In this document: positions 1 through 43,472 of the stretch, piece by piece
How positions within the stretch are numbered: position 1 is the stretch's first letter
Layout of the letters: each line of letters opens with the position of its first letter
Sequence record: SRR16203515_940
Reading direction: 5' to 3' (one strand)
DNA length: 43,472 bases
The notes under the pieces: generated by a model
The model's input: only the letters and a program-made list of their open reading frames with translations
What the model was told of the DNA's origin: nothing
The model's database searches: none
Made by a program: the position numbers and the translations under genes

Positions 1-1138
1 CGTCAACCATTGTTTGAGAGTGTTTAACGCTGGCGTTTTCCAGTGTTGCGTAATGTACCCCTTGTCTTGACATACGGGCGGAGCGCTGTTGCAGCGGAAG
101 CGTCTGCCAATCGTCTTGCGGAATGCAAACAGTTGCTGGACCATAGGTTTCAGTGAGACCGTAGAGATGAGTCACGTGAAAACCGTCCGCCTCCATCGCC
201 TCAATGACGGCGGAAGGCGGTGCAGCCCCGCCGGTCGCGATCTCAACAGTTTGAGAGAAGGGTGTTTTCATCTCCTTTGGCGCGTTGGCTAAAAGATTCA
301 TCACAATTGGCGCGCCACACATATGGGTTACGGAATTCTCTGAGATTGAGTCAAACACGGCTTTGGGTTCAACAGCGCGAAGGCATACATGAGTACCCAT
401 CGCTGCGGTGACCGCCCATGTAAATGTCCATCCGTCGCAGTGAAACATGGGCAATGTCCAAAGGTAAACCGAGTTCCGATTAAGACCCATCGTGGTCATA
501 TTGCCGATCGCGTTAAGGTAAGCACCTCGATGGTGATAAACACATCCTTTGGGGTTTCCTGTGGTCCCAGAAGTGTAAAGCAACGAAAGCGCCTGCCACT
601 CATCGGTCGGTTGTTCGCTTGAGAATTCCCCTGAGACAGACTCAATAAATTCTTCGTAGGTCATCTCACCCAGTCGTTCGCCGCCTTCACTTTCGGAGTC
701 ATCGATGTCGATGACTAAAATCTCCCGATCGATAAGCGCCAATGCATCTTTAACCACAGGCGAGAATGCGCAGTCAGTTAGCAGCACTTTCGCCTCACCA
801 TGTTCAAGAACGAACGCAATTGTTTGCGGATCAAGTCTGATGTTGAGTGAGTTGAGTACTGCCCCAATCATGGGTACTGCGTTGTGGGCCTCGAGCATCT
901 CTGGGGTGTTCGCGGCCATGATCGCAACACAGTCTCCCGCCGCAATGTTGCGAGCGCTGAGCGCATTCGCGAGCCGACATGATCGGTCAAGAAACGTCCT
1001 ATAGGTATAACGCCTTTTGCCATGGATGATCGCAACATGGTCAGGTACTACTTGAGCCGCTCGCTTCAAAAAACTCACTGGCGTTAACGGCTCGAAATTA
1101 GCTCGATTTTTTTCCAACTGAAAATCAAAAATAGACAC
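1..1138 (-). CDS. Acyl-CoA synthetase / AMP-binding enzyme (3' end beyond the window edge)
   Basis: Absent from the ORF track because it runs off the edge. Manual translation from GTG at 1138, with GGAGG RBS upstream: MSIFDFQLEKNRANFEPLTPVSFLKRAAQVVPDHVAIIHGKRRYTY. Further on are YTSGTTGNPKGV (AMP-binding P-loop), WTLPMFHCDGW and HVYGLTETYGP. Confidence 0.9.
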   Translation of the reverse strand, partial: MSIFDFQLEKNRANFEPLTPVSFLKRAAQVVPDHVAIIHGKRRYTYRTFLDRSCRLANALSARNIAAGDCVAIMAANTPEMLEAHNAVPMIGAVLNSLNIRLDPQTIAFVLEHGEAKVLLTDCAFSPVVKDALALIDREILVIDIDDSESEGGERLGEMTYEEFIESVSGEFSSEQPTDEWQALSLLYTSGTTGNPKGCVYHHRGAYLNAIGNMTTMGLNRNSVYLWTLPMFHCDGWTFTWAVTAAMGTHVCLRAVEPKAVFDSISENSVTHMCGAPIVMNLLANAPKEMKTPFSQTVEIATGGAAPPSAVIEAMEADGFHVTHLYGLTETYGPATVCIPQDDWQTLPLQQRSARMSRQGVHYATLENASVKHSQTMVD

Positions 1139-1308
1139 GAGAATCCTCCAAAAATCAGAACGCTAATCCTACCGAGTTTTTTTTCATATGTCAGGCAGCG
1201 ATCGCTTATTCTGCGTCTTTTTGAGAGCCTTGCGTTTCATAAATTGGGACTAAGACTTGGCGAAAACGCCGTTTATAATCCGTATTGAAAATTCAAGAGA
1301 TTATTTTG

Positions 1309-1752
1309 ATGCGCGTTCCTTGCGGAAAATTTTATGATGAAGTGAGTATCGGCGACGAGTTTGATTACGTGCTGACGATTACCGAAACTCATCTTGTTAC
1401 AGCGTCGGGGCTGTTTGGCGACTTTAATCCTTTGCATGTTGATGAAACCTTTGCGGCGCAGTCAAGATTCGGCGGGCGGATTTTGCATGGTCCTTTTACT
1501 AGTGCTTTCATAGCCGCGCCTATTGGAATTTATTTCGCTGGTACGGCGATTGCTTATCTTGAGCATAATTGTAAGTTTATGGCCCCTGTCAGGCCGGGAG
1601 ATACACTGCGAGCAGCCTGGCAAGTGATTGATAAACAGGATAAGCCAAAATTCGAAGGCGGAGTAATTGAACTCACTTGCATTTGCGATAATCAGAACAA
1701 GGTTGAAGTAGCGGTGGCCAGTGGCAAGATCATGGTGTCCTCGGTCAACTGA
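1309..1752 (+). CDS. MaoC-family (hotdog-fold) dehydratase
   Basis: GDFNPLHVDETFAAQSRFGGRILHG hydratase motif and FMAPVRPGDTL. ATG 1309 preferred over TTG 1285. Confidence 0.88.
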   Translation: MRVPCGKFYDEVSIGDEFDYVLTITETHLVTASGLFGDFNPLHVDETFAAQSRFGGRILHGPFTSAFIAAPIGIYFAGTAIAYLEHNCKFMAPVRPGDTLRAAWQVIDKQDKPKFEGGVIELTCICDNQNKVEVAVASGKIMVSSVN

Positions 1753-1765
1753 GTTAAAGAAAAAT

Positions 1766-2971
1766 ATGGACGCATCACTTCACGGAAAACGAATTTTGAT
1801 TTACAGTCATGATTCGTTTGGGCTGGGTCACTTACGCCGGTGTCGAACGATTGCACACGCGCTTGTCGACCGTTTTGCAGGGCTTAGAGTTCTGATTGTG
1901 TCGGGATCGCCCATCATCGGGAGCTTTGATTTTAAAAGTCGCGTTGATTTTGTGCGTATTCCTGGAGTCGTGAAACTTCGCGGTGGTGACTATACGTCGC
2001 TGTCGGATCATATTGACCTATCCCAAACCCTGCGATTGAGAAGTTCAATTCTTGATCAGACTGCAAAAACGTTTTCACCCGATCTTTTTCTGGTCGATAA
2101 AGAACCGCTAGGGTTAAAAGGTGAGGTTACCGATACCCTGAAGCGTTTACGTGATGCCGGGGTAAGCACGGTGCTTGGGTTGCGAGATATTCTTGATGAT
2201 CCGGTGATTTTGAGAAAAGAGTGGGACAAGCGCGGCACGCCCCGTGATCTCGAGAAACTGTACTCCGAGTTATGGGTTTTTGGCACCGCCTCTATGGGTA
2301 ATCCGCTCGCAGAACTGGGGGTCAGCCGAGCAAGCTTCGACCGGATGGTATATACCGGCTATTTAAGACGCTCCGTGCCTGATATTGCAAAAGCGCCAGT
2401 CAGTTTGCCTGAAGATCCGTTTCTGCTGGTGACACCGGGCGGTGGCGGTGATGGTGAAACATTGGTTGATTGGGTGCTAAGCGCACTTGAGCAAAAGCCG
2501 CGACGGTCTAAGTCCGTCGTGATCGTTATGGGCCCCTTCATGGCGCAGGCAGTACGACATCGTTTTCAAAGGCGAGCGGCGGTTCTTGCTGATGTGCAAA
2601 TGATTACGTTCAATGCCAATATGGAAATTCTGATGGATCGGGCTGACGGCATTGTGGCGATGGGCGGATACAACACGTTTTGCGAAATTCTGTCTTTTAA
2701 TAAGCGGGCGCTCTTGATACCACGCTCGACCCCGAGAATGGAGCAGACGCTCCGCGCTCATCGCGCGACTTCTCTTGGATTGGTTTCAATGCTAAACGGT
2801 GACGGAGACCGCTCTCCCGACGCGATGGCCAAAGCGTTGATTCATCTGGAGCGTCAGTCTTTGCCTTCCGATCATGGTGCGGATCAATTTCTTGATGGTC
2901 TAAAGGTTATCTGTAATCGCGTCAAGGCTCTAATTACGCCGTCAGAAGAAGTTCAACAAGGTATCGGCTGA
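1766..2971 (+). CDS. Predicted glycosyltransferase (GT-B, COG4671-like)
   Basis: ILIYSHDSFGLGHLRRC, LVTPGGGGDG, VAMGGYNTFCEIL and PRxEQ motifs. ATG 1766 chosen; the track start at 1721 overlaps the MaoC gene. Confidence 0.85.
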   Translation: MDASLHGKRILIYSHDSFGLGHLRRCRTIAHALVDRFAGLRVLIVSGSPIIGSFDFKSRVDFVRIPGVVKLRGGDYTSLSDHIDLSQTLRLRSSILDQTAKTFSPDLFLVDKEPLGLKGEVTDTLKRLRDAGVSTVLGLRDILDDPVILRKEWDKRGTPRDLEKLYSELWVFGTASMGNPLAELGVSRASFDRMVYTGYLRRSVPDIAKAPVSLPEDPFLLVTPGGGGDGETLVDWVLSALEQKPRRSKSVVIVMGPFMAQAVRHRFQRRAAVLADVQMITFNANMEILMDRADGIVAMGGYNTFCEILSFNKRALLIPRSTPRMEQTLRAHRATSLGLVSMLNGDGDRSPDAMAKALIHLERQSLPSDHGADQFLDGLKVICNRVKALITPSEEVQQGIG

Positions 2972-2992
2972 TTTTTTGGCGACTGTCTTAAA

Positions 2993-4129
2993 TTGATTCT
3001 TTTTTATGTCCAGCATCTTCTTGGAATAGGGCATCTCAGGCGGACCCTTGCTATCGCACAGGCGTGCCTGGAGGAAGGGCTAGATGTCCGGGTTGTCAGC
3101 GGCGGGATTCCGGTCAAACAGGAGATGTTCAAAGCGGTCCGGGTGCATCAGTTACCACCTGTCAAAAGTGCTGACCTTTCTTTTTCCTCGATCGTCGATC
3201 AAGACGGGCTACCGGTAACATCAGAGCTTGAGCAGAGGCGAGCGGATAAATTACTGCGCATATTTTCCGACAACCAACCTTCGGTCTTGGTAACTGAGCT
3301 TTTTCCGTTCGGTCGACGCCGGTTTCGCTTTGAGATTATGCCGCTGCTAAAAGAAGCAAAAAAAACGGGAACGAAGGTGGTCTGTTCAGTGCGCGATAGC
3401 GTTCAAATTCGTTCGAATCAGCGGGAGGATGAATCTCTAGATGTGTTACACCAATTTTATGATGAGGTGCTTGTTCATGGCGATCCCGAGTTTTTGCCGT
3501 TTGAGGCGTCTTTTGCTAAAGCTTCGAGTATCAAGTCGATTATGGGTTATACAGGCCTAGTTGATACAAATTCGTCTTATTCTGGTCAAACTGAGTTACG
3601 GCAGATCGATGGAGCGTCCGAAATACTGGTTTCTGCGGGGGGCGGTGCCGCCGGGGAGAAAATTTATCGGGCCGCATCGAGGGCATGCGCCTTATCGCAG
3701 TGCTCACGGCCCTGGCGTCTTTTGCTCGGCTCAAATCCAGCAGAGCGTTTAAAAACAAAGATAAAGATGTTGGGGGGCGATAAGGTAATTGTAGAGGCGA
3801 ATCGCTCTGATTTCCGCCAACTCTTAAGTCAATGCGCGATTTCGATTTCTCAGGTTGGATACAACACAGTTGTTGATCTTCTGGCAACGGGCGCACCTGC
3901 AATAGTCATTCCATTTGAAGGCGAGGGTGGCCAGAGTGAGCAATCTGCCCGCGCCAAAAGATTGGAATCAATGGGGCGTGCGCGCGTGCTCTCGGAGGAG
4001 ACAGTTAGCGCTGAGAGACTTTGTGATCTGGTTAGTAAAATGACCGATGCCAACCCGTCTCGCTTCCCGAGAGAAACCTGCAACGGGGCAAAAAATTCTG
4101 CAAGGGCATTGACAAAGTATTGCGAGTAA
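2993..4129 (+). CDS. Predicted glycosyltransferase (GT-B, GT28 C-terminal-like, COG4671-like)
   Basis: ILFYVQHLLGIGHLRR, ELFPFGRR, LVSAGGGAAG, ISQVGYNTVVD and EQxxRA motifs; paralogous to the upstream gene. Confidence 0.85.
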   Translation: MILFYVQHLLGIGHLRRTLAIAQACLEEGLDVRVVSGGIPVKQEMFKAVRVHQLPPVKSADLSFSSIVDQDGLPVTSELEQRRADKLLRIFSDNQPSVLVTELFPFGRRRFRFEIMPLLKEAKKTGTKVVCSVRDSVQIRSNQREDESLDVLHQFYDEVLVHGDPEFLPFEASFAKASSIKSIMGYTGLVDTNSSYSGQTELRQIDGASEILVSAGGGAAGEKIYRAASRACALSQCSRPWRLLLGSNPAERLKTKIKMLGGDKVIVEANRSDFRQLLSQCAISISQVGYNTVVDLLATGAPAIVIPFEGEGGQSEQSARAKRLESMGRARVLSEETVSAERLCDLVSKMTDANPSRFPRETCNGAKNSARALTKYCE

Positions 4130-4134
4130 CCGTT

Positions 4135-4572
4135 ATGCCGGCGCCTGATAATCTGATATTTAAAAGTTATGTTTCTGATCACCAGGATGATTTGTTATCG
4201 CTTTGGCAGGTGTGCGACTTAATCCGGCCGTGGAATAATCCTTTGGACGATATTCGGCAGTGCGTTGGAAATCCGTCGTCTGAATTGCTTATTACTTATC
4301 TCGATCAAACATTATGTGGAAGTGTGATGGTGGGCTGCGATGGCCATCGAGGTTGGGTCTATTATCTTGCAGTCGCCCCAGATTATCGAACCCAAGGGAT
4401 TGGGAGGGCATTGATGGCTTCTGCCGAGCAGTGGCTGATTGATCGGGATGTGCCTAAGATTCACGCCATGATTCGACATGATAATTTACTCGTGCGCGGC
4501 TTTTATAAAAGACTTGATTTTATTGATGGCGATGTTCAGCTGGTTCAAAAGTGGCTGAAGCGAGAAGCCTAA
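4135..4572 (+). CDS. GNAT family acetyltransferase (YpeA-like)
   Basis: RPWNNPxxDI, VMVGCDGHRGWVYYLAVAPDYRTQGIG (acetyl-CoA binding R/QxxGxG) and GFYKRLDF. Confidence 0.88.
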   Translation: MPAPDNLIFKSYVSDHQDDLLSLWQVCDLIRPWNNPLDDIRQCVGNPSSELLITYLDQTLCGSVMVGCDGHRGWVYYLAVAPDYRTQGIGRALMASAEQWLIDRDVPKIHAMIRHDNLLVRGFYKRLDFIDGDVQLVQKWLKREA

Positions 4573-4623
4573 ACTCGATCTGAGCAGTGTCTAATATAGC
4601 GAGAACATTTTAATGTCGCAGTG

Positions 4624-5724
4624 TTAGCGCTGATAACGATTAACAATCGTGACGAGATCTGTAGGGTTGATTGCTGAGCAGGGAAAACCGAATGGTCTTA
4701 GGGTATCCATGCTTTCAGCCGCAATTAAAGCGTTAACCACCGCTTCCTCGACTGATTGGACCGCTGCCTCATAAATCGGATCACAAAGGTCATCGCCGGC
4801 CCATTCAAATTCATTGTTCACGCGGCCCATCGATTCAATCGGCACCTCATTAGCCGTGCTGAAAGCGAGAAAGATATCTCCAGAACCATTTTCTCCAGTG
4901 GTTCCGCCCCGGGCGATGCCGATAGTGCCGCGTTTAGCAAGGCGTTTTAGTTGGTGGGGCATCAGGGGTGCATCGGTTGCAATAATTACAATAATAGAGC
5001 CAAATTCAAGATCACGCGGCATCAGGTCGTGGGTGAAATGTTTGCCTACGGGTGAGCCAAGGATCGTCAAATCCTCTCGCCGTCCGTGATTAGCCTGAAC
5101 CAGCGCAGCGACCTGATACTCGTTTTCGGAGATCTTAATTTGTCGTGATGAGGTTCCGGTTCCGCCTTTAAATTCATAGCAAATCATACCGGTGCCGCCA
5201 CCCACATTTCCTTCGCTTATCTGTCCCGTCACGGCATTGTTTAGGGCGGCGCGCGCATGCGCCTCGCTAACGTGAAGGCCGTTTATATCGTTTAGCATCC
5301 CATCATAAGTTTCCGCCACGACTGGCATGGCCCATAAATGCTCATTTCCCCAGTGTTTTGGATAGGTATCAATCATCCATTGAACAGCCGCCTGATGCAC
5401 TCGGCCAACGCTGTGGGTGTTGGTCATCATGATTGGCCCAAGAAAATAACCGCCGTCCTCTATCCAATGGGTGCCTGTCATCTCACCGTTGCCGTTAAAC
5501 CGGTGTATGCCAGCCCACACCGGTTTCGGGATCGGATCCCGTCCGCGAGGGAGTAGTGCAGTGACGCCCGTTCGAATAGGGCCTGCACCACACCTCAAAG
5601 GCCCGTCGCCTTCAATCAAAGTGGTGTATCCAACCTCAACACCATGTATATCGGTTATGGCATTGTTCGGACCCGTGATGCCGGGGAAGTTTAGACCTAT
5701 CTCACGCGCTCGTTTTTTTATCAT
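4624..5724 (-). CDS. dmpA: DmpA-like L-aminopeptidase / D-esterase (peptidase S58, P1 family)
   Basis: GPNNAITDIHGVEVG, NGNGEMTG, EGNVGGGTGM, FKGGTGTSSR, the G|SIIVIIATDAP autoprocessing site and SGDIFLAFST. Confidence 0.88.
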   Translation of the reverse strand: MIKKRAREIGLNFPGITGPNNAITDIHGVEVGYTTLIEGDGPLRCGAGPIRTGVTALLPRGRDPIPKPVWAGIHRFNGNGEMTGTHWIEDGGYFLGPIMMTNTHSVGRVHQAAVQWMIDTYPKHWGNEHLWAMPVVAETYDGMLNDINGLHVSEAHARAALNNAVTGQISEGNVGGGTGMICYEFKGGTGTSSRQIKISENEYQVAALVQANHGRREDLTILGSPVGKHFTHDLMPRDLEFGSIIVIIATDAPLMPHQLKRLAKRGTIGIARGGTTGENGSGDIFLAFSTANEVPIESMGRVNNEFEWAGDDLCDPIYEAAVQSVEEAVVNALIAAESMDTLRPFGFPCSAINPTDLVTIVNRYQR

Positions 5725-5733
5725 TTTGATTGT

Positions 5734-6321
5734 TTAGTCTGAGCTGAGTTTGATATTAATTTTTTCAAGAACGAGGTTCTGATTTTCAAGACGATACAGA
5801 TGTCCGCATCCATCGCGAAGTTTCTCAGGTGGATCGTCCATCATATCCCAATCTATCGCAATGCTTAAAGCAGCCCTCAGCACGCCTTTATGACAAACCG
5901 CGACAGCAGGAAGGTGTTGATTCGACAGCGTGTTGAGCCATGTTGTTAATCGATGGCAAACTTCTCGGGGGCTTTCCCCTCCGGGCGGTCGAAAATCAAG
6001 CCCGCGATCTTCATTCCGGCGAAATGCTTGCGGATCGATCCGGCGTAGTGACTCGAGGGTGTGTCCTTCCCAATGACCCCAATGCATCTCCTGAAGGGGG
6101 TCTACCGGGGTCATACTTGTGAAACCGAGTAGGTTTGCAGTTTGGCGCGCACGTTTTAGCGGACTGCAGAAGCAATGCCAGTCAGCGTAAGGTGGTTTTA
6201 ATCGCCAGGACGCAGCTAATCTCTCTCCGTCGGCGCTTAATTCAACATCAGTGCGCCCCTGAATTCGTTTGGACTCATTCCATTCGGTCGGGCCATGTCG
6301 CACGAAAAGAATCTGACTCAT
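5734..6321 (-). CDS. Histidine phosphatase (phosphoglycerate mutase-like) family protein
   Basis: FVRHGPTEWN (RHG motif), SPLKRARQTA, GxWEG, PGGES and VCHKG. Confidence 0.88.
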   Translation of the reverse strand: MSQILFVRHGPTEWNESKRIQGRTDVELSADGERLAASWRLKPPYADWHCFCSPLKRARQTANLLGFTSMTPVDPLQEMHWGHWEGHTLESLRRIDPQAFRRNEDRGLDFRPPGGESPREVCHRLTTWLNTLSNQHLPAVAVCHKGVLRAALSIAIDWDMMDDPPEKLRDGCGHLYRLENQNLVLEKINIKLSSD

Positions 6322-7448
6322 TGGGTTTTTATCTGTGAAAGAAAAAACTGGATCGTTTCAGCGGCTAGTTCAACTGTATGTTGTTCCAGAAATTTATCCC
6401 TTGCATTTTTTGCCATCTGAGCGCGAATGGACGCATCTTGAATTAAGGAAGAGATTGCTTTTGCGAATGATACGGGATCACCGGCCGGCGTCAAAAATCC
6501 GGTCTGCGTATCCGCTACTGTAACGGCGACGCCGTCAGTGTAACCTGCGACGACCGGCAGTCCATGCCGATGCGCTTCAAGAATCGCCATCCCGAACGCC
6601 TCATTTATCGCTGGCCAAGCAAACACATCGGCGGCTGTTAACAGCTGAGCAATGTCAGTCTCCTCTAAAACCCCCGTAAAGCAGACTCGTTTTGTTGTGT
6701 TTGAGAACGCTTTAACAATTTGATCCTTTTCGCTGCCGCCGCCAACGACAATCAGTTGCCAATCTAGGTCGGTGATGTGTCCCAAAGCGTCTGCAAGCGT
6801 CAGATAAGACTTCAATTTGTCTCCGGACCGCATCATTGCGACGGTGATTATCCAGGGGCAATTTGGGTTAAGCCTATATTTTGCGGACATGGTTTGTTTT
6901 GCGGATTCCGGCGAATCAGAAAAATCGGGGGAGTCCGCAGCAAATGGCGCGAGTAACAGTTGTTTTGCTTTCGGTTTGAGCAGTGATTGGATGCACTCGA
7001 CGTCCCGTGGGTTAAGCGAGATCACCCCCGACGCGACCGAGAGACATTTTTCAACTTGTTCGAGTCCAAGCTGCCAGGGGCCTGCTATCTGTTTAGGCGC
7101 GTACGATGCTTCGGTAACGACGTAGGGAATGTTTAATGCTTCAGAAGCTTGCGGGCCGAGCCAGTCAGGCGCCTTGTGGTAGAGGTGATAGGTGAGCCAG
7201 ATGTCGATTGAATGAACCATATGGTTAGGATCGTCGAGCATCTCGCTCACGACTTTTTGCCCCTGGTGCGCGAGGTCTTGCTGCTGAAGTTCATCACCCC
7301 TTATTGCCACTGATCGGAATTCGCTCATCAACAGAACCTCGTGACCGCCGATTTCGAGGGCTCTGATGAGAAGTCGCGCAATGGTTCGATCGCCAGAGGC
7401 CGAGTCAGAAAAGGGAGATTTTAGCGGCGCATAAAAACCGATTTTCAT
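6318..7448 (-). CDS. Glycosyltransferase family 4
   Basis: FYAPLKSP..SGDR, TYHLYHKAPDWLGP and WPAINEAFGMAILEA (EX7E motif); ATGA overlap with the downstream gene. Confidence 0.88.
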   Translation of the reverse strand: MKIGFYAPLKSPFSDSASGDRTIARLLIRALEIGGHEVLLMSEFRSVAIRGDELQQQDLAHQGQKVVSEMLDDPNHMVHSIDIWLTYHLYHKAPDWLGPQASEALNIPYVVTEASYAPKQIAGPWQLGLEQVEKCLSVASGVISLNPRDVECIQSLLKPKAKQLLLAPFAADSPDFSDSPESAKQTMSAKYRLNPNCPWIITVAMMRSGDKLKSYLTLADALGHITDLDWQLIVVGGGSEKDQIVKAFSNTTKRVCFTGVLEETDIAQLLTAADVFAWPAINEAFGMAILEAHRHGLPVVAGYTDGVAVTVADTQTGFLTPAGDPVSFAKAISSLIQDASIRAQMAKNARDKFLEQHTVELAAETIQFFLSQIKTQ

Positions 7449-8680
7449 TGAGTAGAGTCTTGGTGCTGGCGTATTAGTTTCACGAGCGGAAGAATGTTTT
7501 CGTGGTGCGAAAACTCATGATGAACTCGTTTGAATGCAGCGGCCGCCCACGCCGACCGGAGGTCTGGATTCGCTGCCTTTCGAATTGCCCCTAGGAGCGA
7601 ACTTGAGTCGTCCGGCGGGACAAGTAATCCATGAGTGTCTGTCTCGATAAACTCGCAAATGCCAGATAACGCCGTGGAGATGATCGCCAGTTTTTGACTA
7701 GCAGCCTCCATTAAAACATTTGGCAAGCCGTCCCGGTCGCCATCTTTGGTGATGCGGCTGGGTAGTAAAAAAAGATCATTCTGACGGTAAAGTGACAGTA
7801 TTTCTTCTTGTGGACGGGGTCCGAGCCAGCTAATTTTGTCCTCTAACTTAAGGTCGGCGGCGTGCACCTGAAGTTTTCTTAAGTCACTACCACCGCCGAC
7901 GTGCTGCCAATGCCAATAAAATTCCTGGGGGAGAGCAGCGAGTGCTTCGAGCAGAATTAAGAATCCTTTTTTGGGAACCGCTCTTCCGACACTAAAGAGT
8001 CGAAGCGTTTTATTGGGAGATGTTCCATCATTACGTTTTTCATCAAATGATGACGGTTCTGAGAACCGGCGAATATCGAGACCATGGTAGAGCAGGGTAA
8101 TTTTGTCGGGCGAGTCGGTTAGGCTTTTGAGATGGACGCTCCCTGTCTCCGTGCAGGTAACCCCCCAGGCGCAGTCTTCGATTTTTTCGCGCTTTTCCCA
8201 CTCCGGCGTTGTCCAGATATCTTTTGCGTGGGCGGAAAAGGACCAAGGCAGATTTCGTAGAAGGGCTGCATAACGTGCCACTGAGGACGGTGTGTGTAAA
8301 AAGTGCGCATAAATTAGGGTGACGCCATCTGATAGTTCATTCGCGAGAACAAGGGATTGGCCAAATCGTCGAACGCGGTTTGGGGTTGAATCGCGTTTTA
8401 AATCATTGAGCCAGACTTTTCGCGCGTGCGAATAATGGGGTGATTTTCGGATCCGCCACCACGCTCGAATCACTCGCGTCGATTGCTGCCAGAGATATTC
8501 TGGAAGATAGCGGGCTGTTTTGTTGATTTCCCGATGAACCGGGTGGATCGCAGTATCCGTCGGGTGTCGGAGCGAAATCAGCTCGAGCTCCAAACCCGCT
8601 TTTTGGAGACTTTGAATTTCCTGAGCGATAAATGTCTCGGAAAGACGCGGATAACCTTTTAAAACCACAGCAACGGACAT
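7445..8680 (-). CDS. Glycosyltransferase family 4 (WcaL/AmsK-like)
   Basis: KGYPRLSETFIAQEI, AHFLHTP, SAHAKDIW, SVGRAVPKKG and GDRDGLPNVLMEA. Confidence 0.88.
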   Translation of the reverse strand: MSVAVVLKGYPRLSETFIAQEIQSLQKAGLELELISLRHPTDTAIHPVHREINKTARYLPEYLWQQSTRVIRAWWRIRKSPHYSHARKVWLNDLKRDSTPNRVRRFGQSLVLANELSDGVTLIYAHFLHTPSSVARYAALLRNLPWSFSAHAKDIWTTPEWEKREKIEDCAWGVTCTETGSVHLKSLTDSPDKITLLYHGLDIRRFSEPSSFDEKRNDGTSPNKTLRLFSVGRAVPKKGFLILLEALAALPQEFYWHWQHVGGGSDLRKLQVHAADLKLEDKISWLGPRPQEEILSLYRQNDLFLLPSRITKDGDRDGLPNVLMEAASQKLAIISTALSGICEFIETDTHGLLVPPDDSSSLLGAIRKAANPDLRSAWAAAAFKRVHHEFSHHENILPLVKLIRQHQDSTQ

Positions 8681-8877
8681 TGGGCTTGATCTCGATTATT
8701 ACGGACCCTAGCAAAGTCCTTGGAAAGTTGTTTATGCTATAAGACCCGCGTTGCTGGCGCAAATGAGCTATCCTTTTGATGAAAAGTATCTTTTTCACCT
8801 TGTGATGCCGATCGATTCAAAAGGGTGTTAGGGGATTCCGGATCCCGGATTGCAACGCGGACATTTTTGAATAAGTA

Positions 8878-9780
8878 ATGACCAATAAACTCATTAAAGT
8901 TATCGAACCGTGCGGTCCGCCGGTCGCCGAATTGCTTGATCGGCACCTATCTATGCTTCGAAAGGCAGGACTGGATGTAAGCTATGAATCGTTAGGCTTA
9001 TCAACGCTATCGCGTTTGGAAGAGGCTGGGGTTCTGGCGAGATCAGCCCAAATTAGCGACGCGCTCCATAGTGATGAAGTGGGAATAATATTAAGCGCCA
9101 GAGGAGGATATGGCGCGAGCGACTTATTGAGCCGTATCGATTGGGAGCGGTTAGCTGGATTGGAGCGTAAATGTTTGGTTGGTTTTTCAGACGTGACAGC
9201 ACTTCAAAGCGGGTTATTTACAGTTTTGGGATGGTCTTCTCTACATGCCCCTATGCCAGGGTCTCCCCTCTGGCAAAATGGTGCAACAATCACAAATTTG
9301 ATCAATCTTTTAAGCGCGAAGGGGCGTGACCCTTGGTCAGGGAATATCAAGCTTAGTCCTGTTACGGGTTCAAAGCGGATGACCGGTCCGATCGACGGCC
9401 AGTTGTTTGGAGGGTGCTTAAGTGTTTTGAGTAATTTAATTGGCACGCGGTATTTGCCTCAAAGATTTTCTAGACACATCTTGTTTTTTGAGGATACGGG
9501 CGAAACGGCTCCCCGTATCCTGCGAGACTGGCGACAGTGGCTGGATGTAGGATTGTTGACTGGGGTTCGGGCGGTGGTTTTTGGTCAATTTACGGAGTGT
9601 TTTAGCGACCTAGCTGAGGCCAGATGGCTTTTGGCCGAACTGGCCGAGCGAACGCCTTGTCCCGTTTTTTCCTCAACTGATTTTGGCCATATTGAAAATA
9701 ACACCCCGCTTGGCATTGGCGCCGAGGCCACAATTGATGAAAACGAGCTCAAATGGCACTTTCAGGCCGACGCTTCTTGA
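8878..9780 (+). CDS. ldcA: LD-carboxypeptidase (peptidase S66)
   Basis: ARGGYGA, GFSDVTAL (Ser nucleophile), GGCLSVL, FFEDTGE (Glu) and FGH (His) triad motifs. Confidence 0.82.
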   Translation: MTNKLIKVIEPCGPPVAELLDRHLSMLRKAGLDVSYESLGLSTLSRLEEAGVLARSAQISDALHSDEVGIILSARGGYGASDLLSRIDWERLAGLERKCLVGFSDVTALQSGLFTVLGWSSLHAPMPGSPLWQNGATITNLINLLSAKGRDPWSGNIKLSPVTGSKRMTGPIDGQLFGGCLSVLSNLIGTRYLPQRFSRHILFFEDTGETAPRILRDWRQWLDVGLLTGVRAVVFGQFTECFSDLAEARWLLAELAERTPCPVFSSTDFGHIENNTPLGIGAEATIDENELKWHFQADAS

Positions 9781-9917
9781 GCAAAACCTGGCGAAGGGTC
9801 TGTCAACTGTCCGATGTTCAACCTTGTGCTGGCGAGAGCCGGCAAGTACCATCAACATCTCGCCCAAGGGCTATGCGTTTTAGGGTTTAAAAACTTTTTT
9901 TGTCAAGGAGTATCCTG

Positions 9918-10793
9918 ATGTTTACCGGCAGCATGGTGGCAATTGTCACCCCGATGAATACTGATGGCTCAGTTGATTGGCCAGCACTTGAAAAGCTTGT
10001 TGAGCATCATATTGCGCAAGGCACTGATGCTATCGTTTCCGTTGGAACTACGGGTGAGTCTGCGACGCTTGATCATAACGAGCACACGGAGGTGATTGAA
10101 AGAACGGTGAAGGCGGTCGCAGGGCGTATTCCGGTGATCGGGGGAACAGGCGCAAATTCGACGTCAGAAGCGATTCTGCTTACAGAGCGTGCCGCTGCTG
10201 CAGGAGTTGATGGATGCCTCCTGGTTGTACCGTATTACAACAAGCCCCCTCAGGAAGGTCTTTACCAGCATTTTCGAACGATTGCCGAAGCGGTTGCGAT
10301 CCCCCAAATTTTATATAACGTTCCGGGGCGAACAGCGGTCGATATGCATAACGACACCACGTTGCGTTTGGCAGAGATTGAGAACATTGTGGCTATTAAA
10401 GATGCGACAAATGATCTTGATCGGGGGCGGGATCTGATTAATCGGTCTCCTCAAGACTTTATGGTGTATTCAGGCGAAGATGGGACAGCTTGTGAGCTGA
10501 TGCTGTCAGGGGGGAAAGGTACGATCTCAGTGACGGCTAACGTTGCGCCCGAATTGATGCACCGTATGTGCACGGCTGCTGTAGCCGGAAACGCAAAGGA
10601 GGCTCGTGAACTGAATACGCAGCTTGAGAAATTGCATCAAGCGCTGTTTGTTGAATCCAATCCGATTCCGGCGAAATGGGCGGTTCAACAGCAGGGCATC
10701 ATTGGTGACGGAATCAGGCTCCCACTTCTGCCGTTGTCAGCCGCCAATCAAGAAGCCGTCAGAGAGGCAATGCAGGCAGCTGGTGTCATTTAA
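9918..10793 (+). CDS. dapA: 4-hydroxy-tetrahydrodipicolinate synthase
   Basis: MFTGSMVAIVTPM, GTTGESATL, VPYYNKP, LYNVPGRT, AIKDAT (Schiff-base Lys) and ESNPIPAK; AAGGAG RBS before ATG 9918. Confidence 0.97.
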   Translation: MFTGSMVAIVTPMNTDGSVDWPALEKLVEHHIAQGTDAIVSVGTTGESATLDHNEHTEVIERTVKAVAGRIPVIGGTGANSTSEAILLTERAAAAGVDGCLLVVPYYNKPPQEGLYQHFRTIAEAVAIPQILYNVPGRTAVDMHNDTTLRLAEIENIVAIKDATNDLDRGRDLINRSPQDFMVYSGEDGTACELMLSGGKGTISVTANVAPELMHRMCTAAVAGNAKEARELNTQLEKLHQALFVESNPIPAKWAVQQQGIIGDGIRLPLLPLSAANQEAVREAMQAAGVI

Positions 10794-10817
10794 GGAACCC
10801 CAGAAGGCTATTTATTA

Positions 10818-11549
10818 ATGAATCGAGGCGAAATACTTTATTCGGGGAAGGCAAAATCTGTTTTTTTAACCGAACATCCTGACAAATTGCTGCTTGAATT
10901 TCGAAACGATACATCGGCGTTCGATGGCGAAAAAGTGGAACAGCTCGCGCGCAAGGGGATGGTCAATAATCGTTTCAATGCATTCATTATGGGGCATTTG
11001 GAGCGTCAGGGCGTGTCGACCCATTTCGATACACTTTGTGGAGATAATGAGTCACTGGTCAAGCGACTCGATATGATTCCCGTCGAGTGTGTGGTTCGAA
11101 ACATGGCAACTGGCTCCCTTTGTCGACGTTTGGGTATCGAAGATGGAGTTGAGCTAGATCCTCCTGTTTTTGAATTTTTTCTGAAGAATGATCAACTCCA
11201 TGACCCTATGATCAACGAGTACCACATCGATTCGTTTGGCTGGGCCACTGCTGAAGAAGTGGGTGAGATGAAACGCCAGACTTTCAGAGTAAACGAAATT
11301 TTAAAAACGCTTTTCCTGGACGGCGGTTTACTGCTAATCGACTTCAAACTCGAGTTTGGCCGGTGTGATGGAAAGTTGCTTCTGGGTGATGAATTTACGC
11401 CCGATGGTTGCCGTATATGGGATCAAGACACCCGAAAAAAATTGGATAAGGACCGCTTCAGGCAGGGTCTTGGAAGCGTCGTCGAGGGCTATGAAGAGGT
11501 CGCCCATCGATTGGGGCTTGATCTTTCTTCTCCAGTAACAGGTGAGTGA
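10818..11549 (+). CDS. purC: Phosphoribosylaminoimidazole-succinocarboxamide (SAICAR) synthase
   Basis: [41 protein letters not shown] and [11 protein letters not shown]. Confidence 0.97.
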
Positions 11550-11566
11550 GGCCAGCGACTGGTTCT

Positions 11567-14500
11567 ATGCTGATCCTTGATGGCGGTTCTGCACTAACGG
11601 CTTTTAAGCTTGAAAGGGTGGCCGCTCGAGTTCGCCAAGCCGGACACGCTTCTGTCAATCTCTCCGCCCATTTTTTTTATCTCGTTGATCCTCAGAGGAA
11701 GCTTGATCAAGTTTCATTAGAAGTGCTTGAGGACTTGTTGGATGCTTCGGACGGTTCGGCTTCATTCCCGAGTAGATTTCAAGATGCGGTGGCGATCACG
11801 CCACGCGCCGGAACACGGTCGCCATGGTCCACAAAAGCAACCGAGATTGTCCACCATTGTGGACTCGATTCGGTTCGCCGAGTCGAAAGGGGGGTTATCT
11901 GGCGGTTTGGAAATGGGGATCAAAATATCCAGACTGATACCGCGATCGTTAACATCCTGCATGACAAAATGATCGAGTCGGTCGCGACTAACGTTGAGTC
12001 ACTCCTGAAAATATTTGAAAATCGGTCGCCGGGCGCAGCGGAATTTATTGATCTGATCGGTGGTGGTATTGACGCCCTAAAAAAGGCTAATCAGCTCCAG
12101 GGTTTTGCGTTGACCGATCAGGAGTGTGGTTATCTCTATGATTCCTTTTTGGCTCTGGGTCGAAATCCAACGGATACCGAGTTGATGATGTTTGCTCAAG
12201 TTAATTCTGAGCATTGTCGCCATAAAATTTTTAACGCCTCCTGGATGATCGACCAAAAGGCGGAGACGCGCTCACTGTTTGGAATGATTCGCCAGACGCA
12301 TGCGGAAAACGGCGCTAAAACACTTGTGGCTTACGCTGATAACGCCGCCGTAATCAAAAGCTATCCGGCTTCGTGGTTTCTCCCTCGTCCTGATTCCGCT
12401 GAATATGCGCAGATCACTGAGCCCCTTCATATGGTTCTTAAAGTAGAGACGCATAATCATCCCACCGCCATATCGCCGTTTCCGGGTGCCGCAACGGGTT
12501 CGGGTGGGGAGATTCGTGATGAAGGTGCAACCGGTCGCGGGGGGAAGCCAAAAGCGGGGGTAACCGGTTTTTCAGTCTCAAATTTACGGGTCCCTGGGTT
12601 GCCGATGTCATGGGAATTAGCCGAGCAAAGTCCCTCGAGAATCGCTCTGCCGCTTCAGATCATGCTGGAAGCGCCTGTTGGCGCCGCTTCTTTCAATAAT
12701 GAATTCGGCCGACCAAATATTGCGGGCTATTTCCGAACCTTGGAGACATTGACGGAGCAGGGTGAGACGAATCACCGCTATGGATATCACAAGCCAATCA
12801 TGATTGCGGGCGGGATGGGCAACATCCGAGGGCAGCATGTCAAAAAGCAGAAAATTGAGCCCGGCGCACACCTGGTCGTGCTCGGCGGCCCTGCGATGTT
12901 GATTGGGTTGGGCGGTGGCGCGGCGTCGAGTGTTGATTCCGGGGAGAGTAACGAGCGACTGGATTTTACGTCGGTCCAGCGGGGAAATGCAGAGATGCAA
13001 CGCCGATGCCAGGAAGTCATTGACCGCTGTATCTCACTTGGTGATAACAACCCAATCGTCTCGATTCACGATGTCGGGGCCGGCGGTCTCTCAAACGCTT
13101 TACCAGAACTTGTATCTGATGCCGGTCTTGGGGCAAAAATAAATCTTGATAAGATTCCGTCTGATGATTCTTCGTTATCGCCGATGCAACTCTGGTGTAA
13201 TGAGGCGCAAGAGCGCTATGTGCTTGCTATTGCGCCCCAAAATATAGAACGATTTCGAGCAATTTGCGTTCGGGAGCGGTGCCTTTTCAGCGTGGTCGGA
13301 GAGGCCACAGAAGCTCTGCAACTGCAGTTAGTCAACGATGGTGATGAGGGTCACTCGGTCGACACGCAGGGAAATCCTGTGGATCTGCCGATGTCTCTGC
13401 TGTTTGGTAATACGCCTCGGATGCACCGCGAGGTTCGTTCTCACTTGCCAACATTCCAATCAAACTCTTTCGATGATGTTGACGTGGGAGACGCTCTGGA
13501 CCGCGTGTTGCGATTACCTGTTGTTGCGGACAAAACTTTTCTGATTACGATTGGTGATCGAAGCGTTGGTGGACAGATCGCCCGAGATCAGATGGTAGGG
13601 CCCTGGCAGGTTCCGGTGGCGGATGCGGGAATTACAACAGCGGGTTTTGATAGCCCGACTGGTGAGGCAATTGCGATTGGCGAGCGAGCGCCACTTGCTC
13701 TCATTAATCCGGTCGCGAGTGGCCGGATGGCGGTGGCTGAGGCCATTATGAACATCGCGAGCGCGGGAATTGCGGAATTGTCAGATATCCATCTTTGTGC
13801 AAATTGGATGGCAGCTGCCGGTGAACCGGGCCAGGATGCTGCGTTGTTTGAGACAGTTGAGGCGGTTGCAACAAAGCTATGTCCCGCGCTTGGTATTTCG
13901 ATTCCGGTGGGTAAAGACTCAATGTCGATGACCAGCCGTTGGCATCATGACGGGGAAGAATTTAGCGTGAGATCCCCATTGTCTCTGGTCATTACCGCGT
14001 TCGCTCCGGTGGCTGATGTTCGCCGATCGGTGACTCCAGAACTTGATTTGTCGGAAAAGTCTGTTTTACTTTTTGTGGATCTTGCGCAAGGTCAAAAGCG
14101 TTTAGGGGGATCCGCGTTGGCGCAAGTTCACGGTCAGGTGGGTACTGAAACTCCCGATGTGGTTGACCCGTGCGACCTAGTAAGTTTCTTCGCGGTTTCG
14201 CGCCATCTTTTGGCCGAGGGCCAAATGATGGCGTATCACGATCGCTCTGATGGCGGCTTGGTGATTACCTTGCTAGAGATGGCATTTGCGAGCCGTTGCT
14301 CGCTGGAGATTGACATCAGTGATCAAGACGAACCTTTAGCGGCATTATTTTCAGAAGAGATAGGCGCGGTGCTCCAGGTGAGAGATGCAGACCTGGAGGA
14401 TGTCATGTGTGTTTTTGAAGCAGAAAACCTCCGAGATCGGGTGCGTGTAATTGGCCACCCTGTGCCAGGAGGTGATGTTGTCCGGATTAGCGCTGGCAAT

Positions 14501-15478
14501 ACATTGCTGATCGATCGTGCAAGAAGCGAAATGCACTCGATATGGTCTGAACTTACGGCAAAGTTGCAAAGCCTTAGGGATGAGCCGACGTGCGCTTTGG
14601 CGGAACATAATCGAATTAAGGATCTATCTGACCCTGGCCTTCACGCCTCGTTGGTGTTTGATCTCAACCAGAATCCCGCAACCCAAGCGATATTATCCGG
14701 GACCCGACCTCAGGTTGCGATTCTTCGGGAACAAGGGGTGAATGGCCATATGGAGATGGCTGCCGCTTTTGATCGTGGCGGGTTTAGGGCTATCGATGTC
14801 ACCATGTCGGATTTGAAAGAGGGGCGACAGGATCTTCAGGCGTTTAAAGGTCTCGTTGCCTGCGGTGGATTTTCGTACGGCGATGTTCTTGGGGCGGGCA
14901 TGGGCTGGGCCAAATCAATTCTTTTTGAGCCCGCAATGAGAGCGATGTTTGCTGAGTTTTTCTTTCGGCAAGATACTTTTGCGTTGGGAATTTGTAATGG
15001 CTGTCAAATGATCGCGGGGTTAAAGGAGTTGGTTCCAGGCGCAGAACATTGGCCTCGATTTTCAGAAAATCTCTCCGGGCAGTTTGAATCCCGGGTGGTA
15101 ATGGTTGAAATAACTGATAGTGACTCAATTTTATTCGATGGTATGCAAGGGTCCCGGATGCCGGTGGTTGTTGCGCACGGGGAGGGCCGGGCAGAATTTA
15201 GTGGGGAGGGCGATCTGAACCGCTTGAAAGGGACTGGTCAGTGGGCCCTTCGATATGTGGATAATTATGGCCATCCGACAGAACGTTTTCCTTTTAATCC
15301 GAATGGCTCCCCAAGCGGGGTCGCAGGACTGTGCGCGGCAGATGGGCGGGTCAATATCATGATGCCGCATCCAGAGCGTAACTTCAGAACAATAACAAAC
15401 TCATGGCACCCCAAAGATTGGGGCGAGCATGGGCCATGGCTTAGGATTTTTCAGAATGCTCGCGCATTTGTTAACTAA
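11567..15478 (+). CDS. purL: Phosphoribosylformylglycinamidine synthase (large single-chain form)
   Basis: ELMMFAQVNSEHCRHKIFNA, KVETHNHPTAISPFPGAATGSGGEIRDEGATGRG and HDVGAGG; C-terminal glutaminase ALGICNGCQM and MMPHPER. Alternative start GTG 11546 overlaps the purC stop. Confidence 0.98.
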   Translation: MLILDGGSALTAFKLERVAARVRQAGHASVNLSAHFFYLVDPQRKLDQVSLEVLEDLLDASDGSASFPSRFQDAVAITPRAGTRSPWSTKATEIVHHCGLDSVRRVERGVIWRFGNGDQNIQTDTAIVNILHDKMIESVATNVESLLKIFENRSPGAAEFIDLIGGGIDALKKANQLQGFALTDQECGYLYDSFLALGRNPTDTELMMFAQVNSEHCRHKIFNASWMIDQKAETRSLFGMIRQTHAENGAKTLVAYADNAAVIKSYPASWFLPRPDSAEYAQITEPLHMVLKVETHNHPTAISPFPGAATGSGGEIRDEGATGRGGKPKAGVTGFSVSNLRVPGLPMSWELAEQSPSRIALPLQIMLEAPVGAASFNNEFGRPNIAGYFRTLETLTEQGETNHRYGYHKPIMIAGGMGNIRGQHVKKQKIEPGAHLVVLGGPAMLIGLGGGAASSVDSGESNERLDFTSVQRGNAEMQRRCQEVIDRCISLGDNNPIVSIHDVGAGGLSNALPELVSDAGLGAKINLDKIPSDDSSLSPMQLWCNEAQERYVLAIAPQNIERFRAICVRERCLFSVVGEATEALQLQLVNDGDEGHSVDTQGNPVDLPMSLLFGNTPRMHREVRSHLPTFQSNSFDDVDVGDALDRVLRLPVVADKTFLITIGDRSVGGQIARDQMVGPWQVPVADAGITTAGFDSPTGEAIAIGERAPLALINPVASGRMAVAEAIMNIASAGIAELSDIHLCANWMAAAGEPGQDAALFETVEAVATKLCPALGISIPVGKDSMSMTSRWHHDGEEFSVRSPLSLVITAFAPVADVRRSVTPELDLSEKSVLLFVDLAQGQKRLGGSALAQVHGQVGTETPDVVDPCDLVSFFAVSRHLLAEGQMMAYHDRSDGGLVITLLEMAFASRCSLEIDISDQDEPLAALFSEEIGAVLQVRDADLEDVMCVFEAENLRDRVRVIGHPVPGGDVVRISAGNTLLIDRARSEMHSIWSELTAKLQSLRDEPTCALAEHNRIKDLSDPGLHASLVFDLNQNPATQAILSGTRPQVAILREQGVNGHMEMAAAFDRGGFRAIDVTMSDLKEGRQDLQAFKGLVACGGFSYGDVLGAGMGWAKSILFEPAMRAMFAEFFFRQDTFALGICNGCQMIAGLKELVPGAEHWPRFSENLSGQFESRVVMVEITDSDSILFDGMQGSRMPVVVAHGEGRAEFSGEGDLNRLKGTGQWALRYVDNYGHPTERFPFNPNGSPSGVAGLCAADGRVNIMMPHPERNFRTITNSWHPKDWGEHGPWLRIFQNARAFVN

Positions 15479-15505
15479 GTTGTGAAGTAAACCTATCCGC
15501 GGCTG

Positions 15506-16162
15506 TTAAACCGATTTTCGCTCTCTTTTAAATTTTGATTTAAATTCTTTTTTTGTACGACGCGCAAATTCCTTGCCGTCTTCTATTTTTGATTTGAAAG
15601 TTTCTTTCTGATCTTCAGCATCAAAGGAGTCTAGATTGTTTCCTGCTTGGAAATGTTGTGCGAATATCTTTCCTACCGCGTAGGTGTGACTAACGTTAAT
15701 GACTGCGAGCGGGGCCACAAGTCCAAAATAACCTATGCCTGGCACCAGTTTTCCAAGACTAGTAAATGTTGCTGAAGACATTCCGGCAATAAGAATAGTG
15801 ATCGCCTTTTTCGCTTTACCCTGTGAGAACGGAACGTCATAAAGTTCCGATAATTCTTGGACGAGCTTTACCTGAATCGTCGTCATCGCCGCTAAGTCGA
15901 TGATGGGGACCGGAATGAGTGCTGCTGAGAAAGACCAGTAACAGTAATATTTGATTGTGTTGTTTGCTGCCTTTATTCGAATTTCGTCGCTTGCCAGCTC
16001 CTCTGACTGATATTGCTCAGTAGATGAAGTGCCAGGACCAGACGATTCCCTGTCGGTCCCGCTTGAACTCTCGTGGTTAAACTCATCAGCCTCGTAGAGA
16101 CGCCGTCGCCTGCGAGATGAAGATGAGGAATTGGACTCTTTGGGATCGGTATTTTCTATCAT
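15506..16162 (-). CDS. DUF697/YcjF-like membrane-associated protein with a disordered N-terminal extension
   Basis: Core LIPVPIIDLAAMTTIQVKLVQELSELYDVPFS...KLVPGIG...TYAVGKIFAQHFQAG; clear paralogue of 18898..19395; ATGA overlap with parA. Confidence 0.75.
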   Translation of the reverse strand: MIENTDPKESNSSSSSRRRRRLYEADEFNHESSSGTDRESSGPGTSSTEQYQSEELASDEIRIKAANNTIKYYCYWSFSAALIPVPIIDLAAMTTIQVKLVQELSELYDVPFSQGKAKKAITILIAGMSSATFTSLGKLVPGIGYFGLVAPLAVINVSHTYAVGKIFAQHFQAGNNLDSFDAEDQKETFKSKIEDGKEFARRTKKEFKSKFKRERKSV

Positions 16163-17106
16163 GAGGTTTTGTCTGAAATGTTGTTCGGATTAAGATGTAA
16201 CATAGCGCGCACCGCAAAATCGTAATCCAACTGGGCCTTTTTTGCTTTTGGAAAATCGAACACGGTTCTGTTTCGTTCTTGGGCTTGGGCAAAGTAGGAG
16301 CTTGTCCGAATTGGTTGAGCAATAACGCGGTCGCCATAACGTTGCTTTAGATCCGCAAGCACGGATTCGCTCATTTTAATCCGACGATCAAAATGTGTTA
16401 GAAGAATAAAAATCTTCGGTGGCTTCATCCCGAACGCTTCCGAGATCGCCTCAGTTTCGCTTATTGTTAGATCAATTCCTCTTAAGGCAAAACTATCCGC
16501 AGTCGTAGGGATGATTAGCTTACTCGAAGCGCATATTGTCGAAATGACTCCCGCCCCCAGAGATGGTGGGCAGTCAACAAATATCAAATCATTTCCCATC
16601 TTAAAAAGTTCATCGCAGCATTCCTTTACGGCATTTTTTTGAGAGATTGGCCGGGACAGCTGAAGGTCAAGCAGACTGTTATCAAGAGAAGAGGGGAGAA
16701 GGCTTAATTGCGCGTCGATGTTAATTAATGCGGATGACACCTCTTCCGGCTTATCCCAGAACTCGATAAATGGGCGTGCTGTTTCTGACTGGTCCTGCGC
16801 GAGCATGAATGTTGCCGACGCTTGAGCATCGATATCAAGCAGGCATGTTTTAAGTCCAAAATCACATGATCGCCGGGCACACGTGACTGAAGACGTTGTT
16901 TTGCCAGTGCCACCTTTGAGATTGATGAATGCGATGACATCACGCTGGGCGAGAAGGCCGTGCGCTTCAAGCTTTTCACGAACGACTGAGGGCGGAATAA
17001 AAAGATCAGTATTTTTATCAGTTGGTCGACCAGGCGTTAGGGACGGTTCTTCCGGGATAACCGATGGATTACCGATAATTTTGTTGAGTTCCGAGGCTTT
17101 AATCAC
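16159..17106 (-). CDS. ParA/Soj family ATPase (orphan, no ParB nearby)
   Basis: Deviant Walker A NLKGGTGKTTS, LLDIDAQASAT (A'), IFVDCPPSLG (Walker B) and TxFDRR. Confidence 0.88.
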   Translation of the reverse strand: MIKASELNKIIGNPSVIPEEPSLTPGRPTDKNTDLFIPPSVVREKLEAHGLLAQRDVIAFINLKGGTGKTTSSVTCARRSCDFGLKTCLLDIDAQASATFMLAQDQSETARPFIEFWDKPEEVSSALINIDAQLSLLPSSLDNSLLDLQLSRPISQKNAVKECCDELFKMGNDLIFVDCPPSLGAGVISTICASSKLIIPTTADSFALRGIDLTISETEAISEAFGMKPPKIFILLTHFDRRIKMSESVLADLKQRYGDRVIAQPIRTSSYFAQAQERNRTVFDFPKAKKAQLDYDFAVRAMLHLNPNNISDKTS

Positions 17107-17163
17107 TTGGCTGGGGTTCTTCAGGTCAGAAATAAGGTTTTCGGATTAACGCGATTGGAGGTC

Positions 17164-17517
17164 TTAATCTACCCAATGATAAGTTGGATCACCAATGAAA
17201 TCACTGAGAATACTCTGATAACATTGTTCGGCTTCAGAGCGGGACGTTGGAGCGCCTGTGTCGTCACCGCTAGCTTCCCATTTTTCGGTTTCTAGCCATT
17301 TATGGATAAGCAACTGGCAATCTTTCAATCGCGCAGTAAGTGCACTGTAGTCCTTGTTTGATAGCGCTGGGTTTGGGGAATTATCATAATCCTCGTTCGC
17401 AAGACTGGCGGGTGTCATTATGCTTCCAGCTACGAATAAGATTGCTAGAACAAGTGTCAAGGTTGAAACGGAAATTGGCTCGTAGCTTAACAAATGTCTA
17501 GTAATTTTCTGGTGCAT
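17164..17517 (-). CDS. Hypothetical protein, probably exported
   Basis: 117-aa ORF filling the gap, co-directional with parA; hydrophobic segment ending ...TPASLA resembles a signal peptide; no recognised family. Confidence 0.5.
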   Translation of the reverse strand: MHQKITRHLLSYEPISVSTLTLVLAILFVAGSIMTPASLANEDYDNSPNPALSNKDYSALTARLKDCQLLIHKWLETEKWEASGDDTGAPTSRSEAEQCYQSILSDFIGDPTYHWVD

Positions 17518-17708
17518 AACAAATCTTATATTGTTTGATCGTTTGACGCGCCCTTGAGTATATCGTTCTTGTCGATTTTTAATCAGACGTCTTGGCGAGT
17601 TTAATTTACTTGATTATGGTCGAAATTGTTTTGCATTTTTTGAATAAAAACTTAAACTAGGGCGTTGCAAAAGAAAATATCACGATTACTGAGGACGCTG
17701 TTTCAAAT

Positions 17709-18716
17709 ATGATTCCTGCTACATTTAAAAAAAGATTTTTCTTCGCGATTGGTGGCGCCGCCGGTCTGACGACCCTGTTTTTTTCACCCGCACTAGTGGC
17801 TGGGCCTGCGCAATGGATGCCGTTAGTGCCACCATCAGACGCGGAGGTCTTTGTTTATGGTTATGCTCGAACGGGTGTGCTTGTCAATAATGGCGATCCA
17901 ACAGTAACAGATGGTGATTCCTCAATCGGGTTTGCGGCGCAAACCAAAATTGGGGATGATTTGGGCGCGATAGCGGTATATGAAAACAGCGTCTGGTCGT
18001 CTAACGGTTCTATTGTGACCCCGTCGCTTTGGGCTACAAAAAACCCGACCAAGTTCGCCTATGTTGGGCTCAAGGGAGGTTGGGGCGCGCTGACGCTAGG
18101 TTCTCAGTGGGCACCGTTGGCGGGTGCAATCGGGAACTATGTTGATAAGTCGCATTTCTTTGGGGGCCATGGATTTGTAGGCGGACAATACAGAATCAGT
18201 CATTCGACCGCCTATCAAAAGTGTTGGGACCGACTGTGCTACAAGGCCATTTTTGCCGATCTTCAGATGAATGATTACGATTCCAGTAATATCGACCGGG
18301 CAACGATCGGCGGCAATTGGCGAATTGGAAATTTGGTTTTAGGTGGCGCCTACCAAGACCATGGGGATAATGACTATTCTGGTTTTTCGTTCCAGATGCC
18401 GTTCAAGGTGTTTGGATATGGTTCTGGAATTTCAATCGAGAGTACTAAAGTCGGGATCCCGCGTAAAGCGATGGATAATTACAAGGTTGTGTTAGCGGGC
18501 GGCTATTCAAGCACCGAGCAAACGGGCGACGGTTGGGATGTGAATTTACAGTATGGGGCGTTATGGATGGATTATTCAGTAGATGCAGCAGGAACACCCC
18601 GTATCGTTGTTGACCTCATCCATGCGCTCTCGAAAAAAGTCGCATTAATTGGCGAGGTGATGGTTCAGGACGGGACGGATCAGCGAGGCGTTGCGTTATT
18701 GTCGATGGACTTCTAG
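17709..18716 (+). CDS. Gram-negative outer-membrane porin
   Basis: Signal peptide, first strand VFVYGYAR, SxIGF...IGDDLGAIAVYE, FAYVGLKGGWGALTLGSQ and C-terminal Phe (BAM signal). Confidence 0.8.
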   Translation: MIPATFKKRFFFAIGGAAGLTTLFFSPALVAGPAQWMPLVPPSDAEVFVYGYARTGVLVNNGDPTVTDGDSSIGFAAQTKIGDDLGAIAVYENSVWSSNGSIVTPSLWATKNPTKFAYVGLKGGWGALTLGSQWAPLAGAIGNYVDKSHFFGGHGFVGGQYRISHSTAYQKCWDRLCYKAIFADLQMNDYDSSNIDRATIGGNWRIGNLVLGGAYQDHGDNDYSGFSFQMPFKVFGYGSGISIESTKVGIPRKAMDNYKVVLAGGYSSTEQTGDGWDVNLQYGALWMDYSVDAAGTPRIVVDLIHALSKKVALIGEVMVQDGTDQRGVALLSMDF

Positions 18717-18827
18717 ATTTTTTAGTACTTCGGGTCGTGGAGGTAGTGGTTAAGAAAACATCGGTTGGTTTGCAGGTATAGGCGAAGTTTCAGTGATGAA
18801 AATCACCCTTTAAAATATATTCTTCAT

Positions 18828-18857
18828 TTGGGACTTGATTAATTTTTGGCATATAAT
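18828..18857 (+). promoter_or_regulatory. Candidate sigma70 promoter for the DUF697 gene
   Basis: TTGGGA (18828-18833), 18-nt spacer, perfect TATAAT (18852-18857) in an AT-rich intergenic region; GGAG RBS before ATG 18898. Confidence 0.35.
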
Positions 18858-18897
18858 GAGATAGGTTTGATAAACAACATTCACAGCGGAGTAAAAA

Positions 18898-19395
18898 ATG
18901 ACTGAAGAATCAAACGTTCAAGATGTCGAGCAAGACGTAGAAATGTCTAGCGAAGAGCGGTTAACGAAAGCAAACGAGGTTGTGCGGAACTACGCGCTCG
19001 GCACTGCCGCGGTCGGCGTTATTCCCGCGCCGGGAGTGGACTTGGTCGGAATGACCGCCGTTCAGCTTGCGATGATCCATAAACTATCATCAATCTATAA
19101 CGTGAAATTCACCAAGTCTCTTGCCCGAAACGCGATTGCAGCGTTGATCGGTGGTGGCACGCCAGTTTTGGCAGGCGCTACCGTGGCAAGTGCGATCAAA
19201 GCCGTCCCCTTCGTGGGGGCATATGTCGCAGTCTTGACTCAGCCTGCCTTAGGTGGGGCAGTCGCTTACGGATTGGGAAAAGTTTTTGTTCAGCATTTTG
19301 AATCGGGCGGCACTTTTCTTACTTTTGATCCAAATAAAGTCAGGGCGTACTACGAGGAAATGGTCAGCGAAGGCTCGGAAAAAGCAAAAGCTTAG
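18898..19395 (+). CDS. DUF697/YcjF-like protein
   Basis: ANEVVRNY..., VIPAPGVDLVGMTAVQLAMIHKLSSIYNVKF, IKAVPFVG and YGLGKVFVQHFESGGTFLTFDP; GGAG RBS. Confidence 0.8.
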   Translation: MTEESNVQDVEQDVEMSSEERLTKANEVVRNYALGTAAVGVIPAPGVDLVGMTAVQLAMIHKLSSIYNVKFTKSLARNAIAALIGGGTPVLAGATVASAIKAVPFVGAYVAVLTQPALGGAVAYGLGKVFVQHFESGGTFLTFDPNKVRAYYEEMVSEGSEKAKA

Positions 19396-19414
19396 AAAGG
19401 CTGATAGATATCCT

Positions 19415-19462
19415 AACCGGCGCCTGGGTTCGTTAAGACACGTTCCCAGTCGCCGGTTTTTT
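19415..19462 (+). terminator. Rho-independent terminator after the DUF697 gene
   Basis: AACCGGCGCCTGGG (19415-19428) pairs with CCCAGTCGCCGGTT (19445-19458) with one mismatch and a 16-nt loop; the T-run extends to 19462. Confidence 0.7.
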
Positions 19463-19619
19463 ATTGACGAGAGTGGTTCAGAATCCGATGCGCTGTGTTG
19501 TCTTTTTGCGTTGGTAGGCGATTGGAAATTTTCCGTAATTTGTGTCGAACTGATTTTGTTCAAACATAAATCAGTCAGATGAGTGAACTATTAGTCTCTC
19601 CCCAAGCTAAAATAAATTA

Positions 19620-21272
19620 ATGAAGATTCTCTCCGTGATACCTGGCGCTCGTCTTGTCGGGTTTGTCTTTGATCAGACTGACAGACCTCTGGGTCGCGTT
19701 ATGCTTTTCGGGTTTATCTCGGGTATTGCAGGCGCGCTTGTGTTGGCCGCGATAAATCATGGTGCTCAGGCAGTGGGATCTGAACCAGAAATTCAGCCTC
19801 TCCTGCTTTTTGGTGGGCTATTAGGTCTTTTTTTGTATTCGAAGCGGTACTCACTGATCAATGCCATCCTTGCGGTTGAGGAAATGCTTCAAGGGGTTAG
19901 GGCGCGAGTTGCCGACAAGGTCGCGAAGTCAGAACTCGTTGAAATAGAGAAGATCGGTCCTTCGTATATTTTCAACCGGCTTTCGCAAGATACGGTCCTG
20001 ATATCGGACAGTGCCCATGTGATCTTTGCATCGTTTGGCGCACTAATTATGCTTCTCTTCGCGACGATTTATATTGCCATTATTTCTTTTGAAGGTTTTC
20101 TGATGACAGTCGGCGCAATTTTGTTGGGTGTGCTTACGTTTATTAGTAAACGAGGCGCAATAATTGAATCGGTCCGGTCTGCCACTCAAAAAGAGGTCGA
20201 GTTTCTTGCGTCGGTGGATCAAAGCCTTAAAGGTTTTAAGGAGCTCAAGTTAAACCGTCAAAAAGCAAAAGACATTCTCAAAAGTCAGATTCGGATCGGC
20301 GCCGATCTTGCGGATGAAAAGAAAAATGCCGGACGTAACCAGACATTTGTAATGATGTTTTCGCAGGCATTTTTTTATACCCTTCTCGGGATTGTGGTGT
20401 TTGTTTGGCCGGTCTTAATGGACGAGCCTGTCGAGACGGTTATCAAGGTGAGCGCGACAATCCTTTTTATCATTGGTCCAATTGATCTGGTTGTCGGCTC
20501 TCTTCCGCTCTTCATCGAAGCTGATGTTGCGGTTGATAATCTACAGGAACTAGAGCGAAAACTTGACGGGGGAATTACCTCATCAGGCGGTGATTCAGCG
20601 GTAAAAAACAGTGTTCCTTTTGGCGGATTACAGCTCAAAGGTGTTGAGTTTAAGTATGATTCTGAACACGATGAAACGGCGTTCAATCTTGGGCCAGTTG
20701 ATCTAAATGTTGAACCGGGAGAGATTCTTTTTATTGTTGGTGGTAACGGAAGCGGAAAATCAACATTACTTAAAATTTTGACAGGACTTTATTATCCGGA
20801 CAACGGCGAAATATTTGACAACGGGGACCGTCTGACGCCAGAGATGTATCCTGCATATCGTAACCATTTCACTGCGGTATTTACAGATTTTCATTTGTTT
20901 GATCGCCTCTATGGAATTTCTCGGGCCACTTTTCCGCGAGTTGAGAAGTTGCTTGCGTGGGTTGATATATCGAAAAAGACGCGGTTTGAGGATGGTGGTT
21001 TTACGAATCTAAATCTTTCAACCGGACAACGAAAAAGGTTAGCACTTGTATCAGCTCTTATGGATGAGCGACCGGTCTACATATTCGATGAGATCGCAGC
21101 AGATCAAGACCCACCATTTCGGAAACGTTTTTATGAGGAAATTTTGCCAGAAATAAGGGCAATGGGAGCCACCATTATTGCGGTAACGCATGACGATCGT
21201 TATTTTGGAGCGGCCGACAGAGTGGTTTACATGGAAGAGGGTCGACTACGCCCTACGCCATCAAGTAGTTGA
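19620..21272 (+). CDS. Cyclic-peptide export ABC transporter (SyrD/PvdE/YojI family, fused TMD-NBD)
   Basis: N-terminal TM helices, GFKELKLN, Walker A GGNGSGKST, VFTDFHLFDRLYG, signature LSTGQRKRLAL, Walker B FDEIAADQDPxFR and VTHDDRYF. Confidence 0.92.
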   Translation: MKILSVIPGARLVGFVFDQTDRPLGRVMLFGFISGIAGALVLAAINHGAQAVGSEPEIQPLLLFGGLLGLFLYSKRYSLINAILAVEEMLQGVRARVADKVAKSELVEIEKIGPSYIFNRLSQDTVLISDSAHVIFASFGALIMLLFATIYIAIISFEGFLMTVGAILLGVLTFISKRGAIIESVRSATQKEVEFLASVDQSLKGFKELKLNRQKAKDILKSQIRIGADLADEKKNAGRNQTFVMMFSQAFFYTLLGIVVFVWPVLMDEPVETVIKVSATILFIIGPIDLVVGSLPLFIEADVAVDNLQELERKLDGGITSSGGDSAVKNSVPFGGLQLKGVEFKYDSEHDETAFNLGPVDLNVEPGEILFIVGGNGSGKSTLLKILTGLYYPDNGEIFDNGDRLTPEMYPAYRNHFTAVFTDFHLFDRLYGISRATFPRVEKLLAWVDISKKTRFEDGGFTNLNLSTGQRKRLALVSALMDERPVYIFDEIAADQDPPFRKRFYEEILPEIRAMGATIIAVTHDDRYFGAADRVVYMEEGRLRPTPSSS

Positions 21273-21970
21273 TGACTGTAATCGCAATTCCCTTCGCGGG
21301 CGGAAATAGTTATTGTTACCGAGATTTGGCTCGACAGATGGAGCGCCAAGTTCCCTGGGTAACCCTGGAGTTGCCGGGTAGGGGAAAGCGAATCCAAGAG
21401 CCTCTTCTCAAATCGATAGAAGCAATCGTCGATGACGCGATCATTCAGATTGACAAACACGGCGTTAATAAGATCTCGATCTTTGGGCATAGTATGGGCG
21501 GATTAGTAGCCCACGGTATCGCGAGCCGCCTTGAATCTAACGTTGGAGGTTCGATAGTTCTTGAACATCTTTTCCTAAGCGGATGTCGGGCGCCCCAGTA
21601 TAATTGTAGATCAACAAAACGTGCTTCGATGAGTCGAGATGACATGATTGCGGCAATCAACAAATTGGGCGGACTCCCTGAAGTAATTAGCCAGGATAAA
21701 GAATTGATGAACTTCTTTGAGCCTATCCTCCGTGCCGATTTCGGCGCCGTTGATGATTACGATCAGGCACCCAGTATTCCAATTCATACACCGATGACAG
21801 TTTTTTCAGGATCGAAAGATCATGAAGTAACGAGTGAGCAAATCGAAGGTTGGCGGGCAGTTGCGGCTGGGGATATCAGGTTCTTTTCTTTTCTTGGTGG
21901 ACATTTCTTTTTCACGGATTATTTGAAAGAAATTTCGACGATTATTTGTGATTCTTTGGGTCAAAATTGA
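21272..21970 (+). CDS. Type II (editing) thioesterase, GrsT-like
   Basis: IPFAGG, LELPGRGKR, FGHSMG (GxSxG), PILRADF and GGHFF; TGATG overlap with the ABC gene. Confidence 0.92.
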   Translation: MTVIAIPFAGGNSYCYRDLARQMERQVPWVTLELPGRGKRIQEPLLKSIEAIVDDAIIQIDKHGVNKISIFGHSMGGLVAHGIASRLESNVGGSIVLEHLFLSGCRAPQYNCRSTKRASMSRDDMIAAINKLGGLPEVISQDKELMNFFEPILRADFGAVDDYDQAPSIPIHTPMTVFSGSKDHEVTSEQIEGWRAVAAGDIRFFSFLGGHFFFTDYLKEISTIICDSLGQN

Positions 21971-21971
21971 T

Positions 21972-22880
21972 ATGTTTTTTAAATCACGTGGTGTTGTTCG
22001 TATTTCTAAAACGTTAATTCTGTTTGTGAGTTTTTTGCTCACCGCGACAGTTAATTCGCAGGCCACAAGTGATAAAAGAACGTTTGTGGCGACTGTCCAG
22101 GACTATCCGCCTGCGATGGTTGTTTGTTGCCCTTCCCGGCTAAACCTTGAGCAGTTGTTAGATAAAAAAACGAGGCCGCTGACCGAAGCAGAGGCGGAGT
22201 TTGTATTCTCCGGTCCGGCTCGAGAGCTTGTATCAGAATTAGCTATCAGGATGGACCATCAGCTTAACTGGAAGGTGGAATCTTTTAGCGCCAGTATGAG
22301 TAGTATGAAAAATGGGTCAGTTCATTTGATTCCCTGGATCTACGCAAGCAAAGAGCGAATGGCGTTTATGCGATTCGCAGGCCCTGTTAATGTGGATCCT
22401 GCGGCAGCCTATTTCTTGATAAACAAGAAAAAACACGGCGATATTGTTGAATTCAAGGATCTGTATAGGCTCAAATTAGCGGATGAAAAAGACGCACTGA
22501 CGACACCCGAAATTGATGACAATCCTAAACTAAATATCTTACGATTTAATTCCCGCATCGAAGCGCTGGACGCCGTGCTGAACGGTTCAGCGGATGCCTT
22601 GATTGATTCAAATCTCCAGCGCCTGCTTCAAATCAAAAAACAAGGTCGGGCGGCGACTCTTGATGTTGCGACTTTCAGCTTCAGTTACGAACGACCGATC
22701 TATATCGGTATTAGTAAAAAATTAGTGAAAGAAGAGGACGCGATTCAAATTGATAAATTGATCGAAGAATTTTTTTCCGACGGAACGATGAAACAGATTT
22801 TTAAATCGTATGATCTACCCACCCCCAAATATCATGCCGGGATGTCTGTGTTGCGCCCTAATAATTCAAACGCCGAGTAG
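21972..22880 (+). CDS. Periplasmic solute-binding protein (family 3, amino-acid type)
   Basis: Signal-like N-terminus, DYPP, KERM..MRF, ALDAVLNGSADALI and C-terminal DGTMKQIFKSY typical of SBP_bac_3. Confidence 0.72.
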   Translation: MFFKSRGVVRISKTLILFVSFLLTATVNSQATSDKRTFVATVQDYPPAMVVCCPSRLNLEQLLDKKTRPLTEAEAEFVFSGPARELVSELAIRMDHQLNWKVESFSASMSSMKNGSVHLIPWIYASKERMAFMRFAGPVNVDPAAAYFLINKKKHGDIVEFKDLYRLKLADEKDALTTPEIDDNPKLNILRFNSRIEALDAVLNGSADALIDSNLQRLLQIKKQGRAATLDVATFSFSYERPIYIGISKKLVKEEDAIQIDKLIEEFFSDGTMKQIFKSYDLPTPKYHAGMSVLRPNNSNAE

Positions 22881-22926
22881 TAAAAAAAGGGTTAAATTTT
22901 TGGGGTGGTTGATTGGATTATTTGGA

Positions 22927-23109
22927 CTACTTCCCCGGAATATAGCTTGGCTCTGTTTTTCTCGTCACAAGAAAAAGAATGACACCAACGACAGGGGTTA
23001 AAAGAACTGATGCAAAAAAAAGTCCCCAAAAACCCATTGTGCTGCGCCGACCGAAATAAGCGAGCACTAAGCTCAGCAGAAGATCAAGGGTAATAATAGT
23101 CGGGGCCAT
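22927..23109 (-). CDS. Small two-helix membrane protein
   Basis: 60 aa with two hydrophobic segments around GRRSTMGFWG; AGGAG RBS directly after the upstream stop; last gene of the SPFH operon. Confidence 0.7.
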   Translation of the reverse strand: MAPTIITLDLLLSLVLAYFGRRSTMGFWGLFFASVLLTPVVGVILFLVTRKTEPSYIPGK

Positions 23110-23120
23110 CGTGCGTCTCC

Positions 23121-24488
23121 TTATTTATCTAATGTAACAATTTTGAGTTTCCCGTCTTCACCTTCTCTGAACTGACGGAAGATAACCGTAGAATGCTCAA
23201 GATTTCGATAGGATTGATTGAAGTTATAGGGTCCTGTAGCGCCATACCACGTTGGCATATGATACCGAATATTTAGTGCAACCGAGCCGGGGTCGGTCGA
23301 TTCGGCGCAAAGAAAGGCAGTATAGAGAAACCGGAGATGGTCATATCCGAGTGCCGCATAATTTGTCGCTTCGTAATCTGGGAAACGCTTTTTAAACGAT
23401 TCAGAAAATCGTTTGGCGATTAACGACCGATCGGGGGCATAAATATCAATGAACGTAAATCCCGCGTACATATCCTTCTCCACCTTTTCATAGGCGTCCA
23501 GCCGGCTCGCGGCAAGCATCGGGGGCGTCATTTTAAGCATTTCAAGTTGCTTGAAAATCAGCATTGCGAGCTCGTGCTCAACGAGGAGGAATAAGCCGGT
23601 TTCACCGGGCTCAGGAGCCGATTCTTGCTTCAATCCAGAGTTACTGAGCAAGTTTTCAGGCTTAAGTCTTTTCACTAGCTCTTGGGTGACTCGAGCGACT
23701 GTCGCTGTGTTATCTCCGGCTTTTGCCTGGAAGGAAAAAATTTCAATAGGATCAATACCAGTTTTGGCTAGATGCTTCATGAAGTTTGGGATAGGATCCT
23801 CAGAAGAGCCATAGATACTTCTTTGTTGAATAATAATTAGGCGCTTTACGCCAGCACTTTTGGCAAAAGTCGCAGCTCGTTCAGAGATTGTTGTGATGGT
23901 TGGAAACAGTTGAAAGGCGAGTGGCGCTTTCATTCCTGAGAAACGTTCCGCGGTGGACGTAGAGGCTAAAAATAAGATGCCCGCTCTCTCATAAGATAAT
24001 AGCGCATTGGTCGCGGTTTGATCCGCATAGGCATGACCAACGACCGCGACATTGGCATGGTTCTCTAATATTTTTTCAGCGATTCCCGAAGCAGCAACCT
24101 GAGCGGCATTCCGGTATCGTCCATCATATGACTGCTTATAGTTCGCCGACGCCAGAAACGGCGCGGCATCAATCTGGTTAATTTTTACTTCTGGAAAACG
24201 GTCGCTCGGCATGGCGTTGATTTCATCGGCTGCAAGCTGGACGCCTAGCCAGAACTCATCGGTCAGGGCATCAGAGTTCCAGACCGCTGCTATTTCGATC
24301 GGGATATTATTTTCAATGTAGTGACTAAGAGGCGCTCCTCGATCAATGGATGACTCCTCCGCATCGTACATGGTGAAAAAATCACCCAACGATTTCCTGG
24401 CGCTTTCAGGATCGGAGCAACCCGAAAAGAGCGCTAATGCACTCAGCACGCCGAAGACTCTGAAAGCAGAGAATTTTTTATTTACCAT
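23121..24488 (-). CDS. LivK/branched-chain-type solute-binding lipoprotein
   Basis: Lipobox-like LALFSG-C, GVQLAADEIN, VAVVGH, YERAGILFL, YAALGYD and WYGATGPYNF. Alternative start 24512. Confidence 0.75.
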   Translation of the reverse strand: MVNKKFSAFRVFGVLSALALFSGCSDPESARKSLGDFFTMYDAEESSIDRGAPLSHYIENNIPIEIAAVWNSDALTDEFWLGVQLAADEINAMPSDRFPEVKINQIDAAPFLASANYKQSYDGRYRNAAQVAASGIAEKILENHANVAVVGHAYADQTATNALLSYERAGILFLASTSTAERFSGMKAPLAFQLFPTITTISERAATFAKSAGVKRLIIIQQRSIYGSSEDPIPNFMKHLAKTGIDPIEIFSFQAKAGDNTATVARVTQELVKRLKPENLLSNSGLKQESAPEPGETGLFLLVEHELAMLIFKQLEMLKMTPPMLAASRLDAYEKVEKDMYAGFTFIDIYAPDRSLIAKRFSESFKKRFPDYEATNYAALGYDHLRFLYTAFLCAESTDPGSVALNIRYHMPTWYGATGPYNFNQSYRNLEHSTVIFRQFREGEDGKLKIVTLDK

Positions 24489-24527
24489 TCTTTGTGACCG
24501 CTGGGATTGCAAACATATGCCCGGGGC

Positions 24528-25373
24528 TTACTGATTACCGAGAATCACGGGCAGGCCTTCTTTGCCAGATCCGATGATCACAACTTTTGCGTTGTCTGAC
24601 TCGGCAAGATTTTGAGTCGCTTGGACTGCTTGCCATTTCAAGAGTGTTTCGTTGAGGGTTGCCGAGATGATGTCTTGGTAAACCATTGTGCCGATGGCTT
24701 CAACGCGTTTTCGTTCCGCCTCTCGTTTTTCTCGTTCGAGACGAAACTTGTAAGCGAGGCTTTCTTGTTCATATATGAGTTTACTTTCGATCGCCTCCCG
24801 AACAGGATCCGGCAGTCTGAGTTCGCGAATAATAATATCTTCGACATTTACGAATCGTCGACCAACCTCCTCGATCGCGAGCGTGATAATGTTGCTGAGC
24901 ACACCAGCCTTATTAGTGTAGATATCCTCCGGCGAATACTGCCCGATCTGTCGGCGAAGTACGGATTCAATTTGAGGAAGGATAATTCGCTCGGGATACT
25001 CTGGCCCAACCTGTTGATGAAGAAGGCCCACGAGCTCATAAATTGGGTGATACCTGACTGCGAGGCGAAGATCAATCGGAAGGCCTCGATTAGTCAAAAC
25101 GGTGAACTCATGAAGCAGGATTTGGGTTCGAGTGCTATATCGCGTGAGCTGATTAAATGGCCAAACGATATGGAGGCCCTTGGGATAGACAATATCGGTT
25201 TGTGTCCCGGTCGTGAACGTTCGGTACATGACGGCGGCCTCACCTGGCCGCACAATGATAAATATTCGACTCCATAAAAAAACAATTAGGATCGCTAAAA
25301 TGAGAGTTAAAACTACAAAAACGGGAAGATGATCCTTGAACCACAGTGCGAATTTGTTTAAAGCCTTTTTCAT
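24528..25373 (-). CDS. SPFH/band-7 (prohibitin-like) membrane protein
   Basis: N-terminal TM helix, PGEAAV, GLHIVWPFN, LHQQVGPEY..RIILPQIESVLR, coiled-coil EKREAERKRVEAIG and C-terminal NAKVVIIGSGKEGLPVILG. Confidence 0.9.
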   Translation of the reverse strand: MKKALNKFALWFKDHLPVFVVLTLILAILIVFLWSRIFIIVRPGEAAVMYRTFTTGTQTDIVYPKGLHIVWPFNQLTRYSTRTQILLHEFTVLTNRGLPIDLRLAVRYHPIYELVGLLHQQVGPEYPERIILPQIESVLRRQIGQYSPEDIYTNKAGVLSNIITLAIEEVGRRFVNVEDIIIRELRLPDPVREAIESKLIYEQESLAYKFRLEREKREAERKRVEAIGTMVYQDIISATLNETLLKWQAVQATQNLAESDNAKVVIIGSGKEGLPVILGNQ

Positions 25374-25580
25374 GATTAGATTTTTTCGTAAGGAGTGTAG
25401 TGGCTTGTGATCAAGTCAGGTTCGGTTTAGGAGATTTCAGATTAGGCGGTACCATTCTCAATTACGAAACGCGGTTCATGCATTCGACTCTGTTGGAGTA
25501 GACAAATGTTTAGACCCATCTGGCTTGTTTGAGTCGAGAGAAATTTCGTTGGTCTAGTCTCTAAAATTGTATACTAGAGC

Positions 25581-25596
25581 ACTATAAAATTATAGT
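25581..25596. promoter_or_regulatory. Palindromic candidate operator in the divergent SPFH/PKS promoter region
   Basis: ACTATAA-AA-TTATAGT, a perfect 7-bp inverted repeat 53 nt upstream of the FAAL start and just downstream of a TATACT -10-like hexamer (25570-25575). Confidence 0.4.
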
Positions 25597-25649
25597 AGTT
25601 TGACCATGCCTTTTTGTTTTAACGTTCCTCCTACGGTTCAGTTCTAGCT

Positions 25650-28565
25650 GTGAATTTGTTTGATAGCGCGGCCTGCAATTTCAGGCCAGATGAACTCGCT
25701 GTGGCGGAACTCGACGAGAAAGGGAATCTTCGGGCGCAGTTTAGTAGAGGACAGTTCGATCATCTTATCCATGTCCTTGCGGAGGACCTAAAGACTCAAA
25801 CGCGCCCGGGGGATGCGGCGTTGCTAATGTACCCAGCCGGTGCGGATTTCTTTGCCGCGTTTCTGGCGTGCTTGTCGGCTGGCGTTATCGCCGTTCCGGT
25901 TCCAGCGTTAGACGCTACCCGGCTCAAGCGATCGCTTCCTCGTTTGGACGCAATAATCAAAGATTCTGGCGCAAATCTAATTTTGACGAGCGCTGCTCAA
26001 AAACGAATCTTAGAATCTTCCCAAACGGAAAACCCACGTATTTTTTCAAGCGAAGTCAAGATTGTTTCTACTTCTCAGCTATCAATCGACTCCTCTTTGG
26101 TTAAAACTGTTTCAAGTAATTCGATTATCCAGACAACGACATCTTGCTCGGAGATAGCGTATTTACAGTACACGTCAGGATCAACCGGGGATCCAAAAGG
26201 GGTAGAAATTACCCACGAAGCCCTGGTGAACCACTGTGTTGCACTGAAAGCGGCCTGGGGATATACGAGCCAAAGCATTAGCGTAACGTGGATGCCACAT
26301 TTTCATGACTATGGGCTGGTCGATGGGTTATTAATGCCATTTTTCAATGGGACGCCGGTTTTTATCCTGTCGCCGGTTGGCTTTCTTAAGCGCCCGCATC
26401 AATGGCTAGAGGCTTTAGGTAAATATGAAGGCTCGCACACACAAGCGCCTAATTTTGCTTATGATTACTGTGTAGAGCGCATAAACGAGAGCCGATTAAC
26501 GGCTTTTGATCTGTCCAAAGTTGAAGTATTCAGTAACGGCGCCGAGCCGGTACAGGAAAGCACGCTTTCTGCCTTTTATCAAAAGTTTTCGAAGTCAGGC
26601 CTTAGAAAGTCATCTCTATTTCCCGCCTATGGATTAGCAGAAGCGACATTGCTCGTGGCAACCAAGCCTGTATCGGACCTGCCAAAAACGATTCGAGTTG
26701 ATCGAGGCATCTTTGAAAAGAATGGAATCATTTCGGTTAGCAACCGGACAGGCGACAAATCTATTGTGAGTTGTGGAATTCCGATTTTCAACACGGACGT
26801 ACGTGTCGTCAATCCTCAAACTCACAAAGATTTGGGAGAGGGTTTGGTCGGTGAGATATGGGTCAACAGCCCCGCGGTCGCCAGAGGTTATTGGAAAGAT
26901 CCGGTCAAAACCGAGTCAGTGTTTGGCGCCGAGCTATCAAATGACCCATCGTCAGGAAGATATCTGCGCACGGGGGACCTTGGATTTTTATTCGAAAATG
27001 AACTGTACCCGACGGGTCGGATAAAAGATCTTTTAATTCTAAATGGAGTGAATATTTATCCGCAGGATATTGAAGCCGCGATTTGTTCTGCTGTTCCTGC
27101 GGTCCGAAGTGGATACGTTGCGGCTTTTACTGGCCGGGAACCTGACTCAAACAATCTGGTTGTCATGGCTGAGACAAAGCGTGCGGATTGCGCCAGCATC
27201 GAAACCGCTCGTCAAATTCAAAATGCAGTTATTTCAGAGTTTGATTTTTGTCCAACAAAAATTGTGTTAGTCGGAAAAGGCGGGATTCAAAAAACATCGA
27301 GCGGGAAAATTCAACGCAATAGATGTCGAGAGGTATGGATCGACAACATGATCCCCGTACGACTGGAAATAAGTACTGACGATCTTATTCGAAAGAATCA
27401 AGAGATAAGTGTCTCCCAAAAAAATATTGGCGCACAACACGAATGGTTAAAAAGGCAAGTTGCCAGTCTCGTTTCGTGCTCCATTGAGTTAATTCGAGAG
27501 GATACGAATTTCCATGATCTCGGCCTTGACTCAAAATCTGCAGTGAGTTTGGTTTCAGAAATTGAGGAACAGTTGGAATTAACGGAAGAACTGCCGATAT
27601 CAATTATTTGGGAGCATTCTACGATTCGGCGTTTGAGTGAAGCATTACGGGCTTTAACCGGCGCAAAAGAGTTCGAGGTGACTCCATCGTCTCGAAAAGA
27701 GGTTATTGCTGAATCCAATCACGAAATTGCGGTTGTGGGTTTGAGTTGCCGGTTTCCGGGTGCAGACAGTCCGGAGGGATTTTGGGAAGTTCTTTCTGCC
27801 GGCTCTCACGTAATTCGCCCGCTTCCAGAGGAGCGGAAAGTTCTTCTCAAACGATTGGGTATTGATTTGAACTTGTCCACCGAAGATGCAATCGGACATG
27901 CGGGTTTTGTGGATCGAATTGACTATTTTGATTCCGAGTTTTTTGGAGTGTCGGCACGAGAAGCTTCTGGAATGGATCCCCAACAGCGAATGGTGCTTGA
28001 GTCTGTTAAGAGTGCTTTTGAGCGGTCTGCGATTGATCCTGGTCAATGGCGGGGTAAAAAAGTAGGCGTTTTTGTCGGGGTCGCAAATGCAGACTTCGGG
28101 CGTCATATTTTTCGAAGCGATCAAGAAATGGATTCCTATGCGGGCCCATCGAAGGCCTCGAGCATTGTGGCTAACCGCGTCTCGTACTGTTTTGATTTTC
28201 GTGGGCCGAGCATGACGATTGATACCGCGTGTTCGTCGTCGCTCGTCGCGGTGCATCAGGCAATAAGTGCGCTAAAGAATGGAGAATGTGACCTTGCAGT
28301 TGCAGGTGGGGTAAATCTTGTGCTTGATCCGGCTATGAGTCGAGCCTTGAGGGCAGGCGGGATGCTTTCCGAGTCGGGACGATCTTGTGTTTTTGACGAG
28401 GCGGCAGATGGATATGTTCGCGGCGAGGGCGTCGGAATCGTCTTATTAAAGAGGTCATTTGATGCGATATCGGACGGCGATATCGTTCAGGGTTTATTGG
28501 TTGGCAGTGCAATTAATCAGGATGGCAATAGTAATGGCTTGACCGCGCCAAATCCGAACGCATAA
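25650..28565 (+). CDS. PKS1 5' part: fatty acyl-AMP ligase (FAAL), ACP and N-terminal half of KS
   Basis: AYLQYTSGSTGDPKGV, PAYGLAEATL, YLRTGDLGF, GRIKDLLILNGVNIYPQDIE and KTSSGKIQR; ACP DLGLDS; KS MDPQQR and DTACSSS. Confidence 0.85.
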   Translation: MNLFDSAACNFRPDELAVAELDEKGNLRAQFSRGQFDHLIHVLAEDLKTQTRPGDAALLMYPAGADFFAAFLACLSAGVIAVPVPALDATRLKRSLPRLDAIIKDSGANLILTSAAQKRILESSQTENPRIFSSEVKIVSTSQLSIDSSLVKTVSSNSIIQTTTSCSEIAYLQYTSGSTGDPKGVEITHEALVNHCVALKAAWGYTSQSISVTWMPHFHDYGLVDGLLMPFFNGTPVFILSPVGFLKRPHQWLEALGKYEGSHTQAPNFAYDYCVERINESRLTAFDLSKVEVFSNGAEPVQESTLSAFYQKFSKSGLRKSSLFPAYGLAEATLLVATKPVSDLPKTIRVDRGIFEKNGIISVSNRTGDKSIVSCGIPIFNTDVRVVNPQTHKDLGEGLVGEIWVNSPAVARGYWKDPVKTESVFGAELSNDPSSGRYLRTGDLGFLFENELYPTGRIKDLLILNGVNIYPQDIEAAICSAVPAVRSGYVAAFTGREPDSNNLVVMAETKRADCASIETARQIQNAVISEFDFCPTKIVLVGKGGIQKTSSGKIQRNRCREVWIDNMIPVRLEISTDDLIRKNQEISVSQKNIGAQHEWLKRQVASLVSCSIELIREDTNFHDLGLDSKSAVSLVSEIEEQLELTEELPISIIWEHSTIRRLSEALRALTGAKEFEVTPSSRKEVIAESNHEIAVVGLSCRFPGADSPEGFWEVLSAGSHVIRPLPEERKVLLKRLGIDLNLSTEDAIGHAGFVDRIDYFDSEFFGVSAREASGMDPQQRMVLESVKSAFERSAIDPGQWRGKKVGVFVGVANADFGRHIFRSDQEMDSYAGPSKASSIVANRVSYCFDFRGPSMTIDTACSSSLVAVHQAISALKNGECDLAVAGGVNLVLDPAMSRALRAGGMLSESGRSCVFDEAADGYVRGEGVGIVLLKRSFDAISDGDIVQGLLVGSAINQDGNSNGLTAPNPNA

Positions 28566-31500
28566 GTGACGGTGATGAAGTCGGCGCTTGAATCGGGTGG
28601 CGTTGATAGTGCTTCAGTTGCATTTGTTGAAGCCCATGGCACAGGAACGCCTTTGGGAGACCCCATCGAGGTAGGCTCCATTAATGAGGTTTATGACGGC
28701 CAGACAAAGACATGGATCGGCTCAGTAAAAAGTGTAATCGGGCATTTGGAAGGCGCTGCGGGTATTGCCGGACTGATTAAAGCATTACTTGTGTTGCAGA
28801 ATCGACGAGTGCCTGCACAGGCGAGTCTTCGGACTGTAAGTCGTCGGGTCGATCGTGTATCCAGAAACGCAAAGGTCGCGATTCAGTCCCAACACTTGGC
28901 GGAGACTGGCGACTTATGGGCTGCAGTGAGTTCATTTGGATTCGGGGGTACCAATGCCCATGTTGTTCTCAAATCGTCGCCTAATCCAGTTGACATTCAG
29001 CAACACGATAATTTGGACATAACGTCTCCTCAATCATACTTGCTCCCTTTGTCAGCGCATAATAAAAAGAGTCTTCATTTTTTAATGCGCAGTTACATCG
29101 ACCTTTTGGCTGTACCCAGCACAGATGTGGACGCCTTATGTTTTTCTGCAGCGGTCGGTCGGGAACTCCTGCCTGTACGGGCGATCGTTTCAGGACAGAA
29201 CGCGGGGGAGTTAGCCAACTCGATTAAAAATATTCTGGCAGAGAGTGAATCCCATGCGTATGAGCCGGCCGCGAAGGGAATTGTTTGGTTATTCAGCGGG
29301 CAAGGTTCGCAATATCAGGGGATGGCTTCGCAACTCTTAGGGTTTCCAGTTTTTAAGAATGCGCTTGATTATTGTGCGAGTTTGCTCAAAGACGATGATG
29401 GCTTCGATTTGCACGGCGCCCTGCAAAGCGAATCCGAAATTTTGCAACAGACACAAGTTGCTCAGCCCATTATTTTTTCCTTTGAATACGCGCTGGCCCA
29501 ACTATATTTTTCATTTGGTATGAAACCGGCGGCAGTTGCGGGCCATAGTCTTGGAGAGCTTACGGCCGCATGTGTCGCGGGAATTATTCCCGTTGAAGAG
29601 ATGTTGCCATTCGTTAGGCGTCGCTCAAAAATAATGAGTCAGGTGACCACCTCTGGCGCCATGTTAGGGGCTCAACTGAATGTTGCGCATGCGCAAAAAT
29701 ATCTTCTCGATTTTCCGGGTGTCGAGATTGGGGCGGTGAATAGTGATCGGGCTGTTGTGTTTTCCGGTGAAACTGAGGCCATATCATCACTGGACCATGC
29801 ACTCAAACATCAGCAAATTTATACCAAGGTGCTGAGGGTTTCTCATGCCTTCCACAGCGCTCACCTGAGCCCGATCCTGGGCGCATTAGAGCGGGAGGCA
29901 CTCTATTTTAAGCCCCAAATAGGAGCGTTTCCCATTTTCTCTAACGTATCAGGAAAAGAGATTTCGGGCGATCAAATGGGGGCAGAATATTGGGTAAGTC
30001 AGGCCAGAAAACCCGTTCTATTCGGCGATTGCTTAAGGCAGATCCTGACCGAGAACAGTGGCGTCCTGGAAATAGGGCCAGGCGGGGCTTTATCCACATT
30101 TGCGGAAACTGTGATCGAAGAGCATTTTTCGTTAGAAAAAAAGCAAGTGTGCGCGGGTATTATCAACTCTGAGTCCGCTGAATTTTCGATTAAGAAAGCC
30201 GTGAGTTTGCATTTCTCATCGGGCTCAACGATCAATTGGAAATCGGTATATTCAGCTGGCAAACGACGCAAGCATCTCCTGCCAGATTATCCATTTACCC
30301 GGTCTAGTCACTGGCCGACGTTAAGTGGATCGAGGCGAATACGTTCTAGTGATAACGAGTTTTATCTCAGTAAGCATGTAATCCTGCCTGCTGAGAATAT
30401 GGAGATGTTTTCAGCACAATTCTCATCAACGACAACAAGTTTTTTAAATCAGCACGTGGTTTTTGACAGGATAGTTGTGCCCGGCGCGGGATTGATTGCG
30501 CTCATAGGGTGCGCTCAGGATGATTCTGATTCAAACAAGACTGATATGAATCTGGAAGATATTACGTTTATGCATCCGCTCTCGTTTGAAGACTATGAGA
30601 CGCGTGAGGTTCAGATGACACTTCCGTTTCAAGAAATGGAGTCTGGATCTCGTTTCCAGATTTCAAGTTTTAGGCCTGATGATCCGCAATCGAGCTATGT
30701 AAATCATGTGAGTGGGTATCGAAAAGTCAGAAAACAATCGATAAGCCTTGCGACCGAGTCTGTGAAAGAGTTGCAGAGTCAAATAACGAAAACCGGAGTC
30801 GAAAATTTCTATGATGTGTTTTGGCAGGCTTCAATTGCTTTAGGTCCCGGTTTCCGTTGGATTAAGTCGGTTGCAGTAAGTAATAACGAGGTGGTTACTC
30901 TTCTTCAAAGACCTGACCACTCATTGAGCAGAAAAGAGGAGTTAACCGGATTTCTGGATTCCGTTTTTCAAGGCCTGCTGGCAGGTGTTTCGCTTCAGCC
31001 GGGGCACGCATTGGTCCCGTTTGCGATCGACGAAATTTTTCTTGCGTTGGACTTGGTTAAATCATCGACTTGGGTGAAGATCCGGATTGAAGACGAAGAG
31101 CATTTATCTAGCGGGATAAAAGCTGATTTCCATATTTTTTCGAACGATGGCCGCGTAATGGGGCGGATTCGTGGTTTTCGAGCAAGACGGGTTCCAGAGG
31201 AGGCGTGGATGCCTGCCGATAAAGAGTTCGAAATTGGCGTTTATAAACGTCGTTGGAATCTTGTTCGATCTGATCAACTAGTGCCATTACGCTATGAAAA
31301 GTTTTTTGTGATTGCCGAGGACGAAAACTTTGCGTCCTCACTATCAAAATCACTTACTGAAGTAGACGGCGCCGAATTAGAGGTCAGTGTCTATACTGCA
31401 CTTCGAGACTTTTGCGAAAAGTTGTCTCCAGATCTCAGTGGTCTGGGAGATCCAGTCCAGGGGATCGTTTCTCAATCGGGGAAAAGTGCGGCAATTATTT

Positions 31501-33089
31501 CATTGGGCGACCAGCAATCCTCGTCGTCTTCAGGGTTTAGTGTGGATGAAACTGTCTCCCGAGTCTCTGATCTGGACCTCCTGTATCGATGCGCCACCCT
31601 GTATCCATCTCTTGATGTCATTCTGGCAACGGAAGGCGGATTCGAAATTTCTGACCGCCTAGACAGTCAGACTGGACCGACAACTCATGCCGCGATTGGT
31701 TACGTGCGAAGCGCTAACCACGAGTCTGAATCCAGTCTCTGGCGAATTATTGATTTAGATCGAAACTGGAGCCGTCAGCAAAGTGCGCTGCAATTGGGCC
31801 GCCTCGCTCAACGAAAGTATGAGGCAATCCCCGAAATTGTCAGTCGCGAGGGCAGCGACTACTATTGGGATCTTGATCGAATCGCCCCGTCTTCGACAAC
31901 GTCTCGTCGCTACGATGTTAGTGAGGCCTGTGTAATTTCCGGCGGTCTCGGTGGATTGGGCCTTGCAGTGGCAGAGCGATTGGCTGAAAAAGGGGTGCGG
32001 AACATTTGGTTATTGGGTCGAACTGATCCCAGTCCGATCGCTCGAGGTCTGATCGACGGGATGATGGGTCGGGAACTGAATCTGATTGTTTGCAAAGTTG
32101 ATATAGAAGAGCAAGATCAGGTCGCTGAGGTATTCACAAAAATTAACGAGGCCGGACATGTTTGTACTGGCATCTATCATTGCGCTGGAGTTGTCGATGA
32201 TCGTCCAGCCGGGGGTAATTCTCGATCCGGAATAGCGACTGTCATACGACCCAAGCTATTGGGCGCGCACTATCTGGACCAGTTTTCTAGCGATCATCAG
32301 TTGCGTGAGTTTGTGCTTTTCTCATCGGTTGCGGCGGCGTTTGGCAATGCTGGACAGACTGCATACTCGGCGGCCAATGCGGCGATGATGTCGATTGCTG
32401 AAAGACGCGTGTTTAGAGGGCTTCCTGTCACGCTGATTGACTGGGGGCCGTGGAATGACGTTGGCATGGCCGCCCGTAGAGGCCCAGAACTGCTGGCTTA
32501 TTTATCTCAACAAGGTTACCGCCCGATGGAGAATAGAGCGGCGTTAGGGCTGATGGAGCAAGCAATTGGGGATCGGCATGTCAGCGTAATTGCAGCCGGG
32601 TTTCGGTCGTCTAACGTCGAGTCGACTAGCAGGATAGAAACCCCGAAAGGCCGTAGCTCTGATGGGCAGAGTCAATCAACCGACTTTACCAATCGATTGA
32701 TCGAAATGAAAAAAGAAGATCGTGTTGATACCCTCTCCGAATACCTCCTCGTGGAGATCGGTGCGGCATTGAAGGGGTTGGATAAAAGTCAGCAGCTTGA
32801 TCATTTATCCGCATTGTTTGATCTTGGGCTTGACTCGCTCGGTGCGGTAGAGCTCAGGAATCGGGTGGGTCGGGAGTTGGGGTTGAAACTGCGGAGTACC
32901 TTATTATTTGACTATCCCAATGTTGCTGCTCTTTCAGAGTATCTTGCAGATCAGATAGAAAGTCTGTTTCCCGACGCAAGATATATGAAACCAGAGCCTG
33001 CAAATTCTTTGGCGGAAGACGGACTCGATCATGAACCGCCCGAAGATGATATTGCTGTCTTGTTGAGTCGGGAGTTGGAAAAGACATGA
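28566..33089 (+). CDS. PKS1 3' part: C-terminal half of KS, AT, DH, KR and ACP
   Basis: EAHGTGTPLGDPIE and GHLEGAAG; AT GHSLG and VSHAFHS; DH HVVFDRIVVP and LDSVFQ; KR GGLGGLG, VDD and YSAAN; ACP DLGLDSL. Confidence 0.8.
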   Translation: MTVMKSALESGGVDSASVAFVEAHGTGTPLGDPIEVGSINEVYDGQTKTWIGSVKSVIGHLEGAAGIAGLIKALLVLQNRRVPAQASLRTVSRRVDRVSRNAKVAIQSQHLAETGDLWAAVSSFGFGGTNAHVVLKSSPNPVDIQQHDNLDITSPQSYLLPLSAHNKKSLHFLMRSYIDLLAVPSTDVDALCFSAAVGRELLPVRAIVSGQNAGELANSIKNILAESESHAYEPAAKGIVWLFSGQGSQYQGMASQLLGFPVFKNALDYCASLLKDDDGFDLHGALQSESEILQQTQVAQPIIFSFEYALAQLYFSFGMKPAAVAGHSLGELTAACVAGIIPVEEMLPFVRRRSKIMSQVTTSGAMLGAQLNVAHAQKYLLDFPGVEIGAVNSDRAVVFSGETEAISSLDHALKHQQIYTKVLRVSHAFHSAHLSPILGALEREALYFKPQIGAFPIFSNVSGKEISGDQMGAEYWVSQARKPVLFGDCLRQILTENSGVLEIGPGGALSTFAETVIEEHFSLEKKQVCAGIINSESAEFSIKKAVSLHFSSGSTINWKSVYSAGKRRKHLLPDYPFTRSSHWPTLSGSRRIRSSDNEFYLSKHVILPAENMEMFSAQFSSTTTSFLNQHVVFDRIVVPGAGLIALIGCAQDDSDSNKTDMNLEDITFMHPLSFEDYETREVQMTLPFQEMESGSRFQISSFRPDDPQSSYVNHVSGYRKVRKQSISLATESVKELQSQITKTGVENFYDVFWQASIALGPGFRWIKSVAVSNNEVVTLLQRPDHSLSRKEELTGFLDSVFQGLLAGVSLQPGHALVPFAIDEIFLALDLVKSSTWVKIRIEDEEHLSSGIKADFHIFSNDGRVMGRIRGFRARRVPEEAWMPADKEFEIGVYKRRWNLVRSDQLVPLRYEKFFVIAEDENFASSLSKSLTEVDGAELEVSVYTALRDFCEKLSPDLSGLGDPVQGIVSQSGKSAAIISLGDQQSSSSSGFSVDETVSRVSDLDLLYRCATLYPSLDVILATEGGFEISDRLDSQTGPTTHAAIGYVRSANHESESSLWRIIDLDRNWSRQQSALQLGRLAQRKYEAIPEIVSREGSDYYWDLDRIAPSSTTSRRYDVSEACVISGGLGGLGLAVAERLAEKGVRNIWLLGRTDPSPIARGLIDGMMGRELNLIVCKVDIEEQDQVAEVFTKINEAGHVCTGIYHCAGVVDDRPAGGNSRSGIATVIRPKLLGAHYLDQFSSDHQLREFVLFSSVAAAFGNAGQTAYSAANAAMMSIAERRVFRGLPVTLIDWGPWNDVGMAARRGPELLAYLSQQGYRPMENRAALGLMEQAIGDRHVSVIAAGFRSSNVESTSRIETPKGRSSDGQSQSTDFTNRLIEMKKEDRVDTLSEYLLVEIGAALKGLDKSQQLDHLSALFDLGLDSLGAVELRNRVGRELGLKLRSTLLFDYPNVAALSEYLADQIESLFPDARYMKPEPANSLAEDGLDHEPPEDDIAVLLSRELEKT

Positions 33090-36000
33090 CCGACAGAGCA
33101 GATTCAGCGGCAAGGGACAATGATAAAAAATTGATGGCGAAGGCGCTTGAAGAAATCAAGCGCCTTCGCGAAGAGAACCGGAGGCTACAGGATGATCAGC
33201 AAGAGCCAATTGCTGTCATTGGGGTAGGGTGTCGACTTCCGGGTAACTCCAATGACATCGATCAGTTTTGGCACTTGTTAACCGAAGGTCGAGAAGGCCT
33301 TGGTGAGACACCTCCTGATCGTTGGGATAGCAATCTTTTCGTCAGTGATGACCCAACGTTGTCTGGGAAAATTACAAGTAAGCGTGGCGGATTTATCTCC
33401 GAAGGGCTGGAATTCGACGCAGGATTTTTTGGTATTGCACCCGTTGAGGCTAGGAGTCTTGATCCCCAACAGGCGTTACTGCTAGAGGTTGTTTGGCAGG
33501 CATTGGAACATGGAAACATAACGCCGAAGCGCCTCTACAATTCCAATACAGGTGTATTCATTGGCGCAAGCAGTCCGGATAATTCTCTGGGATTGATGGG
33601 TGGCTCGCTCGATGAGGTAGACGGCTACCACGGAAGCGGTTGCGCATTCGGGCCATTAGTTGGACGTGTCTCGTATTTTTATGGCTTGCTTGGCCCGAGT
33701 TTCGTTGTCGATACGGCCTGTTCATCCTCGCTCGTTTCTCTTCATTTGGCTGCTGATAGCCTAAGAAGGAAAGAGTGCGATCTCGCAATAGCAGGGGGTG
33801 TTCAGATCAATGCGCATCCCGGATTTTCGGTAACGTTCTCACAAGCTAAGATGTTGTCGCCAGACGGCCGTTGTAGAACATTTGATAAAGACGCGAACGG
33901 CTATGTGCGTGGCGAAGGTTGTGGCGTATTCATCCTCAAACGATTAAGGGATGCTGAGGAAGACCATGACAAGATTGTCGCAGTCATGCGAGGGTCCGCT
34001 GTCAATCAGGACGGACCCAGTGGTGGGTTGACGGTTCCAAGTGGTCCGGCGCAGGTGCGGGTTATTCGGGAAGCTTTAAGGCGTTCGAAATTGCAACCGA
34101 GCGATGTTTCATTCGTGGAGGCGCATGGTACCGGTACATCGTTCGGTGATCCAATTGAAGTGGGCGCCCTAGGGGAGGTATTCGGAGCGCGAGATAAAAA
34201 GAGACCGTTAGTTATTGGATCATTGAAAACCAATATCGGTCATCTTGAGGCAGCAGCAGGGATTGCAGGCGCGATCAAAACTGTTCTCGCACTGAAAAAT
34301 CGACAGGTGCCACAACATCTTAATCTTGAAAACGCTAATCCATTAATTGCCTGGGATGAGCTGCCCATCGAAGTTGCGTCAGGACGTGGTCGTCCTTTGC
34401 CGAATGATAAAGAGGTGCACGCTGGTGTTAGCTCGTTTGGGTTTAGCGGGACCAACGCTCATATCGTATTTTCAAGTTATGAGCCTCAAGAAACACCGGG
34501 CCAGCGCACCCCTAAGGAAACAATTTCCGAACCTACCGTTCTGATGCTTTCAGCGAGAACCAAAAGTGCTCTTGTCGCTTTATCTCAACGATATGAAGAG
34601 TTATTTTCAAAATCAAAAATTGAACCACATTCTTTGGCTGCTAGCATCCTCGATTGTCGCGCTGAGCATTTGTATCGAATTGCGGTGCTAGGGGCAACGC
34701 GGGAGCAATTAATCGACCGATTGCATATTATTGCGAGAGGTGACTCCCATCCAGCAGTTCTTCAGCATAAAAGCAGGGCATTGCCCGCAAAAATTGGATT
34801 CGCGTTCTCAGGGCAAGGATCGCAATATGTTGGTATGGGGAGCGGGTTATATCAGCAGAGTGTAACGTTTCGAGATGCATTTGATCGCTGCGCGAGCCTT
34901 ATTGAAAATCAGAGCGGAAAAAAAATAGTAGATCTGATCACGAGTAAAGACGAGGAAATCAATCGGACAGAAAACGCGCAGATTGCAATTTTTACGGTTC
35001 AGTATGCGCTATGCCAACTATGGAAGGCCCGAGGCATAGAGCCAGCGTTTGTGATTGGACATAGTGTTGGTGAAGTTGCGGCTGCGTTATGCGCAGGGGT
35101 GATGGGATTGGAAGATGCTGTGCGCTTGATCGTTTCTCGCGCCGATCTGATGGGAAAAGTCACCGCGCCTGGCGGAATGGTCGCAGTGTCTATGGGGGAG
35201 AGTGAGGTAAAGCAATTATTGACTGCGCCTGAAGAGGTAATTGCGGCTGTGAATGGCCCAAATTCGACCGTGATTTCTGCCCCGCCAGATCGATTAAGCA
35301 GTCTTCTCGGTCGTTTTGCCGAAAAAGACGTTCAGTTCAAGGAGCTCAATGTCTCCCACGCATTTCATTCCCGAGATTTTGTCGAGGCAGCCGACCGCTT
35401 ACAGGAAAACATTAAGGCCATTGATTTTCAGTCGCCTCAAATACCAATGTCCCTTAACTTGACCGGTGCTCTTTTCGATTCAGACCAGTTTGATTCAAAT
35501 TACTGGTCACAGCAGATGTTATCGCCGGTTCGTTTTTTTGACGGCATGAAAAGCATTGATAATCAATCAATTGGTTCGTGGGTCGAAATTGGAGGACACC
35601 CCACCTTACTGCCAATGATGAAGGAAATTTTGGATGAATCAGTGGATGAGACAGAAGGAAGTCATCCGCACAGATGGATCGCGAGTTTGCATAGGTCGTC
35701 TCCTGATTCGGATACTTTTTTAAAAGCGTGCGGGCGTCTTTGGGTTTGTGGTCATCCGATCAAGCTGAGCCCAGAAGCGAACCGGCAGGTTGACCTACCG
35801 ACTTACCCTTTCGAGCGTAAAAATTATCGACGCCGACCTTTAGTCGCAAGACCTAATCACCCGCAACCTGACGACAGGCTTGATGCCTGGACATTACACG
35901 TTCGATCAAAAGCCCTAACCGCTGAAATTTTTCAACGTCAAATTTCAATTAATGATTTTCCTGAACTAGATGATCATCATGTATTTGGCGATCGGGTGGT

Positions 36001-38560
36001 TTCGGGCGCATTTTTTCTCGCAATGCTAACAGAGGCATTTTTGGAAATAAGCGGAGCGGAAAAGTTCGAGATTAAACAACTTGAATTCCCACAGGCATTA
36101 AGTCTTTCAGGAGATCGATCGAGGTGGCTTCAGCTTGAAGTCAGTCAGGATGTCTCAAAAGGAACGTTCGAGCTTTCCAGCTCAATTTCTTCAGGAGACC
36201 GTGAGCGGGTACATGCTCACGGACAGCTGAGGATAACCCCTGATAGCAGTCGGGACGCAGGCGTTAATCCGATTGATGGCCTAGGAGTTGAGCGTCTCCC
36301 GCCTGAAGAAATCTACACCGCTCAACACGGGCGACAAATCGATGCAGGCCCGTCTTACCATTGGGTGAGCAGTTGTCGGATCGGCACTCGATTGGGTCAC
36401 GTTGATTTATCTCGGCCGGTTGTGTCGAATCCTGGTTTTAATTGGAGACTGCCTCCGGGCTTAGTAGACTCTTGCTTCGGCGTGTTTGTATATGTTGCAG
36501 GGGTGCCTGAATTCGAAACCTATGTTCCCGTAGGAATTGATTTAATCCAATATTTTGAATTTGATCCATCGATTGAATGTTTTGCAAGAGTTGAGATTCA
36601 TGATCTGGACTTCGATAGGGGTCAGATTAATGGCAGCATCGAAATTCTCGATGCTGAAAACCAAACACTTTTGCGCCTCCAGGGGGTGAGGGCAAAGCGT
36701 GTTACTCGAGACTTCCTCCTCGATGAGTCGATGGTCGATGGGGAAGATTTTTTAACGCTTGATTGGCGTCCCACCGAACTGAATTCCGAGAACCGAGATC
36801 CGGGCGCCTGGTTGTTTTTGGGGCAGGAGGATCAGTTGTGTTCCTCGATTATTAAGGCGCTTGAGTCGAAAGGGCAGGTAGTGGTTCGCGGGTTGTCGGG
36901 TCTCTCGGAAGGCGATAGGAGTACCGTCGAGGATGAATTCGCGCATCTTCAAAATATTTTATCAACGGAAAAGCCCGTTGCTGCAGATGGTTGGCGGGGA
37001 ATCATTGACTGCAGACTGATTTCCAACCTGGCAAACACAGACCTATCCCAAGAAGATCTGTGGAGTGTTTGCGGACCTAGTTTTACTGCACTTAAATCTT
37101 TAATAAAGCACCCTCATTCGCTCTCCTATGTTGTCGTTACAACTGGAGCCGTGCAGGCGTCAGAGTATGACTTTGTGTCTCGCCCGCTTCAGGCGATGAC
37201 TTGGGGTTTAATCAGATCGGCTTTGCGTGAGTTGCCGGAATTTCCGATCAAGGTGATCGATGCAGAGTCGAGGGGTATTAGTGAGTCTGCAGATCTGATC
37301 GTCAGAGTTGCTTTAAGTGTCGGTAGAGAATCGCAGTTTGTTATTCGCGAAAAAAGCCTACACATACCGCGTTTGATCAAGACGGATCGCGATCGCGGTG
37401 ATGGGCTTCAGATAACGGCGTCCCATGCTTACGTATTGATCGGCGGGCATGGCGGCATCGGGGGAACGATTGTTAGATGGCTGGTGAATTGCGGTGTGAA
37501 ATATATTGTAATCGTAGGTCGCCGACACACTAATTCTTCAGAGGCGTTGGATTTTCTTAAAGAACAAAAGAAGAATGGCGTTTCTTTCTGCGTAATAAAC
37601 TTTCCTGAAAATGGCCGATATGATGTTGCAGACCTAGAGTTAGATTCCCTTGATCGACCCGTCGGCGCTATTTTTCATCTCGCCGGTACAACTGCAGATA
37701 AAAGCCTAAAGGCGATGAGTTGGAACGAGTTTTCCGGCCTATTCGCTTCGAAAGTACAAATTGCAGATGGCTTGAGGCGTTACAGTGATGCACACCCGGA
37801 AGTTCAGATCATCTTTTTCTCGTCGTTCGTCTCAGTGGCTGGCAGTGAGGGTCAGGCGAATTATGCGTCGGTCAATGCTTATCTTGATGCGGTAGCCAGC
37901 ATGGGGCGGGCGAATATTACGTCGCTCGGGTGGGGGCCATGGAACGGCGTTGGAATGGCTGGACGTCTAGAAAAAAGTCAGCTTCAAAATTTGCAGACTC
38001 AAGGGGTCGAACTTATTTCCCCGGCTAGAGCCATGTCGGTTTTTAACGATATTGAACTCCTCAAAGGCGGTCATCAAATCATTGCCCCTGTAAATTGGCA
38101 ACGGTGGATCTCACGAGACCCTATTTTTTCTGACTTAATAGCAGAACCTGGAAATAGGTCCTCCGATGATCACTTCCTCAAGATTATTCGAAAGCGCTCT
38201 GTAAAGCAGCGAAAGACCTTAATGAGTGATCACCTGCGAGCGCTAGTGTCATCGATACTGCTCCTAGATGCCGGTGAGATAAATGTTAACGACCGGCTTT
38301 TTGATATCGGGGTAGATTCCTTGATCGCGATGCAACTCAAAAGTAAGTTGCAACAAGACTTAGGGGTGCCTCTCGGTTCTACACTTTTATTTGACTTTCC
38401 AACTGTGGATCGACTGGCCCATTATCTTGTTGAAGAATTCGTGAACCCTCTGGATGAGACCGGTCGAGATAGCCAGCGATCTAGCAAAGACGCTCCTTCG
38501 CAGAATGAGGTCGATGCCTTGGCGTCTGCCTTGCATCGATTAAAAGAAAGTCTGAGTTAG
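33086..38560 (+). CDS. Type I modular PKS, KS-AT-DH-KR-ACP
   Basis: N-terminal docking helix; KS DTACSSS, HGTGT and GHLEAAAG; AT GHSVG and VSHAFHS; DH-like HHVFGDRVVS; KR GGHGGIG and GQANYASVN; ACP DIGVDSL; ATGA overlap with PKS1. Confidence 0.95.
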   Translation: MTDRADSAARDNDKKLMAKALEEIKRLREENRRLQDDQQEPIAVIGVGCRLPGNSNDIDQFWHLLTEGREGLGETPPDRWDSNLFVSDDPTLSGKITSKRGGFISEGLEFDAGFFGIAPVEARSLDPQQALLLEVVWQALEHGNITPKRLYNSNTGVFIGASSPDNSLGLMGGSLDEVDGYHGSGCAFGPLVGRVSYFYGLLGPSFVVDTACSSSLVSLHLAADSLRRKECDLAIAGGVQINAHPGFSVTFSQAKMLSPDGRCRTFDKDANGYVRGEGCGVFILKRLRDAEEDHDKIVAVMRGSAVNQDGPSGGLTVPSGPAQVRVIREALRRSKLQPSDVSFVEAHGTGTSFGDPIEVGALGEVFGARDKKRPLVIGSLKTNIGHLEAAAGIAGAIKTVLALKNRQVPQHLNLENANPLIAWDELPIEVASGRGRPLPNDKEVHAGVSSFGFSGTNAHIVFSSYEPQETPGQRTPKETISEPTVLMLSARTKSALVALSQRYEELFSKSKIEPHSLAASILDCRAEHLYRIAVLGATREQLIDRLHIIARGDSHPAVLQHKSRALPAKIGFAFSGQGSQYVGMGSGLYQQSVTFRDAFDRCASLIENQSGKKIVDLITSKDEEINRTENAQIAIFTVQYALCQLWKARGIEPAFVIGHSVGEVAAALCAGVMGLEDAVRLIVSRADLMGKVTAPGGMVAVSMGESEVKQLLTAPEEVIAAVNGPNSTVISAPPDRLSSLLGRFAEKDVQFKELNVSHAFHSRDFVEAADRLQENIKAIDFQSPQIPMSLNLTGALFDSDQFDSNYWSQQMLSPVRFFDGMKSIDNQSIGSWVEIGGHPTLLPMMKEILDESVDETEGSHPHRWIASLHRSSPDSDTFLKACGRLWVCGHPIKLSPEANRQVDLPTYPFERKNYRRRPLVARPNHPQPDDRLDAWTLHVRSKALTAEIFQRQISINDFPELDDHHVFGDRVVSGAFFLAMLTEAFLEISGAEKFEIKQLEFPQALSLSGDRSRWLQLEVSQDVSKGTFELSSSISSGDRERVHAHGQLRITPDSSRDAGVNPIDGLGVERLPPEEIYTAQHGRQIDAGPSYHWVSSCRIGTRLGHVDLSRPVVSNPGFNWRLPPGLVDSCFGVFVYVAGVPEFETYVPVGIDLIQYFEFDPSIECFARVEIHDLDFDRGQINGSIEILDAENQTLLRLQGVRAKRVTRDFLLDESMVDGEDFLTLDWRPTELNSENRDPGAWLFLGQEDQLCSSIIKALESKGQVVVRGLSGLSEGDRSTVEDEFAHLQNILSTEKPVAADGWRGIIDCRLISNLANTDLSQEDLWSVCGPSFTALKSLIKHPHSLSYVVVTTGAVQASEYDFVSRPLQAMTWGLIRSALRELPEFPIKVIDAESRGISESADLIVRVALSVGRESQFVIREKSLHIPRLIKTDRDRGDGLQITASHAYVLIGGHGGIGGTIVRWLVNCGVKYIVIVGRRHTNSSEALDFLKEQKKNGVSFCVINFPENGRYDVADLELDSLDRPVGAIFHLAGTTADKSLKAMSWNEFSGLFASKVQIADGLRRYSDAHPEVQIIFFSSFVSVAGSEGQANYASVNAYLDAVASMGRANITSLGWGPWNGVGMAGRLEKSQLQNLQTQGVELISPARAMSVFNDIELLKGGHQIIAPVNWQRWISRDPIFSDLIAEPGNRSSDDHFLKIIRKRSVKQRKTLMSDHLRALVSSILLLDAGEINVNDRLFDIGVDSLIAMQLKSKLQQDLGVPLGSTLLFDFPTVDRLAHYLVEEFVNPLDETGRDSQRSSKDAPSQNEVDALASALHRLKESLS

Positions 38561-38578
38561 GAGGCTCTCAGACGAGTG

Positions 38579-41500
38579 ATGAACGCTTCAAAAGAAGATA
38601 TCCGTCGAGCTTTGCAAGAGATTGACTCGCTTCAGTCTCAGGTAAATGCGTTAAGCGCTTCGGCCTCGGAAGATCTCGTTGCGGTCGTGGGAATGGGCTG
38701 TAGGTTTCCAGGAGAAGTGAAATCGCCATCAGCATTTTGGAACTTTCTTGATACAGGCGGAGATGGGGTCTGTAGAGTGCCCGCCGATCGATGGGATGCT
38801 GACGAGTATTTTGATTCGACTCCTCAAACCCCCGGAAAGATCGTCACCCGGGAAGCGGGCTTTCTCGACAGGATAAGCGAGTTTGACGCGACTTTTTTCG
38901 GAATTTCGCCGAAAGAAGCGGCAAGTATGGATCCTCAGCATAGACTGCTTTTGGAAGTGACTTGGGAAGCTTTTGAGAACGCAACGATCCCAGCTCATTC
39001 TTTAGAAGGAAAGCCTGTCGGAGTGTACGTCGGAATCTCGAATTTTGAATACGGCGCGCGGACGCTTTGGCCTGAAGATTCCCGAGACATCACCCAGCAT
39101 GCCGGCATCGGCGGAATGCTTTGCGCAGCGGCTGGACGAATATCATACTCATTTGGCTTTTGCGGTCCCAGTATGAGTGTAGACACCGCTTGCTCATCTT
39201 CATTGGTTACTGCGCATCTCGCATGCCAAGCGATTCGAATGGGGGAGTGTGACACCGCGGTCGTCGCCGGAGTAAATCTATTTTTTGGGCCAGAGACTCA
39301 TATTAATTTTAGCCAAGCCCGTATGCTCGCGCCGGACGGAAGGTGTAAAACTTTTGATGCCAAAGCTGATGGGTATGGACGCGGGGAAGGCTGTGGGGTT
39401 GTTCTGCTGAAGCGATACTCGAAAGCAGTTTCCGATGGCGACCGTGTTATCGCTGTTCTCCCCGGAAGTGCGGTTTATCAGGATGGACCCAGTGGGGGAC
39501 TAACAGTACCAAATGGTCCAGCGCAAGAGCACGTGATTAATGCGGCGCTTGAGCGAGCACGATTGGCGCCTGATCAAATTGGGTATATCGAGGCCCATGG
39601 GACGGGTACACCGCTTGGTGATCCAATAGAGATTGGAGCACTCGGGCGTGTCTTTAAGGGACGGGTGGATCCTCTCTATGTTGGATCAGTTAAAACTAAC
39701 TTTGGACATCTAGAGTCTGCGGCTGGAATTGCTGGCTTGATTAAAACGATTTTGATGGTCTCGAACGGAAAAATTCCCAAACACTGTAACTTTTCTACCC
39801 CGAGCCCCCACATTGATTGGGAGTCTGCGAATGTGTTGCAGATTCCAGCCACCGCGAAAAATTGGAACACTCACGAGCGCCATGCCGGAGTGAGTTCATT
39901 TAGCTTCTGCGGTACCAATGCTCACGTGATCGTGTCATCGCCGCCATATGATCAAGCGATGAAGTCCAAAGGCCACACTCCGAAACCTGTTGAATTGGCT
40001 CTATTATCTGCGCAGTCCGAGCGCGCCTTGCAACACTTAGAGGATGCGGTGGCATCAAAGATTGACCACGCTGATTCAGACCAAAAACGAGCGATCTTAG
40101 CGAACCTCGGGTCCGGTCGAAGCCATCTTCGATTTCGAACCGCTTTGACCCTGAAAGATGGTGACAGCATGCGCGATCGCTTGGAAAGTAATATGGTGAT
40201 GCGAGGCAAGGTAGGTGATGTCAATTTTAAAGAGACCGTTTTTCTATTCACGGGCCAAGGTGCGCACTACCCCCAAATGGGGTTAACGCTGTTTGACCGA
40301 TACGATCAATTTCGCTCCCAGATTGAAGTTTTCGATGAGATCATACGGTCAAAAATGGATTGGAGTCTTGTGGAGATCTTGCGTCTTGAGTCGCAAGGCG
40401 ATTTGTTTGATCCGCTGGCAAAAACTTCAGTTGCCCAACCGGTGCTCTTCGCGATCCAAGTGGCTCTCATTCGCTTATGGGAAGGCTTTGGGCTAACACC
40501 TACACAGGTGGTCGGACATAGTGTCGGTGAATTTGCTGCCGCGGTGGCGGCCGGTGTTCTGGACGCCAACGATGGGATCGAAATTGTCCTTGAAAGGGGA
40601 CGCCTTATGGAAGAGCTTGTCGATCAGGGCGCAATGATTGCTGTTCGCGCTCCCGAGGACGTCGTTTATACCTTCCTTGCCGATCATACCGGGCTCGAAC
40701 TCGCGGCAAAAAACGCATCCGACAGGCTTGTTTATTCAGGGTCCCCACGTGAAGTAAAAAGTTTTGAGGAAGCGCTCCAAATCGCGCAGATAGAATGTCG
40801 ACGTCTCCCTGTCGATCGAGCATTTCACAGCACAGCGATTGCGCCGGTAATTGAGCCTTTCCGAAAATTTTTATTGGGTCGAACGTTTCGCGAGCCTGTA
40901 ATCCCCATGTTGTTGAACGTGCGTGGAGATTGGGCCGGCGGCGGCGAGATTTCCGCGGAATATTGGGTTGAGCAAGCGCTTTCGCCAGTGAGGTTTGACC
41001 GCTGCGCAGAACGATTGATCAGGCAGGGGCCCGTGATTGGGTTGGAGGTGGGTCCGCGACCTGTCTTGGTGACGCAGTGTCGAGAATCAGAAGAGGCGCA
41101 GTCTGTTCGAGACTCGATATGGATTTCTAGCTTAAGCCCTCGTCAATCAGAAGCGGAATCAGTTTCGGAAGTCATGGGGAGGCTTTATTGTGCGGGTCTC
41201 GAGTTGAACTGGAACACATTTTTCCCAGCTCGGTCGCACATCCCAATAGCGCTTCCAAGTTATCCATTTTCGCCAGACAGGCATTGGATTGACATTGACC
41301 GGAGCGGCCCACTTGCCACCCCAGAAGGTCATCCGCTCCTAGGTGCTAAATTTTCATCTCCGCTTGTCAGTAAAGATGTGATTATTTTTAATCAAACGGT
41401 CGTTTTGAAAAACTCCAAATGGCTTGCCCATCACACGGTGTTTGGAAATGCAATCTTGCCGGCCGCAGCATTTATAGAATTGATGATTTCAGCGTTAAAC

Positions 41501-43472
41501 ACCGAGGGGTTCTCAACGCTTATCGAGGACTTCAATATCGTCGCGGCGCTTAACCTGTCGGAAAAGGATTGTTTTGAATTACAAACAACAATCTCTCAGA
41601 CGGCAGACAATGTATTTTCAATTCAGATCTTTAGTCGGGTTGATGATTCAGATTGGACATTCCATGCGTCCGCCTCAGCAACCGCAGATAAACGCCCCTC
41701 GTTGGTACTGCCCGAAACCTATGGCCACTTTCATCGGGAAAAAATAGGCAAAGATGTTGACGCAGATGTCTTTTATCAGCAGATGCGGGAAGTTGGGATC
41801 GAGCATGATCAAGAATTTCGCGGCCTTAAAACGATATTCGCAAGTCAGGAGTCGGTAGCAGCGTGGTTTGATTCTGAAAACTCTACAGCTCTAAAAGACG
41901 CGAATGATGCATTTATTATTCATCCCGCACTCCTCGATTCCGCTGTTCAGGTGGCCGCCGTTCCTTTGAGGGCTCTAGGGTGCCCGTACTTGCCGATCGC
42001 AGCGCGGCGCGTCGAAATACTGGGCTCGGCGAAAATACCCGATGAGGTATTTGTCTCGCTTTCAAGACCATTTAACGAAACAGATCGTGAACTGGTCGCC
42101 TCTGTTTTTGTGTTGAGCCAAGGTGATGTGGTGGCAACAGTAGAGGATTTGGTTTTTACAAGAGTCGACCCAGCACAGTTTGGATCGAAGTCAAAATTTT
42201 CTGAATACGCTTATCAGATGTCTTGGGCCCCATTTATCCCGAATCACAACATGTTAGATCGGTCAATTGGCTCAAACTCATTTATAGACTCCGGCTTGGA
42301 AGCCGCGCGCGCTCAATTGGAGATTGCAAAAAATTATTCAGAAATTATTCCAATGATTAATCAACTTGCCCGACGGTTCGCAAGCATTGCTGTTAAAGAT
42401 TCTCAGGATCAATCAGAGGCATTTTGGAATTCGAACTACGAGGCCCAGCAGCAACTGCGGCGGTACTCGCAGATGCTCGACGACGAGACGACAAATACTG
42501 GTCGCCACGCCTATGCGGCAGACGCTTCCAAACATTCTTCCAAGCTTGAGGTTAAAAATATTTGTGAGATCGGCGAAAGATTCCAGAGCGATCTCCCATT
42601 TAAATGCCCTGAGCTTGATCTCACCATTCAATTCGGACGATCACTGGGTGGATTGTTAAATGGGGACATTGATGCTCTCGACTTAATGTTTCCTCGTGGT
42701 AATTTATCGTCAGGACTCGATTTTTATGAACATTCTCCGGCTGCTCGGGCAATTAACTCCACATTAGCTTCGGCTATCAAGGCCTTTGCTTCAGAGCTGA
42801 GAAATGGAGAAAAAATCCGAATTCTGGAAGTGGGTGGGGGAACCGGGGCGACGACTGCGAGTGTTTTGAGCGCATTAAGCGGCGTCAACTTCGAGTACTG
42901 TTTTTCGGATATTTCGTCTTTGTTTACCCGAAATGCTGATGACCGTTTTGGCCACATCGAAGGCTTCAAATCGGAGGTGATCGACATTGGGGAACCTGCT
43001 GGAACAAAACATCGTCTAAGTGGCCAGTTTGATTTGGTCATTGCGGCCAACGTGGTTCACGCAACCATTGACCTAGAAGTGTCGCTGTCAAATGTTTATT
43101 CGATGATTGCACCCGGAGGGTATCTGACTTTAATCGAGGCTGAACCGGGGCAGGATTGGTTGGAAATGGTTTTTGGAAATATGACCGGATGGTGGGCCTT
43201 TAAAGATCAAAGAGCGGGCAAAAATACCCCATTGCTGGAGTTTCCTGAGTGGCAATCAATATTGAGAGGTTCCGGATTTTCAGATATCGGTCGTTTTTCG
43301 CCAAGTAATGATTGTCCCGCGATCGCGAAGCAGAATATTTTGTATGCGCAAAAACCTCTAGATTCAGAATTTAATCAAAAACAGCCACTTTTTTTAATTG
43401 GCGACGGTCCCAACGAGTTTGACGATTTTTCCCTTATGTCAGGCATTGAGAGTTCTTCTGTTAAAAAGCTGG
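38579..43472 (+). CDS. Type I modular PKS, KS-AT-DH-cMT... (runs off the window)
   Basis: Absent from the ORF track, consistent with no stop before the edge. Manual translation MNASKEDIRRALQEIDSLQ...VAVVGMGCRFPG; KS VDTACSSS, EAHGTGTPLGDPIE and GHLESAAG; AT GHSVG and VDRAFHS; DH HHTVFGNAILP and HPALLDSAVQ; MT ILEVGGGTG (42821) and DLVIAANVVHAT. AGGAGG RBS upstream. Confidence 0.93.
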   Translation, partial: MNASKEDIRRALQEIDSLQSQVNALSASASEDLVAVVGMGCRFPGEVKSPSAFWNFLDTGGDGVCRVPADRWDADEYFDSTPQTPGKIVTREAGFLDRISEFDATFFGISPKEAASMDPQHRLLLEVTWEAFENATIPAHSLEGKPVGVYVGISNFEYGARTLWPEDSRDITQHAGIGGMLCAAAGRISYSFGFCGPSMSVDTACSSSLVTAHLACQAIRMGECDTAVVAGVNLFFGPETHINFSQARMLAPDGRCKTFDAKADGYGRGEGCGVVLLKRYSKAVSDGDRVIAVLPGSAVYQDGPSGGLTVPNGPAQEHVINAALERARLAPDQIGYIEAHGTGTPLGDPIEIGALGRVFKGRVDPLYVGSVKTNFGHLESAAGIAGLIKTILMVSNGKIPKHCNFSTPSPHIDWESANVLQIPATAKNWNTHERHAGVSSFSFCGTNAHVIVSSPPYDQAMKSKGHTPKPVELALLSAQSERALQHLEDAVASKIDHADSDQKRAILANLGSGRSHLRFRTALTLKDGDSMRDRLESNMVMRGKVGDVNFKETVFLFTGQGAHYPQMGLTLFDRYDQFRSQIEVFDEIIRSKMDWSLVEILRLESQGDLFDPLAKTSVAQPVLFAIQVALIRLWEGFGLTPTQVVGHSVGEFAAAVAAGVLDANDGIEIVLERGRLMEELVDQGAMIAVRAPEDVVYTFLADHTGLELAAKNASDRLVYSGSPREVKSFEEALQIAQIECRRLPVDRAFHSTAIAPVIEPFRKFLLGRTFREPVIPMLLNVRGDWAGGGEISAEYWVEQALSPVRFDRCAERLIRQGPVIGLEVGPRPVLVTQCRESEEAQSVRDSIWISSLSPRQSEAESVSEVMGRLYCAGLELNWNTFFPARSHIPIALPSYPFSPDRHWIDIDRSGPLATPEGHPLLGAKFSSPLVSKDVIIFNQTVVLKNSKWLAHHTVFGNAILPAAAFIELMISALNTEGFSTLIEDFNIVAALNLSEKDCFELQTTISQTADNVFSIQIFSRVDDSDWTFHASASATADKRPSLVLPETYGHFHREKIGKDVDADVFYQQMREVGIEHDQEFRGLKTIFASQESVAAWFDSENSTALKDANDAFIIHPALLDSAVQVAAVPLRALGCPYLPIAARRVEILGSAKIPDEVFVSLSRPFNETDRELVASVFVLSQGDVVATVEDLVFTRVDPAQFGSKSKFSEYAYQMSWAPFIPNHNMLDRSIGSNSFIDSGLEAARAQLEIAKNYSEIIPMINQLARRFASIAVKDSQDQSEAFWNSNYEAQQQLRRYSQMLDDETTNTGRHAYAADASKHSSKLEVKNICEIGERFQSDLPFKCPELDLTIQFGRSLGGLLNGDIDALDLMFPRGNLSSGLDFYEHSPAARAINSTLASAIKAFASELRNGEKIRILEVGGGTGATTASVLSALSGVNFEYCFSDISSLFTRNADDRFGHIEGFKSEVIDIGEPAGTKHRLSGQFDLVIAANVVHATIDLEVSLSNVYSMIAPGGYLTLIEAEPGQDWLEMVFGNMTGWWAFKDQRAGKNTPLLEFPEWQSILRGSGFSDIGRFSPSNDCPAIAKQNILYAQKPLDSEFNQKQPLFLIGDGPNEFDDFSLMSGIESSSVKKL

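Follow-up and report, generated by a model that had tools for sequence, protein, structure and literature searches.

A six-gene envelope cassette that recurs beside NRPS/PKS genes forms the core of the accessory end of a FAAL-primed PKS-NRPS island

Introduction

ABC exporters of the SyrD/PvdE type and type II thioesterases (TEII) are standard accessory genes of NRPS/PKS clusters. SPFH proteins have been linked to membrane quality control, as in HflK/C with FtsH and the prohibitins, and in other systems they modulate channels and transporters. ParA-type ATPases are stimulated in known systems by N-terminal arginine-rich peptides, and general porins normally admit small hydrophilic solutes, making them a poor fit to a lipopeptide. 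We found no description in the literature of a SyrD-type pump combined with an SPFH protein, DUF697, a 60-amino-acid protein and a LivK-fold lipoprotein, the combination analysed here.

Results

The window is the whole 43,472-nucleotide stretch of sequence record SRR16203515_940, and the block under study is the left 10 kb, the membrane-facing/envelope accessory end, of a ~58-kb FAAL-primed hybrid PKS-NRPS island. Of 46 family genomes, 3 carry this island between purL and ETF-QO, as do 16 metagenome contigs that are colinear; in G001 the ~58 kb from purL to ETF-QO hold the whole cassette and the PKS-NRPS. It is absent from the four relatives G015, G005, G016 and G012, where ETF-QO follows purL directly, and G232 and G237 are likewise island-less. 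Within the reach of each contig, all 16 lipoprotein-bearing metagenome loci share one gene order (purL-to-PKS span complete in 7 of 16); they group into some five sequence types, whose PurL is 65-70% identical. The eleven block genes fall inside the island bounds and are also colinear in G001, G006 and G013; their reading frames are real, and all are preserved in both G001 and G006 (75-100% amino-acid identity). Pfam and NCBIfam domain calls on the block ORFs, in window coordinates, recovered every gene of the preliminary description in its place, but one gene, orf117, had been left unnamed there. In 4 RNA libraries from as many studies, contigs of at least 95% identity match portions of each of the three operons and of the PKS, which shows presence only, as such libraries can hold DNA.

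The assembly line starts with a PKS (25650..43471, + strand) that runs off the window, with the Pfam domain order FAAL-ACP-KS(*)AT-DH-KR-ACP, KS-AT-DH-KR-ACP, KS-AT-DH-cMT... An in-frame TAA at 28563-28565 splits the KS of the first PKS gene and is private to the window, Gln occupying the same site in 12 of 12 related loci. With the island remainder read in G001, the chemistry comprises FAAL priming, an in-line aminotransferase, a sulfotransferase domain and a terminal TE.

The + strand operon begins with a porin (17709..18716; Porin_4 37.5 against a cut-off of 27, Porin_1 24.9 bits), placed ahead of DUF697b and the ABC gene. It is an island-specific extra paralogue of the general Gram-negative porin, with two paralogues elsewhere in G001 and G006 (41-43% identity) and others in the island-less G232 and G237. 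DUF697b (18898..19395, + strand; PF05128, 54.2 bits), the DUF697 protein of the core cassette, retains 73-84% identity in diverged metagenome loci and has an all-alpha predicted model of 6 helices (pLDDT 83.4). The SyrD/PvdE/YojI-type cyclic-peptide ABC exporter (19620..21272, + strand; TIGR01194 cyc_pep_trnsptr, 344.2 against 286.2; PF00005) is a half-transporter (TMD and NBD) with five hydrophobic segments in its N-terminal half. The start of the TEII (21269..21970, + strand; PF00975, 128 bits; GHSMGG visible) overlaps the ABC stop codon (TTGATG), and parA and DUF697a share an ATGA overlap, in keeping with the translational coupling proposed for both pairs in the preliminary description. Behind the TEII lies a lineage-specific, fast-evolving SBP_bac_3-like secreted or anchored protein (21948..22880, + strand), marginal to PF00497 (31.8 against 26.4) and 37-44% identical in metagenome loci.

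Converging on this operon is a second one carrying SPFH, such that the ABC and SPFH genes of the window stand in separate operons. Its orf60 (22927..23109, - strand) encodes a 60-amino-acid micro-protein with two hydrophobic segments and the conserved motif GFWG..F..S.LLTP, identical in G001 (100%), 95% identical in G006, 70-78% in metagenome loci and 37-45% to two copies in a Desulfobacteraceae MAG. It matched no Pfam family, and its atlas neighbours are annotated 'hypothetical protein'. A + strand ORF overlapping it (22810-23001) was rejected, being broken in G006, where orf60 stays 95% identical.

The adjacent lipoprotein (23121..24512, - strand; true start likely the ATG at 24488) carries an LFSGC lipobox and, by model, a type I periplasmic-binding-protein (LivJ/LivK) fold. 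No Pfam family matched it directly at a threshold as loose as E<=10; its homologues carry PF13458. The AF2 model (pLDDT 83.0) matched 4q6b (Foldseek E 8e-20, TM(target) 0.84) and 4mlc (8e-19, 0.86), the latter also hit by the family profile at 3.2e-14, and the ligands of these nearest solved folds are amino acids and aromatic acids. The lipoprotein belongs to a very small family, with 16 homologues at E<=0.001 among the proteins of the collection and members in 2 of 243 order genomes; SPFH adjoins it in every case, and Pfam detected no importer permease or ATPase genes beside it in the block.

The prohibitin-like SPFH protein (24528..25373, - strand; PF01145, 101.4 bits) has one N-terminal TM segment, and its closest solved sequences are prohibitin-2 (3.8e-13), prohibitin(-1) and HflC (4.4e-6). 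Assignment as an HflK or HflC equivalog was rejected on NCBIfam scores (17.5 against 159.4 bits and 28.4 against 134.4 bits). SPFH is 85-87% identical across metagenome loci where PurL is 65-70% identical, and 28 of 31 orthologues have an N-flank richer in Lys/Arg residues than the C-flank, predicting N-in anchoring by the positive-inside heuristic. The preliminary description had SPFH and the PKS sharing a divergent promoter region; the genes do diverge, across a 276-bp gap, but none of the 11 sigma-70-like sites found, fewer than the shuffle mean of 14.7, lies within it.

At the purL side, a ParA/MinD-superfamily ATPase (16159..17106, - strand; AAA_31 95.6 bits, CbiA 52.7 bits) shows the deviant Walker A KGGTGKTT and a 55-residue N-terminal extension, and scores under the cut-offs of all 12 matching NCBIfam models, including ParA_partition, MinD, BcsQ, RepA and SopA. 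Its partner DUF697a (15506..16162, - strand; PF05128, 42.9 bits against a cut-off of 27.7) is a membrane protein with two hydrophobic segments, an acidic/Ser-rich linker, a basic C-terminal tail and a conserved N-terminal R[RK]RRRLY[ED] motif, present in 6 of 6 ParA-coupled DUF697a orthologues and in 0 of 9 other aligned DUF697 proteins. The fast-evolving orf117 (17164..17517, - strand), with one N-terminal hydrophobic segment (signal anchor) and no Pfam or NCBIfam match, is 75-91% identical in G006/G001 and about 30-37% in metagenome loci; it was undetected in metagenome loci L038 and L043 and is absent from G237. At 55% identity or more, the ParA-like ATPase occurs among the 46 family genomes only in G001, G006, G013 and G237, and a search of 401 phylum genomes at E<=1e-28 found its subfamily in a single one, G001. 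Because the ParA-DUF697a pair of G237 stands between purL and ETF-QO without the island, it is separable from it; ETF-QO and four further ORFs, matching in length the conserved ETF-QO neighbours of G005, part it from the nearest cluster. In G012 the pair has decayed. ParA-DUF697a appears to be a membrane-tethered ATPase/partner pair tied to the island by position only.

The six core genes (DUF697b, the SyrD/PvdE-type ABC, TEII, the 60-amino-acid two-TM protein, the LivK-fold lipoprotein and the prohibitin-like SPFH) reproduce, in a locally rearranged order, a cassette that recurs beside NRPS/PKS genes in distant bacteria. One counterpart is the contig of the Desulfobacteraceae MAG, which reads DUF697, 60-aa, DUF697, ABC (39% identity), SPFH (48%), Peripla_BP_6 (147 bits), 60-aa, TEII and PPTase, with one DUF697 gene ending 25 nt before a PKS, followed by an aminotransferase-NRPS. 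The survey took in 40 places encoding this SPFH subfamily, drawn from samples of the phyla Pseudomonadota and Desulfobacterota. The sampled genomes are non-independent: a single genus supplies 8 of the 19 from Pseudomonadota, and no kinship is given for those from Desulfobacterota. Other cassette genes accompanied SPFH at 35 of 40 places and NRPS/PKS genes lay inside the fetched flank (about 10 kb) at 19, with none near the five places lacking cassette genes; DUF697 adjoined SPFH/ABC at 24 places, and 18 places had the 60-amino-acid protein. Generic LivK-family loci, taken as a control, had SPFH, DUF697, 60-aa or PKS/NRPS genes at 0 of 11. The cross-taxon co-occurrence of SPFH, LivK-like, 60-aa and DUF697 proteins with FAAL/PKS/NRPS and SyrD-type genes, put forward in the preliminary description as the check on its proposal, was thus found, in this MAG and across the survey.

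Among Pseudomonadota, 20 of 401 genomes encoded the SPFH subfamily, and the 20 places outside G001 held the binding protein (n = 16), DUF697 (n = 15), 60-aa (n = 7), a full-length ABC (n = 4) and NRPS/PKS (n = 9); the pump is therefore not an obligate SPFH neighbour. Among Desulfobacterota (28 of 401 genomes; 20 places fetched), cassette genes accompanied all of the best 16 places and none of the 4 weaker ones, the best 16 holding ABC (n = 10), 60-aa (n = 11), DUF697 (n = 9), TEII (n = 8), PPTase (n = 7), binding protein (n = 6) and NRPS/PKS (n = 10). A compact DUF697-60aa-ABC-SPFH set also adjoins other PKS/NRPS genes in three further members of the genus. Several of the 21 places with no NRPS/PKS in the fetched flank are short contigs; L090, L094, L159 and L161 had none despite at least 10 kb fetched on at least one side, so the SPFH-binding protein-DUF697 trio also occurs away from synthetases, or more than 10 kb off. 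None of the 40 surveyed places had the ParA-like ATPase, orf117, the porin or the SBP_3-like protein, which are therefore confined to this genus. They make up its specific additions: the porin before DUF697b-ABC, the SBP_3-like protein after TEII, and the separable ParA-like/DUF697a/orf117 operon.

Discussion

We interpret the block as two-layered, a conserved six-gene core with genus-specific additions, and consider it probable that the core is an export and/or producer self-protection module. The ABC half-transporter would pump an amphiphilic product out of the cytoplasm. If SPFH is anchored N-in as predicted, its SPFH and coiled-coil part would lie in the periplasm, as in HflK/C and the prohibitins, and an SPFH oligomer encircling the pump could, with the DUF697 and 60-amino-acid membrane proteins, delimit a bounded membrane patch. 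The lipoprotein may take up, or sense, the product in the periplasm. The result would be export of the product, protection of the producing cell's own membrane, or both.

The preliminary description had instead read all eleven genes as one machine, in which ParA positions the megasynthase, the ABC exports, two binding proteins chaperone and the porin releases the product. Colinearity within the island bounds in 16 of 16 metagenome loci (to the reach of each contig), G001, G006 and G013 speaks for this, as do the position of an extra porin paralogue at the head of the DUF697b-ABC operon and the restriction of ParA (at least 55% identity) to genomes with an SPFH-ABC cassette; vertical inheritance within a single lineage would, however, equally give such colinearity. 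The four genus-specific genes are missing from every cassette place surveyed in other taxa, and G235 and G236, both incomplete MAGs, have the compact cassette without such a ParA. The inclusion of every purL-to-PKS gene is thus not supported for these four; against ParA there also stand its subfamily's single occurrence in the phylum sample and the island-free pair of G237, parted from the nearest cluster by ETF-QO and four further ORFs. We judge the eleven-gene machine unlikely. The one-machine idea is nevertheless partly supported, in that there is a conserved envelope module with a link to biosynthetic clusters, although its mechanism is only inferred.

Within the core, self-protection or membrane maintenance could be the whole function, with SPFH, DUF697 and 60-aa proteins stabilizing the inner membrane against the producer's lipopeptide and the binding protein sequestering stray product. 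The trio lacks a nearby SyrD-type pump at 16 of 20 Pseudomonadota places, the clusters that go with it frequently belong to lipopeptide types with a FAAL or an aminotransferase, and the quality-control links of SPFH proteins fit such a role. Yet the ABC directly adjoins SPFH at 10-11 of the best 16 Desulfobacterota places, and we know of no resistance phenotype; protection without export, a reading that shares ground with the export explanation and is compatible with it, seems rather doubtful to us. A sensor or regulator, in which the lipoprotein detects a periplasmic amino-acid precursor or product and SPFH/DUF697 relay to the pump or assembly line, would suit an orphan binding protein lacking importer genes, the amino acid- and aromatic acid-binding folds nearest to it, and the modulation of transporters by SPFH proteins elsewhere. 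With no transcription factor, kinase or other signalling domain detected in the block by Pfam or NCBIfam, we regard this relay as very unlikely.

Comparison with known systems

The core, probably serving export and/or self-protection, and its additions resemble several described systems in part. Like ParA/MinD-type positioning ATPases (BcsQ of cellulose synthase, MinD-MinE, ParA-ParB), the ATPase has the KGGTGKTT deviant Walker A and is translationally coupled to a partner with a conserved N-terminal arginine-rich peptide, DUF697a; unlike in ParA-ParB, that partner is a DUF697 membrane protein and no DNA-binding ParB, and in contrast to these systems the ATPase falls below model cut-offs and the pair is found without the island as well. 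With the LivJ/LivK binding proteins of branched-chain amino-acid importers, the lipoprotein shares the type I fold and PF13458-bearing homologues, but it differs in its lipoprotein signal, the lack of LivHMGF nearby, its constant SPFH neighbour and its tiny family. The SPFH protein is comparable to HflK/C-FtsH and prohibitin-protease cages in its single N-terminal TM segment (predicted N-in in 28 of 31), its gene's place beside a membrane machine and its nearest solved sequences (prohibitin-2, prohibitin-1 and HflC), whereas no FtsH or NfeD gene was detected in the block by Pfam or NCBIfam, and the presumed client, which such a cage would enclose, is an ABC exporter. Finally, the ABC passes the TIGR01194 cut-off and its stop is overlapped by a TEII, as expected for SyrD/PvdE/YojI-type exporters with TEII, but this pump is accompanied by a prohibitin-like SPFH, DUF697 proteins, a 60-amino-acid two-TM protein and a LivK-fold lipoprotein, both here and at many of the surveyed places.

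Gene content of the block

Eleven genes in three operons make up the block that separates purL (11546-15478) from the first PKS gene (25650 onward): orf117, a ParA-like ATPase and DUF697a on the minus strand; a porin, DUF697b, an ABC exporter, TEII and an SBP_bac_3-like protein on the plus strand; and, again on the minus strand and pointing away from the PKS, an SPFH gene, a 455-463-aa lipoprotein and orf60, encoding a 60-aa protein with two TM segments. The ABC protein is a fused TMD and NBD half-transporter (PF00005 at residues 359-492, hydrophobic segments in the N-terminal half) and belongs to TIGR01194, the SyrD/PvdE/YojI cyclic-peptide exporters of NCBIfam (344.2 vs a cut-off of 286.2 bits, residues 28-542). 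TEII matched PF00975 at 128 bits against a gathering threshold of 26.4 and carries the GxSxG nucleophile motif as GHSMGG. The SPFH gene, the only one in the block, matched SPFH / Band 7 (PF01145) at 101.4 bits against a gathering score of 23.6; it fell below the HflC and HflK equivalogs (28.4 vs 134.4 and 17.5 vs 159.4), and its setting is not that of a stomatin-NfeD operon, as no NfeD family occurred in the Pfam matches of 12 ORFs. Its neighbours are instead the genes for the lipoprotein and the 60-aa protein.

The ParA-like protein falls in the ParA/MinD superfamily (AAA_31 95.6 and CbiA 52.7 bits) with the deviant Walker A KGGTGKTT (pattern KGGxGK[ST]), under the NCBIfam equivalog cut-offs for ParA_partition (71.8 vs 180), RepA (59.7 vs 348), BcsQ (32.2 vs 157.85) and MinD (27.1 vs 212.9). 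Both DUF697 proteins passed the PF05128 threshold of 27.7, DUF697a at 42.9 and DUF697b at 54.2 bits. The porin matched the Gram-negative general porin family Porin_4 (37.5 vs 27), and the SBP_bac_3-like protein passed Pfam SBP_bac_3 marginally (31.8 vs 26.4) and missed TIGR01096 (19.2 vs 256). The orf117, orf60 and lipoprotein products had no family of their own in Pfam or NCBIfam. The orf60 frame, rather than an overlapping plus-strand ORF, is the real gene: two relatives keep it at 100% and 95% identity, and in one of them the competing frame is broken. The overlaps reported in the preliminary description are present, as ATGA at parA/DUF697a and TTGATG at ABC/TEII. A promoter and terminator scan of 15400-25700 gave counts no higher than those of shuffled sequence and no site in the SPFH-PKS gap. 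The DUF697b model consists of six helices (pLDDT 83.4); Foldseek returned nothing from the PDB at E ≤ 0.001 (best 0.57), and the best hit of a wide VIA-align search (Z 6.9) lay under the chance level of helical bundles.

In four RNA libraries from four studies, contigs at ≥95% identity covered each of the three operons and the PKS in part; being short contigs only, they show presence, not co-transcription, strand, transcript ends or levels, and their uncovered parts are uninformative. The bin holding DUF697b (18669-19335) had the highest summed contig depth in three of the four libraries (16.6, 12.7 and 15.6 vs roughly 0-6 elsewhere), a hint at most of abundant DUF697b RNA, as contig depth cannot rank genes.

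The lipoprotein carries an LFSGC lipobox. Although it had no Pfam match itself, its homologues carry PF13458, and its AlphaFold (AF2) model (pLDDT 83.0) matched 4q6b, 4mlc, LivJ and LivK in Foldseek at E values of 8e-20 to 1e-15, with a TM on target of 0.84-0.86 for 4q6b and 4mlc. By its modelled fold, the protein is predicted to be a type I periplasmic binding protein (Peripla_BP_6 / LivK-like); the fold match and the PF13458 of its homologues bear out the earlier label "LivK-like". Among the 29 window ORFs scanned, none encodes a Liv-type importer partner (LivHMGF permease or ATPase). The family is tiny, with 16 homologues at E ≤ 0.001 in a collection of 5.8 billion clusters and members in two of 243 genomes of the order. 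Complex prediction for the periplasmic part of SPFH with the mature lipoprotein, in which the supplied alignments were not used, scored 0.00, a value that speaks neither for nor against contact.

Recurrence of the core beside NRPS/PKS genes in two phyla

Among the matches listed, a scan of a genome collection with a wide alignment recovered a single close relative and also L014, a Desulfobacteraceae MAG contig whose lipoprotein orthologue scored 147.3 bits on PF13458. In order, L014 carries DUF697, a 67-aa orf60 homologue, a lipase-like gene, a PLP enzyme, an inserted restriction-modification pair, DUF697, ABC (39% identity), SPFH (48%), Peripla_BP_6 (147 bits), a 61-aa orf60 homologue, TEII and a PPTase. 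One DUF697 gene stops 25 nt short of a modular PKS, after which follow a beta-lactamase-fold gene, KASIII and an aminotransferase-C-A-PCP-C NRPS; thus, in another phylum, these accessory genes adjoin an assembly line of the same general type. The inserted pair (L014 4360-6419) encodes a HindVP-type restriction endonuclease and a C-5 cytosine methylase. As a control, 11 generic LivK-family loci (L015-L025) were inspected, and none had SPFH, DUF697, orf60 or PKS/NRPS genes.

The SPFH protein was then searched against two even draws of 401 genomes each, from Pseudomonadota and Desulfobacterota. At E ≤ 1e-30, 20 of the 401 Pseudomonadota genomes matched; roughly 10 kb per side was fetched at all 20 places outside G001, the nearest genome to the window, and the flanks were compared with the proteins of the window and L014. 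At least one cassette gene was present at 19 of these places: LivK-like proteins at 16, DUF697 at 15, an orf60 homologue at seven, a full-length SyrD-type ABC at four, a PPTase at four and TEII at three, with NRPS/PKS genes at nine. Eight of the 19 genomes belong to one genus and two to another, and NRPS/PKS neighbours were found in five of 11 families besides the window's own. In Desulfobacterota, 28 of 401 genomes, of unstated kinship, matched at 29 places; those fetched were the best 16 after the query's own and four chosen weaker ones, leaving out eight weaker places. Cassette genes occurred at all of the best 16 (ABC at 10, or 11 if a 390-residue match in L160 is included; an orf60 homologue at 11; DUF697 at nine; TEII at eight; a PPTase at seven; LivK-like proteins at six), with NRPS/PKS genes at 10, and the four weaker places had none of the cassette or NRPS/PKS genes.

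Pooled across both phyla, other cassette genes were found at 35 of the 40 places and NRPS/PKS genes in the fetched flank at 19, so the co-occurrence across taxa that the preliminary description had put forward as a check was recovered. None of the five places without cassette genes had NRPS/PKS genes. Several flanks were shortened by contig ends; at L090, L094, L159 and L161, no synthetase was seen despite at least 10 kb fetched on at least one side. A threshold of SPFH identity was considered as a separator of cassette places and rejected: type-2 copies of the genus, at 34-35%, have the cassette, and L174, at 38%, does not. Counts are therefore given by place.

By our definition, the cassette combines the SPFH subfamily with DUF697, a TIGR01194-type ABC and a 60-aa protein of two TM segments, all within a few kb of one another and next to NRPS/PKS genes. 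In the window, SPFH, DUF697, orf60 and the TIGR01194-type ABC lie within 6.5 kb, the PKS 277 bp from SPFH, and the full set is also found in L014, L101, L165-L168, L170, L171, L124, L126 and L127. Five places of one genus in the phylum sample (L093, L096, L097, L099 and L100) form a distinct cassette sub-architecture: the DUF697 ORF beside SPFH is approximately 290-300 aa (taken as the longest ORF, with a start that may be over-extended), the flank contains no SyrD-type ABC, and an NRPS adjoins, together with a short C-domain gene.

Island bounds and the assembly line

Block DNA was 97% identical in G001, 87% in G006 and, in pieces, 63-76% in the fragmented G013. Of 19 genus genomes searched by DNA, 13 matched, 10 of them only at the purL 3' end. 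In the island-less relatives G015, G005, G016 and G012, an ETF-QO gene of 557-565 aa lies directly after purL on the other strand; in G001, the two genes are approximately 58 kb apart, the interval being filled by the cassette and a hybrid assembly line. All eleven block genes are therefore within one insertion/deletion unit. Recent transfer of the island was considered and rejected, as flank (96% in G001, 89% in G006) and block are about equally identical to both genomes. The last 159 residues of PurL (15000-15478) are 86% identical to G001, 71% to G006 and 96% to G012; cassette proteins beside this end are 75-99% identical. Locally, the island junction has diverged further than its surroundings. 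Upstream of purC/purL, window 1-10800 holds an AMP-ligase, a MaoC dehydratase, two GT28-type and two GT4 glycosyltransferases, a GNAT, an S58 peptidase and a histidine phosphatase; G237, which lacks the island, has the GT4 genes and ldcA/dapA at 89-96% identity, and they therefore belong to the core genome, outside the island.

The assembly line begins with FAAL-ACP-KS-AT-DH-KR-ACP and continues with KS-AT-DH-KR-ACP, KS-AT-DH-cMT-KR-ACP and KS-AT; 3-hydroxyacyl-CoA dehydrogenase, acyl-CoA dehydrogenase, a HAD-type protein and an ACP follow, and then aminotransferase-C-A-PCP, KS-AT-KR-ACP, C-A and sulfotransferase-C-A-PCP-TE. The free-standing ACP, the two dehydrogenases and the HAD-type protein lie in G001 outside the window (L047 976-5554, L048 997-2828) and form a set that we take to be typical of unusual extender-unit synthesis. 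Two genes without a family stand at the far end of the G001 island, before ETF-QO. The first KS is split by an in-frame TAA at 28563-28565 (...TAPNPNA*VTVMK...), a position encoding Gln in all 12 related loci, including two metagenome contigs 99% identical to the window; the TAA reflects a nonsense mutation private to the window or else an error of assembly. Similarly, the G006 ABC gene aligns in two frames (L002 ~6802-6806), the G001 ETF-QO gene is in two pieces (L050 971-2646) and several G001 PKS ORFs are split (L047), which suggests indel errors from single-contig assembly, or genuine decay.

Conservation in the lineage and genus-specific additions

A metagenome scan with the lipoprotein alignment recovered 16 loci, all with the same gene order to their contig limits: purL, DUF697a, ParA, (orf117), porin, DUF697b, ABC, TEII, SBP_3, orf60, lipoprotein, SPFH, PKS. 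Seven reach from purL to the PKS. The loci represent about five sequence types and are therefore not sixteen independent cases; their colinearity could reflect vertical inheritance in one lineage, because all are tied to purL. Against a PurL yardstick of 65-70% identity to the window, the most conserved proteins were SPFH (85-87%), DUF697b (73-84%), ABC (70-77%) and orf60 (70-78%), followed by the porin (51-72%), ParA (55-58%), DUF697a (53-60%), TEII (50-54%), the lipoprotein (46-55%, longer matches), SBP_3 (37-44%) and orf117 (about 30-37%). A compact DUF697-orf60-ABC-SPFH set lies next to other PKS/NRPS genes in three further genus genomes (G235, G236 and G237), its SPFH proteins being 34-35% identical to the query proteins.

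The ParA, orf117, porin and SBP_3-like genes had no match at any of the 40 surveyed places. At ≥55% identity, the ParA subfamily was confined to G001, G006, G013 and G237 among 46 family genomes, and in the phylum sample only G001 matched at E ≤ 1e-28 (1 of 401). In G237, whose PurL is 92% identical to that of the window, the ParA-DUF697a pair sits between purL and ETF-QO with its 4-nt overlap retained and the rest of the island absent; the genome's own cluster lies approximately 10 kb away, past ETF-QO and four ORFs length-matched to the ETF-QO neighbours of G005. In G012 (L056 543-870), a decayed DUF697a remnant remains between purL and ETF-QO, and ParA is gone. The ParA pair is separable from the island, because G237 keeps it alone and G012 keeps only the remnant. 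In that remnant, the N-terminal half of the DUF697 domain is in one frame and the C-terminal tail in another; the remnant resembles the DUF697a of G237 most. All six ParA-coupled DUF697a orthologues, and none of nine other aligned DUF697 proteins, have the N-terminal motif R[RK]RRRLY[ED] and a basic tail at the C-terminus. Such peptides stimulate the ATPase in known ParA-type systems, and by analogy the DUF697a peptide may do so here. The porin is an additional paralogue specific to the island; G001 and G006 have further copies, at 41-43% identity, at other sites, and island-less genomes also have paralogues.

A candidate export compartment

The preliminary description had read ParA, DUF697, porin, ABC, TEII, binding proteins and SPFH as one machine for localisation and export. 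That part of it which concerns an envelope core recurring with NRPS/PKS genes stands (35/40 and 19/40 places), but ParA, orf117, porin and the SBP_3-like gene do not share in it (0/40), and the all-in-one machine is weakened because of the ParA and porin results. Two other rivals keep to the core, taking it as a pure self-protection module or as a sensor/regulator. The gene families, the island bounds and the recurrent NRPS/PKS neighbourhood are observed; in the mechanism that we consider most likely, the SPFH protein, with the DUF697 and 60-aa proteins, would enclose the ABC exporter, and the binding-protein lipoprotein would receive or sense the product; the outcome would be export, shielding of the producer's membrane from an amphiphilic lipopeptide, or both. 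The SPFH protein is nearest in sequence to prohibitins and HflC, and in 28 of 31 orthologues K/R residues are more numerous before its single TM segment than after it, which would place the SPFH domain in the periplasm, on the same side as the lipoprotein. Taken to its full extent, the proposal is that a prohibitin-type SPFH oligomer forms a periplasm-facing enclosure round a natural-product ABC exporter with DUF697 and the 60-aa protein, the LivK-fold lipoprotein being the product receiver; that this dedicated export compartment keeps membrane-active lipopeptides off the producer's bilayer and is widespread across phyla; and that in this genus it gains a private porin and a ParA ATPase that places the compartment through the arginine-rich tail of the DUF697 paralogue. 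We consider it rather unlikely that this picture is correct in all its parts.

SyrD-type pumps and TEII are textbook accessories of NRPS/PKS clusters. Their accompaniment here by DUF697, a 60-aa protein, a LivK-fold lipoprotein and an SPFH protein of prohibitin-like type is not, and no paper describing it was found; we rate the block as an extended, rearranged copy of a recurrent, undescribed NRPS/PKS accessory cassette. The preliminary description knew of no functional account of the combination, and the literature searched likewise yielded none, nor any work linking DUF697 or SPFH to NRPS/PKS export. Among the matches listed, no DUF697 paper concerned natural-product export by title and abstract, and the one listed for DUF697 with biosynthetic gene clusters is a soybean-rhizobacteria salt-tolerance study naming DUF697 once. 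Nothing was found for SPFH with nonribosomal peptides, the matches listed from a looser search all concerning stomatin/prohibitin biology, and nothing bearing on this cluster, by title or abstract, for Arenicellales with polyketides. In the kasumigamide paper, Table 1 lists a 'cyclic peptide transporter' and the main text contains none of the terms band 7, prohibitin, SPFH, ABC transporter or periplasmic; its supplementary tables may list accessory genes of related clusters (PMC5061366).

How Gram-negative bacteria export large amphiphilic NRPS/PKS products without self-damage is poorly understood beyond the SyrD/PvdE-type pump. Four uncharacterised partners (SPFH, DUF697, the 60-aa protein and the LivK-fold lipoprotein) that travel with pumps and synthetases in at least two phyla provide concrete genes for study. 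The cassette would give bacterial prohibitin-like proteins and DUF697 a testable client, could improve heterologous lipopeptide production and could flag such clusters in genome mining. For the enclosure that the block SPFH protein may form, the HflK/C-FtsH and prohibitin-protease cages serve as the model by analogy.
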